Shown in pieces: positions 1-64,000 of a DNA stretch of 64,000 nt (its first letter is position 1; every line of letters starts with the position of its first letter). Below the pieces are notes generated by a model. That model made no database searches. It was given only the letters and a program-made list of their open reading frames with translations, and was not told the origin of the DNA. This DNA is from an uncultured bacterium (GTDB lineage: Bacteria > Oederibacteriota > JAAXVQ01 > JAUVAV01): contig CAVQBK010000002.1 in assembly GCA_963710755.1 (NCBI GenBank), forward strand, positions 1 through 64,000, in the 5' to 3' direction. Both the position numbers and the translations under genes were made by a program.

Positions 1-39
1 ATACTTGCCCCTTTTCCGCGCTGACGGCACGGAAGTGGT

Positions 40-68
40 GGGGCGGCGGGTAGCCCACTCCGTCCCCT
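40..68. repeat. Imperfect hairpin made of a left and a right RAYT-associated short inverted repeat (GGGGCGGCGGG-TAG-CCCACTCCGTCCCCT)
   Basis: ACTCCGTCCCCT at 57-68 matches the motif upstream of RAYT2 (11118-11129); it is preceded by an imperfect complement. Confidence 0.55.
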
Positions 69-157
69 AACGTAAAAATAATCTACGTGGTGCTGGTGTT
101 AACTTTCTAACTTAAATCCCACCCTGCTATTTACACATTACCGAACAATTTCTTTAT

Positions 158-658
158 TTATTTTTCTTTTCCACAAATAGGACAGTCTTTTCTTTGGCAA
201 GAAATAGGAAATGGACCACCCATTCCATAAAACGTAGAAATATAATCATCTATTATAGTGGGATCATTTGCTTTCGGTTTAATAACTTCTAATAAATATT
301 TTTCAAACTCAATTTCATAATCCTGATAATTATCCTCACCAAAATCTTCAAGAAGTTTTCCTGAAACAGTTATAACTTCGCCAGGTTTCCAAGGTGGAGC
401 TAATGTTTTCTGATTCATTAACATTACACCGCTGCTTGGCCATTTGTTTCCAATATTATTATCAATTACTTGATAATCTTTGGGTGTAATGAATAATGTT
501 ACTGGCTGCTCAAATGTATATATAGTATTGTTTTTAACTTTTGCTCTTAGCCAAATATCACCAATAAATCCTATTTCATCTTCATATTCACCTTGAAGAA
601 TGACCATAACATCATACGCTGGACTAGTTTTTAAAAGCTCCTTTTTCCGGTATTTCAT
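158..658 (-). CDS. Hypothetical protein, 166 aa, AT-rich, with a C-terminal CxxxxCxxC cluster
   Basis: ORF track; no recognised family; a short TM-encoding ORF (655-774) overlaps its start. Confidence 0.65.
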   Translation of the reverse strand: MKYRKKELLKTSPAYDVMVILQGEYEDEIGFIGDIWLRAKVKNNTIYTFEQPVTLFITPKDYQVIDNNIGNKWPSSGVMLMNQKTLAPPWKPGEVITVSGKLLEDFGEDNYQDYEIEFEKYLLEVIKPKANDPTIIDDYISTFYGMGGPFPISCQRKDCPICGKEK

Positions 659-774
659 AATGAGCTTTTTTCGGGTGACATGGTTGGTGTATCACCCCAA
701 AATATCCATCCATATAGCGCGCCACCAATAATAAATATTGTTAAATATATTAAATATTTCATATTTTCTCGCAT
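655..774 (-). CDS. 39-aa membrane peptide (MRENMKYLIYLTIFIIGGALYGWIFWGDTPTMSPEKSSL), or the frameshifted N-terminus of 158-658
   Basis: Manual translation; AAGGA RBS upstream; hydrophobic helix; stop overlaps the next ATG (ATGA); A6 tract at 666-671. Confidence 0.5.
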   Translation of the reverse strand: MRENMKYLIYLTIFIIGGALYGWIFWGDTPTMSPEKSSL

Positions 775-824
775 GGCAATTCCTTATTTCAATTAATTCA
801 ATGCCAGAGTTAACTTGTTTACTT

Positions 825-849
825 AAACTGACAAACTGACTCCGCCCCT
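825..849 (+). repeat. Short-repeat half-site variant TGACTCCGCCCCT preceded by the tandem AAACTGAC x2
   Basis: Differs by a 1-nt deletion from TGACTCCGTCCCCT at 11116-11129; another 8-mer tandem ATTCGAAC x2 lies at 893-908. Confidence 0.5.
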
Positions 850-1087
850 CAGATCAAATTGCAAGTGCTATGACGGAATATCCTCTTAGCCTATTCGAAC
901 ATTCGAACTCCGGCACTTAATACTAACGCTCAATTTAGATTTTTTTTATCATTTTTTTAATAATATCATGTTTTTGATAGCCTACTTGCATATCCCAACC
1001 TGAAAATAGTTGCCAAAGAAAACCATGATGGGAAAGGGGACGGTCTTGCATTATTACCTTACTTCTAATCTTAAACGCCTTGCATAA

Positions 1088-2068
1088 TTAGCTTACATCT
1101 AATCTCAGTCGTCTCATTATAATCTTCCCCCGTTCTTTGGCCCGGCTTGCCGATGGTTCGGACATGCACGTCATGTTTGCCATGGCCTTATTTTTCTTTC
1201 CAAAATGCATTACGCCGGCATAGATCAGCATGGCCTTTCCGTCTGACACGGCCTTGCTTCTTCCCTTTTGAAATAAACGTTCTTTCTCTATGCCCTGTAC
1301 TTTCGCAACCTTATTGACAAATCCTTGCCAGCCTTTTTTTCGCATTTCCTTAGTCTGTTGTTCAAGCTTCTCTTCTTCCCTAAGGACCTCTTCCACAAAA
1401 TCACTGTCACCCAAGATACGGCTGTCATAAATTTGTGGAGCCGTCTTTTCCGGCCACTGGCCTTTATGGCTTCGTTTCAAACCACCGCCTGTTAGGTCAG
1501 GTCTTTTGCCCGCTTTTATCCCTTCCCTAATATACGCGGCATAGCGCGCTCTTGCTATCTTCTTGGTCTTGCCGAACAATGCCAAAACATCCTTCTGTTC
1601 CTGCCATGAATAATCAGCCGTCCCCATCAGTACGGAATGGCCGGAAAAGGGGTATTTTTTCAACCCCTTCATATCAGCCACTATTCCCGCCCGCAGAGGG
1701 TTCAAATGGATATAGCGGACCAGTTCCTTGAGATAAGCAGCTTCTTCACAAATAATGGATTTATACCGGTTTTGGAAAAGGTGGCCCGCCCTTTTATGGC
1801 GGGCATTAAAAGAAATGGCGTAGCCGCTCATCAACCGCCGCATAAACTGCGTAATGCCGCCGCTGCCACTGCGAATGAGCAAATGAAAATGATTGGGCAT
1901 GAGGGCCCAGGCCAATACTTGATTCGGAGATTTACGGAGACTGATTTCAATGCGATGAAGAAAATCATTATAGTCCGAAGTGGTTTGAAATAACTTACGC
2001 CGCTCCAGGCCACGGCTGATGATGTGGTGTAATAGACCGGGAGTGTCAAGGCGCGCTTGTCGTGGCAT
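1088..2068 (-). CDS. REP-associated tyrosine transposase (RAYT, HuH/Y1 family) with C-terminal helical/HTH extension; copy 1
   Basis: MPRQAR...HHIISRG N-terminus, HuH motif MPNHFHLL, GHLFQNRYKS, catalytic Tyr in YIHLNP, YPFSGH. Confidence 0.92.
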   Translation of the reverse strand: MPRQARLDTPGLLHHIISRGLERRKLFQTTSDYNDFLHRIEISLRKSPNQVLAWALMPNHFHLLIRSGSGGITQFMRRLMSGYAISFNARHKRAGHLFQNRYKSIICEEAAYLKELVRYIHLNPLRAGIVADMKGLKKYPFSGHSVLMGTADYSWQEQKDVLALFGKTKKIARARYAAYIREGIKAGKRPDLTGGGLKRSHKGQWPEKTAPQIYDSRILGDSDFVEEVLREEEKLEQQTKEMRKKGWQGFVNKVAKVQGIEKERLFQKGRSKAVSDGKAMLIYAGVMHFGKKNKAMANMTCMSEPSASRAKERGKIIMRRLRLDVS

Positions 2069-2074
2069 AAAGTC

Positions 2075-2103
2075 AACTTACGATCATTTCTTCATGATGT
2101 CAA
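2075..2103 (-). promoter_or_regulatory. Sigma70-type promoter for RAYT1, probably giving a leaderless mRNA
   Basis: TTGACA-17 nt-TAAGTT, ending 6 nt before the ATG; no SD sequence. Confidence 0.6.
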
Positions 2104-2216
2104 TAGGTAATTAAGCAAGACCGTCCCCTTTATTTACAACGGAAACTCAAACGGCACCAAGCTTATCAAACGCCAGATGACTTTGAGGCCATCGGCAACT
2201 ACTTATCTCAAACGGT

Positions 2217-2438
2217 ATGAAAGTCCATTTCCGACTGAGGCAAAACACTTTAACAAGCAGACAACAATCCTTGTGCCAATTCATTCTCACCAAAATCTAT
2301 ATATCTAAATCCGAAGCCGCCCATTATTTAGCAGTAAGTAATGACACAGCATTACGAGAATTACATGCACTAATGAAATTAGGTTTGATAAAAAAACAAG
2401 GTGTTTATAAGAACACGGTTTATCAGAAAATAGACTAA
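2217..2438 (+). CDS. Small winged-HTH protein or fragment (resembles the C-terminal HTH of Fic/ATP-binding proteins)
   Basis: ISKSEAAHYLAVSNDTALRELHALMKLGLIKKQG, a wHTH pattern. Confidence 0.55.
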   Translation: MKVHFRLRQNTLTSRQQSLCQFILTKIYISKSEAAHYLAVSNDTALRELHALMKLGLIKKQGVYKNTVYQKID

Positions 2439-2464
2439 TGGTCTCAACCACCTCCGTCGAATAA

Positions 2465-3081
2465 TTAAGCCATATGACCAATACGCATTAGCCGATTTTG
2501 CTGTTTTATTTTTTTTCGAAGCATATGTGGAGATGGACTAAATTGGTCAGAAATGCTTTTCCAGAGTCGCAGATATTGTCGCAAATAATCTGATTTCCAA
2601 CGCTTGGGCGCGAATATGGGCTGATCTTTTATGGTTCCCAGTTCTGTAAATCTTAGCTTATAACCAGGTGTTTGAGTGTATAGCCGGTTAATGCGCCACA
2701 GGGTATCCACAAATGTTTCTTCCAACTCCGGATGATCGGATAATAATCTTGAAACCAAGGTCATGATTTTTAACAACCGTCGTGACTCTTCTGGCAGCGG
2801 ACCACTGTAGCGCAGCAGCACCAGCCACCATGGTGATCTCAAATAGGAACGAACACGGCTCATGCGCTGCTCAATTAAACGCAATTCCTGGTCAAGTAGA
2901 TAAGGCACCAGCGCAGCATCTTTAAAGGTATTGAAAGATTTTTCACGAAGAGCATATGCATTGAAGGCACGGCTTAGCTCATTGGTGGTGATAAAGGTTT
3001 GCAGTCGATACAGCCCCTGTTCCAGCAGGCCGCTTGTCGGCATGCCATTTAATGTTAAATTTTCGAAAAAAACCGGTATGG
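2465..3081 (-). pseudogene. 3' fragment of an unknown gene truncated by the IS21 left end
   Basis: The open frame runs into the IS end at 3082; the ORF-track start lies inside the IS. Confidence 0.6.
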
Positions 3082-3178
3082 TGCGCATTCCGCTCAAAAA
3101 GGCCACCTGTTCCGATTCAAAAAGGCCACCTTGCCACTGAACAAAATCTCACTAGTCAAACTATAACATAGGTGGCCT

Positions 3179-3922
3179 TTATGGCATAGATTTTTGGTTG
3201 GGCTTACGCATGGATCCTCCCTTGAGCTCGAATTTGTAGGCGACATGGAACAGGCGGTCGAGAATGGCGTCGGCCACGGCAGGATCGCCGATGAATTCAT
3301 GCCAATCTTTGAGTGGCAATTGACCGGCAATGATGGTGGAGCCGGTCATATAACGCTCTTCAATCACTTCCAGAAAATCCTTGCGTTCCGACTCCGTCAT
3401 GGGCGTCAACCCGAAATCATCAATAATCAGCAATTTGACTTTTCCGAGTTTTTTGAGATGGTTGAGGTAGCCTCCTTCGCCTTTAGCGGCTAAGAGGTCG
3501 CCGAAAAGCCTGGGGCAGCGGAAATAAAGGGTGGAATAGCCGTGACGGCAGGCCCATTGGGCGAAAGCACAGGCCAGATAGGTTTTGCCCACCCCGGTGG
3601 GACCGCTGATCAGGAGATTGTGGTGTTCTTCCAGCCATTTCAAGTTCTGGAGCGGGACCACTTTGCTTTTCACCAGTCCACGGGGATGGTGATAGTCGAT
3701 GTCTTCCAAACAGGCGGAAGCGATTTTGAGTTTGGCCTGGGAAAGCATGCGCCTTTGCCTGAGTGTCCGGCGATGCAAGTGTTCTGCATCCACCAGCAGA
3801 CTGACAAACTCCTCAACAGATAAGTCCTGGTGATCGGGCCGGTCTTTTTTCTCAGCATAGGCCTTGGCCATGGCGAACAATTTCAACTCCTGCATTTTGC
3901 TGACGGTTTCTTCTGTGAGCAT
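3179..3922 (-). CDS. istB: IS21 helper ATPase IstB
   Basis: Walker A GPTGVGKT, Walker B LLIIDDFG, ADAILDRL, GGSMR. Confidence 0.95.
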   Translation of the reverse strand: MLTEETVSKMQELKLFAMAKAYAEKKDRPDHQDLSVEEFVSLLVDAEHLHRRTLRQRRMLSQAKLKIASACLEDIDYHHPRGLVKSKVVPLQNLKWLEEHHNLLISGPTGVGKTYLACAFAQWACRHGYSTLYFRCPRLFGDLLAAKGEGGYLNHLKKLGKVKLLIIDDFGLTPMTESERKDFLEVIEERYMTGSTIIAGQLPLKDWHEFIGDPAVADAILDRLFHVAYKFELKGGSMRKPNQKSMP

Positions 3923-4042
3923 GAAAAATTCCTCCTGATGATGAACGATTAGTCTTGAGCCGGAAAAAAGTGCTCCAGGATTCGTTTGGTTGAACGATCC
4001 CGGAGGGGATAGGGGTGTTACCCTACCCCGGAAATGTTGGTT

Positions 4043-5590
4043 TTAGTGTATGGTCACCTCCGGATCATAATAGTCAGCGCCCCGGATATTTTGATGGTGT
4101 TGGGAACGTTGCGGCGTGGGTTCCGGTTGAACTTGATCAAGATTTTTGGCCAGAATATTTTTCACGCCCTGGTAGGTAAGAAGATGAAAGGCCAGGGCCC
4201 TTTGGCAGGCGGCATTAAGTCTCTGGGCTGGAAAGCGTTTGGCCAGGCGGATAATGCCCAGACAAGAACGATAGGCTTGCTCGGGAAATTCCCGGCGGGC
4301 CATAATTCGTGCTACCAAAGCGCCAACCGCCTCGCCACTCTTTTGGGCCCAGGTCAAAATCCGCTCGGGCGTCCATTCCAGGTATTTCTGATGAGCTGGT
4401 GGCCGGTGTTCCATAACCGTGGTATAGGCTTGTTTTTGATAGCTGCGGACATGGGAGGCGATACGTTCTCCCCGATAGACGATTTCCACGGTGCTGATGG
4501 TCGCCCGTACTTCCAGGACTTTACGGATGTAGGTGTAGGGCACGGAATAATAATGCTTTTCATATTCTATATGATAGTCCGGGCCGGCCTTGACCGGTTT
4601 CCAATCGGCATACTCGTAGTCTTTATCCGGCAAGGCCAGGGCTTGAGGCTTGTCCAGGGTTTCAAACAATTCCAAACGGCTCTTGCCGATTTTTTTCATG
4701 AGCTTGCGGTTGAACTTCTCCAGCAGCTCAGCGATGGCCTCGTTCATGTCGGATAACGAGGTGAAAATCCGGTTGCGCAAGCGGGCCAAAATCCAGCGTT
4801 TGGCCAACTTGACACCATTTTCCACTATGGCTTTGTCCTTTGGTTTTCGTGGCCTGGCCGGCATGATGACCGTACCGTAATGCCGGGAAAATTCCAGAAA
4901 TAAGGGATGGACTTCCGGTTCGTAGTAACAGGGTTTGCTGACGGCCGCTTTCAAGTTATCCGGCACAAGTACTTTTGGACAGGCCCCGAAAAACCGTAGG
5001 GCCCCGGCATTGACGCTGATCCAGTTTTCCAAGTCCTGATGCTTCACGGCTCGGACATACGTATAATTGGAGACACCCCAGGTAAAGACAAACAAATGGG
5101 TGGGCACAAGTTCTCCGGTTTGCGGATCAACCAACTTCAGTCCCTGCCCGAAGTCCAGAAAGGCTTTTTCTCCGGCTTTGTAATCCTGGCGCAAACTGTA
5201 TTTCAGGTTTTTTTGATAGGCCCCCAAGAGTTCGCAAAACCGGCTGTAGCCATACCCGCCGGGGTCAACTTCCTTGTATTCGGACCATAACACCTCCTTG
5301 GTCATGTCCTTACGGGCAAGTTCCTGGACCAGGTAAGCATAATCCAGGGGTAGACGGCTTGGGGTTTGCGGGCCTTGGCCGGGGAATAATTGTTTTTCCA
5401 AGTTCTCTTCGCTCATGGATTCCGGCAGCGGCCAGTCCAGTTTGGCTGTCTCAAAGCGCAGGATATACTGCTGAACGGTTGTGCGCGCCAGGGCGCAGGC
5501 CCGGGCGATCATCCGTTCTGAAAATCCATTTTCGTACTTCAGCCTCAATACTTCCTTGATTTTTCGCATACTCATCCTCTCCCGACACAT
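4043..5590 (-). CDS. istA: IS21 DDE transposase IstA (start probably 5590)
   Basis: MRKIKEVLRL N-terminal HTH, VPDNLK, PARPRKPKDKAIVE, C-terminal HQNIRGADYY; GGGAGG RBS before 5590. Confidence 0.95.
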   Translation of the reverse strand: MCRERMSMRKIKEVLRLKYENGFSERMIARACALARTTVQQYILRFETAKLDWPLPESMSEENLEKQLFPGQGPQTPSRLPLDYAYLVQELARKDMTKEVLWSEYKEVDPGGYGYSRFCELLGAYQKNLKYSLRQDYKAGEKAFLDFGQGLKLVDPQTGELVPTHLFVFTWGVSNYTYVRAVKHQDLENWISVNAGALRFFGACPKVLVPDNLKAAVSKPCYYEPEVHPLFLEFSRHYGTVIMPARPRKPKDKAIVENGVKLAKRWILARLRNRIFTSLSDMNEAIAELLEKFNRKLMKKIGKSRLELFETLDKPQALALPDKDYEYADWKPVKAGPDYHIEYEKHYYSVPYTYIRKVLEVRATISTVEIVYRGERIASHVRSYQKQAYTTVMEHRPPAHQKYLEWTPERILTWAQKSGEAVGALVARIMARREFPEQAYRSCLGIIRLAKRFPAQRLNAACQRALAFHLLTYQGVKNILAKNLDQVQPEPTPQRSQHHQNIRGADYYDPEVTIH

Positions 5591-5908
5591 TATCCACCCC
5601 TCCCAAATGTAGTTCATGACCGTTTAGGTTATTTCTCAAGCCCGGCTTGGTAACCCCAAAGGACCAAGTTCAGGCAAGGGATGGATATTATGCTTTATTT
5701 TCAATGGTTTTGTGGGATTTTGTTTAGTGGAATCACGAGAAAAGTGAGGTTATTCCGATAAAGTGGCCACCTGTTCCGACAAAAAGGCCACCTGTTCCGA
5801 AAATCCTCTAAAAGTGGCCCGATTCAATCGTAGCAGGTGGCCCGATTGGATTGGAATGGGTGGCCACTTTGAATCGGAATGGGTGGCCTTTTTGCTCCGG
5901 TGCACGCA

Positions 5909-6377
5909 TAAGCATCAATCCCTTTTCATCAGCATCACCGGTGGCTTTGAGGTAGTCTTCTATGGAGTCTTTATATTTGTCTTCATACACAAAATCATTA
6001 CCAGTGTTATAAGGCGGATCAATGTAGATCATTTTGATGCGGCCTGCATAACTTTTTTGCATTAATTTCAGTACTTCCAAATTGTCGCCTTCAATAAACA
6101 TATTCCCCGTATCTTTTTCACTGATGCCTTCACCTGTTGCCTGGTAAAGACTGCCTCCCGAGGGCTGCACTGACAAAGCACGGGCTTTTCTTTTACCAGG
6201 CCAGTTAAGGCCATAGTGCTCATCACTCTCTTCATCTTCCAAATAAGGATCAATTACTTCTTTTAATTTTTGCCAATGAATTTTCCCGTCAGATAATGCT
6301 TCCGGAATGATGGCTTTTAAAGCGTTTAATCGTTCATCATTAAGTTGAAATATAGGATGGAGTTTCTTAGCAAGCAT
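5909..6377 (-). pseudogene. mod: Type III R-M Mod (N6-adenine methyltransferase), 5' fragment truncated by IS21
   Basis: YGLNWPGK, FIEGDNLEVLKL, IYIDPPYNTGNDFVY motifs; the frame is cut at the IS end. Confidence 0.88.
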
Positions 6378-6413
6378 GATTCGTCCCCCCGGAACAATAT
6401 AATTAGCTAACGA

Positions 6414-9236
6414 TCAATTTGAATATTTACAAATATCTTTAACATCACATTTTTTACAATTTTGTCCAATTCTGGCATCAAAACTGCCGGTTGCTATACC
6501 TTGGGATAATTGCCCGGCTTTTTTTATTGCCTTGGATTCTGTTGCCGGACTTATTTCAACATTATGCGGTTTTTTATTATGTAAATCATAAATAGTGGCA
6601 GCTATGGTATTTATCCCTTCCTGACGTCCGGCGGCAGCATAAAGCTGTAATTGGGTTGCATAGGATTCCATGGAATCAAGATCTTCTTTGTCCAGGCCGG
6701 TTTTGTAATCAACTAAAGTAACAGCATCATCACCGGCCGAACCATCTATAACCACATCAGCCTTACCGGTAATGGTGAAATCATTGATTGATAAATTGAA
6801 CCGTCGTTCCGACTCTTTTATTTTTAGGAAATTCTGCCCTTTTTCTTTTATGAAATGCGTCAGATTCCCATCTACGGCTCTCTTCATCTGTCTAAAAGCC
6901 GCCCGATTGGCAAAAGGTAAATAAAAATATTTATCCATCACTTCTTTTAAATGGCTAACCGTTGGTACTTGACCGGTTTCTTTGGCGTTCATAGCTAATA
7001 AATGCAGGATAAAATGAACGATTTTTCCATAACCTAATGCCAAGGCCATAGGCGGTTGGAATTCCATTTCATGTCTCAGTTGGTAACCATAGGGGCAGGT
7101 TTCATATGTCAACAGATCTGTAACTGTAAACTCTTTAATTTTCTCCGACTTCTTAGATGAAGATGTAATCGTGTCAGGCAATGGGATGCCACCATCTGAA
7201 TAATCGAGAGGTTTATTATTTTCCAGTAATTCTTCAAAAAAAGGCGACATACCGGTTTTATTTTTTTGCCGCCTAAAGCGTGATACATAGAGTGTCTCTT
7301 TTGCTCTGGTGATGGCCACATAAAACAATCGCTTTTCATCGTTTATCGTGCCTTCATAACGGCCGGCATCAAATAATTCCTTTGATATAAACCAAGTTTG
7401 TTTTTTACCGGTATTTTTCGAAGGAAATCGTTGTTTAACCATACCGGGTACAAACACCACCGGAAACTCCAGTCCCTTGGATTGATGAATCGTCATGATT
7501 TGTACTGCATCCTCTTCAGACTTATGATTCCCATTGGTTTCATCATATGAACCGGATGCGTACCACTGAATATAAGTAGTTAATCGCTGGTAAAAATACT
7601 GACTATGAACAAAGCGTAGAGTAGGTTCATTGACCTTGGCTTCTTCTTTTACGATGTCTTTTTCCCGCTTTTCTTCCATATTATCAGGCCGGGCTCGGCG
7701 GGTCATATGCTCAAAATCGGTTAGGATGCAACTAAACCTTGCGCATCGCTCCAATACAGCCAAATCATTATTATCTTTCGGATCAAGCTGTGGCGTTCCC
7801 ATGATTTTTAATAGCTGATAATATTCTCCAACAGCATCGATTTGACTACCTTCTGCAATAGCTTTTTGCTTACTTTCTAAATAGTGCATAACCTTTTCTT
7901 CTGATTTGAAGTTCGCGAATGGTGTGCGTTTAAACTGTTCTTTTAAAGTCTTTAGACTTATTTTTTCGCCATAACTGTACTGATCAGATGTCCATTGGCA
8001 ATCCGCTAAAAACGCATAGGTCATGGAAAAAAATACTATTTCTGCATGTTGAAAGAGTCCGCTTCTGCCTTTAGCAGAAAAAGGTATCCCAGATTCGCGG
8101 AATGCGTTCATAATTGGTTGTCCTGAGGTTTTAACAGAGCGGCATAAAACCGCCATATCACTATACTTATATCCTTGAGCATAAAGTTTTGCTATTGTTT
8201 CAGTTATAGCCTTTGCTTCATCAGAGGGTGTCTCAGCTTCCCATATACAGACATCTCCAAGTACTTCATCACGGCTGGGATTCATTTTTTTAGGAAGGCG
8301 ATTTTCAATACCTGCGGCAATATGATTGGATTTATTAATAATTCCCGGTCGACTGCGATGATTGTCCATCAGATCAACACTTTCAGCCTGATAATGCTCT
8401 TTAAATTCTACAATGCTGGAAACACTTGATCCGCGCCATTGATAAATAGCCTGATCATCATCCCCGACAACCGTTAAGTCTGCTGAACCTGATACCAATA
8501 GCTTTATTAACTCATCCTGAGCATTATTGATATCCTGATATTCATCTACCACTAAATATTTAAGTTGATCATGTATTTTGGAAAGCATATTTCCATCATT
8601 TTTCAATCGCTTTACTGCATATGCAATGATTTGGCCGTAGGTCATCACCCGATAATGATGCAAGGTCCCTTCAAAATCCGCTAGTGCCGATTGAAATACT
8701 GTATTCCCTTGTTTTTCAAGATCGGTCGTGCTTAGTAATTCATTATAATAAACATCAATATTTTTAGAAAAAGTGTGAATAAGTTCGAATGTTTTTTTTA
8801 TCTGAGGAAATTTCTCCTTAAGTTTCCAGCGCTTATGCTCCCTAAGCATGAGTGCCACTTGACGATGTTCATCAATGGTTTCATAATTAGCCAATTCTTT
8901 TGTATAATCTTGCATCAATCTTAAACAATAACTATGGATGGTCCCGGCATATAATGGTCCAAGTTTTAATACCTGCTCTTTTCCCATTTCTTCTTCAACA
9001 TGCCGGTAGATACGCGCTTTTAATTCAGATGCGGCTTTTTCTGTAAATGTAAAAGCCACGATGGATTTTGGATCAGCGCCTTCTTTTAACCAGCGGGTGA
9101 TTCTTCTGGATACAACTTCTGTTTTCCCTGAGCCGGCACAGGCAATGATCTGAAATCTGCTGTTATTATCATCAATAGCTTGTTGTTGTGCCGAGGTAAG
9201 ATTAATTTGGGGTTGGTTTTTATTGGATTTCATCAC
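6414..9236 (-). CDS. SF1 UvrD/PcrA-like helicase fused to a C-terminal PD-(D/E)XK (RecB/Cas4-like) nuclease with Cys cluster
   Basis: ACAGSGKT, FTEKAA, VDEYQD, GDDDQAIYQWRG, TIHQSKGLEF, YVAITRA; C-terminal CP...G.AD...DYKTG...QLQLY...CKKCDVKDIC. Confidence 0.9.
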   Translation of the reverse strand: MMKSNKNQPQINLTSAQQQAIDDNNSRFQIIACAGSGKTEVVSRRITRWLKEGADPKSIVAFTFTEKAASELKARIYRHVEEEMGKEQVLKLGPLYAGTIHSYCLRLMQDYTKELANYETIDEHRQVALMLREHKRWKLKEKFPQIKKTFELIHTFSKNIDVYYNELLSTTDLEKQGNTVFQSALADFEGTLHHYRVMTYGQIIAYAVKRLKNDGNMLSKIHDQLKYLVVDEYQDINNAQDELIKLLVSGSADLTVVGDDDQAIYQWRGSSVSSIVEFKEHYQAESVDLMDNHRSRPGIINKSNHIAAGIENRLPKKMNPSRDEVLGDVCIWEAETPSDEAKAITETIAKLYAQGYKYSDMAVLCRSVKTSGQPIMNAFRESGIPFSAKGRSGLFQHAEIVFFSMTYAFLADCQWTSDQYSYGEKISLKTLKEQFKRTPFANFKSEEKVMHYLESKQKAIAEGSQIDAVGEYYQLLKIMGTPQLDPKDNNDLAVLERCARFSCILTDFEHMTRRARPDNMEEKREKDIVKEEAKVNEPTLRFVHSQYFYQRLTTYIQWYASGSYDETNGNHKSEEDAVQIMTIHQSKGLEFPVVFVPGMVKQRFPSKNTGKKQTWFISKELFDAGRYEGTINDEKRLFYVAITRAKETLYVSRFRRQKNKTGMSPFFEELLENNKPLDYSDGGIPLPDTITSSSKKSEKIKEFTVTDLLTYETCPYGYQLRHEMEFQPPMALALGYGKIVHFILHLLAMNAKETGQVPTVSHLKEVMDKYFYLPFANRAAFRQMKRAVDGNLTHFIKEKGQNFLKIKESERRFNLSINDFTITGKADVVIDGSAGDDAVTLVDYKTGLDKEDLDSMESYATQLQLYAAAGRQEGINTIAATIYDLHNKKPHNVEISPATESKAIKKAGQLSQGIATGSFDARIGQNCKKCDVKDICKYSN

Positions 9237-9353
9237 ATTACTTCCTATATCAATATAAATTTCTTATGTAATTATCGTCCAATTTATTTTTCGGCTTTAC
9301 TGTTTAAAGGTAAAATATAGGAGAATGATTATACAAAACTGTGTACGGTGATT

Positions 9354-9368
9354 GGGGTCAGTGTCCCC
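9354..9368. repeat. Minimal head-to-head short inverted repeat GGGGTCA-G-TGTCCCC
   Basis: Near-perfect palindrome of the GGGG(A/T)C motif class. Confidence 0.55.
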
Positions 9369-9510
9369 TACTGCAAATTAACAGAAACCTTTACAACAAC
9401 TTTGCAATTTCTGACAAAGGAATATTAAGAGCCTTTACTAACTTCATCATTAAATAGGCTGTGATTCTCCTTTTATGTCCGTTGATTAAAAGGTTAACTG
9501 TGTGGAAAGG

Positions 9511-9557
9511 GTCGAGTGGCCCGGGGGAATTTCACCCCCAGGCTCTCACAGATCCGT
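9511..9557 (-). mobile_element. Group II intron 3'-end remnant (3' strand of domain V plus domain VI)
   Basis: Minus strand reads ACGGATCTGTGAGAGCCTGGGGGTGAAATTCCCCCGGGCCACTCGAC: DVI hairpin, bulged A and terminal AC. Confidence 0.75.
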
Positions 9558-9568
9558 TAATTAACGGG

Positions 9569-9584
9569 AAAGGGGACGGTCTTG
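9569..9584 (+). repeat. RAYT 3'-side inverted repeat AAAGGGGACGGTCTTG
   Basis: Identical to 1033-1048. Confidence 0.85.
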
Positions 9585-9589
9585 TTTTA

Positions 9590-10066
9590 TTACCTTACTT
9601 CTAATCTTAATCGCCCCATTATAATCTTCCCCCGTTCTTTGGCCCGGCTTGCCGAGGGTTCGGACATGCACGTCATTTTCGCCATGGCCTTATTTTTCTT
9701 TCCAAAATGCATTACGCCGGCATAGATCAGCATGGCCTTTCCGTCTGACACGGCCTTGCTTCTTCCCTTTTGAAATAAACGTTCTTTCTCTATGCCCTGT
9801 ACTTTCGCAACCTTATTGACAAATCCTTGCCAGCCTTTTTTTCGCATTTCCTTAGTCTGTTGTTCAAGCTTCTCTTCTTCCCTAAGGACCTCTTCCACAA
9901 AATCACTGTCACCCAAGATACGGCTGTCATAAATTTGTGGAGCCGTCTTTTCCGGCCACTGGCCTTTATGGCTTCGCTTCAAACCGCCACCTGTCAGGTC
10001 AGGTCTTTTTCCCGCTTTTATCCCTTCCCTAATATACGCGGCATAGCGCGCTCTTGCTATCTTCTT
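9590..10066 (-). pseudogene. RAYT 3' half (no HuH domain), nearly identical to copy 1
   Basis: Matches 1088-1566 almost base for base and is truncated at the next repeat. Confidence 0.88.
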
Positions 10067-10070
10067 GTAG

Positions 10071-11129
10071 AAAGAGGACGGTCTTGCATTATTACCTTAC
10101 TTCTAATCTTAAACGACTCATTATAATCTTCCCCCGTTCTTTGGCCCGGCTTGCCGATGGTTCGGACATGCACGTCATTTTCGCCATAGATTTATTCGTC
10201 TTTCCAAAATGCATTACGCCGGCATAGATCAGCATGGCCTTTCCGTCCGTGGCACCCTTGCTTCTTCCCTTTTGAAATAAACGTTCTTTCTCTATCCCCT
10301 GGACTTTCGCGACCTTACCCACAAATTCTTGCCAACCTTTTTTTCGCATTTCCATTGTCTTCAGTTCAAGCTTCTCTTCTTCCCTAAGGACCTCTTCCAC
10401 AAAATCACTGTCACCCAAGATACGGCTGTCATAAATTTGTGGAGCCGTCTTTTCCGGCCACTGGCCTTTATGGCTTCGTTTCAAACCACCGCCTGTTAGG
10501 TCAGGTCTTTTGCCCGCTTTTATCCCTTCCCTAATATACGCGGCATAGCGCGCTCTTGCTATCTTCTTCGGCTTGCCGAACAATGCCAAAACATCCTTCT
10601 GTTCCTGCCATGAATAATCAGCCGCCCCCATCAGTACGGAATGGCCGGAAAAGGGGTATTTTTTCAACCCCTTCATATCAGCCACTATTCCCGCCCTTAC
10701 GGGATTCAGATGGATATAGCGGACCAGCTCCAATAAATAGGTTTCCTCCTCACAGACAATGGACTTATACCGGTTTTGAAAGAGATACCCACTCCGCTTA
10801 TGACGGTGATTGAAACCCACGGCATATCCGGTCATAAAGCGGCGCATAAAACCGGACAGGCCGCCGCTCCCTGATCGTACCAGTAGATGCAGATGATTGG
10901 GCATGAGCGCCCAAGCGAAAATTTGATTGGGGGATTTGGAAAGAGCGGAAGGCAGCCTTTCGAGAAAGTCGCGATAATCGCTGCTATTACGGAAAATAGT
11001 CCTGCGCTCAATGCCGCGCGCAATAACGTGATGAAGCAGACCCGGAGAATCAATTCGAGCTTGTCCAGGCATGCTGAAATCTTATCCCTGTATTGTCAAG
11101 AATTAGTTGATTGGATGACTCCGTCCCCT
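10071..11129 (-). mobile_element. RAYT unit 2 bounded by AAAGAGGACGGTCTTGC (10071-10087) and TGACTCCGTCCCCT (11116-11129)
   Basis: Direct reading; the two ends share the GGACGG/CCGTCC core but differ outside it. Confidence 0.78.
10092..11072 (-). CDS. REP-associated tyrosine transposase (RAYT); copy 2
   Basis: MPNHLHLL HuH motif, GYLFQNRYKS, YIHLNP; C-terminal two-thirds nearly identical to copy 1. Confidence 0.92.
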   Translation of the reverse strand: MPGQARIDSPGLLHHVIARGIERRTIFRNSSDYRDFLERLPSALSKSPNQIFAWALMPNHLHLLVRSGSGGLSGFMRRFMTGYAVGFNHRHKRSGYLFQNRYKSIVCEEETYLLELVRYIHLNPVRAGIVADMKGLKKYPFSGHSVLMGAADYSWQEQKDVLALFGKPKKIARARYAAYIREGIKAGKRPDLTGGGLKRSHKGQWPEKTAPQIYDSRILGDSDFVEEVLREEEKLELKTMEMRKKGWQEFVGKVAKVQGIEKERLFQKGRSKGATDGKAMLIYAGVMHFGKTNKSMAKMTCMSEPSASRAKERGKIIMSRLRLEVR

Positions 11130-12482
11130 TTATCTCATCTTATATTTGGACCAAAAGCTTTTTTTAAGCCGATGTTGCTGATAAATCCGGTCTTTGTATG
11201 TTTTATGGTCCTCTAAGTTTTTCCAATTGGCAAGTGACACGGCCAATTTATCCATTTTTTTTAAATAGCGAATGCCATGCACATAAGCTTTGGTATATCC
11301 GCGTTTGAGAATAGAATCCAACAAACTTCGATAAATAATAGTAGCTACAAGATTGCGACCTTCGGTCTCCATATTTTTTGCCAGGGAAAGCAGATGGTCA
11401 TACAAATCTCCATCAAGTTGACCGGCTCTTTCCAGCAGATATTTCTCCGCCTCATCAATTTTTCCATTGACTATTAAAAAGCGGGCATCAGCCAGGCTTA
11501 AACGCTCATTTTGCAAAATAGAGCTTAATTCCTGGTTTATAACATCTTCTTTTTTATCAATGCCAATAACGTCCAATAGTTTTTCAAGTCTCTCAGTGGA
11601 ATGATGAGACCGGAATCCACGGTAAAGAACTTCGGTTAACTTCTCAACATCGCCAAGCTGACTGTAAATATCGATCAGCAATTGATCACGTTCATAAGCT
11701 TGAAAAGTTTCTCCTTCAGAGATATTATTCACCCACAAAAGCGCCGTCTGAACATCCCCGCTCTCTAAATAAACCCGAGAGATATCAATACAGGCAGCTG
11801 TTGAAAGTTTCGGCCAGGAAGCCAGGCATGTTTTTTCAAAAAGTTTGGCATCCTTTATCTGTCTGGCTAATGATTCAATCAGCAGCAACCAGTGTCTTTT
11901 TTTATATTCATCCGGTGCTTTATCCGCCAATCCCTGAAATGTTTTAATCATGGAACGTATACTATTTTCCGGGAGATACTCCTTGGCGCAATGAATCACA
12001 CTATCTCTCACACCATAATCATCCTTTTCATTCAACTTGAGCACAATATCTTTGATCTTTTCTTTGTCCTCGCATTGTGAAGCATATAATGCAAATAATT
12101 CCTTTGCCTCATACCGGTATATATTCCCGACATAGCCATTGGAATCATCACAATTACTCAAAGCACCATTATCTGTTTTGTAAAACGACGCTACCAGCTC
12201 AACCCCTGTAAGCGGATCACTTACTCCGGCTTTTAAATCCTGAAGCAATCCTGCCAGTTCATCCGCAAAATGAGCAGATTCGCGTATGCTAATAAAACGA
12301 CGTGACCGCTTTATTTCAGATAGCTTTTTCTCAAACCGCTCCGTATTCTCTTTTGGAGAAGCCGTCAGGCGTTCGATCACATCACATGCCTTATCCGAGC
12401 GCTCTGCCAGTTCCATCAAGGTGTCCGCGAGTTTTTCTTTATCTAATTTCAATAATTTAGCCTTTTGATCAAGCTTCATCAT
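11130..12482 (-). CDS. Alpha-helical hypothetical protein (DUF6880-like)
   Basis: CDDSNGYVG, DDYGVRD, YRSLLDSIL..G..KAY.HG, H..K.SFW motifs recalled from this family. Confidence 0.65.
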   Translation of the reverse strand: MMKLDQKAKLLKLDKEKLADTLMELAERSDKACDVIERLTASPKENTERFEKKLSEIKRSRRFISIRESAHFADELAGLLQDLKAGVSDPLTGVELVASFYKTDNGALSNCDDSNGYVGNIYRYEAKELFALYASQCEDKEKIKDIVLKLNEKDDYGVRDSVIHCAKEYLPENSIRSMIKTFQGLADKAPDEYKKRHWLLLIESLARQIKDAKLFEKTCLASWPKLSTAACIDISRVYLESGDVQTALLWVNNISEGETFQAYERDQLLIDIYSQLGDVEKLTEVLYRGFRSHHSTERLEKLLDVIGIDKKEDVINQELSSILQNERLSLADARFLIVNGKIDEAEKYLLERAGQLDGDLYDHLLSLAKNMETEGRNLVATIIYRSLLDSILKRGYTKAYVHGIRYLKKMDKLAVSLANWKNLEDHKTYKDRIYQQHRLKKSFWSKYKMR

Positions 12483-12596
12483 AAAATCCTTTATATTATT
12501 CCAACTCCGAGTTTATAAGCGACGTAGTTTTATAATTAGATATTGTTTTTCTTCAGCCAATTTACGACCCCGGCTGATTGCTGCACTGATTGAAAC

Positions 12597-12682
12597 CGGA
12601 TTATTCTGCGAATTTATTTGTTCTTAAAAACAACCAGTTTTGACGACTCCAAGTTTGCTTTGTTTTTCTGCTCTTTTTTCAT
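12597..12682 (-). pseudogene. Short N-terminal remnant resembling Bro-N/antirepressor-type proteins
   Basis: MKKEQKNKANLESSKLVVFKNK*IRRII, with an internal stop. Confidence 0.3.
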
Positions 12683-12712
12683 TTCTGTTCCTTTCTAAAT
12701 TAATTTTGATTT

Positions 12713-13264
12713 TCATTTTTTTGTCGGCTCATAGTAAAGAGTTACTGCACCACCTTTAAAGGTTTTAGTCTTTGTGAGCTTTAAAATAGTCCTATCGTTT
12801 ATGTTTTCAAATAATGGCAGACCGCTTCCTATGATGACGGGGTGAACACAAATCTGGTATTCATCAATCAAGTTAAGTTTCATCAGTTGTATAATTAAAC
12901 TGCGGCTGCCGATTAAAATGCATTTTCCCGATTGCTGCTTGAGTTCTAAAACGGTTTCTTTTAAATCACGATTTGCCATGGTGGCGCTTTTCCAATCTAC
13001 ATTTGTAAGCGTATGCGAGAAAACAATTTTTGGAATTTTATCAATTGCCATAGCAAAGTCGTTCATTGCCTTATCTTCCGAAGGATTTTCTAAAATCGTC
13101 CGCCAAAATTCCATAAGTTGATATGTTATTCTGCCGTATAAAATAGCGTCTCCCTGACCCAATAATTCGGCATAATGTTGATGTAATTCTTCATCAGGCA
13201 ACCCTGCTGTATGGTCGCAATATCCGTCAAGTGTCATATTGATTGCTGCAACTATCTTTTTCAT
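12713..13264 (-). CDS. Dihydrofolate reductase family / RibD C-terminal domain protein
   Basis: MTLDGY, LYGRITYQ, KIVFSHTL, LIDEYQICVHPVIIGSGLPLF. Confidence 0.88.
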   Translation of the reverse strand: MKKIVAAINMTLDGYCDHTAGLPDEELHQHYAELLGQGDAILYGRITYQLMEFWRTILENPSEDKAMNDFAMAIDKIPKIVFSHTLTNVDWKSATMANRDLKETVLELKQQSGKCILIGSRSLIIQLMKLNLIDEYQICVHPVIIGSGLPLFENINDRTILKLTKTKTFKGGAVTLYYEPTKK

Positions 13265-13430
13265 ATTGATGCTCCATATTAATAATTTATAAACCTATTC
13301 CCCTTTGAAAAACCTGTGATTCCTTATTCTTTGCCAGAATTATCAACCATTGACTAATTTGCAGCTTCATGGTGCCACTAATTCCCTCGGGCCAAATTAT
13401 ACCGGTCATGTCAATATCTTAATATCTAAC

Positions 13431-13440
13431 AACGTCCCCT
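13431..13440 (+). repeat. Orphan short-repeat half-site AACGTCCCCT
   Basis: CGTCCCCT core preceded about 20 nt earlier by TGTCAA, as at 2098-2129 and 11094-11129. Confidence 0.55.
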
Positions 13441-13544
13441 ATTTTCCTTAAATCTTGGCTGAGGAAAAAAGTCCAAACAAAGCGGCCCTTTCCTCTGGCA
13501 TGGATATTACCCTGGACTTATCTTGGTCTAAAAGGAGGTGGATC

Positions 13545-14333
13545 ATGCCCAAAATTTCCTTAGCAATGGCTGTTTTACTGACCGGTCTTTTTCTACCTGC
13601 CTTTTCTCCGGCGCTTTTTCAAAATTTTTATGAAGAGCCTTTTTTAGTGCTGCTCAGCCCCCGCACGAACACGGTCTTTCCTCTGCAAATCAACGTCCAG
13701 CATCATTTTGATGAAAAACGCATTGCCTCCTTGACGCTGAGGCTGGGTTATGCCGTGCGTGATGACCTGAATTTGTATCTTGGCAGCCTTTACCACAACA
13801 TCGAGATTTCCGGCAACCGGGCCGGCATTAAAGAGAGCGCCTTGGATTATTTCAAAGAATACGAAGCCCTGGCCTTGTACAGCCCCCTCCGGCAGGAAAA
13901 AAACCACGTGGCGGACGTCGGACTGGCCGTGGGGCTGAGCAAATATTGGTCGCGATACAAATTTCTGAACGTTCGCATCGAGAGCGACCGTATTCATTAC
14001 CTGATCCAGCTGCTGGCAGCCAGAAGTCTGGCTGATACCATATTCATCACCCTGGCGCCCACGGCCATCATCATGGACAATGACGCCAAAACCGCCGCGG
14101 CGGTGATGACCGGGATCAAGATACATTGGCATCAGATCGTGGCGGTGTTCGCCGAATACCCGTTGCTGCTGGATAACCCCCTGCAATGGCAACAACCCTG
14201 GTCGGTTGGATTACAATTCAACCTGGGTCCTGGCATCCTCTCTGTCTTCGCCACCAATCTCTACGGCTACACCCTCTCCAATTGGCTCCAGGGTCGGGAC
14301 CGGACTTATTATGGGTTCAGAATTTCTTTTTAA
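13545..14333 (+). CDS. Putative outer-membrane beta-barrel protein (DUF5777-like)
   Basis: AAGGAGGT RBS, signal peptide, amphipathic beta strands, C-terminal YYGFRISF. Confidence 0.65.
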   Translation: MPKISLAMAVLLTGLFLPAFSPALFQNFYEEPFLVLLSPRTNTVFPLQINVQHHFDEKRIASLTLRLGYAVRDDLNLYLGSLYHNIEISGNRAGIKESALDYFKEYEALALYSPLRQEKNHVADVGLAVGLSKYWSRYKFLNVRIESDRIHYLIQLLAARSLADTIFITLAPTAIIMDNDAKTAAAVMTGIKIHWHQIVAVFAEYPLLLDNPLQWQQPWSVGLQFNLGPGILSVFATNLYGYTLSNWLQGRDRTYYGFRISF

Positions 14334-14417
14334 AAATTGCCCCTATAATTTCACGCTATCCTATAATGCCTTTCTTCCCGCCTCTTTTTATCGGATATTT
14401 TTGGCTTACTTATTACC

Positions 14418-14749
14418 TTATGCTAACTTCTCCCCCTTATATTCCACCGCCAGATAAGAGGCCAAAGCTCTTGCCCTTTTTATTTTCCGGCACGACTTCC
14501 CCGGATGGCTCAGGTGCTCTGGACTCACTCCAAAAACTGCGGCGGCTGCTTTTATCAACGCGGACAGCTCCAGCCTTTTCCAATCCTGCCGTTTATCATC
14601 TTCACTTTTTTCATCAACGCCTAATTTTCCCAGCACGGTTTGGACGAACAACCCATCCCCCAAGACTCTTGAATCATACCCTCGCGACTGTCTTTTTTCC
14701 TGGACATAACGACCTGCAATCCGCCCGCACTTTGAATTAATCTTCCACC
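14418..14749 (-). pseudogene. Degenerate, divergent RAYT C-terminal fragment abutting the tmRNA terminator
   Basis: GGRLIQSAGG.../YDSRVLGDGLFVQTVL (frameshifted) aligns to GGGLKRS...YDSRILGDSDFVEEVL of copies 1 and 2. Confidence 0.7.
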
Positions 14750-14753
14750 TGAC

Positions 14754-14803
14754 AAAAAGAAAACCCGTCGTCCCCGTGAATGATCCGGGAGAGACGGGTT
14801 TTC
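14754..14803 (-). terminator. Intrinsic terminator of ssrA
   Basis: GAAAACCCGTC...GACGGGTTTTC stem followed by a U-tract on the minus strand. Confidence 0.8.
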
Positions 14804-14813
14804 AACTGAATCT

Positions 14814-15168
14814 TGGTGGAGGCGGCGGGAATCGAACCCGCGTCCGAAAGACACTCTACTGGCTCTTCTACATGCTTAGTCTGTCATTTGGATTCTCGCG
14901 CCCTTGGTCTCCAACAGACAGGATACCGCGGGCACCAGTTCAAGTGAATCTCGCCATCCGGCCCTTGAACACAACCGGACAGCCAACCTGCTGAGGTGAC
15001 GCCCTTTAACTGTTCACAGGTAAAACAATCAAGGACGAGCAGCTTACGCTGCTAGAGCGAATTCTTGTTCGCCAGTTATTGTTAAGTTCCATCATGTTTA
15101 ACGAGGTGAGATGAAGTCCTCGGCATGCCGAACCAGCCAACCATCCTCCGTCGAAACCGAGCGCCCCC
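14814..15168 (-). ncRNA. ssrA: tmRNA; tag peptide (A)GEQEFALAA* at 15044-15073
   Basis: 5' GGGGGCGC...TTCGAC; 3' GGACGCGGGTTCGATTCCCGCCGCCTCCACCA; resume context AATAACT-GGC; tag ending ALAA. Confidence 0.96.
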
Positions 15169-15269
15169 AAAATTTTCACGTTATGAAAATTTTATAGCAT
15201 TTGCTCATCATTGCATAGAAAAATTATACCAAGGCGGTCAACTATCGATTTTCTGTTTTCTTGCTTTGT

Positions 15270-17051
15270 TTATTTCAACCGTTCTTTCATCCTTGCCATC
15301 TGATCTTTCATGCGCTGCGGCAGGCGGTCGCCAAACTGGGTCATGAACTCCTCAATATCCGGCAATTCCTTAGCCCATTCTTCCTTGTTGATGCCAAGCA
15401 TAGCCTGTACATCGTCCGCAGTCATCTCCAGACCGTTCAAATCAAGAGCCTCATCGGTGGGCCGGTAACCAATGGGCGTTTCCTCGGCCTGGCCTTGGCC
15501 TTCCACACGCTCACACATCCACTTGAGCACCCGGCTGTTTTCCCCAAACCCGGGCCAGAGCCATTTGCCATCCGCGGTTTTCCGGAACCAGTTGACATAA
15601 AATATTTTGGGTGCCTTGTCGCCCAGCTTATCGCCCATTTCAAACCAATGGGCAAAATAATCACCCATATTGTAGCCGCAAAAAGGCAGCATGGCAAAAG
15701 GATCACGGCGCAATTTCTTTTTTACATCCAGGGCCGCGGCCGTGGGCTCGGAGGCTGCGGTGGCACCCAGATAGACACCATGATCCCAATCGAGCGCTTC
15801 CGTCACCAACGGCACCACCGTGGTGCGGCGGCCGCCGAAAATGAAGATGTCAATAGGCACGCCATTGGGATTTTCCCAGTCAGGACTGATCACAGGACAT
15901 TGCCCTGCCGGAGCGGTAAAGCGGGCATTGGGATGAGCGCCTTTTTCACCTGACTCAGGTTTCCACTCCCGGCCTTTCCAGTCAATACCATGGTCGCAAT
16001 CCTTGCCCATATCTTCCCACCAAACATCGCTGTCGTCCGTGAGCAGGCAGTTGGTAAAAATGGTATTTTCCTTAATGGTATCCATGGCCACGGGATTGGT
16101 GTTATAGCTGGTGCCTGGTGCCACACCAAAGAACCCGGCTTCAGGATTGATGGCATAGAGCCGTCCATCCGAACCGACTTTCATCCAGGCAATGTCATCA
16201 CCTATACATTCCGCTTTCCAGCCGGGTATGGTGGGCTGGATCATGGCCATGTTGGTCTTGCCGCAGGCACTGGGAAAAGCCGCGGCAATGTGAAAACGGC
16301 GGCCTGCGGGATTGATCAGGCGCAGGATCAGCATATGTTCGGCCATCCAGCCTTCGCGTTCGGCCATCTTGGAGGCAATGCGCAAAGCCAGGCACTTCTT
16401 GCCCAGAAGCGCGTTGCCGCCGTAACCGGAGCCAAAGGACCAGATGGTGTTTTCTTCCGGAAAATGGGAAATGTATTTTTTTTCAATGGGCGCACAAGGC
16501 CACACCCCCTGGTCGTCTTCGCCTTCAGTTAAAGGCTTGCCCACCGAATGCAGGCAGGGAATGAACTCACCCTGATCGCCCAGCACGTCGAGCACCTTGT
16601 CCCCCACGCGGGTCATGATGTGCATGTTGACCACGACGTAGGCACTGTCCGTGATTTCCACGCCAATTTTGGCAATGGGCGAACCCACGGGCCCCATGGA
16701 AAAAGGGATCACGTACATGGTACGGCCCTGCATGCAGCCCTGGTAAAGCTTTTTCATGGTTCCCTTTAATTCTTGAGGTGCCATCCAATGGTTGGTGGGA
16801 CCGGCATCGTCTTCTTTCGCGGTGGAGATAAAGGTGCGGTCTTCCACCCGGGCCACGTCGGAAGGATCGGAGCGAAACAAATAACTGTTGGGCCTTTTTT
16901 CCAAAGGCGTGGCCAAGCCTTCCTTCATTAAGAGAGTCATCATGGCTTGGTATTCTTCAGCCGAACCGTTACACCACACGACTTCTTTTGGTGTGACCAT
17001 GGCTTTGATTTCTTCCACCCAATCCAATAGTTTTTTATTTTTGGTCATCAT
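15270..17051 (-). CDS. pckG: Phosphoenolpyruvate carboxykinase (GTP)
   Basis: [52 protein letters not shown]; GAGGAGG RBS before 17051. Confidence 0.96.
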
Positions 17052-17152
17052 ATCCTCCTCGATAAATATTAACTGCGCGAGCACAACGCCGGACTTGGCT
17101 TCCGAACCTCAAGTTCCTAGCTCGCTCTTGTTGCAGACCCGGTGTTTTTTTA

Positions 17153-17262
17153 TTCCCCCCAAGTGTGGTGGGAAAGGCCAAGGGCGGGGGCTTAATATCC
17201 TTGATCAATCCCTCACCCTACCCTCACCCCAGAGGAGAGGACTATTTTATTAAGATCGAAAA
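17153..17262. repeat. REP-like intergenic element (CCCTCACCC...GGAGAGG type), copy 1
   Basis: 17231-17262 is 31/32 identical to 40328-40359; GC-rich palindromic arms. Confidence 0.6.
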
Positions 17263-17283
17263 GATTTCTTTTCCCTACAAAAA

Positions 17284-17766
17284 CTAGTTAAGCGCCGGAT
17301 CGTTTTTTATCTTGTCGTCCATGGCTTCTACTTTTTTAGTCTGCTCTTCCCGGAAGGCTTTTAATTTAGCCATCTGAGCCTCATCCGCTACGGCCAGGAT
17401 TTGCAAGGCCAGCAGGGCAGCGTTTTTGGCGCCGGCTTTTCCAATGGCCACGGTGGCCACCGGTACACCGCCGGGCATCTGCACCATAGAGAGCAGGGAG
17501 TCGAGTCCACCCAGATCGGACGTGGTCATGGGCACGCCGATGACCGGCAACGGGGTCATGGAGGCCACCACGCCTGCCAGGTGAGCGGCTTTACCGGCTG
17601 CGGCGATGATCACCTTGAGGCCCCGTTCCTCTGCAGTAAGCGCAAAGTCACGAACCCGTTCCGGGGCCCGGTGGGCTGAGATGATCCGCACTTCATGGGC
17701 CAGACTGAATTGCTTGAGCATTTTAACGGCTTCGTCCATTATGGCCATATCCGATTCACTGCCCAT
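17284..17766 (-). CDS. purE: N5-CAIR mutase PurE (true start probably slightly upstream)
   Basis: MGSESD, SAHRAP, AGKAAHLAG, GGLDSLLSMVQMPGGVPVATV. Confidence 0.95.
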   Translation of the reverse strand: MGSESDMAIMDEAVKMLKQFSLAHEVRIISAHRAPERVRDFALTAEERGLKVIIAAAGKAAHLAGVVASMTPLPVIGVPMTTSDLGGLDSLLSMVQMPGGVPVATVAIGKAGAKNAALLALQILAVADEAQMAKLKAFREEQTKKVEAMDDKIKNDPALN

Positions 17767-17858
17767 GACAATGGCGACCAGAGGCTTTTCCTGCCAGCCT
17801 GCATTGGGTACACTCCTCGTTCAATCGGCAATTAAAGTTCCGGAATTGCGGGTGCAGC

Positions 17859-19154
17859 TTATTTCTTAAGACTTTTAATGGCGTCATGCAAGTTGGCAAA
17901 CAGCTGGTCCAGCTTGTCGATGGGCACTGCAGAAAAAGCCAGGCGGATCAGCCCCGACAAAACGATGACTCCGGTCTGGAAATCGGCCAGCAGCGTTTTC
18001 TGACCGCCTCGGCCTCGACCCCCAAGTGGCCGGACACACATGAAATAACCGGAATTAAAAGGCATGGGTTCAAAGGACTGCCTATATTCAGGATGAGCGC
18101 TAAGCAGCTCCTTGATCTTCAAATAGCGGTTTTTAAGCACCATGGTCTTGGCTTCTTTTTGCTCATTGTAGCGCTCGTCGTGGTAGGCTTTCAGCAACAA
18201 CTCCTGGCTCAGGCGGGAACTGTTGGAGATGTTGGCCCGCACCACACCGGCAGCCTTGGCCTCCAGGGCCTTGTACTGTTCTGGTGTGGCGTTCTTGATG
18301 CCAAAAGTAATGAAGCCCACGCGAAAGCCCCAGGCATAGTCTTCCTTGGTGGGGCCGTCCAGTTTGACAGCCAGAATGTTTTCATGCGCATCCGACAGGG
18401 GACCGAACAGGGATTCGCGGTAAATCCCTTCTTCATAGACCAAACCGAAATAAGCGTCATCAAGCAAGACCACGATGTTCTTGCCCTGTCCGGCTGCTTT
18501 GACAAGGATGTGTACAATGGCCTGTGCTTCCTTTTCCGTTATTGTATAGCCCGTGGGATTGTTGGGAAAATTGAGAAGCACAATTTTCTTGTCTCCCGGT
18601 TGGGCCAACTTTTCCTCCAAGCCGTTTATATTGAAGCCATTGTCTTGGAAGGTGGTATAAATATTGTTGGTGGCTCCGAAGCCTTCTCCGAAAATCAGAT
18701 CATAATTGTCCCAGTTCATATCAGGCATGATGATCGATTCCTGCTCATCAATAAACAAATAAGCTGCCACGCTCAGGGCATGAGTAAGCGCATTGGTGAC
18801 CACTGGTTCGCTGAAGGCTTTGCGCGCCAGGGAAGGATTTTTCTCCTCCAATTTGGCCTTCCAGGCCAAACGCAATGCCGGCAGTCCAAAGCTGGGAGCA
18901 TAAAGAAAAGCCGTGGAGGGCACTTCCACCATGTCTTCCAAACATTCCAGAGCCAAGGGGCTGCCGTCTTCTTCAAAAGCCGTACCGATAGTGGCATTAA
19001 TGGCCGCATTCTTGGCTTCCGCGGTTTGGCCCAAAATGCCCTGGGAAGGGAAATAGATGGACCGGCCTTTTTTGGAAAGTAGTGGCATGACCGCATTGCC
19101 GGGCGCGCTGATTTTTTCATTTAAAGCCTGTGCCAGCGGTGAAATGGCTTCCAT
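17859..19154 (-). CDS. Class I/II PLP-dependent aminotransferase
   Basis: INATIG, NFPNNPTG, DDAYFG, DGPTKEDYAWGFRVG, PFNSGYF. Confidence 0.9.
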   Translation of the reverse strand: MEAISPLAQALNEKISAPGNAVMPLLSKKGRSIYFPSQGILGQTAEAKNAAINATIGTAFEEDGSPLALECLEDMVEVPSTAFLYAPSFGLPALRLAWKAKLEEKNPSLARKAFSEPVVTNALTHALSVAAYLFIDEQESIIMPDMNWDNYDLIFGEGFGATNNIYTTFQDNGFNINGLEEKLAQPGDKKIVLLNFPNNPTGYTITEKEAQAIVHILVKAAGQGKNIVVLLDDAYFGLVYEEGIYRESLFGPLSDAHENILAVKLDGPTKEDYAWGFRVGFITFGIKNATPEQYKALEAKAAGVVRANISNSSRLSQELLLKAYHDERYNEQKEAKTMVLKNRYLKIKELLSAHPEYRQSFEPMPFNSGYFMCVRPLGGRGRGGQKTLLADFQTGVIVLSGLIRLAFSAVPIDKLDQLFANLHDAIKSLKK

Positions 19155-19185
19155 GGTTACCCCCCCAATCTGTAGTTCGGATTAT

Positions 19186-19223
19186 AAAAAGACCGCATTA
19201 CCGTGGTGTGTTGGAATGCGGTC
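19186..19223 (-). terminator. Intrinsic terminator within the aminotransferase 5' leader (attenuator)
   Basis: GACCGCATT...AATGCGGTC stem plus TTTTT, about 30 nt before the ATG and downstream of a promoter. Confidence 0.7.
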
Positions 19224-19293
19224 GTCCTTGGCCTGTGGGTACAGGATTCATCACGATGATAGTTTGGTTAGCAGGTGTTGTTAAGATATTAGG

Positions 19294-19322
19294 AAGATAA
19301 GCATTTTTCCCTTATTTGTCAA
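19294..19322 (-). promoter_or_regulatory. Sigma70 promoter of the aminotransferase leader
   Basis: TTGACA-17 nt-TATCTT with TG extension. Confidence 0.7.
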
Positions 19323-19543
19323 GCCTGTTTTCCCTTAACTCGTCAGTCCTAACCCTGACAGGACGGATGAGTTACAACGCATTTAAACATAAATAAAACA
19401 AACTATGGTCAAATATAGTCAACTTTCTATTTTCACCTGCTGCTTCACCACAAACTGTCTAAGCATCATGCGTAAAGACTTACTCATGAGGAAAAACTTC
19501 CCCGCTCAACGTTTACCCTTTTAAACCGGTCCGTTCCTCAGAC

Positions 19544-20176
19544 TCAAGCCTGCTTTTGCGCCACCAGCAGAAACACAGGGTAAGTTTTGGATTGCCCTTC
19601 CGGGCTGGTGCGTTCGATCTCATGAACCCGTTCGCTCAACAATACCGTCATACCCAATTTTTCCATGCTGGTTTTCAGATCGCGGGGATCCAGTCCATGA
19701 TGAACCTTGCCGGCTTCCGGACCGTGAAAATGACCGTCCTCCGGTTCGAGATCGCTGATAGCTAGATAGCCGCCGGGATTGAGCCATGAGTGCAGGCGCG
19801 CCAACGTACCCGCGATGTCCTCAATATGATGAAACACCATGGTGCTCACAATAAGATCAACTGGTCTGACCGCCGGGGTGGCGCCCGGTGGATCCAGATA
19901 CAAGGTGGTCACATTGTCCATATGCTCCGTATTCAGATTGGATTGCAGCACCTCCAGCATACCCCGTGAGGTGTCCATGGCGGTGACGGCCTGGACTTGG
20001 TCTGCCAGCTGCAGGGTCATCAATCCTGAACCACAGCCAAAATCAATCATGGTCATGGCGGGCTTAATGGTTACCACTCTTTGAATGGACATGACCACAG
20101 CCCTGGCCATTTTGATCCGGTTGGGGTTTTGGTCCCAAGTCCGGGCACGCTGATCAAAATAAGATGGATCGGTCAT
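19544..20176 (-). CDS. Class I SAM-dependent methyltransferase
   Basis: FDQRARTWD, IDFGCGSG, MVFHHIED, EDGHFH..VHHG; AGGAGG RBS before 20176. Confidence 0.9.
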   Translation of the reverse strand: MTDPSYFDQRARTWDQNPNRIKMARAVVMSIQRVVTIKPAMTMIDFGCGSGLMTLQLADQVQAVTAMDTSRGMLEVLQSNLNTEHMDNVTTLYLDPPGATPAVRPVDLIVSTMVFHHIEDIAGTLARLHSWLNPGGYLAISDLEPEDGHFHGPEAGKVHHGLDPRDLKTSMEKLGMTVLLSERVHEIERTSPEGQSKTYPVFLLVAQKQA

Positions 20177-20336
20177 AGTGATTAAACCTCCTGATGCTGG
20201 TGTTGGTTGGATCGGAAGCATTTTTTGGCCGGGGAAGCATCCCCGACTTTGACTAAATCTTTAACACTACTTTCCCTCGTCTATCCTCGCCCAGGCATGA
20301 ACTTTGTTTATCTTAGTCCCACAAGGCCGTCAGCTA

Positions 20337-23300
20337 TCATGCCGAAGAAGATAAAGCGCGCAACCACATGCGACGTTCCTGCTTGGGCTGCAGGATGATT
20401 ACCCCTTCCAGATGATTCAATTTTCTGAGAATAACCTTTTGTACAGCGCTGCTCTTGGGTAAGGGCAGCTTAAACCGCTCGCCTTCAAACACAAGCACCA
20501 CGGTTGCATGCCCTGCTAACCTTAATTGGCTGAGCATCAACAGCCACAGCTTTATTTCTTTGGCTGAGCTATTTTTATTAATAGATTTCATCACAACTTG
20601 ATAACTCCGAGCCAGCAAATGCTGCTCTTTTCCAGGTGGAATATAACCTGCAGTAAAGACACCATCGCGCACCTGTTTGGCCATGTTCTGCAGCTGGTCT
20701 TGTCCACCAAGATGACTGAGGATAAGTTTCTGCCAATAGGTACTCAGACGAACCAACCCCAGGCGTCCGGCGGCCAGCCAAAGCCGGGTTTGGGCTGGAG
20801 AGGTGAACCGCTGGCGGTAGCTAAGGCCAATGCTGGCGATAATTACCCATTGCGCCAGCCACGCTTTCAGATGACCGGACAGTCCTTGGGGCTGTTCGGT
20901 CCAGCGCAGCACCTGACGAGGGAGGCAAATGGTGACGGAGAATTGATGGAGATATTGGCCGCGCAACAAATTAAGCAAATAACCCAATAAATGGGTATGT
21001 TCTTCCACCAGCAACCGGTAGTGTTGTGAGACCGTACTGCTGCCTTCGTTGCGTTCCCCCAGCGATGCGGCAAATACAGGGTCCTTCATAAAATAATGTT
21101 TTTTCATGAGTTTATTAAGCCAAACGTGGGTGCGCGGAGCTATCGAACCGATTGCAGTCATGGCAGGATCTTTTTCCAAATCTAAGGACAGGTCGATGAT
21201 GGTTAGATCCGGATGGTGGTTGATCCAGGCATGGATCCCATAGGATAGGGGCATCACCACCCCCAGCGGGGCCAAATGCGCGATGGTGATAAGTATAAAT
21301 ATCTTCCAGGCAGCGCTGCGATGACCTGGCGGTGTGCCTTTGTTGTAGTGACTGCCTGTAAACAGTGTCAGCCAGCCGGCCAGACTCACAGCTTTGGCCC
21401 AGGTGAAGACAGACGGATCCATCCAGGCGCGGGCAAGCGTTGAAATATTACCGGTCTCTCCTGCCATCAGCCAAGTACCGATCGCCAAGGCAGCCGTGAT
21501 CATCAGCCAAATATAATTATTTTCCAAACTCCAGGAATGCTGTTGATACTTTTCCCAAGCCTGAGCTCTTTCTGCCGGATTATTCCAATTCGTTTTTTTA
21601 ACGTTCGGGCTGAACAACGATAACATCATACGCCCCCATGCCGCCAGGTGGAAATGCAGGGCAAACCAGAAGTACGAGGCACCTACGGGTTTATTTGAGG
21701 GCAAGATAAGGTTTTCCAACAGTAACGTATTTTGGAGCACATAAGGATCCCTGTCATTGGGCTGGATAGGCTGTCGGGGATCATCCAGCAGAAATAACCC
21801 TTTGCCTCCGGAGCGATCCGTTCTATCCAGAAAAGGCAGCCATAAGGTGTCGACAGAATCAACATGATTAATTTTTAAATTCTTTATAACGGTGGTTTTA
21901 AGTTGAAGTGGCGACTCCAGATGGCCATGGCGGGTTAATAAAATAATAATTTCATTATCCCCTCTTTCAAAAGCAGCCGTCTGCTTTTTCGCGGTTAAAT
22001 CGATAATACGATAAGAGATTTTTTGAATGTCCAATTGCATGCATAAAAGTTCCAACAGCGACTTTTCGATCGGTTTGGACATACCGTATTTGATATGGTG
22101 CGCAAAGGCAGGTATAATAATGTCCCCTCGGCGTAAATGCATATCCTGCCACAGTGATTCGTGAGGGATATAAGCAGTGCCCAGAAATATCGTTCCATTT
22201 CGCAGCCACCGTTTTTTCAATTGCCAGCCCAGGGTTTTAGCCTGTGACGGCTGCTGTATCCGGGACAATCCCTTCCGTTCAAATCTGTTTTTTAATGCCA
22301 CGGTTTTCAGTTCTCCATTTTGGTCGGGAAAATACGCTGAAACGGGCAGGGAAGAATTGGCTACAATCACTTCTTCCAGGCCGGAGGAGAGAGTTGAGGT
22401 AAAGATCGCATGGTGAAAATGATTAAATAAAATCGCCAGTTTGACATCGTATTGAGAAAATAAAAAGCGCAAGTGGTTAAGATCACTACTATCTTTAATA
22501 TTGGTGACCACCAGACTCCAACCGCCATTGTTTTTTTGATGGCCATAAAAATGCATGCCTCTGGGATCTTTAAAATGCCGGGCGGTGCTGAAATCAAAAT
22601 CCTTCTGGATGGCTTTGGCCTCTTCCAGTGTGCCCATATGCCATGTGACCTTCCAGGGCGTACCCTTGGCGCTTTGCCCTTTTAAAAAAGGAGGGCTTAA
22701 CTCATTTAGGGCCGCCCGGCTATACTTGGTTTGCTCGCTCGCCCGTGGCACGCCGGCGACTTCGACATTCACTCGGGCATTATATTTTTCCAACATCCTG
22801 GCCACATCCTGAAATTGTCCATTGCCCAAGTGCGCCTCTGTCTGTAACCCTTCGCCTTGTTCCCATAACCAAGGATTGGCCAGTAGTTGGCGCAACCCTT
22901 TTTGCACGAAAAAGCCTGGATTGATGTAAGGAAAGGCTTCAACCAGTTGGTTATATATATAGCCAGGTGTTTGGGTATCTATGGGTTGACCCAAGGCAGT
23001 CTGACATATGCGGACTTCCTCTTCGATTTCAGGATGAAGGGTGTTCAACTCCCTTTTGGCATACTTGGGCAAGTTGTCGAGCTGCTCATATTTTTGTAAA
23101 GCACCCTCGTAATTCTTTAAATAAAGGCAAGCCCGTGCCGCCCACAACAGCCCTAGGGCGTTGAACCGGTCCAAAGCCAGCAGCCGTTGGGCCAGGTTCT
23201 GAACATCCGACCATTTGCCCACTTTGGCCTTACATTCCATAAGATCGAGCAGGGTTTCCTTGTCACGTGGATGAGCCTTTAGATTGTACGTCAAATAAAG

Positions 23301-26300
23301 AATTGCAAGAATATAGTGCTCCTGCTGCTGATAAATTCCGGCCAATAGTCTGCGCGCTTCAAAAGAGGTTGGATCGGCAACCAACAATTCATCTTCTAAA
23401 AAGTCCGTCAACTCGTCGATCTTGCCGTGATAAACATTGCCTCGTCGAAGGGCCCAGCCTTTGTTATCCTTTGCTGATTGGTCATCATTTGTTTTGATCC
23501 TATAATATATGTTATATAGTTTGCTTAGTACGGAAGAGCGTTTCACAAGGCCTTTTTGCAACAAGAAGGCCTTCCCCAAGGCCACCGCCTGGCGATGACC
23601 TTCCGCCGTATCGGTCATCATCAGGATATGCATTTTGGCAGCTACCGGCGCTCCTTCCAAGGGGTGGTCGCGGATGATATGGTCAAGAAAGGTCAGGTAC
23701 CTGTCGGTAAACCCTTCTTCATCCACTGACAATTCCTCATAGCGATTCCAAAACCAGGCATCATCGGGCCTTTTTTCCAGATAATGTTCTGCCAGCTCAA
23801 TAAATAGAGCACTATACTTCCGCTTAACCGTGTTATCTTGCGACGTCTGGATTACGCTGAAATAATTCCTGCCTAGTTGTTGCAACAGTGACGGATTGCC
23901 GGGAAATAACTCCAGCGCCTTTTTCAAAATAACAATGCTTTCCTCAATACCCGACATTTTGGCGATAATTAAATAATCACCAACAAAAGCAGCCTGTGTA
24001 AGCAATTCCTCACAAAATAATTTGAACGCTTTATCTCGACCCACATAGTTGCAAATTGAACCAAGCCGTGCCAGGGCAGACGCTCTTAACCGAAGGGTCA
24101 AACTTTTCTTATAGCAGTCAATGGCTTGATCAATATTGTTGGCAAGGCCTGCGTCATACCCCAAGGAATAATAATCGCCCAATTTCAATAGCGCAAAATC
24201 ATCATTAGGATTTCGCCGGAGGCGTTTGGCGTAGTAATGATGCATAAACTCAGGTTTTTTATTAAATTCGGGCTCATAATCAGACCACGTTTCATACGCA
24301 TCCATTATTCCCGTCGGAAGATACCAAAACACTTGAATCAAAGAATGTTTGGAATCCTTCGCATTTATTTTCCATGTTTCAGAAAAAGCATCTTTCTTCT
24401 TCACCTGGATCTCATCTTTGGTAAAGGGCTCACTTTGATAATTGCTCCAGGTCACATCCATGGTCACCATTTTCCCGCTGGGCAAGGTTAAGAGGTTGGC
24501 AGCATGGCCAATATCTTGCGGCCCAAAATCCTGTTCCGCTTTCTCCACACTCGTCATGGCTGCCTTGAGCCCCAGGCGTCCGGCCAGCACGGTAAAAGCC
24601 GAGGCATAGCCTACGCAGTTGGCCCGGCTATCGCCAAGCATATAACTCAACTTAAAATTGCCTTTACTATATTCCGGATAATGTTCCCGTATAATTCGGC
24701 CCAATGCCCGGCCCGCCCGTAAGTGCAGCTGGTCCAGCTTGACCTTATCCCCATGACATGTATGCTCTAGCGTTTTGAGGCGATGACGCGCCCTGCGGGT
24801 CCAGGATAATTTGCGTTCCTTAGTCCCGGAAGTATCGGCCTGTTCATGCCTTAGAAAAGGATCTGTCCAGCTTGCAGCATCCTCGATGAAAGCTTGTATC
24901 TGTTGGTGCAACAAAATTTCGCCAAGCAAATGCTGGCTACTGCGGGTAAGACCTTCAATGATTTCTGTGCTAAAGGTTTTTAAATCAGAACGTTTTAATG
25001 TTGCGTTTGTCTTGTCCCAACCGTTGCCCAAAGTAATTCCACCCAACTGTTGGGACAGCTTCTGCAAATCAGCCTGCAGCCTGGCTGTACCCCTCCAATC
25101 CAACGGCATTTGTATCCATTGAGGTGCTTTGCGATAGAAGCGGTTTAAAAGGTCCTGAAAAACACGGCCGGCCGGCGTCTGCGGTAACTTTATTTTGTAT
25201 TCATTCATCAACCATGCCATCAATGGCATCAAATCAGCTAAAGAAAAGCTTCGCGTGATCGAAATGACGCTCACTTTTCCTTCATCATTTTTTTTAATTT
25301 CAAACGGACCCTTTGATGATTCCAAGGAGTCTTTGATCGTTAATTTTATGTCTCCAAACAAAGCCAGACGATAGGCAAGCTCGTCCAACGCATATTCATC
25401 CCTTTGCTGCAATGGGGTCTGGAGCATTTCATCCATAAAATACTTGTCCGGTCTTTGCTTGACCATTGGCCTACCCAGCCAATTTGCGGTCATCCTGCTT
25501 ATTTTAGTTTCCCATGGCAGCCACCTTTTAAACAAGGGATAGGCGGATTGGGAGAGAATAGCCGAAAGAGCCGGTTTGTTTTTAAAGCTTTCCCCGACTT
25601 TCCGGCCAGCAGCAATCGGCCGGCCTTTGTAGGTGACGGACGCCGTTTGATCTTTTGTTGCATGATCTTGTTGATCAACGTCAGATGATGCTTGTTCCCG
25701 CCCTTCCGCTTTGACTTCAACTTGCGTCAATTGCAGCATTATCTCCTGGTGGGGTAAACAGGCCAAAGGAATGCCAAAAACACTTTGCCAGTGCGTTCGC
25801 TCCAGCTCACGACGAACATCGGCAATGGTCGCGCGATCGTCAATCTTGTCCAACAAAGGACTTAAGTCGGCCGCAGCCCGAGCCCCGGCGGCTTGCTGGT
25901 CGAAACCAGGTGCGAACCATTTATACATATCGGAGCTGATGGCGACTTCAGCACCAGGGCTTGAAGAAGCAATTTGAGCCAATAATTTTATAAATTTTAC
26001 GTAACGCTTGAATTTGTCCGGTTTTTGCAACTCCAGTTTGGCAAGATTGTCCGTCAGGAAAGCAAGGTGGTTTGTTAAATCCAACTTGTCCTGTAAAACA
26101 CGGCAGAGCTGATCTTTTTCCGAACCAAATATCTGAGGAACTCGGATATCCCATAGTATTTTTTTCTCATCAGGGGTCAAAGGCAAGGACTTGGGGTTGA
26201 TCCCAAGATCAGCCAAGGCTAAAATGCGAAAGTGGGCAAAATCCTCTTCGATTTGCGTAATATGTTTTTTGAAGGCCAACATGTTCCGAAGTTGTTGCAG

Positions 26301-29300
26301 ATTCAAAATATTGAAATCCGGCTTGGCCGCCGCCGCATCCAGAAAATTATGAAATAATAACAAAATAAGTGGAATGTCCTTTTGAGGTTTGTGCCCTGCC
26401 ATGACTTTTTTCAAAACACGAAGTCTGGTTTCGCCGAGGCGCACCATGCCCACCACAGTATGGCTGCCGACAAGGCGCACAATCCCCTCTCTCATTTCCG
26501 GGCTGACTTTTCCTTTTAAAAATTCATCACTAAAAGCAGCACCACGTGATTCGTGACCTAAGGGTTTGGTATCCGTTAAAAAACCAGTGTCGTGAAGACG
26601 TTGCGCCCATACGAAAACTTTTCCCCAATAATTGGCGGCGTGGAAATATTGTTCTACGGTTAAAGAGGTCAATTCCTTAGGCGGATGCTTAAGGGTGGCC
26701 TTTAAAAACTCATGGACTAATTTCAAAGCCAAACGATCATATTCCGCTTTTTCAGCAGCTGTGGCATTCGGGAGGGCATTTGAAAAATGGGCCGCATCAA
26801 GCTCAAGGGCTGCGTCCAAGTTATGATCCACGCGATCCAGGTGGGCCACTCGATCGGGGGCTGTACCCCTCAACCACCCTGTTTCCGGCAGGGATGAGAC
26901 CAAGCCCGGTTTCGGAACTTCTGGAATATGCCGAATGAACTCCCGGTTGATAATTCGATGAACACTATAGGACAGTGGCACGGTTACCCAAAGCGGGGCT
27001 AGGTGGGCAAGAACCAATAGTCCAAATATTTCAAGAGCCGCCATCACATTCTCTGACGGTGTATCTTCAATTGGTTCCCCTTTATTAAACAATTTACCCA
27101 GCATGGCTTGCAGCCATTTAATATTTAAATGACTGCCTGCAAAAAACACCAACCAACTACCGAGACTGATGGTCTTGACCCAACCCAAGTTTTCAAAACC
27201 GGTCAATTGATTGCCCATGGAAAGCAGCACGCTGTAATCCCCTGTGACCACTCCCCAAACCGAGCCGGCGATGGCGGTCAGACCCAGGATGGTCCCCACC
27301 AGCCCCCAGATGTAATGGTTCTCAATCCAATGAGCCGCGGCTTGATATTCTTCCCAGGTCAGCACCGCCCGATGCCGTGTCCGGCGCAGGGCATTATGGA
27401 GGGTGAACCAAAGGCGAGAGGTGCCTTTGGCGGAGAAAACGCCTTGAGTAACGTCCTTAAAAATTGCCAATCCGTTCTCTCTTATCCCAGTAAACAACTG
27501 CCTTCCTTCCCCATCCTCGCATGCAGCGATCAGGCGATCCTGAATTTCTCCTCCATTTTTTTCCATTATGGTATCAATGGGAATCCAAACAAATTTATCC
27601 AATTCATGGTTTGGTTGCAGAGCAGGTTCCTGGTCATTATCCAAAACAACGATAACGCAACTACTTGCCACCTTATTGACTTCATCAGTAAAAACCGGCA
27701 AATACCCTTGGTGTTTTTCAACCCGCAATCCCACTTCTTCCTCCAATTCGCGCAAGGAAGTGTCACCGGGTGTTTCCCCCGAACCATCCTTTTCTTGTCT
27801 ACCACCTGGGAATGTGAAGTAGCCGGTCCATTGATTCGCGCCGGACCCTCTCCGGCAGAACAACAAATGATATTTACCATTGATTCTTTTTATGACCATC
27901 GTCAATCCAGCCAGCGTATAACCCGGATAAACCTTTTCCATTTCCTCATATGTTCTATTTTGTTCAAGCACTTCCCCCAATTGTGTTCGGAGCACTTCGG
28001 GTGAAACATCCTTTTCAAATATCTTTATTTGCCGGTCATCGGAACCATCCATTTTTACATAAAGTTCCCGCAACCGATCCATAACCCCTTGATCTCCGCG
28101 GGAAGCTTGCCGGTTTTCTCTTGGTTTACCAGTAAGAATAAAAGACAAATGGTTGACAACATCAGAAGATGGAATTTCGATGTGGTAATGGGCTAGCCAC
28201 TGGGGCAGGAAAATATTTAGGCCTTCAAGTTTACGCAAAAATCGGCTTTCCCGCGTTTCTTGTGCTTCATATTCTTGCCGCAAGGCAACCAGGGCATTCA
28301 CATTCGCCTGCGGGAAGGGTGCTAAAATTTTTCGAATCGATGCCTCATCCTGCATGCGCTCCGGAAACATGGCGGTCAGCCGCCCTGCCCAGGCCATTTT
28401 AACCAAACGAAAAAGATCCAGGTCGGACGGCGCCAGCAGTAAAGCTAAATAAGACAGACGCCAGGTTTCGTCCGCCAAGGAAGGCTTTCCATCCGGCCGT
28501 TCCTTGGCCTCGAATAATTTGAGAATAGCCGCCATTTGGGGATCTGAATCCAATAAGCCGAGAAAACGGTCCATGCCGTTCTGTGGCAGAGTGATTTCAG
28601 CAAAAGTTTGGTGTTCTGAATGATCTTTTTCCGGATATTTATTCATATAAAAACGATGTTCCAAATAAACATCCAAAACGTCATACCCTTTGATACTCTC
28701 CATGGCATAAGCCAGATTCTGCCAAAAAGCCAACTTCGTTTTTTCTGGTTTTCCACTATGCCGCCCTTCTTTTGGCATCAATTTGGCAAGAAGGTTAGGA
28801 AAGGGTGCAAAGAGTCTGGCTAAAACAACAGCTTCCACCCGGCGTTTTTGTTCTTTTTCCAATTGATCATGTGGTGTAGGGTCTCCCATAAGGACTTCAG
28901 GATCATCATGCACAATCAGCTTGTAAAAATCTTCAGCTTGAGAATTTTGTTCCAGCAGCAAATAAAGCAGGCCCATACCCCAAGTATGGCCGGCCACGGT
29001 TTCTCCATTTTTCTCAAACAACCCGTTTTTCTTCCAGCCTTCGTGATCCCGCTGCGGCAAAGACCAGCCGTAGAGAAGAGCTTCCATGGCCTCATCGGAA
29101 AGGCCAAATTCGGACTTTACTTGGGCAAGATTCTCACGTGTAGAAGATTCAGAAAATTGCCTCGGCTGTTGATTGCTATTGGCATGCCATTGAGTTTCAG
29201 AGGGAGCCAGTAACCAGTTCAAAAACAACGGCAACCCTTTTTTCAATGGAGTAAGCTGTTCTGCCCAGTTCCTACCCAAAAGTCCGGTCAGGACAGGGTC

Positions 29301-32300
29301 ATCATCTCTATTGTTATAAATTTTAGTATTTGGTGTTTGACTGCCCAAGGCATCAACAATACCCTGCGGATCATCAAAATAACGGACCAAGTATTTATCC
29401 AGGCTCAGATGAGAGTGTGCTGCTGCAGCCCGGGACATCTCCAAAGTCAATGTATTAAAGGTATGTACGAGACTTAAAGGGCTGAAATTAAAAATAACCG
29501 GAATAGTCTGGTCGCGCCCATGCAGAACAGCGTCGGCTAATTGGTATAAAACTTTTTGTATGTCAGCGCCATAAACAAAGGCCCTGCCTTCGGTCTTTCC
29601 TGCTGCTTGTCCGGACTGATTTTTGATTTCCTTCGGCACGCCTTCGGGGGTATTCCACGCCGGATACTCGTCAGGTTTCGCCAGAGCTAAAAGTTGTTTG
29701 GGAATCCGTTTGTTGATACCTAAAAGCTGACCGGCATCAACGGTAGCTCCGGGACCGTATTCCGTTTCAAAACGCACCATATGGACCCTAAAACCGGATG
29801 AGGTTGAAGAGGCCGGTGCCATTTGGAGAAGTAAATATTCCATAAGCAGTTTACTTGCCAGGTAAACATCTGCTTGCTTTCCTTTTTCGTTCTTCGGCCA
29901 GGGTAAGGTTTCAAGCTGCCTTTGAATAGCATCCAACAATGGTCTATAGTTGTCCGCTGTTAAAGCGGGTTGATGCTGCTTAATTTTTTCGTCAATTGCC
30001 GCTTTGGCATTTTCCAGCCATCGGGCAACTTCATTGCTAACAGCCAAGGGAAACCCTGCCTGCGCATTTTTCTGCTGCTCGCCATCCAACGGCCCGTCAT
30101 AAAATTCATTATACACGCCAATCGTTGACGGTATGATCAATGGCTTGTTTTGCCGTTGGCATTCGCGCGCCAGGAGGTAGGGTATGATGGCATTAAGAAG
30201 CAGTAATTCGTTTTTTTGCGCCGGGCTAAAATCCCTTGAGACTGTAATGGCGGCCAAATTAAATACCAGGTTGCTTTTCTTGACCAATTCTTTAATGGCC
30301 TCAGGTTCTGTTAGAAGGTTTCTTTCTATTAGGGTGATACGATCTTTCAGGTTTGGGGTTAAAAGGCCTATCCGCATTTTTTTGACTTTATCCGGATGCC
30401 GTTGTGTCAGGGCCACGATGCCAACATCATCAGTTTCACCCAGTCGGCGGGAAAGTTGGCTGGCCGCTGTTCCCGAGGCGCCCAAAATGCCTATGTGGTA
30501 TTTGAGCTTAAGAGCAGGCGTGTTTGCTGCAGGGCTCGCTCCGAATTTCCGTGACTTTACCTGAGTGCCAAAGTGATAAACCAAATACAATCCCAAAATA
30601 ATAACTAAGCCCAAACCACCAGGTATTATCCAAGAGGACAGACTATGCGCCCAGCCGCTCAAACCGCTTTCTTTTCCGGCGGCCCAGGCAAGACCAGGAA
30701 CCACAAGCAGACCTGCCTTGACCATCGCAGGCCACTGCTCTTGGAATGCTTTGGTCAAGCTCCCTAAAAAAGACGCCGGTCGTTTGACTTGCGCCAGCGC
30801 CTGCTTGACGCTTTGGGGGCTGCCGTAAATCGTTACCTGCATTTCCCCAAAGTTACTACCGGCGCGCACTTCAAATTGTGTTTCTCCCAGACTGGGCAGT
30901 GCCATGCCCTTTTGGGCCACCATCACCAGCAGTTCGCTTCCTGAGCCGGTTGTCACCGAATAGGCCATGCAGCCTTCGGGCAGGCCGGTTTTAGTGCGCT
31001 CCTCAAATTCAGTGCCTGTCAATGGGCTGATGAATTTCAGACCCTCCTGGTGTTGAGCCAGCCAATGGGCCACCTCATGTTTTAAAGATAATGGAACAGA
31101 AGGTAAAACAGCATCAGCGGGCACGCCACAGGCGACTTGCACGCTTTTCGTAAACCCTCGTCCTGCCTGGGGCCACGAGGGCGGGGCGAGCATGGTCTGG
31201 TTTTTGGCCAATAGTTTTTCAATTGGTAATTGTTTGCCTTGCAGAATGGAGAAATAAGGATTGACCTGACCGAGTTTGGTCAGCCGCGGTTTGACGGATA
31301 TATAGCTAAGTCCTAACCGCTCAAGCTCTTCCAGCAAAGCCTTGGCATGAAAGCCGCCGGTGATCACCACAGCCAAATCCTGGTGACGGGCATTCATGGC
31401 GTGGATCACATTGGCCGCAAAGGAGCGGCTGCGCCGGTCGGCCAAATGGTAAAAGGTTTCCGCCTTTTTCAAATAACCTTCCAGGCCTTGCAAGTCGCCT
31501 GCAAAAGACATCGTGTCCTTTGGGCCGCCCGCCTGGTGGATAAACTCGATAAAGGCCGGGATCTGATACTGGTCACGGTGTTGGCGGTAGCGTTGCAGCT
31601 CTTCCTGAGTGGCCGAGAGGTTAAGCATTTTTTCAATCAGGTCAAGACGGTCAAGCCAATGGTCCAAGGTGCGCTGCTTTTCACTGGTATAAAGCTTTTG
31701 CCGCAGGGCATTTTCAAGACGATCCAGTTCCGCAAACAATTGGTCCAGATCGCTTGGAACCGGCTGAAACCTTGCGCCTGAAGCAAGGTACTGGTTAAGT
31801 TCAGAATAAGGGGCCATGGATTGGCCCAGCCGGCTGGCCCATTGCCCCAATTGCCTCGCATAGGTTGTCAAATCAAGCCTGCCTTCTTGATAAGCGCTTC
31901 GCAGCCGGTCAAAAACACTTAGTTCCGGGTTATAGGTGGCCGCTTTAAGCTGGTCAAGCATACCGCGCAAATCCTGGCAATAACCCTGACTCTCGGCATT
32001 CAATAGTCCCCGGGCCAATTTCAGGCTTTGCTGATATTCCCCGGCATTTTCAAGGCCTACCAGATCAACCGGCCGGGCGCCGTTGGCGGCGCCGTACTCC
32101 GCCCCGGTTAATTTTCCCTGGCTTAAAAAATAATCACTTACCGATTGTCGGATTTGCGGGATGGGAAAAGTCCGTAAAACACTTACATCCACCTTACCAT
32201 GAGCCCCTTCTTCACCCACCAGAGAAAGGCCGTAATGTTGAGCCAGGTGGCTGATGATGGCGGCAATATGATGTTGCACTTCCTCATTGCAATGCAGGTC

Positions 32301-32516
32301 TTGAATAAGCACAATAGTTTTCGCACCCGCAGCATGACTGCTTGCAATGCTTCCCCATTTGTCCGGCAGGGCCAGTTTTTTACCTTTAAGATAAAAAGAG
32401 GGTGTGGTGAGCAAACCTGAGGCATAAGTCATGCTTTCAAAGGCCCACATGGTCTGAGGCCAGAGCAGGCATAAGGACAGCAACACGGCAGTGATGGTTT
32501 GGGCTTTTTTATTCAT
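20337..32516 (-). CDS. Giant (~4060 aa) secreted/membrane multidomain protein: conserved N-terminal domain, SDR, HD, NUDIX, HD, transglutaminase-like, TPR and two CPBP-like TM modules
   Basis: Uninterrupted 12.2-kb ORF; signal peptide; motifs IQDLHCN/EGA/GGFH, GASG...YLASK, H...HD, GGRQE...RELEEEVG, NCVG...GHA...D, TPR-like helices. Confidence 0.9.
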   Translation of the reverse strand: MNKKAQTITAVLLSLCLLWPQTMWAFESMTYASGLLTTPSFYLKGKKLALPDKWGSIASSHAAGAKTIVLIQDLHCNEEVQHHIAAIISHLAQHYGLSLVGEEGAHGKVDVSVLRTFPIPQIRQSVSDYFLSQGKLTGAEYGAANGARPVDLVGLENAGEYQQSLKLARGLLNAESQGYCQDLRGMLDQLKAATYNPELSVFDRLRSAYQEGRLDLTTYARQLGQWASRLGQSMAPYSELNQYLASGARFQPVPSDLDQLFAELDRLENALRQKLYTSEKQRTLDHWLDRLDLIEKMLNLSATQEELQRYRQHRDQYQIPAFIEFIHQAGGPKDTMSFAGDLQGLEGYLKKAETFYHLADRRSRSFAANVIHAMNARHQDLAVVITGGFHAKALLEELERLGLSYISVKPRLTKLGQVNPYFSILQGKQLPIEKLLAKNQTMLAPPSWPQAGRGFTKSVQVACGVPADAVLPSVPLSLKHEVAHWLAQHQEGLKFISPLTGTEFEERTKTGLPEGCMAYSVTTGSGSELLVMVAQKGMALPSLGETQFEVRAGSNFGEMQVTIYGSPQSVKQALAQVKRPASFLGSLTKAFQEQWPAMVKAGLLVVPGLAWAAGKESGLSGWAHSLSSWIIPGGLGLVIILGLYLVYHFGTQVKSRKFGASPAANTPALKLKYHIGILGASGTAASQLSRRLGETDDVGIVALTQRHPDKVKKMRIGLLTPNLKDRITLIERNLLTEPEAIKELVKKSNLVFNLAAITVSRDFSPAQKNELLLLNAIIPYLLARECQRQNKPLIIPSTIGVYNEFYDGPLDGEQQKNAQAGFPLAVSNEVARWLENAKAAIDEKIKQHQPALTADNYRPLLDAIQRQLETLPWPKNEKGKQADVYLASKLLMEYLLLQMAPASSTSSGFRVHMVRFETEYGPGATVDAGQLLGINKRIPKQLLALAKPDEYPAWNTPEGVPKEIKNQSGQAAGKTEGRAFVYGADIQKVLYQLADAVLHGRDQTIPVIFNFSPLSLVHTFNTLTLEMSRAAAAHSHLSLDKYLVRYFDDPQGIVDALGSQTPNTKIYNNRDDDPVLTGLLGRNWAEQLTPLKKGLPLFLNWLLAPSETQWHANSNQQPRQFSESSTRENLAQVKSEFGLSDEAMEALLYGWSLPQRDHEGWKKNGLFEKNGETVAGHTWGMGLLYLLLEQNSQAEDFYKLIVHDDPEVLMGDPTPHDQLEKEQKRRVEAVVLARLFAPFPNLLAKLMPKEGRHSGKPEKTKLAFWQNLAYAMESIKGYDVLDVYLEHRFYMNKYPEKDHSEHQTFAEITLPQNGMDRFLGLLDSDPQMAAILKLFEAKERPDGKPSLADETWRLSYLALLLAPSDLDLFRLVKMAWAGRLTAMFPERMQDEASIRKILAPFPQANVNALVALRQEYEAQETRESRFLRKLEGLNIFLPQWLAHYHIEIPSSDVVNHLSFILTGKPRENRQASRGDQGVMDRLRELYVKMDGSDDRQIKIFEKDVSPEVLRTQLGEVLEQNRTYEEMEKVYPGYTLAGLTMVIKRINGKYHLLFCRRGSGANQWTGYFTFPGGRQEKDGSGETPGDTSLRELEEEVGLRVEKHQGYLPVFTDEVNKVASSCVIVVLDNDQEPALQPNHELDKFVWIPIDTIMEKNGGEIQDRLIAACEDGEGRQLFTGIRENGLAIFKDVTQGVFSAKGTSRLWFTLHNALRRTRHRAVLTWEEYQAAAHWIENHYIWGLVGTILGLTAIAGSVWGVVTGDYSVLLSMGNQLTGFENLGWVKTISLGSWLVFFAGSHLNIKWLQAMLGKLFNKGEPIEDTPSENVMAALEIFGLLVLAHLAPLWVTVPLSYSVHRIINREFIRHIPEVPKPGLVSSLPETGWLRGTAPDRVAHLDRVDHNLDAALELDAAHFSNALPNATAAEKAEYDRLALKLVHEFLKATLKHPPKELTSLTVEQYFHAANYWGKVFVWAQRLHDTGFLTDTKPLGHESRGAAFSDEFLKGKVSPEMREGIVRLVGSHTVVGMVRLGETRLRVLKKVMAGHKPQKDIPLILLLFHNFLDAAAAKPDFNILNLQQLRNMLAFKKHITQIEEDFAHFRILALADLGINPKSLPLTPDEKKILWDIRVPQIFGSEKDQLCRVLQDKLDLTNHLAFLTDNLAKLELQKPDKFKRYVKFIKLLAQIASSSPGAEVAISSDMYKWFAPGFDQQAAGARAAADLSPLLDKIDDRATIADVRRELERTHWQSVFGIPLACLPHQEIMLQLTQVEVKAEGREQASSDVDQQDHATKDQTASVTYKGRPIAAGRKVGESFKNKPALSAILSQSAYPLFKRWLPWETKISRMTANWLGRPMVKQRPDKYFMDEMLQTPLQQRDEYALDELAYRLALFGDIKLTIKDSLESSKGPFEIKKNDEGKVSVISITRSFSLADLMPLMAWLMNEYKIKLPQTPAGRVFQDLLNRFYRKAPQWIQMPLDWRGTARLQADLQKLSQQLGGITLGNGWDKTNATLKRSDLKTFSTEIIEGLTRSSQHLLGEILLHQQIQAFIEDAASWTDPFLRHEQADTSGTKERKLSWTRRARHRLKTLEHTCHGDKVKLDQLHLRAGRALGRIIREHYPEYSKGNFKLSYMLGDSRANCVGYASAFTVLAGRLGLKAAMTSVEKAEQDFGPQDIGHAANLLTLPSGKMVTMDVTWSNYQSEPFTKDEIQVKKKDAFSETWKINAKDSKHSLIQVFWYLPTGIMDAYETWSDYEPEFNKKPEFMHHYYAKRLRRNPNDDFALLKLGDYYSLGYDAGLANNIDQAIDCYKKSLTLRLRASALARLGSICNYVGRDKAFKLFCEELLTQAAFVGDYLIIAKMSGIEESIVILKKALELFPGNPSLLQQLGRNYFSVIQTSQDNTVKRKYSALFIELAEHYLEKRPDDAWFWNRYEELSVDEEGFTDRYLTFLDHIIRDHPLEGAPVAAKMHILMMTDTAEGHRQAVALGKAFLLQKGLVKRSSVLSKLYNIYYRIKTNDDQSAKDNKGWALRRGNVYHGKIDELTDFLEDELLVADPTSFEARRLLAGIYQQQEHYILAILYLTYNLKAHPRDKETLLDLMECKAKVGKWSDVQNLAQRLLALDRFNALGLLWAARACLYLKNYEGALQKYEQLDNLPKYAKRELNTLHPEIEEEVRICQTALGQPIDTQTPGYIYNQLVEAFPYINPGFFVQKGLRQLLANPWLWEQGEGLQTEAHLGNGQFQDVARMLEKYNARVNVEVAGVPRASEQTKYSRAALNELSPPFLKGQSAKGTPWKVTWHMGTLEEAKAIQKDFDFSTARHFKDPRGMHFYGHQKNNGGWSLVVTNIKDSSDLNHLRFLFSQYDVKLAILFNHFHHAIFTSTLSSGLEEVIVANSSLPVSAYFPDQNGELKTVALKNRFERKGLSRIQQPSQAKTLGWQLKKRWLRNGTIFLGTAYIPHESLWQDMHLRRGDIIIPAFAHHIKYGMSKPIEKSLLELLCMQLDIQKISYRIIDLTAKKQTAAFERGDNEIIILLTRHGHLESPLQLKTTVIKNLKINHVDSVDTLWLPFLDRTDRSGGKGLFLLDDPRQPIQPNDRDPYVLQNTLLLENLILPSNKPVGASYFWFALHFHLAAWGRMMLSLFSPNVKKTNWNNPAERAQAWEKYQQHSWSLENNYIWLMITAALAIGTWLMAGETGNISTLARAWMDPSVFTWAKAVSLAGWLTLFTGSHYNKGTPPGHRSAAWKIFILITIAHLAPLGVVMPLSYGIHAWINHHPDLTIIDLSLDLEKDPAMTAIGSIAPRTHVWLNKLMKKHYFMKDPVFAASLGERNEGSSTVSQHYRLLVEEHTHLLGYLLNLLRGQYLHQFSVTICLPRQVLRWTEQPQGLSGHLKAWLAQWVIIASIGLSYRQRFTSPAQTRLWLAAGRLGLVRLSTYWQKLILSHLGGQDQLQNMAKQVRDGVFTAGYIPPGKEQHLLARSYQVVMKSINKNSSAKEIKLWLLMLSQLRLAGHATVVLVFEGERFKLPLPKSSAVQKVILRKLNHLEGVIILQPKQERRMWLRALSSSA

Positions 32517-32744
32517 AACACTCAACTTCAGTAGAATGGGTTTTGCGGTTTCCTAGCGTTGCTGGCTAAGTATATCAATCCCTGAAAAAGGGATCAATTT
32601 CCTGGTTATTAATTACTGAAGGTTTTGGTTTGTTAAACCGGCAAGTGTTTCATTTGACAGCATGGCAGGGGTTGAATTTTTTCCTGCCAGGCAGGGGAGT
32701 GTTGCCATAAAGAGCATGCTTCAGGGCATTTTAAAGGGTTAAGC

Positions 32745-33485
32745 TTACATTTTCATTTTTTTAAAGACATTTTCCGGAATGGATTTTACCGCCACCATGA
32801 TCCATCGCCAGAACCACGGAATATAGGCTTCGTTCTTTTTCCGGTGTACGGCCTTGAGCAGGCCCTTGGCAAAGGTTTCGGGCGAGGCCATGAGCAGGCC
32901 CTGCTTAAGATGACTGGTCATGGGTGTATGCACCAGACCTGGCTTCACGGTCATCACATGCACGCCGTAGTGGGCCAAGCGGTTGCGCAAACCTTGCAAG
33001 TAGGTGGAAAAGGCCGATTTGGAAGACCCATAAATATAATTACTCTGCCGTCCCCGGTCACCGGCCACGGACGAGACCCCCACGATCAAACCTTTTTTCT
33101 GTTTCTCCATATGGTTGGCCACTTGTTCCAAAATGCTGGCGGCACCCACATAATTAACGGTCATAGTTTCCCGGGACAGTTCAAATTGCTGCTGCGAGGC
33201 TTTTTGGTCTTTCATGGTACCGAAAAACAAATACACTTCATCCAGCTCTGGATAGCGCTCGGTTAAGGTCTGCACAAATGCTGCATGGGTTTCCGTTTTT
33301 TTGGCATCAAAGGGCATCACCACTGGTTTGGCGGCCTGGGTGCGCAGTTCAATATCAGCCGCGTTTTTTTCCAATTCATTGGGATGGCGACCGGCCAGGA
33401 TCAATTGATGCTCCGGTTTGGCCACCAGCATGGCCCAGGCTTTGGCCATGGCCGAATTAGCCCCTAAAATTAAAATGGTTTTCAT
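32745..33485 (-). CDS. SDR oxidoreductase, DprE2-like
   Basis: ILGANSAMA, SSVAGDRGRQSNYIYGSSK, VKPGLVHTPMT, IPENVFK. Confidence 0.85.
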   Translation of the reverse strand: MKTILILGANSAMAKAWAMLVAKPEHQLILAGRHPNELEKNAADIELRTQAAKPVVMPFDAKKTETHAAFVQTLTERYPELDEVYLFFGTMKDQKASQQQFELSRETMTVNYVGAASILEQVANHMEKQKKGLIVGVSSVAGDRGRQSNYIYGSSKSAFSTYLQGLRNRLAHYGVHVMTVKPGLVHTPMTSHLKQGLLMASPETFAKGLLKAVHRKKNEAYIPWFWRWIMVAVKSIPENVFKKMKM

Positions 33486-33504
33486 AGTTATTTCCTTGGT
33501 TTGT

Positions 33505-34893
33505 TTACTCATGATCCTCCACCAGTCCCAGACGCCGGCCCTGATCAGAGGCAAACACCTGCTGCGGATCGACCTGGGCTTTCACGGCTTTCCATTCCTT
33601 CAGCCTGGGGTACATGGCTTCAAAGGTCGTGCGTTGCATACGGCTGTCCTTGGCCAGATACAACCGGCCGCCGTAATTTAAAACCAATTCGTCCCATTTG
33701 TCCATCTCTTTTAAGATAGCGCCCGATCCCACGGGAAAATCAAGGGCAATAAAATAACCGGGCGTGGGAAAAGAAAGGGGCGCTTTTTCGGGTATGGGGC
33801 CGAATTTTTTCAGCACGGCCAGAAAAGACGCCCGTCCGCTTTTGGCAATGGCTTCCAGCACTTTTTTAATGCCTTCAAAGCCATGCTCGGGTGGGATTAA
33901 AAACTGGTACTGGACCAGACCGGGTTTGCCGTAAATACGGTTCCAGCGTAAGATCGCATCCAGTGGATAAAAGAAGGTATCAATATCTACCAGGTGATTG
34001 CTGTGGCGGGGATGCTTGCCGTAAATCACGGCATTGAAGGCCGCCACGGAAAGCGGGTTGAGGCTCCAACTGGGAAAATCCAAGGGCACCATCACCTTGG
34101 GCTTGGCCGTTAACCGCAAAGGATCGGCCTGTGTCGCCTTACTTTTCAAATCTGCTTTCTTGGCAAAACCGCCGCGCATCATGATGCTGCGGCCCAGGTG
34201 GCGGCCTTTGGCCAGGCAATCGATCCAGGACACGGTGAGCGGTGTGGATTCTGATTCCTCGTACAATTGAAAAATATGCTCCAGATCCCTGGCTTTTATT
34301 CCCTCGTAATGGAGCAGACTGGTTTCAATAGGCATCAGTCTCAATTCCACGCTGAGGATAAGGCCGGTTAGGCCCATGCCGCCCACGGTGGCCCAGAACA
34401 GGTCAGGCCGTTCGTTGGGCGAACAGGTCACTTCCGCGCCATCAGCCAGAAGCATATGCAGGCGTTCAATAAAATGACCGATGCTCAGCTTGCTCTTGCC
34501 GTGCACATCGCAAGCCACGCACCCGCCCAAAGTGGGATACTTGGTGCCCGGCGTGACCGGCAAAAACCAGCCCTTGGGCACGAAAACCCGGATGATCTCT
34601 TCCAGGGTGACGCCCGCTTCCGCATGCACCACGCCCGTGGTGTTGTCAAAAGCTAGTAGCCGGTTGGCGGCCCGGAAATCCAAAACCAGGTTGTCTTGAT
34701 TGAGCGCCGAATCCCCATAAGCCCGGCCTGCACCCCGGCCCAGGAGGCTAAAGTTCTGACGGCATTGTAAAAAATCTGATGCAGATGCAGCACTGTGAAG
34801 CTTAATCAAGTGGGCCTGACTCAGCGGATAGCGGCCCCATCCGCCCATCACCCTTAAAGGCGGCCATTCATACTCATTTTCCCCAGGTACCAT
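33505..34893 (-). CDS. FAD-binding oxidoreductase, DprE1-like
   Basis: GWGR, RGAGRAYGD, PVTPGT..TLGG..ACDVHGK, FFYPLD, SFLAVLK, GGRLYLAKD. Confidence 0.88.
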   Translation of the reverse strand: MVPGENEYEWPPLRVMGGWGRYPLSQAHLIKLHSAASASDFLQCRQNFSLLGRGAGRAYGDSALNQDNLVLDFRAANRLLAFDNTTGVVHAEAGVTLEEIIRVFVPKGWFLPVTPGTKYPTLGGCVACDVHGKSKLSIGHFIERLHMLLADGAEVTCSPNERPDLFWATVGGMGLTGLILSVELRLMPIETSLLHYEGIKARDLEHIFQLYEESESTPLTVSWIDCLAKGRHLGRSIMMRGGFAKKADLKSKATQADPLRLTAKPKVMVPLDFPSWSLNPLSVAAFNAVIYGKHPRHSNHLVDIDTFFYPLDAILRWNRIYGKPGLVQYQFLIPPEHGFEGIKKVLEAIAKSGRASFLAVLKKFGPIPEKAPLSFPTPGYFIALDFPVGSGAILKEMDKWDELVLNYGGRLYLAKDSRMQRTTFEAMYPRLKEWKAVKAQVDPQQVFASDQGRRLGLVEDHE

Positions 34894-34960
34894 TATTCTT
34901 CTCCTGATGTCGATAGAGTGTGCAGCTTTAAAACAGTTTGGCCCCATGGACCAACCGCTA

Positions 34961-35431
34961 TCAATACCGCTGGCGCATCTGACGGTCGGTTTCGCGCTTG
35001 ATGTCCCGTTCTTTTAAGGCTTCTTTCTTGTCAAAGGTATGTTTGCCTTTGGCCAACCCCAGTTCCACCTTCACCCTGCGGCCTTTGAGGTAGATTGAAA
35101 GCGGCACCAAGGTCAGGCCCTTCTGAGTCAGTTTGCCTTCCAGTTTCATGATTTCCCGTTTATGTAACAACAGCTGCCTGGGCCTCACCGGATCGGGATT
35201 TTCACGGTTACCCTGCGGATACGGAGAAATATGTAGATTAAGCAAACGCACCCGGCCCTGTTTGACCTGGGCGTAACTATCCTGCAGATTGGCCTGGCCG
35301 GCGCGCAGGGACTTGACCTCACAGCCCACCAGTTCAATACCAGCTTCCAGTCTTTCCAGAATCAAATATTCATGCAGGGCCCTGCGGTTGCTTACCAGAC
35401 GCTTAAAGTCTTCTTTTTCGGCAGTGCTCAC
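34961..35431 (-). CDS. smpB: SsrA-binding protein
   Basis: NRRALHEY, EAGIEL.G.EVKSLR, LLLHKREI, GK..FDKKE. Confidence 0.97.
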   Translation of the reverse strand: MSTAEKEDFKRLVSNRRALHEYLILERLEAGIELVGCEVKSLRAGQANLQDSYAQVKQGRVRLLNLHISPYPQGNRENPDPVRPRQLLLHKREIMKLEGKLTQKGLTLVPLSIYLKGRRVKVELGLAKGKHTFDKKEALKERDIKRETDRQMRQRY

Positions 35432-37644
35432 CGGTGTCTCCTTTTGCTTTTCACCAGCCGGGGCGGATTCTTGGGCGGTCCCGGGTTAACGGCGCGGTCT
35501 TGGTGTTCGAGCAATTGAAAATACACGCGTAGCTGCTCTTCGTCAACCTCCAAGACGCTGATGCGCACGGCCTGACCGGTCCGGTATTCCCGGCCCGAAC
35601 GGCTGCCGTAAAAAAACCGGCGTGTTTCATCATAAAGATAATAATCATCATTCAGATCGGTGACGGGCACCAACCCTTCCACATAATGCTCGTTCAATTC
35701 CACAAAGAAGCCGAAAGCTTTGACCGAGGTGATAATGCCCTCAAAGGGCTCGCCCAATTTGGTTTTTAAAAATTGCATTTGTTTGGTGCGCACGGCCATG
35801 CGCTCCGCTTTTTCCGCGATTCGCTCCCGCTGGGAAAGATGCTCGGCCCACTGGGGCATGCGGCTCTGCAGGTCTTCCAGATGGCGGCCGGATGGATTGC
35901 CCTGCTCCAATTGTTCCGTAAGCATGCGGTGTACGATCAGATCAGGATAACGCCGGATGGGTGAGGTGAAATGACAATAACAGCTGCTGCCCAGGCCGAA
36001 GTGGCCCTTATTAACTGCCGAGTAAACCGCCAGTTTCATGGCCCGCAGCAGGGCATGATTCATAATGGCTTCCTCCGGCTTGCCTTTAAAGGAATGAAGC
36101 AGGGCCTGGAAAGCCCGGGAGGCTTCCTTGGGTTTGCCGGGACTGAAGTCATAACCATAGGCTTTTAGGAAGATCTGGAACTCTTCCATCTTTTCGCCGT
36201 CCGGTGCTTCGTGAATGCGATACAACGTCGGCCGGCCTGCCCGCGCCAGATAAGCAGCCACCGCCTCGTTGGCGGCGATCATGCAATCTTCGATTAAACG
36301 ATGGCTCTGCAGCTGTTGACGCTTCTCAATGGTGGTCACTTCCCCTTTTTCATTGAGAATCACCCGAGCATCAGGCAGGTCAAAATCCAGATTGCCCCGG
36401 CTGTCCCTGTTGGCCCTCAGCGCTGCAGACACCTCGGCCAGATGGCGGAGTTGCACTTTGAAAGCCTGGGCTGGATCATCCTGCTCCTTCCCGCTGAGCA
36501 CGGTCTCCACGCCGTCATAGGTCAAGCGGCCGGCACTGCGGATAACCGCCCGCACAAAGCGGCTGGCCGTGCACACCCCCTGAGGATTAATGGTCATTAT
36601 CGCGCACACCGTAAAGCGGTCCTGGTCCGGCACCAGGCTGCATACCCCGCAGGACAATTCTTCGGGCAGCATGTGCAGCACCCGGTCGGGCAGATAAACA
36701 CTGGTGCCGCGTTCGCGGGCTTCCAGATCGAGCACAGTGCCTGATTTCAAATAATGGGCCACATCGGCAATATACACTTCCAACTGCCAGCCGCCGCCGG
36801 GCACAGGTTCGCAGTACACGGCATCGTCAAAATCACGGGCATCGGCACCGTCAATGGTCACAATGGGTTTGTGCCTGCAGTCCTCGCGGTCCGGATAATT
36901 CGTTTGGGATGGTGCCACTGCAATGGCTTTGGCCTGCGCCAAGGCTTTTAAGGAAAACCCTTCGGGCAGTTCAAAGCGCTTGATAATGGTGGTGATATCC
37001 ACACCCGGATCATCACGCTTGCCCAGAATGTCGATGACCTTGGCCTGGCCTTGCTGGGCCTGATCAGGCCATCGCCGTACTTCCGCGACCACCACATCGT
37101 GATCCTCTGCCCCAGCCTCTTGACCGCGGGCAATGAAAAAATCACGCACATAGGGCAGGCCATCCGGCGCCAGCAGGCCGTAGCCCCGCTGCTGGCGGAA
37201 CAGTCCCACCAAAGTCTTGCGCCCCCGCTCGAGCACCTTGACTACTTGAGCCCGCTGACGTCCGCCCCGGCGGTCATCGCGATAAACCATGGCTTCCACC
37301 AAATCGCCGGCCACCGCGTCCTTGAGATTGGACGCAGGCAGGTAGAGATCTTCCTGGCCTTCTTTTTCGGGAATAAGAAAGGCAAAAGCAGGCTGGTGCT
37401 GGCTGATGCGGCCCACAATGGTTTGTTGCGGCTGGGGCGATCCGTATTTGCCACCGCGCATACGCATGAGCTTGCCCTGACCTTTGAGGCTGGATAATTG
37501 GGCTTGAACCAGGGCACGCTGCTGAATAGGCAGTCCCAAAGCCACCGTCAGGGCCTTGACCCCCATAGGCTGGCGGTGTAAAAGGGAAAGAATTTTTCCG
37601 GGCGTGATGGTTTTTTTAGAAGACGATCTTTTGGGATGTTTCAT
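35428..37644 (-). CDS. rnr: Ribonuclease R
   Basis: TIDGADARDFDDA, RGTSVY, HFTSPIRRYPDL, C-terminal S1 domain. Confidence 0.96.
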   Translation of the reverse strand: MKHPKRSSSKKTITPGKILSLLHRQPMGVKALTVALGLPIQQRALVQAQLSSLKGQGKLMRMRGGKYGSPQPQQTIVGRISQHQPAFAFLIPEKEGQEDLYLPASNLKDAVAGDLVEAMVYRDDRRGGRQRAQVVKVLERGRKTLVGLFRQQRGYGLLAPDGLPYVRDFFIARGQEAGAEDHDVVVAEVRRWPDQAQQGQAKVIDILGKRDDPGVDITTIIKRFELPEGFSLKALAQAKAIAVAPSQTNYPDREDCRHKPIVTIDGADARDFDDAVYCEPVPGGGWQLEVYIADVAHYLKSGTVLDLEARERGTSVYLPDRVLHMLPEELSCGVCSLVPDQDRFTVCAIMTINPQGVCTASRFVRAVIRSAGRLTYDGVETVLSGKEQDDPAQAFKVQLRHLAEVSAALRANRDSRGNLDFDLPDARVILNEKGEVTTIEKRQQLQSHRLIEDCMIAANEAVAAYLARAGRPTLYRIHEAPDGEKMEEFQIFLKAYGYDFSPGKPKEASRAFQALLHSFKGKPEEAIMNHALLRAMKLAVYSAVNKGHFGLGSSCYCHFTSPIRRYPDLIVHRMLTEQLEQGNPSGRHLEDLQSRMPQWAEHLSQRERIAEKAERMAVRTKQMQFLKTKLGEPFEGIITSVKAFGFFVELNEHYVEGLVPVTDLNDDYYLYDETRRFFYGSRSGREYRTGQAVRISVLEVDEEQLRVYFQLLEHQDRAVNPGPPKNPPRLVKSKRRHR

Positions 37645-37715
37645 TGAACCTCGTCAGAGTGTTTCGGCCGAGGCTGGTGATAGCCACCGCAGCGCAAAAC
37701 CTAAAAGTTATCTGC

Positions 37716-37745
37716 TTGACATAGGCCGTGAGCATTGGGTATAGT
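37716..37745 (+). promoter_or_regulatory. Sigma70 promoter of tRNA-Leu
   Basis: TTGACA-18 nt-TATAGT, 15 nt before the tRNA. Confidence 0.7.
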
Positions 37746-37760
37746 GTTTTCCCTCTGCAT

Positions 37761-37846
37761 GCGGAAGTGGCGAAATGGCAGACGCGCAAGATTCAGGATC
37801 TTGTGAGGGCAACCTCATGGGGGTTCAAGTCCCCCCTTCCGCACCA
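37761..37846 (+). tRNA. tRNA-Leu(CAG)
   Basis: GCGGAAG/CTTCCGC acceptor stem, anticodon arm CAAGA-TTCAGGA-TCTTG, long variable arm, GTTCAAG T-loop, encoded CCA. Confidence 0.96.
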
Positions 37847-37850
37847 GCCT

Positions 37851-38555
37851 TTATGCTTTTGATCCTGCCGATTTTTTCTTGGTTTTGGTCTTCTTGCTTA
37901 AGTCAGCAATATTATTGGGATTGGTCTCGGCTAATCGTTCACGTACTCTGGCCAGATTGGCTTCCGTGCCTTTAAGTACTTTGCGCAAAGTCTGGGTGGT
38001 TTTTTCCGCCAGCTTTTCCCCTTTTCGGGCCATGCGTCGCGTGGACCCCGACAAGCCGGAAGCGGGCACCACCTTAATTTTGGCTGCAGCCTTGACTTTA
38101 ACTTGCGCCTGAGCCTGAATCAAAATCAAATCCTCTCCCAGCACCGTTTCTTCCGGATCAAGGACTACACTTTTTTGACCATCCAATTCCAGACTTTTAA
38201 TCACCCAAGTTTTTTCATCAACCGTCAAGTCCTGCAAATGACCAAGAGCGCGGCCATCCTTACTGGAGACAGGCATATGGCGCAGCCGTTCCCACGGCAA
38301 CCCGGACGATGGGGCCTGGGGCAATAATTTGGTGGCATTGGCAATCAGCAGCATGTCGGTTCCGACTTTTTTAACATGCTCCACAGGAAGCCATTTTTCC
38401 GTTTTACTGTCAGGACCAGTTTTAGGTTTGATGATAAATCCCAATAGCTGATTGGTTTTCTTGTCCAGAACTGCGCCCCCAACATGCCCGAGGATAGCGC
38501 CCTGTTGAAGGTTGGTGACCCATAAATGCCGGCATTTTTTAAGTGCGATACTCAT
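37851..38555 (-). CDS. Double PRC-barrel domain protein with basic C-terminal tail
   Basis: G..LG.V...LD, V.KVG.D, MPVSSKDGRALGHLQDL. Confidence 0.8.
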   Translation of the reverse strand: MSIALKKCRHLWVTNLQQGAILGHVGGAVLDKKTNQLLGFIIKPKTGPDSKTEKWLPVEHVKKVGTDMLLIANATKLLPQAPSSGLPWERLRHMPVSSKDGRALGHLQDLTVDEKTWVIKSLELDGQKSVVLDPEETVLGEDLILIQAQAQVKVKAAAKIKVVPASGLSGSTRRMARKGEKLAEKTTQTLRKVLKGTEANLARVRERLAETNPNNIADLSKKTKTKKKSAGSKA

Positions 38556-38566
38556 GCTTGCCTCCC

Positions 38567-39274
38567 TCATTGCAATGCGTGAATAGCTGTGATAACTTCT
38601 TCCTGAGACAGGCCCAAGGTAGAGCCCAACCAGTGCAAAGACCAGTGGTGTTTTAACCGTTTCAAGGGACGGTTAAATATTTTTTCCGCCACGGCCTCGA
38701 GCACAGCCCTACGCCGATTCTGATCCAGGGATTCCATATCGATCACCAGTTCGGGCTTCCCCAAGACAGGCTTGGGTCTGGCAATGCTGGCCAGAGGATA
38801 AAACCCTATCACCAGCATAGGTCCCACGCTTGGTGTCCAACCCAAACGATGCAAAATCAGCCGGGCTCGTTGGTAATGATAATGATCCCATAAAAAGCTC
38901 CAATCACGCTTGGCCAAATGGTATTCCGCATCAAGAGGATCGCAGCCTTCCACCATCCAGTATATGGTGCCTGAACAATAATGTTGTGGCTTGGCCTGAA
39001 AGATCACCCGTGCCAGGTCGTGGGCATTGCTCGGATCCACGCCACCTGGCTGGGGCCACAACAGGTAAGCGTAAAGGCCCTGCTCCCCCTCTTCATCAAA
39101 ACCATTCACCAGCAATTCAGCAGGACAAGTCATTAAATTGTTCCGCCCCTGGTGCGGTATAGTTGTCACCGGCCGGGGTATGGACGGCACCCGGGGTTGA
39201 TGGGCGCACCCTGCTGCCACTAGCACGAATAGTATCAGGCTTAACCGGACGCGATTAATGAGATTGCTCTTCAT
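38567..39274 (-). CDS. Putative lipoprotein
   Basis: Lipobox LVAAGC after a hydrophobic stretch; start inferred at 39274. Confidence 0.65.
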   Translation of the reverse strand: MKSNLINRVRLSLILFVLVAAGCAHQPRVPSIPRPVTTIPHQGRNNLMTCPAELLVNGFDEEGEQGLYAYLLWPQPGGVDPSNAHDLARVIFQAKPQHYCSGTIYWMVEGCDPLDAEYHLAKRDWSFLWDHYHYQRARLILHRLGWTPSVGPMLVIGFYPLASIARPKPVLGKPELVIDMESLDQNRRRAVLEAVAEKIFNRPLKRLKHHWSLHWLGSTLGLSQEEVITAIHALQ

Positions 39275-39950
39275 CTGCCTGTGGTGACGGTGATGGGTCC
39301 GGTTGCTCGCTGGGCGTCTCAGGTTCTGAACCAAGGGGAGCTTGTTCCTCAGGGAACTCCGCTGCGTCCGGTTCTCCGGGCTTTAATTCCGCTTCACTGC
39401 CCTTGAGCACTCGTTTGATCACCTCCGACGTGTGTTTGACAAATTCCTTGCCGAACACACTTTCCACAATAGTTTCCTTCTTTTCCTTGACCCGTTCCTG
39501 GGGTACTGCCCCGGCTTGCACTAATATCATATCCTGACCAAAAACGGTTTCCAGCCCTTGGATAGCCACGGTGTGATCATTGGTCAAGGCCAGCTCAATG
39601 ACCGCAGCATCTTCAAGATTGATCGCCATGTCCGCCAGCTGGCCCAAGGCCCGGCCGTCCTTGCCGGAGACCGGCATACCCAGCCATTGGATCAGACGCT
39701 TACCGGTTGGAGGTGCAGGACCAACGGCATTATCGTTCTGTACATAGATCAAGTCCTCGCCAATTTTGATGATGGACTCATAGGGCAGCCAGATGTCCTG
39801 TCCGCTCAGGGGCGAACCAATCCGCAAGGCCATGCCGGCTACTTTTTTTTGATCATCGATATAAATATTGTTAACCGTTCCCAGCATGCGGCCTTCGTCC
39901 AGGGAAGCCACCCACATGCCTTTAATGTCCTTTAACCACGCTGTTTCCAT
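39255..39950 (-). CDS. Double PRC-barrel domain protein with acidic C-terminal tail
   Basis: EGRMLGTV, IIKIGED, MPVSGKDGRALGQLAD; paralogous to 37851-38555. Confidence 0.8.
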   Translation of the reverse strand: METAWLKDIKGMWVASLDEGRMLGTVNNIYIDDQKKVAGMALRIGSPLSGQDIWLPYESIIKIGEDLIYVQNDNAVGPAPPTGKRLIQWLGMPVSGKDGRALGQLADMAINLEDAAVIELALTNDHTVAIQGLETVFGQDMILVQAGAVPQERVKEKKETIVESVFGKEFVKHTSEVIKRVLKGSEAELKPGEPDAAEFPEEQAPLGSEPETPSEQPDPSPSPQADEEQSH

Positions 39951-40214
39951 TATTTTCACCTTCTTCAACATAAACTGGTGCCTTGATAGGTTCCCGTTCC
40001 TCCCTGGAACTTGACCCAGAGATGGTCGGCACTATAAATTTAAAATTCGTCCCATTTCAAATTACCTGGTGACTTGTTGCTTAAAGCCGTCTCGTCCAAT
40101 TGAGGTGCCTAGCCGGTCGGGGTCACAAGGCAATTTAATTTTGGCACTTGTCCCTGGCCTTGGCAAGGGCTTTCTATCCAGTTCTTATTGTAAAAAGGGC
40201 AATTTTCCCATGCC

Positions 40215-40359
40215 TTCTTTCCCGAATTGGGGGGAGAGGGTTGGGGTGCGGGGGTAAAAGACTTTATTTTTAAAAATAATATCTTACCTCTATTCCCTCG
40301 GGGTGCCTGTGACAAAGATATCTCCCAAGAGGAGAGGACTATTTTATTTAGATCGAAAA
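40215..40359. repeat. REP-like intergenic element, copy 2
   Basis: GGGGGAGAGGGTTGGGGTGCGGGGG arm; 32-bp segment shared with 17231-17262. Confidence 0.6.
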
Positions 40360-40569
40360 AACCTCTTTCCGCAACACAACCTATCTATTTATTTGACGAC
40401 TTCATCAGGATGTATTAAGACATGACGGGCTGGCTTTGAGGAGAGACGATAAAGAATAAGTGGTGGCCATCCGAAGATTTATGGTAATCTGAAAAGCGTC
40501 TTTATTTGGGCCTCATGGTTACCCATGGCGCCGGATTGGCTTGAATCAACCCCTCGACAGGAGATTTTC

Positions 40570-41376
40570 ATGACGTCCTCTTTGTCCACCTATGATCAGT
40601 ATGGCGACCGGATTGAAATCATTGGTTATGGTACCACCATACTGTCGGGCATGCTGTTTCTGACCTATTTCACCATGCTCTTTTTTTCCAAGACCGTCCA
40701 GGCCCAAAACAGTCTGGACAAATTGCTCATCCTATTTTTTTCATTACTGCTGTTCACCACTGGATTTTTTGTACCGCTCCATAAAAACCGGGCCCGCCTG
40801 CTGCACCGTACGCTTTTTTTGCTTCTCGGCTCATTTTCCTTTTTTGATTTCTTTGACAAAGGCACCTGGTATTTTGGGGTACTTTTTGCTTACACCCTGT
40901 ATGGGTACTGGGTTCTCGGCCATCCCATGGCGATCCGGTTTTTCCGTGCTTTGAAACCAAGAGAAAAGCCTTTACAAAAGCACAGCGGCTGGATCATGGC
41001 TCACCTTTCCATCCAGACCATGCTGGTGCTGATCTTCTTCTTGAAAGGATTGGTAGCACTGATTAATGACGCCACTGGCACCAGCCTCAGTCAGGGTATG
41101 GGTTATTTAACCCTGGCCCTGTTTTTATCGGTCCTCCTCTGGGGACTGCGCCGGTTAAAACCTTGGGCGCGCTGGCTGATTATTATTTATAGTGCCGCCT
41201 TCTTTTTAGTGCTCTTCCCCAGATCTCTGAGCGACCAGGTGCAGAACTATCTGGAATATTGGAAGGCGCTGTTCATGGCAGGCTATTATTTAAGCCTGTG
41301 CTTGTTCTTTAGTTTCGCCCCTTCAGTCAAAGCTCTGTTCCAAGGCCGTCCGGCATTTCCCGGAAAGTCCTCCTAA
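40570..41376 (+). CDS. Polytopic membrane protein of unknown function
   Basis: About 8 TM helices; AGGAG RBS before 40570. Confidence 0.7.
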   Translation: MTSSLSTYDQYGDRIEIIGYGTTILSGMLFLTYFTMLFFSKTVQAQNSLDKLLILFFSLLLFTTGFFVPLHKNRARLLHRTLFLLLGSFSFFDFFDKGTWYFGVLFAYTLYGYWVLGHPMAIRFFRALKPREKPLQKHSGWIMAHLSIQTMLVLIFFLKGLVALINDATGTSLSQGMGYLTLALFLSVLLWGLRRLKPWARWLIIIYSAAFFLVLFPRSLSDQVQNYLEYWKALFMAGYYLSLCLFFSFAPSVKALFQGRPAFPGKSS

Positions 41377-41377
41377 G

Positions 41378-42310
41378 ATGCCATTGTTCTGGTTTTATAG
41401 TTTGTTTTATGGTGCCCTGGGTCTGGGGTCATTGGCCCATCGCTACCGGGCCTGGGGCCCGCGCCTGATGCGTGCGGTTATCCTTTTCATTGAAGTGCCA
41501 ATCTTTGTTTACAGCTATTGGCATCTCGATCTATCCAATATCCGAGCGCTCGCCCCCATCCCCATTATGGCCGTGGTACTGGTAGGCTGGGCCCTCATTC
41601 TGGGTGGATTATGGGCGCGGCGCCTCTACCGCCAAGATCCTGCCGCGCAAGGCAGTTTTATCCTGGCCTCCGGCTTTTCCAACATTGGCACTACCGGCGG
41701 TGCTTTTATTGCCTATATGCTTTACGGTCTGCCTGGCCTGGCCCTGGGTTATCTTTTTTTATTGCCTTATCCTGTGTTGATTTTCACCTTGGGCTTCAGT
41801 CTGGCCAAGCACTACGCTTCAGCCGGCAAGCTGCGTGCCCTCGATTATTTCAAGAATATTGTGCATAACATTTTTTCTCTGCTTCCCTTGCTGGCCATTA
41901 CCATCGGGCTGGCACTCAGCCTTAGCAAGACCACACCCCCTGCCGCGCTGGCCCCGGTAGCGGATGCGATGATCAAACTCGATCTGGGGTTGATGTGTTT
42001 TGCCATTGGCCTGACTATTGAATGGGCTAAATTATTCCAATTTGCCAAGGCCATAATTTCTGTGGCCTGTATCAAATTTTTGCTGACACCACTAGCCGCC
42101 TTGATACTGATATTTTTGGTTTATGGTCATGCCATGCCTTTGGAAGCAAAAGTCATTCTTATTCAAGCGGCCATGCCGCCGGCCATTTATGCCGTGGTTA
42201 CCGTCAATCTTTTCAAATTGCATCGCGATTTGGCCAATGCCATATGGCTAGCCAATGCTTTTATTTTAATTCCCGTAGCCGGTTTGCTCTATTTTTTCTT
42301 GCGCGCTTAA
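41378..42310 (+). CDS. AEC (auxin efflux carrier) family transporter
   Basis: FSNIG, KFLLTP, IQAAMPPA motifs; ~10 TM helices. Confidence 0.8.
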   Translation: MPLFWFYSLFYGALGLGSLAHRYRAWGPRLMRAVILFIEVPIFVYSYWHLDLSNIRALAPIPIMAVVLVGWALILGGLWARRLYRQDPAAQGSFILASGFSNIGTTGGAFIAYMLYGLPGLALGYLFLLPYPVLIFTLGFSLAKHYASAGKLRALDYFKNIVHNIFSLLPLLAITIGLALSLSKTTPPAALAPVADAMIKLDLGLMCFAIGLTIEWAKLFQFAKAIISVACIKFLLTPLAALILIFLVYGHAMPLEAKVILIQAAMPPAIYAVVTVNLFKLHRDLANAIWLANAFILIPVAGLLYFFLRA

Positions 42311-42334
42311 ACTTATCTCCAAATAGTCACGGTA

Positions 42335-42961
42335 TTAACCGACCCGGCCTGTCTTGGGTTTTTCCACCAGCATTAATCGCACCACATCCACCAAGTGATA
42401 CTGAACATAGAAGACATGGAAGCCCGCCTTGGCGATGGTCTTTTGGGTGGGACGCAACATGGATGTTCCCAGAAGGGGCAGCGTTACCAGATTCATTAAA
42501 CCCAGCAGCAGATTAAGCAACAGGTGGCGGCTGTGCATGTGCTCTAAAAAAATGCCCCGCCCTCCCGGAGCCAGCACACGATAGGCTTCCCGTAAGCCTT
42601 GAACAGGATCCGGGACTGTGCAAAATACGAAGGTAGAAAGCACGGTATCAAAAAAATTATCAGGGTAATCCAGATGCTGAACGTCCATCAGGCGCAGACG
42701 AGTAGTCGGCCTGCCCAGGGTTGCCAATTTTATCCGTGCGGCTTTGATCATTTCAGGGCTGAAATCAATAGCATCGAGATCCACCTCATCCGGATAGTAG
42801 GGCAGGTTTTTACCAGTGCCCACACCGATTTCCAAAGTTTTACCTCTGGCCATAGCCGCAGCCTGCCTGCGTAGGGAGTTAAATAAAAATAGTTCCATTG
42901 GCGCTTCCAAGACATCATAACAGCGCGCCACCAGATCATACTTCTCACTGGTCTTTTTCAT
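42335..42961 (-). CDS. Class I SAM methyltransferase (PmtA/UbiE-like)
   Basis: LEIGVGTGKN, FVFCTVPDP, LEH. Confidence 0.88.
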   Translation of the reverse strand: MKKTSEKYDLVARCYDVLEAPMELFLFNSLRRQAAAMARGKTLEIGVGTGKNLPYYPDEVDLDAIDFSPEMIKAARIKLATLGRPTTRLRLMDVQHLDYPDNFFDTVLSTFVFCTVPDPVQGLREAYRVLAPGGRGIFLEHMHSRHLLLNLLLGLMNLVTLPLLGTSMLRPTQKTIAKAGFHVFYVQYHLVDVVRLMLVEKPKTGRVG

Positions 42962-45311
42962 AAACCTCATCTCCTTGCGTCGTCACAGGGTAATTTAATT
43001 TTACATAACGCAACCGCAGGGCATTACCTATAACCGACACAGAGCTAAAACTCATGGCAGCGGCCGCAATCATGGGATTGAGCAACAATCCCCAGAGCGG
43101 ATAGAGGGCACCCGCTGCCAGCGGAATGCCCAAGGCATTGTAAATAAAAGCAAAAAATAAATTTTGTTTGATATTTTTAATGGTTTTCCGGCTCAAGGTA
43201 AAGGCCTTGACTAACCCCCATAAATCCCCTCTTAAAAGTGTTACCTGGGCACTCTCCATGGCCACATCCGTACCCGTCCCCATGGCAATACCGATGTTCG
43301 CTTGCGCCAAGGCCGGAGCGTCATTGATACCGTCGCCGGCCATGGCCACCCGCCGATTTTGCTGTTGTAGGGCTTTCACCCTGTCCGCCTTGTCCTGAGG
43401 CAGTACCTGCGCCATAACCTCAGTAATACCCAGCTGCCCGGCCACGGCACGGGCCGTGGTTTCCTGATCACCACTAATCATGATAATGGTTAAACCTTGC
43501 TGGCGCAGAGCAGCCAAAGCCTCGCGCGCGCCCGCTTTAACGGGGTCTACGACCGCCAACAGCCCTGCCAAGCGGTTGTCCACTGCCAGCCACATCACGG
43601 TTTGACCTCTATGTCCCATCACTGAAAAAGCATCACGGCCTTGGGCAGTATCTACACCGGCCTTGGTCAAATAATTTTCGGTACCCATTACCACGTTATG
43701 ACCTTCCACCTTGCCGGCCACACCCAGGCCGGGCTGGGCTTGGAAATCCTTACAGGCTGGCAAAGCCATTGCGTGAGCTTGGGCGGCCTCCACTATAGCC
43801 TGGGCCAAAGGATGTTCACTCTGGTTCTCCACCGATGCTGCCCAGCGAAGTAGGTCTTTGCTGGAAAAATCATTGAATGTTTTGATTTCCTGAAAAGTCG
43901 GTCTGCCTTCCGTTAAGGTTCCGGTTTTATCGATAAAAAGGGTATCGATTTTCTGCAGGCCTTCGATGGCTTGCGCGTTTTTAAACAACACGCCTGCCTG
44001 GGCGCCTTTTCCGGAAGCCACCATGATGGACATGGGCGTGGCCAGACCCAGGGCGCAAGGGCAGGCAATCATTAGCACGGCCACGGCATTGACCAAGGCA
44101 TAGACCATGGCCGGCGCCGGTCCAGCCACAGCCCATATAACAAAGGTGATGATCGCAGCCGCGATGACCGCGGGCACAAAATAAGCGGAGACCCGATCGG
44201 CCAAGCGTTGAATGGGCGCACGACTGCGTTGGGCCTGAGAGACCATGGCCACAATCTGCGCCAACATCGTGTCCGCCCCCACTTTTTCAACAGTCATAAT
44301 CATCGTTCCCGTGCGGTTCAGGGTACCTCCCACCAAAACGCTGCCCGCTTTTTTTTCTATCGCTATAGGCTCACCGCTGATCATGGCTTCATCCACACTG
44401 CTATGCCCTTCCAACACTGTACCGTCCACCGGAATTTTTTCGCCTGGCCGGATGTGGACCCGATCTCCCGGCATTAGGTCAGCCGCAAGCACCTCTTCTT
44501 CCCGGTCGCCTTGCAGGCGACGTGCGGTCTTAGGTACTAAATCGAGTAGGCTCCGGATGGCCGAGCCGGTACTGTGCCTGGCCCTTAATTCCAACACCTG
44601 GCCCAAGAGCACCAATGTCACAATCACCCCGCTGGCTTCAAAGTACACCTGCACCTGGCCGTGAACATCGCGAAAGGCAGCCGGAAAAATACCGGGCATG
44701 ACCGTGGCTAGCAGGCTAAAACCATAAGACACAAAAACACCGAGACCGATTAAGGTAAACATGTTGAAACTGAGCCTCTTCACGGAGGAAAGGGCCCTTT
44801 GAAAAAAGGGCATGCCGCCATATACCACAATGGGCGTGGCCAGCAGCAACTCCAACCATTGACGGATGGGCTCCGCCAGCAGCCTGCTCACAGCACCGCC
44901 ACTTAACATATCACCCATACTTACCACCAACAGGGGGACGGTAAACATCAGACTCAGTCGAAAACGATTGTCCATGTCCCTCAGTTCGCTGGTGTCTTCT
45001 TCCTCTCCGGCAACGATGGTTTTCGGTTCTAAAGCCATGCCGCATTTAGGGCAAGCGCCGGGGTGCAATGCTTCAATTTCCGGATGCATGGGACAGGTAT
45101 AAATGCCCCCTTGGGGCTTTGGCGCCGGACCAGGCTGTTTTTCCAGATAAGCGTGCGGCGTTGCCTGGAATTTATTCAAACAGGATTGGCTGCAAAAATA
45201 ATAAGTTTTTCCCTTCACCCTGGCATGCAAGGCGGTATTGGGATCTACTTTCATCCCGCATACCGGGTCGTGGATGCCAGTCTTGACCTGTTGTTGATGG
45301 CTGCTGCTCAT
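42945..45311 (-). CDS. copA: Cu(I)/Ag P1B-type ATPase with YHS and heavy-metal-binding domains
   Basis: DPVCGM...YYFCS, YTCPMHP...CPKCGM, CPCALG, DKTGT, SEHP, GDGINDAP, YN, MSFSS. Confidence 0.92.
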   Translation of the reverse strand: MSSSHQQQVKTGIHDPVCGMKVDPNTALHARVKGKTYYFCSQSCLNKFQATPHAYLEKQPGPAPKPQGGIYTCPMHPEIEALHPGACPKCGMALEPKTIVAGEEEDTSELRDMDNRFRLSLMFTVPLLVVSMGDMLSGGAVSRLLAEPIRQWLELLLATPIVVYGGMPFFQRALSSVKRLSFNMFTLIGLGVFVSYGFSLLATVMPGIFPAAFRDVHGQVQVYFEASGVIVTLVLLGQVLELRARHSTGSAIRSLLDLVPKTARRLQGDREEEVLAADLMPGDRVHIRPGEKIPVDGTVLEGHSSVDEAMISGEPIAIEKKAGSVLVGGTLNRTGTMIMTVEKVGADTMLAQIVAMVSQAQRSRAPIQRLADRVSAYFVPAVIAAAIITFVIWAVAGPAPAMVYALVNAVAVLMIACPCALGLATPMSIMVASGKGAQAGVLFKNAQAIEGLQKIDTLFIDKTGTLTEGRPTFQEIKTFNDFSSKDLLRWAASVENQSEHPLAQAIVEAAQAHAMALPACKDFQAQPGLGVAGKVEGHNVVMGTENYLTKAGVDTAQGRDAFSVMGHRGQTVMWLAVDNRLAGLLAVVDPVKAGAREALAALRQQGLTIIMISGDQETTARAVAGQLGITEVMAQVLPQDKADRVKALQQQNRRVAMAGDGINDAPALAQANIGIAMGTGTDVAMESAQVTLLRGDLWGLVKAFTLSRKTIKNIKQNLFFAFIYNALGIPLAAGALYPLWGLLLNPMIAAAAMSFSSVSVIGNALRLRYVKLNYPVTTQGDEVYEKDQ

Positions 45312-45384
45312 GGTTTTGCCTCCTTCCCATTTACATCACCGGGAAAATCCCAATATTGGTTGCAGGAGTACGGCTTTTGGCGGA

Positions 45385-46476
45385 CTAAGTCGAGGTTGTT
45401 TCCAATTCCCGCGGTGACAAAAAGCACCGTTCCTTCTTTTCCTTGCGGCATGTCTTGTCGCACTGGTAACAGATTTCGTTTTTCAAATATCCACCGGCGG
45501 TATACTCGCCAATGTTTTCCAAAGTTGTTTGGGCAATATTGTGCATGGCTTCCCGGGTAAAGAAAGCCTGGTGGGAGGTAATTAAAACATTGGGAAAGGT
45601 CAGCAGCCGGGCCAAGACATCATCATTGATCAGGGTGTTGGAGAAATCTTCAAAAAAATAGTCGCTCTCTTCCTCGTACACGTCAAGTCCGGCGGACCCG
45701 ATTTGCCCGCTTTTTAAACCGCTGATCAAAGCCTCGGTTTTGATTAATTTGCCCCGACCTGTATTGATGATCATCACCCCAGTTTTCATGTTGGCAATAC
45801 TCTTCTCGTCAATCATATGGTGTGTCTCCGCGGTCAAGGGACAGTTCAGGGAAATGATATCCGCCTGGTTATAGATGGTTTTCAAATCGGTATAGCTAAA
45901 TCCAGTTTTTTCAGCAAAGGCTTGATCAGGATATTTATCGTAGGCCAGCACGGTCATGCCCATCCCTTTCAAAATGTTAATCAAACATTTGCCGATCTGG
46001 CCGGTGCCAATGACTCCGGCCGTTTTGCCATGCATGTCAAAGCCCATCAACCCATCCAGGGAAAAGTTGCCGGTACTGGTGCGGGCGTAGGCCTTGTGGA
46101 TTTTGCGGTTCAGGTTGAGCATCAAAGCCACCGCATGCTCGGCCACGGCGTAAGGCGAATAGACCGGTACGCGCACCACGTGAATCTTGCCATAGGCGGC
46201 CTTTAAATCCACGTTATTATAACCGGCACTGCGCAGAGCAATCAGCTCCACTCCATTGGCTTGAAGAACATTTATGGTCTCTTTGTCAATAACATCATTG
46301 ACAAAAGCGCACACCACCGGAAAACCCGCAGATAATTCTGCTGTATCCCGGTTTAAGTGACTGGTAAGATACTTAATTTCAACCCTATAGCGTTCCTTCA
46401 GCTCGTCAAAATAAAGACGGTCATAGGGCTTAGTATCATAAAATAAAACACGCACAGGGCTCTCCATTTTTTTCAC
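45385..46476 (-). CDS. ldhA: D-lactate dehydrogenase (D-2-hydroxyacid dehydrogenase)
   Basis: VCAFVND, RVPVYSPYAVAEH, GTGQIG, LDVYEEE, TSHQAFFT. Confidence 0.88.
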   Translation of the reverse strand: MKKMESPVRVLFYDTKPYDRLYFDELKERYRVEIKYLTSHLNRDTAELSAGFPVVCAFVNDVIDKETINVLQANGVELIALRSAGYNNVDLKAAYGKIHVVRVPVYSPYAVAEHAVALMLNLNRKIHKAYARTSTGNFSLDGLMGFDMHGKTAGVIGTGQIGKCLINILKGMGMTVLAYDKYPDQAFAEKTGFSYTDLKTIYNQADIISLNCPLTAETHHMIDEKSIANMKTGVMIINTGRGKLIKTEALISGLKSGQIGSAGLDVYEEESDYFFEDFSNTLINDDVLARLLTFPNVLITSHQAFFTREAMHNIAQTTLENIGEYTAGGYLKNEICYQCDKTCRKEKKERCFLSPRELETTST

Positions 46477-46664
46477 CTCTTCTTTGATTTAAGCACTTCT
46501 AGTTTATAGACACCTCAAGTCTTTATTTGTATAACATGAGCTGTTTCTCATGACCATGGCTGGTCCGCATACTATAACCGGATTATTTTTATAGGAACCA
46601 CTTTTTTAATGATTACGTCTAAAGGGTAGGATTAGTTTAAGAGTATAGCCGGGAGGAGATCAAG

Positions 46665-47306
46665 ATGAAAACCACCATTGGTCCGAAAGATGCTCTCATT
46701 AGCGTAGATTTGCAAATCGATTTTATGCCTGGTGGTGCCCTGGGTGTGGCGGAAGGCCACCTGGTAGTACCCTTGGTCAATGATTTGTTGGCTTGTTTTC
46801 CAACCAAGGTGTTGACCCGGGACTGGCATCCGCAACACCATATTAGTTTTTCCGAAAAGCCGGACTTCAAAGACATGTCCTGGCCGCCTCATTGTGTACA
46901 GAATACCCGCGGTGCGGACTTCCATCCTGACCTCTATGTGGCGTTAGCCCAAAAATTGGTGAGCAAAGGGCAGGTCGAGAATCGCGAGCAGTACTCTGGT
47001 TTTCAGGACAGTGATTTGGCGCAATGGTTAAAAGCACGGGGCGTGACGCGTGTTTTTATTACCGGTCTGGCCACGGAATATTGTGTAAAAAACACAGCAC
47101 TTGATGCTAAAAAGGCAGGTTTTGAAACTTTGGTGATCCGTGACGGCGTTCGTGGGATTGATCTGCCGGCAGGCAGCGAAGCCTTGGCATGGTCAGAAAT
47201 GGAAAATGCTGGCATTAAATTGCTAACCAGTAGCGACTTAAGCGGCTGTCCCCTGCCTCGCACAGAAGAAGCGCGCCGGCCCGAGATTGTGATGGCAGTC
47301 GGCTAA
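46665..47306 (+). CDS. pncA: Nicotinamidase/pyrazinamidase
   Basis: VDLQIDFMPGGAL, DWHP, WPPHCVQ, YSGF, GLATEYCV. Confidence 0.92.
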   Translation: MKTTIGPKDALISVDLQIDFMPGGALGVAEGHLVVPLVNDLLACFPTKVLTRDWHPQHHISFSEKPDFKDMSWPPHCVQNTRGADFHPDLYVALAQKLVSKGQVENREQYSGFQDSDLAQWLKARGVTRVFITGLATEYCVKNTALDAKKAGFETLVIRDGVRGIDLPAGSEALAWSEMENAGIKLLTSSDLSGCPLPRTEEARRPEIVMAVG

Positions 47307-47334
47307 TTTTCCGACCTAACACTAACAGCTGGAT

Positions 47335-48468
47335 TTAATTCTTAAGTTCATGCGTTAAAGAGATTACCTTGATCATATCCTTTAAGGTGATAATGCCAAG
47401 GGGGGTATGGTTTTGTACAACGATAAACCGGCTGCGGCCAGTCGTGCGCATGCGTCCAAGGAGCGTTTCGGCATCGTCCTCGGGCGTGACCGTATTTTGA
47501 TCGGAACAAGCGTCCATGGTGTCCGCTACGGTGCGGGTGCCCCATTGGGCAGGCGTGGTTTTTTTAACGGCCTCCAAAGACAGACATCCCACCAGTGTTT
47601 GATGGTCCATGACCGGATATAATTTGTAATGATATTTGTAGATAATTTGCTCGACTACTTCAGCCAGGGTCAGTTGTGGCGTCACGGTGACCAAGGAGGA
47701 ATGACTCATAAAATCTCCAACCTTTTTACGGGCCAGTTCATTGTGCTGCTTTAGCTGTTGATAAGAATGCTGAGCCGCGCTCTGTAAAAAAAATCCGATC
47801 AAGAGCAACCACAAGCCGTTCACAAAGCGGCCGGTAAACACATTTAAAAGCCCAATAGCCATCAGTAGCAACGCAAACAGCGAACCCACCCCAGCAGCTA
47901 TTCTGGTGGCCCACAGTTGGTCCTTTTTGATCCACCATAGCACCGCACGCAATATTCTGCCCCCATCCAGGGGGAAGGCCGGGACCAAATTGAACCCCGC
48001 CAGAATGATATTGATCAACGCCAGATAGCCCAGCACGCCGATCACAGCGGCAGGCCACTGCCATAAAGCAATCCCCAACCGTTGCACACCGTAAAAGACC
48101 GCTGCCAGGACAAGGCTGGTTACCGGTCCGGCAACAGCCATCATCAGCTCTGCCCCCGGCTTTTTAGATTCCTCACCCATTTCCGCTACGCCGCCAAAAA
48201 TAAACAAGGTAATACCGCGCATCGGCAGACCTGATTTTCGCGCCACCAGCGAATGGCTCAGCTCGTGGATTACAATGGAAAGAAAAAGTCCTAATGCACT
48301 CATGAGACCCATGACAAGGTAGGTAGCCGTGCCCAGGCCACGATACTGCCCGGGGAAAAGTCCAGCTGACAAAGACCAAACAATTAAAAAGAAAAGAAAA
48401 AACCAACTGGCGTCAATTTTAACTTCAAAACCGAATAAGCTGAACACTTTCATGCTTTTTCCAAACAT
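47335..48468 (-). CDS. Site-2 protease (M50) with tandem CBS domains
   Basis: HELSH, FIFGGVA, AGP, FNLVPAFPLDGG, C-terminal CBS pair. Confidence 0.92.
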   Translation of the reverse strand: MFGKSMKVFSLFGFEVKIDASWFFLFFLIVWSLSAGLFPGQYRGLGTATYLVMGLMSALGLFLSIVIHELSHSLVARKSGLPMRGITLFIFGGVAEMGEESKKPGAELMMAVAGPVTSLVLAAVFYGVQRLGIALWQWPAAVIGVLGYLALINIILAGFNLVPAFPLDGGRILRAVLWWIKKDQLWATRIAAGVGSLFALLLMAIGLLNVFTGRFVNGLWLLLIGFFLQSAAQHSYQQLKQHNELARKKVGDFMSHSSLVTVTPQLTLAEVVEQIIYKYHYKLYPVMDHQTLVGCLSLEAVKKTTPAQWGTRTVADTMDACSDQNTVTPEDDAETLLGRMRTTGRSRFIVVQNHTPLGIITLKDMIKVISLTHELKN

Positions 48469-48582
48469 GATCCCCTCCTTGTGTTGCTTCCAATTGCCGA
48501 TCTGCAGCCGGCACGGTCTCGCCTCCGGCTTTTCATTCACCTAGGGCCAACGGCCATTGGCTTAATCCGAATTATTGACCTT

Positions 48583-49341
48583 TTATGGCTTTTCCTCCTG
48601 TTGCCAGTAACAAGGACGTCCGTAATAATCATATAGCCGACCTTCATAATCACGGTTCACCGGTACGGCCGGATCAAACAGAGGGCTGTTTTTAATTTGC
48701 TGCTTGGTCAGCACCACCGCCATGGATTTCATAAGCCAATTGGCATGATTGATCCAGTCCCTGGAAATCAGCACCTTCCGGCCTTTCAGCCATGAATTGG
48801 TCGCTGCCACCAAATAACGGATACTGTATTGATCATCTTCAATAATAAAATCCTCGGCATGACCGATTAGTCCATCCACGGCCTGGAGACGGTATCCCGT
48901 GAGCTCCCTCATACTGCGCAATTCACAATCTGCACCGCTGCACTCAACCTCTTCATTTTCAAAGGGAGGAGGCACCATGATGGTCGACGGACTTCCTGTC
49001 ACCGAATTCCAATATACCGGCCATTGCAGGGTGCGGGTGTTCTCCAGGTTTTTTCTTCGTGAAACCGGTTTTTTAACTTCTGCCGGCGTCGCCTCCATGA
49101 TCATGGCCTTGGTAAGGACCACCTTGAAATGCCTTTTGGTCCAATCGGGCTTATCGTAAAACCCAGCGGTGGAAATCAGAACTTTTTTACCGGAAATAAT
49201 ATTTCCTGTATCCGCCACCAGATACCGTACCGTCCAATCCACCTCGTCAAAGTAAAAATCCACCACTCTGCCAATTGGCCCGTCCTGAGCCTCAATAGTG
49301 TACCCTAGAATTTCGTTCAAACTTCTCAGCATTCTGTTCAC
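48583..49341 (-). CDS. PRC-barrel domain protein (two repeats)
   Basis: GY.I.A.DG.IG.V.DF...W.VRYLV twice; LYDYYGRP.YW. Confidence 0.85.
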   Translation of the reverse strand: MNRMLRSLNEILGYTIEAQDGPIGRVVDFYFDEVDWTVRYLVADTGNIISGKKVLISTAGFYDKPDWTKRHFKVVLTKAMIMEATPAEVKKPVSRRKNLENTRTLQWPVYWNSVTGSPSTIMVPPPFENEEVECSGADCELRSMRELTGYRLQAVDGLIGHAEDFIIEDDQYSIRYLVAATNSWLKGRKVLISRDWINHANWLMKSMAVVLTKQQIKNSPLFDPAVPVNRDYEGRLYDYYGRPCYWQQEEKP

Positions 49342-49527
49342 CTCCTTTCCCGGACCTTTGTTTATATACCATTACCCCTCGCTACTGCCTGATAGACCTT
49401 TGCACCAAGCGGCTTTTCCTTCACGTCCTCACAAGAAATAAGTCAATATCAAGGGGAACTCCATCATCGTCTAATTTATTTTCTCTCCATATAATAGTGA
49501 CACCAGGTTGGGACAGGAGGTAGAAGT

Positions 49528-51381
49528 ATGCAGGGTAAAACATCTTTTTTAACTTATTTACTTTTTGCGTTCTTGTTTGCCTTTTTGGCTTTTCAGTATT
49601 TTATCGCCCCCAATAAAATCAATATTTCGTATACGCAGTTCAAAACCATGGTCAGCGAAGGTAAAATTGAAACCGTGCTTATCAGTGATACTACGCTGAC
49701 CGGGATACCGCCCAAAGCTTCGAAAAAGGAAAAAGCCCCGGCCAAGGCCACCACTTATGTCACCACCCGCGTGGGTGACCGCCGGCTTATTGAATTTTTA
49801 CAGGCTCATAAGGTGACTATTATAGGCAAGCAATCCAATACCTGGCTGGTTACCCTGCTTTCCTGGCTGGTGCCAATTGGGTTGCTGATCGTCTTTTGGA
49901 CCTGGTTTGGCCGGCGTCTGATGAAACAATCAGGCGGTGCCGGCGGGTTACTCAATATGGGTAAGAGTCGTGCCAAGATTGTCGTGCAACGTGATGTAGG
50001 AGTGGGCTTCAATGACGTGGCCGGTCTGGAGGAAGCTAAACAAGAATTAAAGGAAGTGTTGGAATTTCTCAAAGAGCCTAAAAAATTTACCCGGTTGGGG
50101 GCGAAAATCCCCAAGGGTATTTTACTGGTTGGGCCGCCGGGTACAGGTAAAACCTTATTGGCCAGGGCCGTAGCCGGTGAGTCAGGCGTACCGTTTTTCT
50201 CCATCAGTGGTTCTGATTTTATTGAAATGTTTGTAGGCCTGGGCGCGGCCCGGGTAAGAGACATGTTCGAGCAAGCCAAGGCTATGGCACCTTGTGTAAT
50301 ATTTATCGATGAATTGGATGCCCTGGGTAAAGCCCGTGGTCTGGGTGGTCGCCTGGGCAGCCATGATGAGCAGGAGCAGACCTTAAATCAGCTGCTTTCC
50401 GAAATGGATGGTTTTTCCCCTACCCTGGGGGTGATTTTACTGGCTGCCACCAACCGCCCCGAGATTCTTGATCCGGCTTTATTGCGTCCCGGCCGTTTTG
50501 ACCGCCAAATTCTGGTGGACCGTCCTGACTTGCCGGAGCGGCTGGCGATTTTACAGCTTCACACCAAACACATTAAACTCTCTCCGGATTTGTCCTTGGA
50601 AGTGGTGGCCCGCCGATCCTCGGGATTTACCGGTGCCGACCTGGCCAATTTGGTTAACGAAGCCACTTTATTAGCCGTACGCAAAAATAAGGAGACTGTG
50701 GATAGTGAAGATTTTGATCAGGCCATGGACCGCATCATGGCCGGCCTGGAGAAAAAGAATCGCCGCCTTAATGATCATGAAAAAGAGGTGGTCGCCTATC
50801 ATGAGTCAGGACATGCCCTTATCGGGGCTTTGCGCGCCACTGCGGATAAACTCCATAAAATTTCTATTGTGCCCCGGGGCATTGCAGCTCTCGGGTTTAC
50901 CCTGCAATTGCCCACAGAAGATCGCTACCTCATGTCTAAACGGGAATTGCTGGAAAAAATTGATGTACTCTTGGGTGGCCGGGCGGCGGAAGAACTCCTC
51001 TTCGGTGATGACATCACCACTGGTGCTCACAATGATCTTGAAAAAGCCTCGGACATTGCACGCAGTATGGTTATGACTTATGGCATGAGCAAGCGCCTGG
51101 GTTACCGAACCTTTAAAAAACAATCCGCTTCGTTTTTGGGACAGCCAGATTTTACCATGGAAAAAAGTTACAGTGAAGCTACGGCGCAAAAAATTGACGA
51201 AGAAGTTTATGAGCTAATGCAAAACCGCATGGAGACGGTTAAAACGTCCTTGCAGCAACATCTGGGAAGTTTAAACCGTTTAGCTGCAGCACTTTTGGAA
51301 AAAGAGACGCTCGATGCCGACGATTTCTATAAGATTGTGGGACCCCTTAAACCTGAGCCCTTTGTGCCTGAGCGCGCTTGA
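49528..51381 (+). CDS. ftsH: ATP-dependent zinc metalloprotease FtsH
   Basis: Two TM helices, GPPGTGKT, FIDELD, RPGRFDR, HESGH. Confidence 0.96.
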   Translation: MQGKTSFLTYLLFAFLFAFLAFQYFIAPNKINISYTQFKTMVSEGKIETVLISDTTLTGIPPKASKKEKAPAKATTYVTTRVGDRRLIEFLQAHKVTIIGKQSNTWLVTLLSWLVPIGLLIVFWTWFGRRLMKQSGGAGGLLNMGKSRAKIVVQRDVGVGFNDVAGLEEAKQELKEVLEFLKEPKKFTRLGAKIPKGILLVGPPGTGKTLLARAVAGESGVPFFSISGSDFIEMFVGLGAARVRDMFEQAKAMAPCVIFIDELDALGKARGLGGRLGSHDEQEQTLNQLLSEMDGFSPTLGVILLAATNRPEILDPALLRPGRFDRQILVDRPDLPERLAILQLHTKHIKLSPDLSLEVVARRSSGFTGADLANLVNEATLLAVRKNKETVDSEDFDQAMDRIMAGLEKKNRRLNDHEKEVVAYHESGHALIGALRATADKLHKISIVPRGIAALGFTLQLPTEDRYLMSKRELLEKIDVLLGGRAAEELLFGDDITTGAHNDLEKASDIARSMVMTYGMSKRLGYRTFKKQSASFLGQPDFTMEKSYSEATAQKIDEEVYELMQNRMETVKTSLQQHLGSLNRLAAALLEKETLDADDFYKIVGPLKPEPFVPERA

Positions 51382-51436
51382 TCTCCCCCTTACCATCACA
51401 AGCCCGCGCTCCCCACCCTGGCCTTTCGGGAGACCG

Positions 51437-51817
51437 CTACGTTGACCTGCCCGTAAGGCTCTCCAGAAGCGCGACCAAGTGAGTGGGTTCAATAGGTTTT
51501 TGCAGGATTTCTTCAGCTCCCCATGCTTCCTTAAGGCGGACGACGTCTTCATGGTTAACATGGCCGCTTAATATCACCAGCTTAATGAACCGGGTAGCCT
51601 GGTCCTGTTTGAGTACCTGAGCTACCTGCTGGCCGCTCATACCATCCATTTTCAGATCCAGTAGAATGACGTCCGGCTGTTTCTGTTTGGCCACCTCCAC
51701 GGCGACTATGCTATTGGAAAGGGTGCTGACGTCATATCCTGCGCCTTCCAGGACTTCTTTCATTTCCTGCAAATATTCCACATCATCGTCTATCATTAAT
51801 ATTTTGCATCCGGTCAC
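51437..51817 (-). CDS. Single-domain response regulator
   Basis: IDDD, LLDLKM, KP. Confidence 0.88.
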   Translation of the reverse strand: MTGCKILMIDDDVEYLQEMKEVLEGAGYDVSTLSNSIVAVEVAKQKQPDVILLDLKMDGMSGQQVAQVLKQDQATRFIKLVILSGHVNHEDVVRLKEAWGAEEILQKPIEPTHLVALLESLTGRST

Positions 51818-51960
51818 TCGATTTCACCTCGTTTTAAACCTACTTCAGTGATTCCCTTGCCAGGCTAAAACGACTATAACCCCCTCCTTCCTCAGCGCAT
51901 AGACGATGAGACCTCTTTTTCTTGACCTTTTCCCCAGTTGTTGACTGGGGCCTCATCGTG

Positions 51961-52722
51961 TTAAGTACGGTTCAAGGTACTTTCGGGCAAATGCAGCAAA
52001 CGCCTCAGGGTCAGTGCATTTTGAACTGCATAGCCATACTGATCATTATCAAAGTAACAAAAAACATCTTTTCCGGCTAAAGCCCAATGGGCAATTGTTT
52101 CAGCCCAATCGCCCAGAACTTGGGTGCTGTAACTGCCCTCATAAGCATTACCAGGACCGTGTAAACGAATATAAATATAATTGGCACTCACCACACCCGG
52201 CGATAAGCGATGGTTAAAATCATATACACAAAAAGCCTGCTCATGATTTTCCAAAAGTTCATAAATGGATTGATCAAACCAGGAAGGATCTCGAAATTCA
52301 AAAGCCAACCGCTGGCCGCTTGGCACCAATTTGAGAAAAGCCTCCAACCGCTGCCGGTTGATTTTCCAGTGCCCTGGAAATTGTAGTAAAATCGGCCCTA
52401 ACTTACCTCCCAAAAGCCGGGCCCGGTCCAACAATGCGTGCCAGGCCTCGCTGACGTCCACTAATTTCTTCATATGCGTAAGGTATCGGGATGCTTTGAC
52501 ACTAAACACAAATGACGGTGGTGATTGCATTTTCCAGGTGGTAAAGTGTTCTTTCGGCGGAAGACCGTAGAACGTATTATTAATCTCCACGGTATCCAGG
52601 TGTTGGCTGTAAATCTTTAACCATTCACTTTCAGGGCTGGCGTTGGGATAAAAAACACCTTTCCAATGAGCATAATGCCATCCCGACGTGCCTATCCATA
52701 TCTTGCCTTGGAGCTTCATCAC
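51961..52722 (-). CDS. DUF72 domain protein
   Basis: IGTSGWHY, VEINNTFY, KASRYLTH, EFRDPSW, YIRLHG, YFDND. Confidence 0.92.
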   Translation of the reverse strand: MMKLQGKIWIGTSGWHYAHWKGVFYPNASPESEWLKIYSQHLDTVEINNTFYGLPPKEHFTTWKMQSPPSFVFSVKASRYLTHMKKLVDVSEAWHALLDRARLLGGKLGPILLQFPGHWKINRQRLEAFLKLVPSGQRLAFEFRDPSWFDQSIYELLENHEQAFCVYDFNHRLSPGVVSANYIYIRLHGPGNAYEGSYSTQVLGDWAETIAHWALAGKDVFCYFDNDQYGYAVQNALTLRRLLHLPESTLNRT

Positions 52723-52905
52723 CTTAACCTCCTTACTTTTGGACCCCTTTTTTTAATGTGTCCTCCCCGGTTACCCACATTCCAATGCAAGACTGAAGGA
52801 ACAATGACCATCGCGAACTTTCACCTTTTGCATTAAAGTACCTCGGAATTTATTGCGGGATATTTTAATCCTCCCACTCCCCTGCTTCTGAAGTCCCAAA
52901 TCTCG

Positions 52906-55026
52906 CTAAAAAGCCGTGCCCAGACCGAAGTCGACCACATACAGGGGCTCACCCAATTGTTGGTTCCGGTCAGGATTAAAGGCCACTTCCAGACGTGCGG
53001 TTCCAATGGGCAACAGGTATTGCACGCCCATGCCCAGCCCTGGTCTAAAATTGAGAAAAAAATCTTCTAATGTGGCTTGCAGACTGGTGGCGCGCACCAG
53101 CGGCGATCGATTGCCCGATGGGGAGATATTGCCATAATCGAAAAAAACATTGAGATACCAGGGATCAATAACAGCCTGACGCCAGGCCACATTAAAGGTA
53201 TTGAAACCCAGCCCGCCGGCAGGTCGCCCATTGGGATCCTTGGGACCTAGTTCGGACTGGTTAAAGCTGCGTACACTGTTCTCACCGCCGTTAAAAAAAC
53301 GTTCTCCAACCGGCAAGGCCGTATCCGCCTGGGTCATTACAATCAATCCTCCCATAATACGCACGGCCAAAATGCTGCCGGGCATAACAGACCAATAGTG
53401 CCGGATTTCCCAAGTAGTACGGTAAAAAGCCAGTTGCTGCCCGTGCAAAGGGTCTACCATTTCTAAACCAGCCCGGGCCATGGTCCCCTTGCTGGGATAG
53501 AGCAAATTGTCCCGGTTGTCCCAGTGCCAGCCCAAACTGGCCGTCCCCACTTCATAGGAATCAGCCGTCTGAACATTCAGGGCATTGTAAGGTACTTCCA
53601 AGGCCACGGCACTAAGCACATACCCGGCAGTAAGGTCCATTTTTTCAATCCAAGTGGGATAAAACTGAATGCCAAGTCCATATTCACGGCGATTGTAAGC
53701 GGGTTCCATACGGTATTGGCCGAAGCCCAAGACCTGACCGGTCAACCCATTGAAGATAAAATCCGGATTTTGCAGCTGCACTTTCAAAGACCGGTCCTTA
53801 AAGGATATCTTGCCTTCCACATTGAGCTTCTGGCCAGAACCTAAGAAACTTAATTGCTCATAACCGGCCAGCAAACGCGCCAGTTCATAATTGCCCCATC
53901 CAGGCTCTACATAAACTTTGGCCATGGGATTTTCCGTCACCGTAACCAGCAGCACCCGTCTGCTCGCCGTTTCTTTTTCCATGGTCAGGGAAACGTTTTT
54001 AAATAAGCCGGTACGCAACAGTCGTAAAAAACTTTTGTCCCTCGCGCTTTGGCTGTAAAGCGCGCCTTGATGAAACAGCACCCGTTTTAAAATAAAAGCA
54101 GTGGACACATGCTGATTGCCTTCCACCCTGATACCGGCAATAGTGACCTGGGGACCGGGTATAACGTCCAAATGCATGGTAATCTGTCCCGGCGACGGGC
54201 CCATGACCCCGGTAATCGTGACTTTAACATCAGCATACCCTTGATCCAAATACAGTTGACGCACCTGCTGGTTTAGGATGGATTTTTTTTCTTCGATATA
54301 AGGTTGACCCTGCCACTTGGCGGCCAACTGTTTCCGGTCCTGTTCAGAAATCAATTTGGCCGTAGCGCCAAAATCAATTGTCTTGATAAAATAGCGCTGG
54401 CCCTCCTCAATGGCAATCAGCACAATGACCTGATTTTTTTGGTCAACGAAGGTCAATTGAGGTGCTGCTATATGAACATGTAAAAAACCTTCTTGTAAAT
54501 AGCGGTTACGGATTTCTTTCACACTTTGCTCCAGTACCACGGGCACATAAGTATCAGGGCCGGCCTCGTTATTTTGACTCAATTGCCGGCGGACCAAGTC
54601 TTTTAAATAATCCATCGAAAAATAGTGCTCTCCTTGGAAAATTATTTTTTTAATATGAATCTGCGATCCTTCCTGAATATCAAAGATCACTTTTGTCTGC
54701 CGCGGCCCTTCCTGGAAACGATATTCCACCTTGGCCTGGGCATAGCCTTCTAAAATATAATATTGTTTAAGGTAGTACGCCAGGTCATCGGCATCGGCCT
54801 GGTTTTGCCCCGGTTTCCTTAAGGCGGCAACAGCTTGTTGATTGTTTGCCAGCAGTTGGGTGGTACTGAAGGCATGATTGCCTTGCAATACGATGACCAC
54901 ACGCTGCGCTTCGGCATAGGCGTTCATCATCACGACCACTGTCAGCCCCGCTGACGTGGCCAGTACCCAGGACCAACGTTTAGTCCAGTTCCAAAACCAG
55001 CCGCAATCCGGCATTATAGTCATCAT
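52906..55026 (-). CDS. Omp85/TamA-BamA family outer-membrane protein (start uncertain)
   Basis: POTRA repeats, DNRDN..YPSKG, ERFFNGGENSVRSF, C-terminal GTAF. Confidence 0.88.
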   Translation of the reverse strand: MMTIMPDCGWFWNWTKRWSWVLATSAGLTVVVMMNAYAEAQRVVIVLQGNHAFSTTQLLANNQQAVAALRKPGQNQADADDLAYYLKQYYILEGYAQAKVEYRFQEGPRQTKVIFDIQEGSQIHIKKIIFQGEHYFSMDYLKDLVRRQLSQNNEAGPDTYVPVVLEQSVKEIRNRYLQEGFLHVHIAAPQLTFVDQKNQVIVLIAIEEGQRYFIKTIDFGATAKLISEQDRKQLAAKWQGQPYIEEKKSILNQQVRQLYLDQGYADVKVTITGVMGPSPGQITMHLDVIPGPQVTIAGIRVEGNQHVSTAFILKRVLFHQGALYSQSARDKSFLRLLRTGLFKNVSLTMEKETASRRVLLVTVTENPMAKVYVEPGWGNYELARLLAGYEQLSFLGSGQKLNVEGKISFKDRSLKVQLQNPDFIFNGLTGQVLGFGQYRMEPAYNRREYGLGIQFYPTWIEKMDLTAGYVLSAVALEVPYNALNVQTADSYEVGTASLGWHWDNRDNLLYPSKGTMARAGLEMVDPLHGQQLAFYRTTWEIRHYWSVMPGSILAVRIMGGLIVMTQADTALPVGERFFNGGENSVRSFNQSELGPKDPNGRPAGGLGFNTFNVAWRQAVIDPWYLNVFFDYGNISPSGNRSPLVRATSLQATLEDFFLNFRPGLGMGVQYLLPIGTARLEVAFNPDRNQQLGEPLYVVDFGLGTAF

Positions 55027-57703
55027 ACTGATCGCGCTCCGTTACCAATTTTAATAGGTCATTATTAAATAACACATTCTTGCCTATTTCATACTGCAAT
55101 TTCAAGGTTTCCTGGCCCCCTCGAGAAATATCCCTTCCCACTTCCAAATCAATTTTATCCAACAGGCTCTCCATGCCGCTTTTCATGCCCAACCAATTGG
55201 CCAAAGCTTGGCGGCTTAAATACCAGGCTGTATTCAAACCTGTTTGCAAAGCTATCTTCCGGCTGTTGGCCTGCGCCGGTGTTTGACCGGACAGCACCAG
55301 CAAAACCAGCTGGTCTTCCGGCAGTACCGGTTGAGAATTAAATAAGATTTGCGGTTTGGCGGTGGTGCCGCTGATGGTGACATTAATGTCATAGCCCCGC
55401 ATACGGCCTGTACCATTTAGGGCCAGCGTGATAAGTCCTGGCTGCGCCGGATCAAAACGCAACAACCCATTGGTTACGGTAAGCCGGCCAGCCGGCAAGA
55501 AGGCTTCAGCTTGATCCACATAGACAACGCCTTCCAATAAAGGCGTCTGCCCCGTACCCCTCAAGGTCAAGGCGCTGCGTAATTGACCTTTAACCAAATT
55601 GGCATCCACATAAAATGGGACTTGGTTTTTAATAGTAACATCAAAACGCATGGTGCTAAAGATGGGTCCTGGCAGGGAAAAAAGCGTGAAGACCGGGCCG
55701 GGCAAAGGGGTGTTTTGCCCTAAAAAACCGAGGACATCCAGAGGCTGCCAGTAGCGCCCTTCCGTAATCGTCAGTTGCCCTTTGACCAGCAGTACTTGCA
55801 GTGGCCCGGTAATGGACAGGGCTACATTGGAACGGACATTGGTCACATTATTTCGCCAGAGCAAAACATTTTCACCGTTCACTTGCACACTTAACATTAT
55901 GGCTTGTCCCCATTGAACCTGGCCCGATAGGCTCAGCGCTCCGCCGCCCAACCGGCCGTTAGCAGGATTAAGCGTCAGTTGCCCGTCATGCCAATCAAAA
56001 TTCAAGACTGGAAAGGTCGCCTGCTGGTTGGGTGATAAGCTTATGGTCACTTTTTTCAACCGGGCCCCGCCTTTTCCGGAAAGGCGTTGTTTAGCCAGCA
56101 GGCCTTCAAAAGTTGCGTTTAAATGTTCTGCACGTAAAATCAGCTTCCCCCCCGGCGCACGATAGGCTGGTTCCTTGATCTCCAAATTAGTATTAACCCC
56201 GCCCTTGGTCAAGCTGCCGTTATAATCCATGCTGCCCGAAGCGATACCATCCCACCCCGGTTGCGCCAACAGTCCGGCCAACGGTTCCAGGGCCAGGGTG
56301 TGCATGGTTAATGTCAGTTGAACCTGTGCATGGTCATGATCCGTCATCCATGACCATGGATTAAATTGCAGGTGCGTAATCTCCAGATCGCCTTCCGGTC
56401 CCAAGTTCATCTGGCCGGCGACCGTCAATTCGCCGTTCTTTTGCAGTTGCCCTTCCATTGTAAAGTGATGAGTAAGCGGCTTCGCCCATTGTGGCTTCCA
56501 GCCCAGGGACCGGATCAATCCCGGCAGATCATTGGATTCTACCTTCAAATGTCCGCTCATATGGTCAGGCCATGATTGGTCATTGGCATATTTTTTAAAT
56601 GTCCCAGGCCACTGCCAGTTGCCCAGTTCTACCCGCGTATGCCCCTGTTCCAGAATCGCATGGGACATCTGCCAGGATCGGCCCTTCTTTTCGATGGCCA
56701 TATCGGCCCTATCGACTGGACGTCCCAAGATCCTTCCCTGACGCCACTCTAACTGCATTCGGATCTGCGCTTTTTCCCAGTTCCAACTTGTCATTTGAAG
56801 CTGCCCTTGCAAATTCACCCTTCCTTGAAGGTTTACAGGTGCCAGCCAGTTGAACATATCCGCTTCGGTCACTTGATTGATAGTGGCCTTCGCCTGTGCA
56901 GTTTGCCGCCGGTTGGTGATGGTCCCCGACGTTTCCAGCATCAGGTCAGTACTTTTCAAAGCAAATGTGAAGTTTCCCTGTTTATTAAATTCCCCGCCCA
57001 TACGCAGCCTCTGTCCCAAAGGTGATGACGGTGACAAGGTCAATTTATTAAATCGGATGGCATGATTGCTCCAGACAAGGGTAAAGGCCAATTGAAAATC
57101 ACGCTCCACCTTGTTCATGGCAATGTGCAGCTGGTCACTCTGGCCACTTATGGTTAAGGTATCCGCGTCAGCATTCGTGCCAAACCAACTGTTAAGGTGT
57201 AATTGTTGGACATTGATCTCAGGACTTTTAAAATTTAGAAGTCCATCATGTAAAATAATTTTCGGCCAGGCCCAAGGTCCGGCCCAGGGTTGGCCTACCC
57301 GGCGAGGATGGATTGATGGCTCCACCTGAATATCCACCTGCACACCAGTGGCCTCAATTTGAGAGTCGGTTATGATGGCATCAGCACCTTTAGTCCAGCG
57401 CGTCCAATCAGGACGGAAGATTATTTGGTGTGCTTGCAGCTTTTTTATCGGGCTTTTCGTATCAATTCCTTTCATGCTTAGGTCTATCACGATAATATGA
57501 TTCCAGTCCGGTATTTGGACAGCACGGAAGCTGACAGACTGGTGCAGAAGAACACGGGTGATCACAGGTAGAAAGTGGCCTACTATGGCTTCGCGCAGAG
57601 GCTGAGAGCTTAAACAAATGCTTATGCTCCCTGCGCCCACCAGCACCGGCACCATAACCCACAAAAGTATTTTAAAAAAGCTTTTGCTGTTTTTTTTAGC
57701 CAT
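54980..57703 (-). CDS. Translocation/assembly module TamB-like protein
   Basis: N-terminal TM anchor, beta-taenia-like body, C-terminal SGT..KP...S.P.LPEDQ (DUF490-like); adjacent to Omp85. Confidence 0.8.
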   Translation of the reverse strand: MAKKNSKSFFKILLWVMVPVLVGAGSISICLSSQPLREAIVGHFLPVITRVLLHQSVSFRAVQIPDWNHIIVIDLSMKGIDTKSPIKKLQAHQIIFRPDWTRWTKGADAIITDSQIEATGVQVDIQVEPSIHPRRVGQPWAGPWAWPKIILHDGLLNFKSPEINVQQLHLNSWFGTNADADTLTISGQSDQLHIAMNKVERDFQLAFTLVWSNHAIRFNKLTLSPSSPLGQRLRMGGEFNKQGNFTFALKSTDLMLETSGTITNRRQTAQAKATINQVTEADMFNWLAPVNLQGRVNLQGQLQMTSWNWEKAQIRMQLEWRQGRILGRPVDRADMAIEKKGRSWQMSHAILEQGHTRVELGNWQWPGTFKKYANDQSWPDHMSGHLKVESNDLPGLIRSLGWKPQWAKPLTHHFTMEGQLQKNGELTVAGQMNLGPEGDLEITHLQFNPWSWMTDHDHAQVQLTLTMHTLALEPLAGLLAQPGWDGIASGSMDYNGSLTKGGVNTNLEIKEPAYRAPGGKLILRAEHLNATFEGLLAKQRLSGKGGARLKKVTISLSPNQQATFPVLNFDWHDGQLTLNPANGRLGGGALSLSGQVQWGQAIMLSVQVNGENVLLWRNNVTNVRSNVALSITGPLQVLLVKGQLTITEGRYWQPLDVLGFLGQNTPLPGPVFTLFSLPGPIFSTMRFDVTIKNQVPFYVDANLVKGQLRSALTLRGTGQTPLLEGVVYVDQAEAFLPAGRLTVTNGLLRFDPAQPGLITLALNGTGRMRGYDINVTISGTTAKPQILFNSQPVLPEDQLVLLVLSGQTPAQANSRKIALQTGLNTAWYLSRQALANWLGMKSGMESLLDKIDLEVGRDISRGGQETLKLQYEIGKNVLFNNDLLKLVTERDQYDDYNAGLRLVLELD

Positions 57704-57788
57704 GCCAACCTTCCCGCGCAGGTTTCTGCTCCTCAATACTGTCAAGGCACTCTTCGTATCGACTCTCCCGTCTTTTGCAGCAGCCTAT

Positions 57789-58076
57789 TCAGGTCCGATC
57801 CTCCAGCGCTTGGGGTTTGTAATGGAGCATGTCATCCTTGCCGGGATGGTCATCAATGGTCATGCTAATGAGCACCCGCGGTGCCTGGTCCAAGACCTGT
57901 TGGCGGCATTGATCTATCAGCGTCATTATGTCCTGCCACCTGCCCTCCACGACTGTGCCCATACTGCCGATTTGATGGGGCAGTCCACTATCCTTGATTA
58001 ATTTAGCCACCGCTTTTAAAAAACCACTTAAATGCTCACCCACACCGACCGGTGTAATTTGAAATTGAACCAACAT
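57789..58076 (-). CDS. MTH1187 family thiamine-binding protein
   Basis: ITPVG...S, SGL...GSMGTVVEG.W, RV. Confidence 0.85.
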   Translation of the reverse strand: MLVQFQITPVGVGEHLSGFLKAVAKLIKDSGLPHQIGSMGTVVEGRWQDIMTLIDQCRQQVLDQAPRVLISMTIDDHPGKDDMLHYKPQALEDRT

Positions 58077-58342
58077 CACGCTACCCCCCCCACGCCTTTC
58101 CCTGCCACTTAGGAGTTTGACGGTTCTCTTGTTAATGCCAGTCACAAAGAAAAACTTTACATTTTTGACCTTTTTAACAAGGCTTCTGTTCCATCCCGTT
58201 ATGCTGTTACACTATCTTACCTCTCTTCGAGATCATTTTAACTAGTACCTGGTTTTATCTTCTATTTCACTGCACACCTTTTTCCGGCTTTTGGGTTCTA
58301 ACTAAAAGAGAGTGATTATGTCATATAAAAGGAGGCGCTGAA

Positions 58343-59071
58343 ATGAAACATACTTATCACCAAAACAGCAGAAGCAAAACCTTAACACGTCCTCCGATTA
58401 TGGCGGCAGGACGTTCTCCAGAGGAGACACAAGCATTGGAAGTGGTGATCAAATGCGATTCCTATGGGAGCGTGGAAACATTGACCGCCGTGCTCTCTAC
58501 TCTTCCCCATCTGAAAATCATTCAGAGCGGGATTGGCCCCATCAACCATTCCGATCTGCTTATGGCCAAGACTGGCAGTGGTCTTATCATTGGATTTAAT
58601 ACAAGGGTTCCTATATCTTTACAGACCGAAGTGGCCAAGGAACATCTGGAGGTGAGGTTGTATGGGGTTATTTATACGTTGCTCGCTGACGTAAAAACCA
58701 TCCTGGCCTCCCAGGTCCAGCAACACCGTGAGCGCAAGGAATCCATCCTTGGCTTGGCCAAGGTCATCCGCTTGTTTCCCGGCAGCCGTCATGGGTTGAT
58801 CTTGGGGTGCGAAGTGCTGCAAGGAAACCTGGTCCTGGGCAAGCCATTGCGCATTATCGCCCCGGTGGGCGTTATTTACCAAGGTAAGCTTGACTCCATG
58901 CATATCGAAAAAGAAGCCGTTAAAAAAGCCGGCGTCCGCCAACAGGTGGGCATTAAGATCAATCATTTCGAGCAGGTTCATCCGGGTGACCTAATCGAAT
59001 GTTTCGAGCCGGTCGCTCAAGTTCGCCACAACGTCTGGCATCCCGTCGGACAAGTGCTAACCATCACTTAA
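58343..59071 (+). CDS. Stand-alone translation initiation factor IF-2 C-terminal domains (no GTPase domain)
   Basis: VIKCDSYGSVE, GIGPINHSDL, IIGFN, VIYTLL.DV, GCEV..G, GDLIECFE; AAGGAGG RBS. Confidence 0.85.
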   Translation: MKHTYHQNSRSKTLTRPPIMAAGRSPEETQALEVVIKCDSYGSVETLTAVLSTLPHLKIIQSGIGPINHSDLLMAKTGSGLIIGFNTRVPISLQTEVAKEHLEVRLYGVIYTLLADVKTILASQVQQHRERKESILGLAKVIRLFPGSRHGLILGCEVLQGNLVLGKPLRIIAPVGVIYQGKLDSMHIEKEAVKKAGVRQQVGIKINHFEQVHPGDLIECFEPVAQVRHNVWHPVGQVLTIT

Positions 59072-59115
59072 CCTACTCCTCAGCACTTCTAAAACAGTTC
59101 AAGCGGCCGTGGTAA

Positions 59116-59631
59116 TCAGGGATGCGTTTCAAGGCGCTGCTTTAAAAGCAGAGCCAGATTTTCCATTTCAAAATAAACATTATCCATTTTGAAGTAATAA
59201 TGGGCATACATGGGTATAATTCTGACAATGGTGTATAAAGGATCTTCAGGACCGTTTTGATAGTAACGCTTCCAGAATTTTCTCCACAATTTTTGTTTGA
59301 TCAGCTGATTTTCCACCACTTCCGCTTTTCCGCCAATCATAAAGCCTTCCGCATTCTGAGGAAGGCAATAATAGGCTGAAACCATGGGATTATGTTTGAT
59401 ATGGCTTATTTTGGGGGAATCACTATCTGTATTAAAATAGATCCTGCCCCCATAGAAATCACCTTCCAGGTCTCCCAACAGATCGCGGTACTCCGCCTCA
59501 TTCCACATGTTCAGCAAAGCCCTGACGTGGGGACGGCCTTGAGGATCAATAGTGCCAAGATAGAATACCTTGGTTTTGCGCTGTAAGGCCTGTCCTTTTT
59601 TCCAGGCCTCCTCCATGGTCATTGCACTCAT
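59116..59631 (-). CDS. Pyridoxamine 5'-phosphate oxidase-like FMN-binding protein (general stress protein 26-like)
   Basis: LGTID..G.P.VR, SPKISHI..NP, KLW...W..YY..GP.DP.Y. Confidence 0.8.
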   Translation of the reverse strand: MSAMTMEEAWKKGQALQRKTKVFYLGTIDPQGRPHVRALLNMWNEAEYRDLLGDLEGDFYGGRIYFNTDSDSPKISHIKHNPMVSAYYCLPQNAEGFMIGGKAEVVENQLIKQKLWRKFWKRYYQNGPEDPLYTIVRIIPMYAHYYFKMDNVYFEMENLALLLKQRLETHP

Positions 59632-59643
59632 TCGTCCACCTCC

Positions 59644-61044
59644 CTAAGTCGTACTGGGGTTAAGCTCTCCCTGTTGTTTTTGCCATAGCTGGTGGAGACT
59701 GAAAATGACGTCATAGCTTAATGAAGGAAAAGACCATACCATTTCACTAAGCTGGGTAATAGTCAACTTCTGTTTAATGGCTAAAGCCAATAGGTTGATG
59801 ACTTCGTAAGCATCGTGACCCAATAAATGAGCACCCAGCAAACGTCCGCTTGGTTGTTCCACCACTATTTTATAAAAAGCATGTTGGTACCCAAGCCGTT
59901 GAGTTTCATGCCGACTTGAGGCGTCAATGCTGAGCACCATTTTCCCCTCCAACGCACGCTTATCATCGTCTGGCTTAAGTCCCACGGCGGCCAAAACGGG
60001 CTGGGTAAACACGCCTGAAGGAATAACGTCATAATCCGGTGTGCAGTCATTGCCATGGAGAAGATTGCAGGCAATGACCCTACTTTCCATCTCTGCTACT
60101 GGGGTCAATTGCCTCGATCCGGGCAAAACATCACCACAAGCATAAACCGCTGGATTGCTGGTACTTTGCAGATATTGATTAACTTCAATGCCTTGATTGT
60201 TGACCTTAACTTGTCCGGCCTGAAGATCTAATTCCTGCACATCCGGTATCCGGCCGGTAGTGTTTACCACCACCTCAGCCTCTATTTTTTGTTGTTTTTG
60301 CGGACCGGCCAGAGTAAGCACTATCTGGTCCTTTTCCTTATCCTTTTCCAAAGCGATAACCTTGGCCATGGTTTGGATTTCAATACCAGTATTTCGGCTG
60401 GCCTGATTCAGTTTATCCACCACTTCTTTATCAAAAGCACGCAAGGTTTGTTCCGTGGCTTCTAAAATGACCGCGTCACCACCAGCATGCTTGACCACAT
60501 GGGCCAGTTCATAGGCAATATAGCCGCCGCCAATAAACACCACTTTTCTGGGTAAAGTCTGAAGATTTAGAAATCCATCGCTGCTTAGGGCCAGCTCTTT
60601 TCCCGGTATCTCAAGGGCCGTGGGCATGGACCCCGTTCCTATCAAAATATGCTCTGCCTGCAGGAGTTGCTCATTGACTGTTATTTCGTGCGGTCCAGTG
60701 AAATGGGCGGTGCCGGAGTAATAATCAATACCCAGAGTTCTCAGCTTATTTTCTGTGGTTTGGGGGATGGTTTCCATCATTTTTTCTTTAAAATGCATGG
60801 CCCCGTGCCAATCCATTTGGCTGCCGTAACTCATACCTTTGCCTTCCATGTTGCCCAATCGTTCCACCAACTCCGCCAAACCCGTCAGGACTCGTTTGGG
60901 ATTGCATCCTCGCAGGGCGCAGGTCCCTCCTAGTGGCCGTTTCTCCACCAAGGCCACTTTCCAGCCGGCCTTGCTGCAAATCTCAGCAGCGGTCATGCCT
61001 GCTTCTCCCGAACCGATCGAAATAAGATCATATTTTTTCATCAT
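59644..61044 (-). CDS. Class I pyridine nucleotide-disulfide oxidoreductase (glutathione reductase-like)
   Basis: GGTCALRGCNP, IGGGYI, YACGD, LTPVA; C-terminal SFPS in place of the His motif. Confidence 0.88.
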   Translation of the reverse strand: MMKKYDLISIGSGEAGMTAAEICSKAGWKVALVEKRPLGGTCALRGCNPKRVLTGLAELVERLGNMEGKGMSYGSQMDWHGAMHFKEKMMETIPQTTENKLRTLGIDYYSGTAHFTGPHEITVNEQLLQAEHILIGTGSMPTALEIPGKELALSSDGFLNLQTLPRKVVFIGGGYIAYELAHVVKHAGGDAVILEATEQTLRAFDKEVVDKLNQASRNTGIEIQTMAKVIALEKDKEKDQIVLTLAGPQKQQKIEAEVVVNTTGRIPDVQELDLQAGQVKVNNQGIEVNQYLQSTSNPAVYACGDVLPGSRQLTPVAEMESRVIACNLLHGNDCTPDYDVIPSGVFTQPVLAAVGLKPDDDKRALEGKMVLSIDASSRHETQRLGYQHAFYKIVVEQPSGRLLGAHLLGHDAYEVINLLALAIKQKLTITQLSEMVWSFPSLSYDVIFSLHQLWQKQQGELNPSTT

Positions 61045-61253
61045 CGCCCTCCTGCCTTTGTTGATGATAATAGGTTTTAATCTCAGTAATGTTATAAAAC
61101 ACAGTTATACCTAAAACCTAACCTCCCCCCCGCTTTTTACTGATCTTTTACCACTTTCATTTTGACCCCAGGCAGAGAGAACGGTTATACAAAGGCCCAT
61201 CTTTTGCCCAACATGCAAATGGTCCTCTTCCTCGTACGAGCAGAGAACGCTTA

Positions 61254-62396
61254 TTAGGGCTGATGATAAAGTTTGAAGGTGACGACCACGCCACCTTGAG
61301 GATGATTGGCAATGGCAAGCGTGCCGCGGTGATGATCCAGAATTTGTTTACAAATAGCGAGACCCAGGCCGGTACCCCTGGCCTTGGTGGTAAAGAAGGG
61401 TTCCATTAATTTTTCCGGTATGGTTTCCTTAAGGCCGGAACCATTATCCCGAATACGCACGGTAAGGGTCTTGTGCTTATCCATGCTGGCGCTGAGGTTG
61501 ATGCTTGGGTTTTCCGTTTCCTGTACCGCCTGAAAAGCATTCCACAGGAGATTAGTGACCACTTCCCGGAATTGCAAGGGATCCACATAAATTTTTTGAC
61601 CGGCTAAATTAAGATATCGTGTCCTGAGGCTGACCGGTTGACCAGCAAAGGCCAGCCGAATCGATTGCAAGGACTCTTTCAAAAGCGGCAGTACCTGGAC
61701 CCTATTGAACTGAGGTTGTTTCAGGTTGGCATAGAGCAAAATATTATTGATAATTTTCTGACTTTCGGCCACTTTCTTATTTACCCGGTCAAGGTGGCTT
61801 ATGACTTCCGGAGAACTCTGACGGCGTCGGATATTGTAAACCGCTGCCAAAATGACGCTCAGGGGGTTGCGTAACTCGTGGGCCAAAATGGCGGCCAACT
61901 TGTTGATATCTTCCATGCGCTGAACTTGCTGAGCTTTAAGGGAGGCCTGTTCATTTTCCAACTCGCTTTTTTTCCTATCCGACACCTCCTGCCACACCAA
62001 CATATAACCCTGCCGGCTATGACGGCTATTGCTCAGTGGCTGCACCATCCAGTCCCAGTAACGTTCACCACTTTTTTTAATACCCGACCAAGGCCAGCTG
62101 CGGCCATAATCCATGGTGGTCTGAGCACGGCGCCTGGCCAGAAGCATTAGATTCGTTAGTTCCTTCTGGGGAAACAAGTCGGAAAAAGCCTTGCCATAAA
62201 TTTTTTGGGGAGCGTGGCTGACCGCCTTGGCTAGTGCCCGGTTAACCACCGTAAACTTAAGATTTTTGTCCACAAAGGCCATTAACAGCCCTCTATGGTT
62301 CATCATAAAATCCCAAGTGTGGTGCCGCACCTGATCCTCCATTGCGGCCAGGTCATGGGCTGACAGGTTCATGGGATTACCGGGGAATGCTTGCAT
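61254..62396 (-). CDS. PAS-domain sensor histidine kinase
   Basis: AHELRNPL, NLLWNA, DNGSG, PFFTTK..GTGLGL. Confidence 0.92.
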   Translation of the reverse strand: MQAFPGNPMNLSAHDLAAMEDQVRHHTWDFMMNHRGLLMAFVDKNLKFTVVNRALAKAVSHAPQKIYGKAFSDLFPQKELTNLMLLARRRAQTTMDYGRSWPWSGIKKSGERYWDWMVQPLSNSRHSRQGYMLVWQEVSDRKKSELENEQASLKAQQVQRMEDINKLAAILAHELRNPLSVILAAVYNIRRRQSSPEVISHLDRVNKKVAESQKIINNILLYANLKQPQFNRVQVLPLLKESLQSIRLAFAGQPVSLRTRYLNLAGQKIYVDPLQFREVVTNLLWNAFQAVQETENPSINLSASMDKHKTLTVRIRDNGSGLKETIPEKLMEPFFTTKARGTGLGLAICKQILDHHRGTLAIANHPQGGVVVTFKLYHQP

Positions 62397-62443
62397 GACT
62401 TGCTCCTTAGCCTTGTATCCGGTGGGTCTGCCCTAGGGAAAAA

Positions 62444-63217
62444 TCATTTTTTACTTGCGGCCATATGCTTAATGGTGTCCGTGGTGGTCACCGGCTTTTT
62501 TTTCGTCCTAACCCTGGCCCGGTATACGGCAGGGGTCATACGGGTAGCCCGTTTAAATAACCGAATAAAGGTCTCGAGATTTTGGTAACCCATTTCTTCC
62601 GCAATCTGACTTATGGTACGGCCGCTTTTTTCCAAAAGCTCTTTGGATTTGACTATCTTCCGTTGCAGCCGGTAGTCGGAAAAATCTATACCTGTTTGCT
62701 CTTTGAAAATACGGCTTAAATATTTTGGGCTGAGGCCCACGGTTTGGGCAGCGTCATTGAGGGTGATCTTTTTGTCCACATTCCGGTCGGCAAAACGTTT
62801 AATCCGTTCCACTTTACCCCGACGGTCTTCGTCCTGAATATCCACAGGGTTAAGATGTTTGTCCAACAAACGATCAATAACGAGTTTGGCCTGGGGTATT
62901 TGCAATGGTTTCTCCAGATAATCATCAGCCTTGCCCTTGAGGGCTTCGATGGCCACATCTTTGCTGCTAAACCCAGTGAAAATCACAATCGACAATTGAG
63001 GAAATTTGGATTTGAATTGATGCAACCACTGAGTACCGCGGCCGTCGGGAAGGTTAACATCGAGAATGATCAGATCTATTTCATTGGGTTTTTCCAACAG
63101 CTCCAGGGCTTTATGCCCGCTGCCCGCGGCGATCACCTTATAATCATCACAAAAGCTGTCGGAAAATTCCTCCCGAAAATCTTGGTCATCGTCTACCAAT
63201 AATATGGTGAAGGACAT
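62444..63217 (-). CDS. Response regulator with AraC-type HTH
   Basis: LVDDD, ILDVNLP, YLSRIFK, GYQN...F.R.FK; AAGGTGGGG RBS before 63217. Confidence 0.9.
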   Translation of the reverse strand: MSFTILLVDDDQDFREEFSDSFCDDYKVIAAGSGHKALELLEKPNEIDLIILDVNLPDGRGTQWLHQFKSKFPQLSIVIFTGFSSKDVAIEALKGKADDYLEKPLQIPQAKLVIDRLLDKHLNPVDIQDEDRRGKVERIKRFADRNVDKKITLNDAAQTVGLSPKYLSRIFKEQTGIDFSDYRLQRKIVKSKELLEKSGRTISQIAEEMGYQNLETFIRLFKRATRMTPAVYRARVRTKKKPVTTTDTIKHMAASKK

Positions 63218-63584
63218 GATTACCCCACCTTTACCTGTGATGGTGGCTGTCGCTGTTCCCCAAACAACGATGTCCATATGGCGTTGAAGGGAAGAAGTTG
63301 TGTATGGGCATATATCGTACCATGTGCTGCAGGCTTTGTCCATGGCAAGCGCTTTGCTCTGGGTGAGATTTCCCGCATGATCCTGACCAACTAGTACTTC
63401 AGGATTTCTAACCCGCATTCGCAAAATCTAATTAGGTTATCACAGAAAGGCCGTTACCCTGCCTTCGGGGGGGGTCTCCTGTTAAAGAAGGTGATTTTTC
63501 CGGATCGGAAGCTGACAAGGCAGGCTGATCGTTTTATAATACCAACGTTAACATCTGCATAATTAAGCCGGGAGGTGATCAGAG

Positions 63585-64000
63585 ATGAACAGCGCCCAAT
63601 ATTGGATTGACCAGTTGCGGTTGGAACCACACCCTGAAGGCGGATTCTATCGGGAAACCTACCGGTCTGATGAACACATTCCTGCCACTGCCCTGCCCGA
63701 CCGTTATCCCAACAGCCGGGCTTTTGCCACGGCCATTTATTTTTTACTCACGGCCGAACAACCTTCCTGCTTTCATGCCCTGCTTTCCGATGAATTATGG
63801 TTTTTTCACAGCGGCAATGCGGTGACCTTGCACAGCCTCAGTGATGAAGCTGGCTACAAAACCATTTTGCTCGGTCCGGAACCTTCACCTCATCAGCAGT
63901 TTTCTGCGCTCATGCGCGCCGGCACGTGGTTCGGCGCCACGGTGGATCATCCCGGCAGTTTTGCCTTGCTCAGTTGTGTGGTAACGCCGGGCTTTGATTT
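63585..64000 (+). CDS. Cupin domain protein (DUF985/Cupin_5), runs off the window end
   Basis: Manual translation MNSAQYWIDQLRLEPHPEGGFYRETYR...TAIYFLL...FHA..SDELW; GGAGG RBS. Confidence 0.88.
   Translation, partial: MNSAQYWIDQLRLEPHPEGGFYRETYRSDEHIPATALPDRYPNSRAFATAIYFLLTAEQPSCFHALLSDELWFFHSGNAVTLHSLSDEAGYKTILLGPEPSPHQQFSALMRAGTWFGATVDHPGSFALLSCVVTPGFD

Follow-up and report, generated by a model that had tools for sequence, protein, structure and literature searches.

Giant proteins that are rich in transmembrane (TM) helices and carry several enzymes are known almost exclusively from the Omnitrophota. According to passages of bioRxiv 10.1101/2023.11.21.568195, most Archaeovorins carry divergent SecA_DEAD/SecA preprotein-binding domains, and passages of a second preprint (bioRxiv 10.64898/2026.06.07.730766) read a large share of the long proteins of Omnitrophota as anchored and facing the cytoplasm. 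FCPU426, Firestonebacteria, and Goldbacteria are not mentioned in the main text of the first preprint (10.1101/2023.11.21.568195). We found nothing on giant proteins in titles and abstract openings of published work on FCPU426 or in passages of PMC10434106, and passages of PMC12057145 name Firestonebacteria only within a list. Here, we describe a protein of the same design from another uncultured lineage, encoded within a 64,000-nucleotide stretch of DNA that was analyzed as a whole (the window).

RESULTS

A single 12.2-kb frame encodes a 4,059-aa multidomain protein

The window contains a giant open reading frame (ORF) on the minus strand. The frame is open to 32525, and an in-frame TTG start would lengthen the 4,059-aa product of the ATG at 32516 to 4,062 aa; module residue numbers are counted from this TTG. 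The features are as follows.

20337..32516, minus strand: giant ORF, 4,059 aa from the ATG at 32516
32439..32516, minus strand: signal peptide, read by eye (MNKK/KK, a 12-residue hydrophobic core, and P...WA/F)
31176..32438, minus strand: conserved family N-domain (residues ~30-450), from the alignment of paralogs
30651..31175, minus strand: N-domain extension (aa 451-625), common to some paralogs only and without a family match
30576..30644, minus strand: TM1 (aa 628-650; Kyte-Doolittle [KD] value, 2.06), with a K/R-rich stretch after it
29226..30512, minus strand: Rossmann/extended-SDR-like cassette, from subthreshold Pfam matches and motifs
28197..29036, minus strand: HD_3 phosphohydrolase domain (Pfam PF13023), apparently with an insert of ~145 aa
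27522..27896, minus strand: NUDIX hydrolase domain (aa 1544-1668; PF00293)
26928..27425, minus strand: TM-repeat module A (aa 1701-1866), membrane helices
26196..26708, minus strand: candidate second HD domain (HD2; H...LHDTG...H...D)
24456..24677, minus strand: transglutaminase/papain-like Cys-His-Asp core (aa 2617-2690), subthreshold
23088..24173, minus strand: TPR array (aa 2785-3146), from Pfam
21216..21563, minus strand: TM-repeat module B (aa 3655-3770)
20340..21185, minus strand: basic C-terminal tail (aa 3781-4062), pI 10.3

The ORF is real rather than a chimera of the assembly: its 4,059-aa product is also encoded in another public assembly, with 4057/4059 residues identical and no gaps. 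The orthologous frame of a same-genus genome (G023) is open over 4,084 aa, and short contigs from run X1 tile 23 of 30 bins, each at at least 99% identity. The contigs that could be placed bridge little, and uncovered parts, such as 29374-30207, are uninformative. Directly after each of two ORFs of the same family comes another long ORF that overlaps it (C3:412774-423666 after C3:409620-412832, and C13:366376-372735 after C13:372660-383030), which suggests frameshifts somewhere in the family and could point to adjacent genes fused by an assembly or frameshift error, or to a decaying pseudogene. Given the independent assembly, the open frame in G023, the X1 coverage, and a head-first giant layout in thousands of relatives (the conserved N-terminal domain, here called the head, is N terminal in every one of the 150 best listed of 9,743 profile matches), we regard such an artifact as highly improbable.

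The predicted modules are all present, within a few tens of bases of where they had been placed. Support is solid for HD_3, NUDIX, the TPRs, the TM repeat, and the basic tail; for the SDR, transglutaminase-like, and second HD modules, the motifs are intact but the Pfam scores are subthreshold or absent (scans were run at E ≤ 1 for this protein and at E ≤ 1e-4 for the other 30 paralogs). HD_3 scored 58.7 bits (cutoff, 22.5); its two stretches (1164-1246 and 1392-1443) span profile positions 12-97 and 81-132 and look like one domain interrupted by the ~145-aa insert; its metal-ligand motifs GHTWG and VHDD are found both here and in the G023 orthologue. The NUDIX match reached 51.7 bits (cutoff, 21.1) for aa 1544-1668 and 45.6 bits on the whole protein. 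Whereas the canonical Nudix box reads G-x5-E-x7-REUxEExGU, the G-to-E spacing here is x9, 4 residues longer than canonical, with E-x7-RELEEEVGL (RE-x2-EE) intact. In the TPR array, TPR_17 (33.9 bits), TPR_19 (29.9 bits), and TPR_14 (28.0 bits) each exceed their own cutoffs, and the tail contains 37 K/R versus 17 D/E and is weakly shared with paralog C5:106014-114461.

Extended SDRs are marked by a GxxGxxG dinucleotide motif and an S/T...YxxxK catalytic set. The SDR region here scored 23.0 bits for RmlD_sub_bind (cutoff, 27) and 19.3 bits for NAD_binding_4 (cutoff, 20.1), and it contains GILGASG at 679, PST at 797-799, and YLASK at 888. The transglutaminase-like core (PF01841; 19.0 bits against a cutoff of 23) shows a candidate Cys-His-Asp pattern in NCVGYA, GHAANL, and MDVT, the first two of which are kept in G023, and paralog C13:520355-530593 passes PF01841 at 39.9 bits. 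An HD identity is plausible for aa ~1890-2110: H...LHDTG lies at 1976-1981, and the first ESM-Atlas neighbor is an HD cluster (score, 0.95), although PF01966 is found in only 13% of its members and no Pfam family matched at E ≤ 0.5 when aa 1870-2320 were scanned. Segments 451-625, 2301-2580, and 3161-3640 and the tail had no family match in the Pfam scan, and an ESM-Atlas search with aa 3161-3640 gave no usable match. Catalytic motifs look intact in the modules, and the cassettes may be enzymatically active.

The head has a predicted TIKI/erythromycin-esterase-like fold

The N terminus resembles a signal peptide, with a KD peak of 1.55 at residues 11-29, and the 31 paralogs described below share the consensus L.P...WAF with small residues at -3/-1; the peptide would be cleaved off. 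No Pfam or NCBIfam model matched the ~440-aa head that follows. All 31 heads carry H66, E94, R353, and H381 (GG.H381), and Q72 and NPY are likewise invariant (numbering follows window:31146-32489). An AF2 model of the head (pLDDT, 83.7) matched EreC in Foldseek (E = 0.013; prob, 0.96). EreC also scored highly in a VIA search of 48,161 chains (Z, 9.6; rmsd, 3.6; 159 aligned), with HopBA1 (Z, 8.8), 2qgm (8.8), BcR135 (2rad; 8.4), and ChaN (8.1) as further matches, all at Z values that barely exceed the noise level stated for the tool. EreC, HopBA1, two Ere-like NESG structures, and ChaN make up five of the six best VIA rows. Passages of PMC6254334, which name the PrgY/TIKI family, place four of these five structural matches in the TIKI superfamily and give its active site as a His-Glu pair, a second His, and a basic residue; the 28-residue spacing of H66 and E94 equals that of His-85 and Glu-113 in Bcr135 as quoted there. 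These matches give moderate support to a TIKI/erythromycin-esterase/ChaN superfamily alpha/beta fold for the head core.

At the sequence level, PF01963, PF05139, and PF04187 were absent among the 25 listed of the 50 families matched by the 31 heads at E ≤ 10. A PDB profile search with the head returned no sequence match, only chance Rossmann-like matches at E ~1, and hhalign of the head against eight TraB_PrgY_gumN sequences gave a probability of 0.2. The proposed link to TIKI and Ere proteins is purely one of predicted fold. Since this fold is accompanied by an invariant His...Glu...Arg...His set, the head is probably a hydrolase that acts outside the cytoplasmic membrane. It also carries a long helical insert (~200 residues) and, being without an existing family model, deserves one of its own.

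The head fronts a lineage-specific family with variable cargo

The head and signal peptide occur in 31 ORFs of the 3.44-Mb genome, which are 0.6 to 9.5 kaa in length (up to 13,678 aa in relatives) and together amount to 80,561 aa, or 7.0% of 3,441,520 bases. As had been anticipated for paralogs of the N-terminal domain, these ORFs share the head and differ in cargo: only 11% of the 65,371 residues beyond the domain align to any other paralog (BLASTP, E ≤ 1e-6). The head was found in 14/14 other genomes of the same order (10/10 for f1 and 4/4 for f2), and the family takes up 5 to 7% of every genome in the order. Outside the order, 1 of 84 other genomes of the phylum matched, as a 58-residue fragment. 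A head profile matched 9,743 of 1.84 billion representative proteins (protein clusters) at E ≤ 1e-3; among reference genomes, the head is confined to one order, and the MAGs are labeled FCPU426, Firestonebacteria, or Goldiibacteriota.

Pfam domains in the cargo of the paralogs include PPDK_N/PEP-utilizers, cytidylate kinase, GGDEF, GNAT, NTP_transferase, and GT1/TreT, as well as GH77, alpha-amylase, LMW phosphatase, HD_5, and an nSTAND3-like P-loop. Most cargo enzymes need ATP, GTP, acetyl-CoA, or NDP-sugars. We rejected the idea that the embedded enzymes are the sole copies in the genome, which has a standalone Cmk (239.6 bits, versus 67 for the embedded Cmk) and a 1,010-aa PPDK-like gene. 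By sequence comparison, the embedded enzymes are extra, divergent copies that imply no housekeeping role.

The GGDEF, HD_5, and LMW phosphatase domains would suit a giant transmembrane sensor, in which the exported head would bind or cleave a cue from outside and control output enzymes in the cytoplasm. A head outside, a TM, and enzymes inside is the layout of one-component membrane receptors, and peptide signals outside the cell are the targets of PrgY- and TIKI-type ectodomains. The helical insert of the head weakly matches TorS and McpZ sensor bundles, although helical-bundle matches at such a level (E 0.2-0.4) are common by chance. Since most of the cargo is metabolic rather than signaling (amylase, GH77, TreT, PPDK, and Cmk) and since the head is conserved, unlike the usually variable sensing domains of sensors, we consider a sensory function quite unlikely.

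TM1 likely keeps the first enzymes in the cytoplasm

The original prediction had the enzymes exported behind a signal peptide. TM1, however, lies between the exported N-domain and the enzymes, and the module list of that prediction itself included a TM segment at this place. TM1 consists of 23 uncharged residues, and the next 27 residues include 5 K/R and 0 D/E. The first TM downstream of a signal peptide has to act as a stop-transfer anchor; TIKI and PrgY likewise consist of an ectodomain and then a membrane anchor, like the head and TM1 here. Since a signal peptide and then a stop-transfer TM1 precede them, the SDR-HD-NUDIX cassettes should be cytoplasmic, a sidedness based on KD peaks, charge counts, and logic. 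Across the 26 ORFs with a first post-head TM, the positive-inside count is not decisive (N side, 41 K/R; C side, 54). In at least two paralogs (C13:520355-530593 and C13:199991-207004), >1,000 residues past the head lack a convincing TM, and the cargo of these paralogs could be exported along with the head.

Cassettes are rearranged between relatives

The G023 orthologue is 87 to 91% identical over the head and the HD-NUDIX-TM part, and by block its identity is mosaic (91%, 53%, 74%, and 49%). The SDR cassette is missing from it, and a contig of a related population (run X2) joins across this cassette (joint, 29122->30668). TM modules, of which there are two here and three in G023, sit at cassette boundaries; the HD2 cassette, which is shared with paralog C13:199991-207004, is preceded by a single TM module here but by two in G023. 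We propose that the family diversifies as cassettes are gained, lost, and re-ordered, with breakpoints that fall at or close to TM modules.

TM modules 1701-1866 and 3655-3770 match each other (i-Evalues, 2e-10 and 1e-11). In all 8 copies, loop 1 is nearly devoid of K/R and loop 2 is K/R rich. The AF2 model of the module is poor (pLDDT, 66). Since this model splits the last hydrophobic stretch into two helices, and since its best structural matches are helix-loop-helix hairpins, we assign an even number of crossings per module with low confidence. Given that HD2 follows one module here and two in G023, the only sensible reading of its placement is that the module would not switch sides, i.e., that it is topologically neutral. 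The cassette order in G023 thus suggests that the remainder of the chain beyond NUDIX, including the C-terminal half, is cytoplasmic as well.

The residues E36, H100, H142, Y154, and H157 are invariant in 8/8 copies of the TM module, a pattern more suggestive of a catalytic or metal site than of a mere anchor. By eye, the module has E..., FxxxH, and HxxxN-like motifs; a CPBP/Rce1-like intramembrane protease was considered and rejected, as PF02517 at E ≤ 10 matched eight places in the genome (six of them ordinary genes) and none at C2:21156-21608 or C2:26886-27428. The invariant residues bear on whether the protein could be a polyprotein for the cell's own use, which would be cut at or near the TM modules to release or separately anchor its enzymes. 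The cutting would be done either by the transglutaminase/papain-like core or, as an intramembrane protease, by the His/Glu-rich TM module. Consistent with this, TM modules mark cassette boundaries and vary in number between close relatives, a Cys-His-Asp core is present, and self-cleavage is raised for Omnitrophota giant proteins in passages of bioRxiv 10.1101/2023.11.21.568195. PF02517, however, matches neither TM module even at the permissive threshold, the fold search with the module gave nothing above a Z of 5.9, and the module, which no more than 3 of the order's 15 genomes contain, cannot be a family-wide processing device. We judge a self-processed polyprotein to be unlikely.

The paralogs have no recurrent delivery or immunity partner

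The gene is neighbored by methyltransferase, aminotransferase, PurE, and PEPCK genes on one side and by SDR, FAD oxidase, SmpB, and RNase R genes on the other, with no adjoining type II secretion or pilus genes. Within ±6 kb of the 31 paralogs, no recurrent partner gene and no secretion or immunity genes were seen; the largest flank cluster (6/31) is made up of response-regulator receiver proteins, which are very common. The one match in a defense-system scan (PADLOC) was a generic one, of Nudix to PDC-S07, at 25.6 bits.

These data speak to the proposed delivery into another cell, for which the protein would be an exported or contact-delivered effector polyprotein resembling MARTX or polymorphic toxins, with the head as a trafficking domain and the variable enzymes as toxic cargo. 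A conserved N terminus with hypervariable cargo would fit, as would the mosaic identity and cassette re-ordering, which are like those of recombining toxin loci. The nucleotide-hydrolyzing modules have intact motifs, the papain/transglutaminase-like core could release modules, the exported head has no stop-transfer TM behind it in two paralogs, and two of the TIKI-fold matches (HopBA1 and the C-terminal region of the Pasteurella toxin) come from proteins that are delivered. However, TM1 with its positive C-flank separates the head from the enzymes and, as a stop-transfer segment, would leave SDR-HD-NUDIX in the cytoplasm, and there are 6 to 7 hydrophobic segments in this protein and 38 in one paralog. 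At the thresholds of our Pfam scans, neither RTX repeats nor a CPD, TPS, or PAAR/Rhs-type delivery domain came up, and the flanks offer neither a recurrent neighbor nor immunity-like or secretion genes. The cargo belongs chiefly to carbohydrate and nucleotide metabolism rather than to known toxin folds, and every genome in the order devotes 5 to 7% of its length to the family. Delivery is thus not borne out, and we consider an effector role improbable.

DISCUSSION

By a modest balance of probability, we favor a head-out, enzymes-in integral membrane megaprotein belonging to a lineage-specific, heavily expanded, cassette-shuffling family. A Sec-type signal peptide would export the conserved ~600-aa head, TM1 would halt transfer of the chain, and the remaining ~3,400 residues would stay on the cytoplasmic face, where the repeated, topologically neutral helical module would tie the chain to the membrane twice more. 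The tethered cassettes could then act at the inner membrane face, where nucleotide and nucleotide-sugar substrates and cofactors are found. Since carbohydrate enzymes occur in the paralogs, our guess is that the role is membrane-proximal nucleotide/nucleotide-sugar or glycan metabolism.

A bolder interpretation, to which we give little credence, is that of a cassette-shuffling polyprotein system cut at the His/Glu-bearing membrane modules or by the papain-like core, the released modules forming a rapidly re-assortable private enzyme set or, as in the original prediction, serving as effectors in a contacted neighboring cell. If true, a recombining effector/polyprotein arsenal, founded on an exported hydrolase head not described before, would make up 5 to 7% of the genomes across an entire uncultured order. 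The head-out, enzymes-in megaprotein that we favor belongs to a tractable family: a defined head signature in 9,743 clusters allows members to be collected and compared, each genome has ~30 paralogs with nearly nonoverlapping cargo, and cassette gain, loss, and re-ordering are visible within one genus. These three features constitute a natural experiment on the assembly of such proteins and offer a concrete way to test on which side of the membrane the enzymes lie.

Comparison with known systems

The predicted alpha/beta core of the head resembles that of the TIKI/TraB/PrgY/erythromycin esterase/ChaN superfamily (EreC, 6xcq; Bcr135, 2rad/3b55; ChaN, 2g5g; HopBA1, 5t09). Its invariant His and Glu, 28 residues apart, its second His at the end of the GG.H strand, and its invariant Arg may correspond to the His-Glu pair, second His, and basic residue of the superfamily. 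The head differs in lacking detectable sequence or profile similarity, in its ~200-residue helical insert, and in being fused to thousands of residues of cargo.

MARTX and polymorphic toxins (Rhs/CDI) also combine a conserved N-terminal part with exchangeable internal or C-terminal enzyme modules, and they share recombination between alleles and a cysteine-protease-like module with the protein described here. In contrast, this family has no RTX repeats, CPD, TPS, PAAR, or Rhs elements in Pfam scans and no type I secretion or immunity genes nearby. It has instead a stop-transfer TM, internal membrane modules, and cargo of a metabolic type.

The parallel with Omnitrophota drawn in the original prediction is apt as an analogy, whereas by lineage the relatives are MAGs labeled FCPU426, Firestonebacteria, or Goldiibacteriota and not Omnitrophota. 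Relative to the Archaeovorins and the signal peptide-plus-TM or TM-only long proteins in passages of the two Omnitrophota sources (bioRxiv 10.1101/2023.11.21.568195 and 10.64898/2026.06.07.730766), the proteins here are shorter (0.6 to 9.5 kaa; relatives, up to 13.7 kaa), have far more copies per genome (~30), and begin with a TIKI/Ere-like head, which those passages do not mention. The SecA_DEAD-like domain of Archaeovorins is absent from 31/31 paralogs in Pfam scans, and no type II secretion or pilus genes adjoin the gene here. On the other hand, the passages describe single ORFs of great length from uncultured PVC-neighbor lineages with small genomes, a signal peptide and many TM helices, numerous TM regions interleaved with metabolic enzyme domains, and strings of divergent, normally cytoplasmic enzymes (pyruvate-phosphate-dikinase, glycosyltransferase, GNAT, and sugar metabolism), all of which apply here, and the same question of enzyme sidedness arises in both. 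The best reading by analogy is that this megaprotein would be of the same kind as the Omnitrophota giant proteins.

The giant ORF and its surroundings

The giant gene is one open frame on the minus strand. Counted from a TTG it has 4,062 codons; read from the ATG at 32516 it encodes a 4,059-aa product, the same as in the public gene calls. Its G+C content (0.46 to 0.52) is similar to that of its surroundings, and ordinary genes flank it.

Features of the window
10092-11072 and 11130-12482: 326-aa protein with an IS200-like Y1 transposase domain, adjoining a DUF6880 protein
14814-15168, 34961-35431 and 35428-37644: trans-translation set of tmRNA (tag GEQEFALAA) and SmpB overlapping RNase R
17886-19082, plus: 398-aa ORF antisense over the entire aminotransferase gene at 17859-19154 (minus), probably a chance shadow ORF
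20337-32525, minus: giant gene
Downstream of the giant gene, same strand: class-I methyltransferase, aminotransferase, PurE, GTP-PEPCK
Upstream of the giant gene, same strand: short-chain dehydrogenase, FAD-linked oxidase, SmpB, RNase R
32745-34947, minus, immediately upstream of the giant gene: overlapping genes for an FAD_binding_4/ALO-type oxidase of 480 aa and a short-chain dehydrogenase of 269 aa, which together may resemble DprE1/DprE2, the epimerase pair that acts in arabinan synthesis for the cell envelope
37851-38570 and 39255-39971: two PRC-barrel-domain proteins on either side of an unannotated 255-aa ORF; tRNA-Leu(CAG) adjoins

The original prediction of a single 4060-aa ORF at 20337..32516 was confirmed. 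Another assembly, represented by a Logan contig of 19.8 kb, encodes a product identical at 4,057 of the 4,059 residues without a gap. Short contigs from public run X1 covered 23 of 30 bins of the ORF, all 24 contigs at 99% identity or more, and the only other genome of the genus (G023) carries an unbroken frame of 4,084 codons that is 87 to 91% identical over its first ~1,400 residues. Since these sources agree, it is very unlikely that the ORF is an assembly chimera.

Modules of the giant protein

The predicted modules are present, with support that differs between them. HD_3 (58.7 bits), NUDIX (51.7 bits), and TPR_17, TPR_19, and TPR_14 each scored above the Pfam curated cut-offs; HD_3 matched in two stretches, which we read as a probable single domain with an insert of ~145 residues. 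The two TM blocks are genuine repeats of one another (i-Evalue of ~1e-10), and the C-terminal tail is basic (pI 10.3). The SDR-like region (motifs GILGASG, PST, and YLASK) and the transglutaminase-like region (NCVGYA, GHAANL, and D) fell below the cut-offs (23.0 versus 27 and 19.0 versus 23, respectively), and the only additional NCBIfam similarities, of the Nudix/MutT and SDR types, were weak. The predicted second HD domain (HD2) had no match in the profile search; it shows H...LHDTG...H...D, its first ESM-Atlas neighbor is an HD cluster, and the assignment is plausible. About 1,400 residues (451-625, 2301-2580, 3161-3640, and the tail) matched nothing in any search.

The conserved N-terminal domain of ~440 aa, or head, matched no Pfam or NCBIfam model and no PDB sequence, and its hhalign probability against TraB_PrgY_gumN was 0.2. 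Judged on sequence, it is outside every described family. An AlphaFold2 model from a 31-sequence alignment (pLDDT 83.7) has an alpha/beta core broken by a helical insert of ~200 residues, which is partly missing in 2 of 31 head copies. The best solved structure in Foldseek was erythromycin esterase EreC (E = 0.013, probability 0.96), followed by the Ere-like BcR135. An independent aligner placed EreC (Z = 9.6), HopBA1 (8.8), 2qgm (8.8), BcR135 (8.4), and ChaN (8.1) as five of the first six among 48,161 chains, with the Pasteurella toxin C-terminal region lower (Z = 5.8). In the sections of PMC6254334 that describe it, the TIKI superfamily lists PMT, HopBA1, Bcr135, and ChaN, has a catalytic mechanism in common with erythromycin esterases, and displays a conserved His-Glu pair (Bcr135 His-85/Glu-113), more His/Glu, and a conserved basic residue. 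H66, E94, R353, and H381 (in GG.H; numbered on window:31146-32489) are invariant in 31/31 heads, and H66 and E94 are 28 residues apart, the same spacing as the Bcr135 pair. We take the head, from its predicted structure, to be a TIKI/Ere-like hydrolase at the fold level.

Membrane topology

At the N-terminus of the giant protein, two lysines precede a hydrophobic core of 12 residues, a proline, and WA|F, and in the family position -3 is usually S/T/G/A/V and position -1 usually A/S/T. This pattern is consistent with a cleaved Sec signal, which would place the head outside. The next hydrophobic segment, TM1 (residues 628-650; KD 2.06, uncharged, then HFGTQVKSRKFGASPAANTPALKLKYH), would therefore run from outside to inside, so that SDR, HD_3, and NUDIX would lie on the cytoplasmic face, the usual workplace of such enzymes, rather than being exported behind the signal peptide as originally proposed.

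The sidedness of the remainder depends on the TM module, which had no family match. Across eight aligned copies, K/R residues are abundant in the N-flank and in loop 2 and almost missing from loop 1. The last hydrophobic stretch (29 residues, invariant AH.xP) is divided into two helices in a low-confidence model (pLDDT 66), and its best structural matches are helix-loop-helix hairpins, so an even number of crossings would be expected. Independently of this, the HD2 cassette follows one TM module in the giant protein and two in G023; because HD2 is unlikely to function on opposite sides of the membrane in two sister species, the module presumably keeps sides. E36, H100, H142, P145, Y154, and H157 of the module (26928-27425 and 21216-21563) are invariant in 8/8 copies and look like an intramembrane metal or catalytic site.

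The giant protein is thus most likely a head-out, enzymes-in membrane megaprotein. An anchor that stops transfer would come after the exported TIKI/Ere-like hydrolase head; beyond it, enzymes of nucleotide and nucleotide-sugar type would be strung together with protein-interaction repeats on the cytoplasmic side, where two neutral helical modules would pin the string to the membrane. Counting against this arrangement as a general rule, the K/R count around the first post-head TM of all paralogs is weak (41 on the N side versus 54 on the C side), and two paralogs have no convincing TM over >1,000 residues beyond the head.

Paralogs with variable cargo

As predicted, the N-terminal domain is common to paralogs with variable cargo. 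It opens 31 ORFs of 619 to 9,465 aa in the source genome (G000; 3.44 Mb, 98% complete), together 80,561 residues or 7.0% of its DNA. The copies on small contigs C11 and C12 may be assembly variants, since they resemble a copy on C4 and have a flanking gene in common with it. At C3:409620-423666 (1,070 + 3,630 aa) and C13:366376-383030 (3,456 + 2,119 aa), a family member is directly followed by an overlapping long ORF with cargo common to other members; frameshifting, gene splitting, or sequencing errors could explain these pairs, and the members are perhaps longer still. Nineteen more ORFs of at least 1,800 aa (57,661 aa) lack the head, among them C4:21455-45832, C1:80-20494, C4:231035-241777, and C4:194150-207051; they include an 8,125-aa protein with signal peptide and TM, a 6,804-aa ORF lying where a contig begins, a protein with YD/Rhs-like repeats, and a pair of adjoining ORFs that, read on N-terminal sequence alone, are polyketide-synthase-like. 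ORFs of at least 1,800 aa total 127,933 aa, ~11% of the genome.

Cargo behind the head differs nearly completely: of the 65,371 residues beyond the head, just 7,306 (11%) could be aligned with another paralog (BLASTP, E ≤ 1e-6). In the giant protein, the parts in common with others are both TM modules and the HD2 cassette. Pfam cargo in the paralogs includes PPDK_N/PEP-utilizers (4 ORFs), cytidylate kinase, GGDEF, GNAT, and NTP_transferase; TreT/GT1, GH77, alpha-amylase, and a glucoamylase-like region; and M50-like, LMW phosphatase, HD_5, Transglut_core, and nSTAND3-like P-loop domains. Fifteen of 31 scanned sequences (30 paralogs, the 9,465-aa one split in two) had no Pfam match at E ≤ 1e-4. 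Standalone Cmk and PPDK-like genes also occur in the genome, and the embedded enzymes are extra, divergent copies. Since carbohydrate and nucleotide-sugar enzymes are many among the paralogs, they point to a putative role in membrane-proximal glycan or nucleotide metabolism.

Relative to G023, the head is 87% and the HD_3-NUDIX-TM module 91% identical, and the SDR cassette (residues 681-1091) is missing there. Beyond that module the order differs: in G023, an X-transglutaminase-TPR-Y block (53%) precedes the second TM module and HD2 (74%), after which one more TM module, the third, leads to the tail (49%). In a related salt-marsh population (run X2), one low-depth contig, its intervening sequence not known, links 29122 to 30668, omitting TM1 and SDR. 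Of the order's 15 genomes, 2 carry the HD_3-NUDIX cassette and 3 carry the TM module. Cargo therefore turns over below the genus level while the head is retained. Such hypervariable, recombining cargo leaves some weight to a delivered effector carrying its enzymes into another cell, a reading that TM1 conflicts with and for which no delivery or immunity element was seen; the neighborhoods of the paralogs show no recurrent partner gene.

Distribution of the head

A profile built from the 31 heads matched all 14 other genomes of the order (families f1, 10/10, and f2, 4/4), with many copies per genome and open frames of up to 13,678 aa. Elsewhere in the phylum, 1 of 84 genomes matched, by a 58-residue fragment. 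A near-complete relative of a sister genus in the same family (7 contigs) has only ~10 head-bearing frames, which are far longer (12,551, 12,450, 10,037, 8,807, and 6,158 aa among them); genera seem to differ in whether cassettes are concentrated in a few genes or spread over many. Scanning 185,579 species genomes with one peptide pattern, which reaches fairly close relatives only, gave 276 confirmed head loci; all of the 80 retained lie in MAGs titled candidate division FCPU426, Candidatus Firestonebacteria, Candidatus Goldiibacteriota, or "uncultured bacterium." Among 1.84 billion representative proteins, 9,743 matched the profile at E ≤ 1e-3, of which 6,212 also passed E ≤ 1e-30. The best 150 of the 9,743 are up to 7,768 aa long, and in every one the head begins no later than residue ~120; the few matching proteins with a source name are annotated "hypothetical protein."

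Comparison with known systems

Literature on FCPU426, Firestonebacteria, and Goldbacteria, searched outside the supplements, which perhaps hold lists, yielded no such proteins. The closest described are the giant proteins of Omnitrophota, which, as far as the accounts in bioRxiv 10.1101/2023.11.21.568195 and 10.64898/2026.06.07.730766 extend, are rich in TM helices and have signal peptides, domains of PPDK and glycolytic or sugar-metabolism type, and uncertain sidedness. To that extent, the two are alike in TM helices, signal peptide, PPDK, sugar domains, and the sidedness question. On the same accounts, the family described here differs in lacking SecA-like domains and neighboring secretion genes, in belonging to another lineage, in its TIKI-like head, and in its smaller size and far higher copy number.
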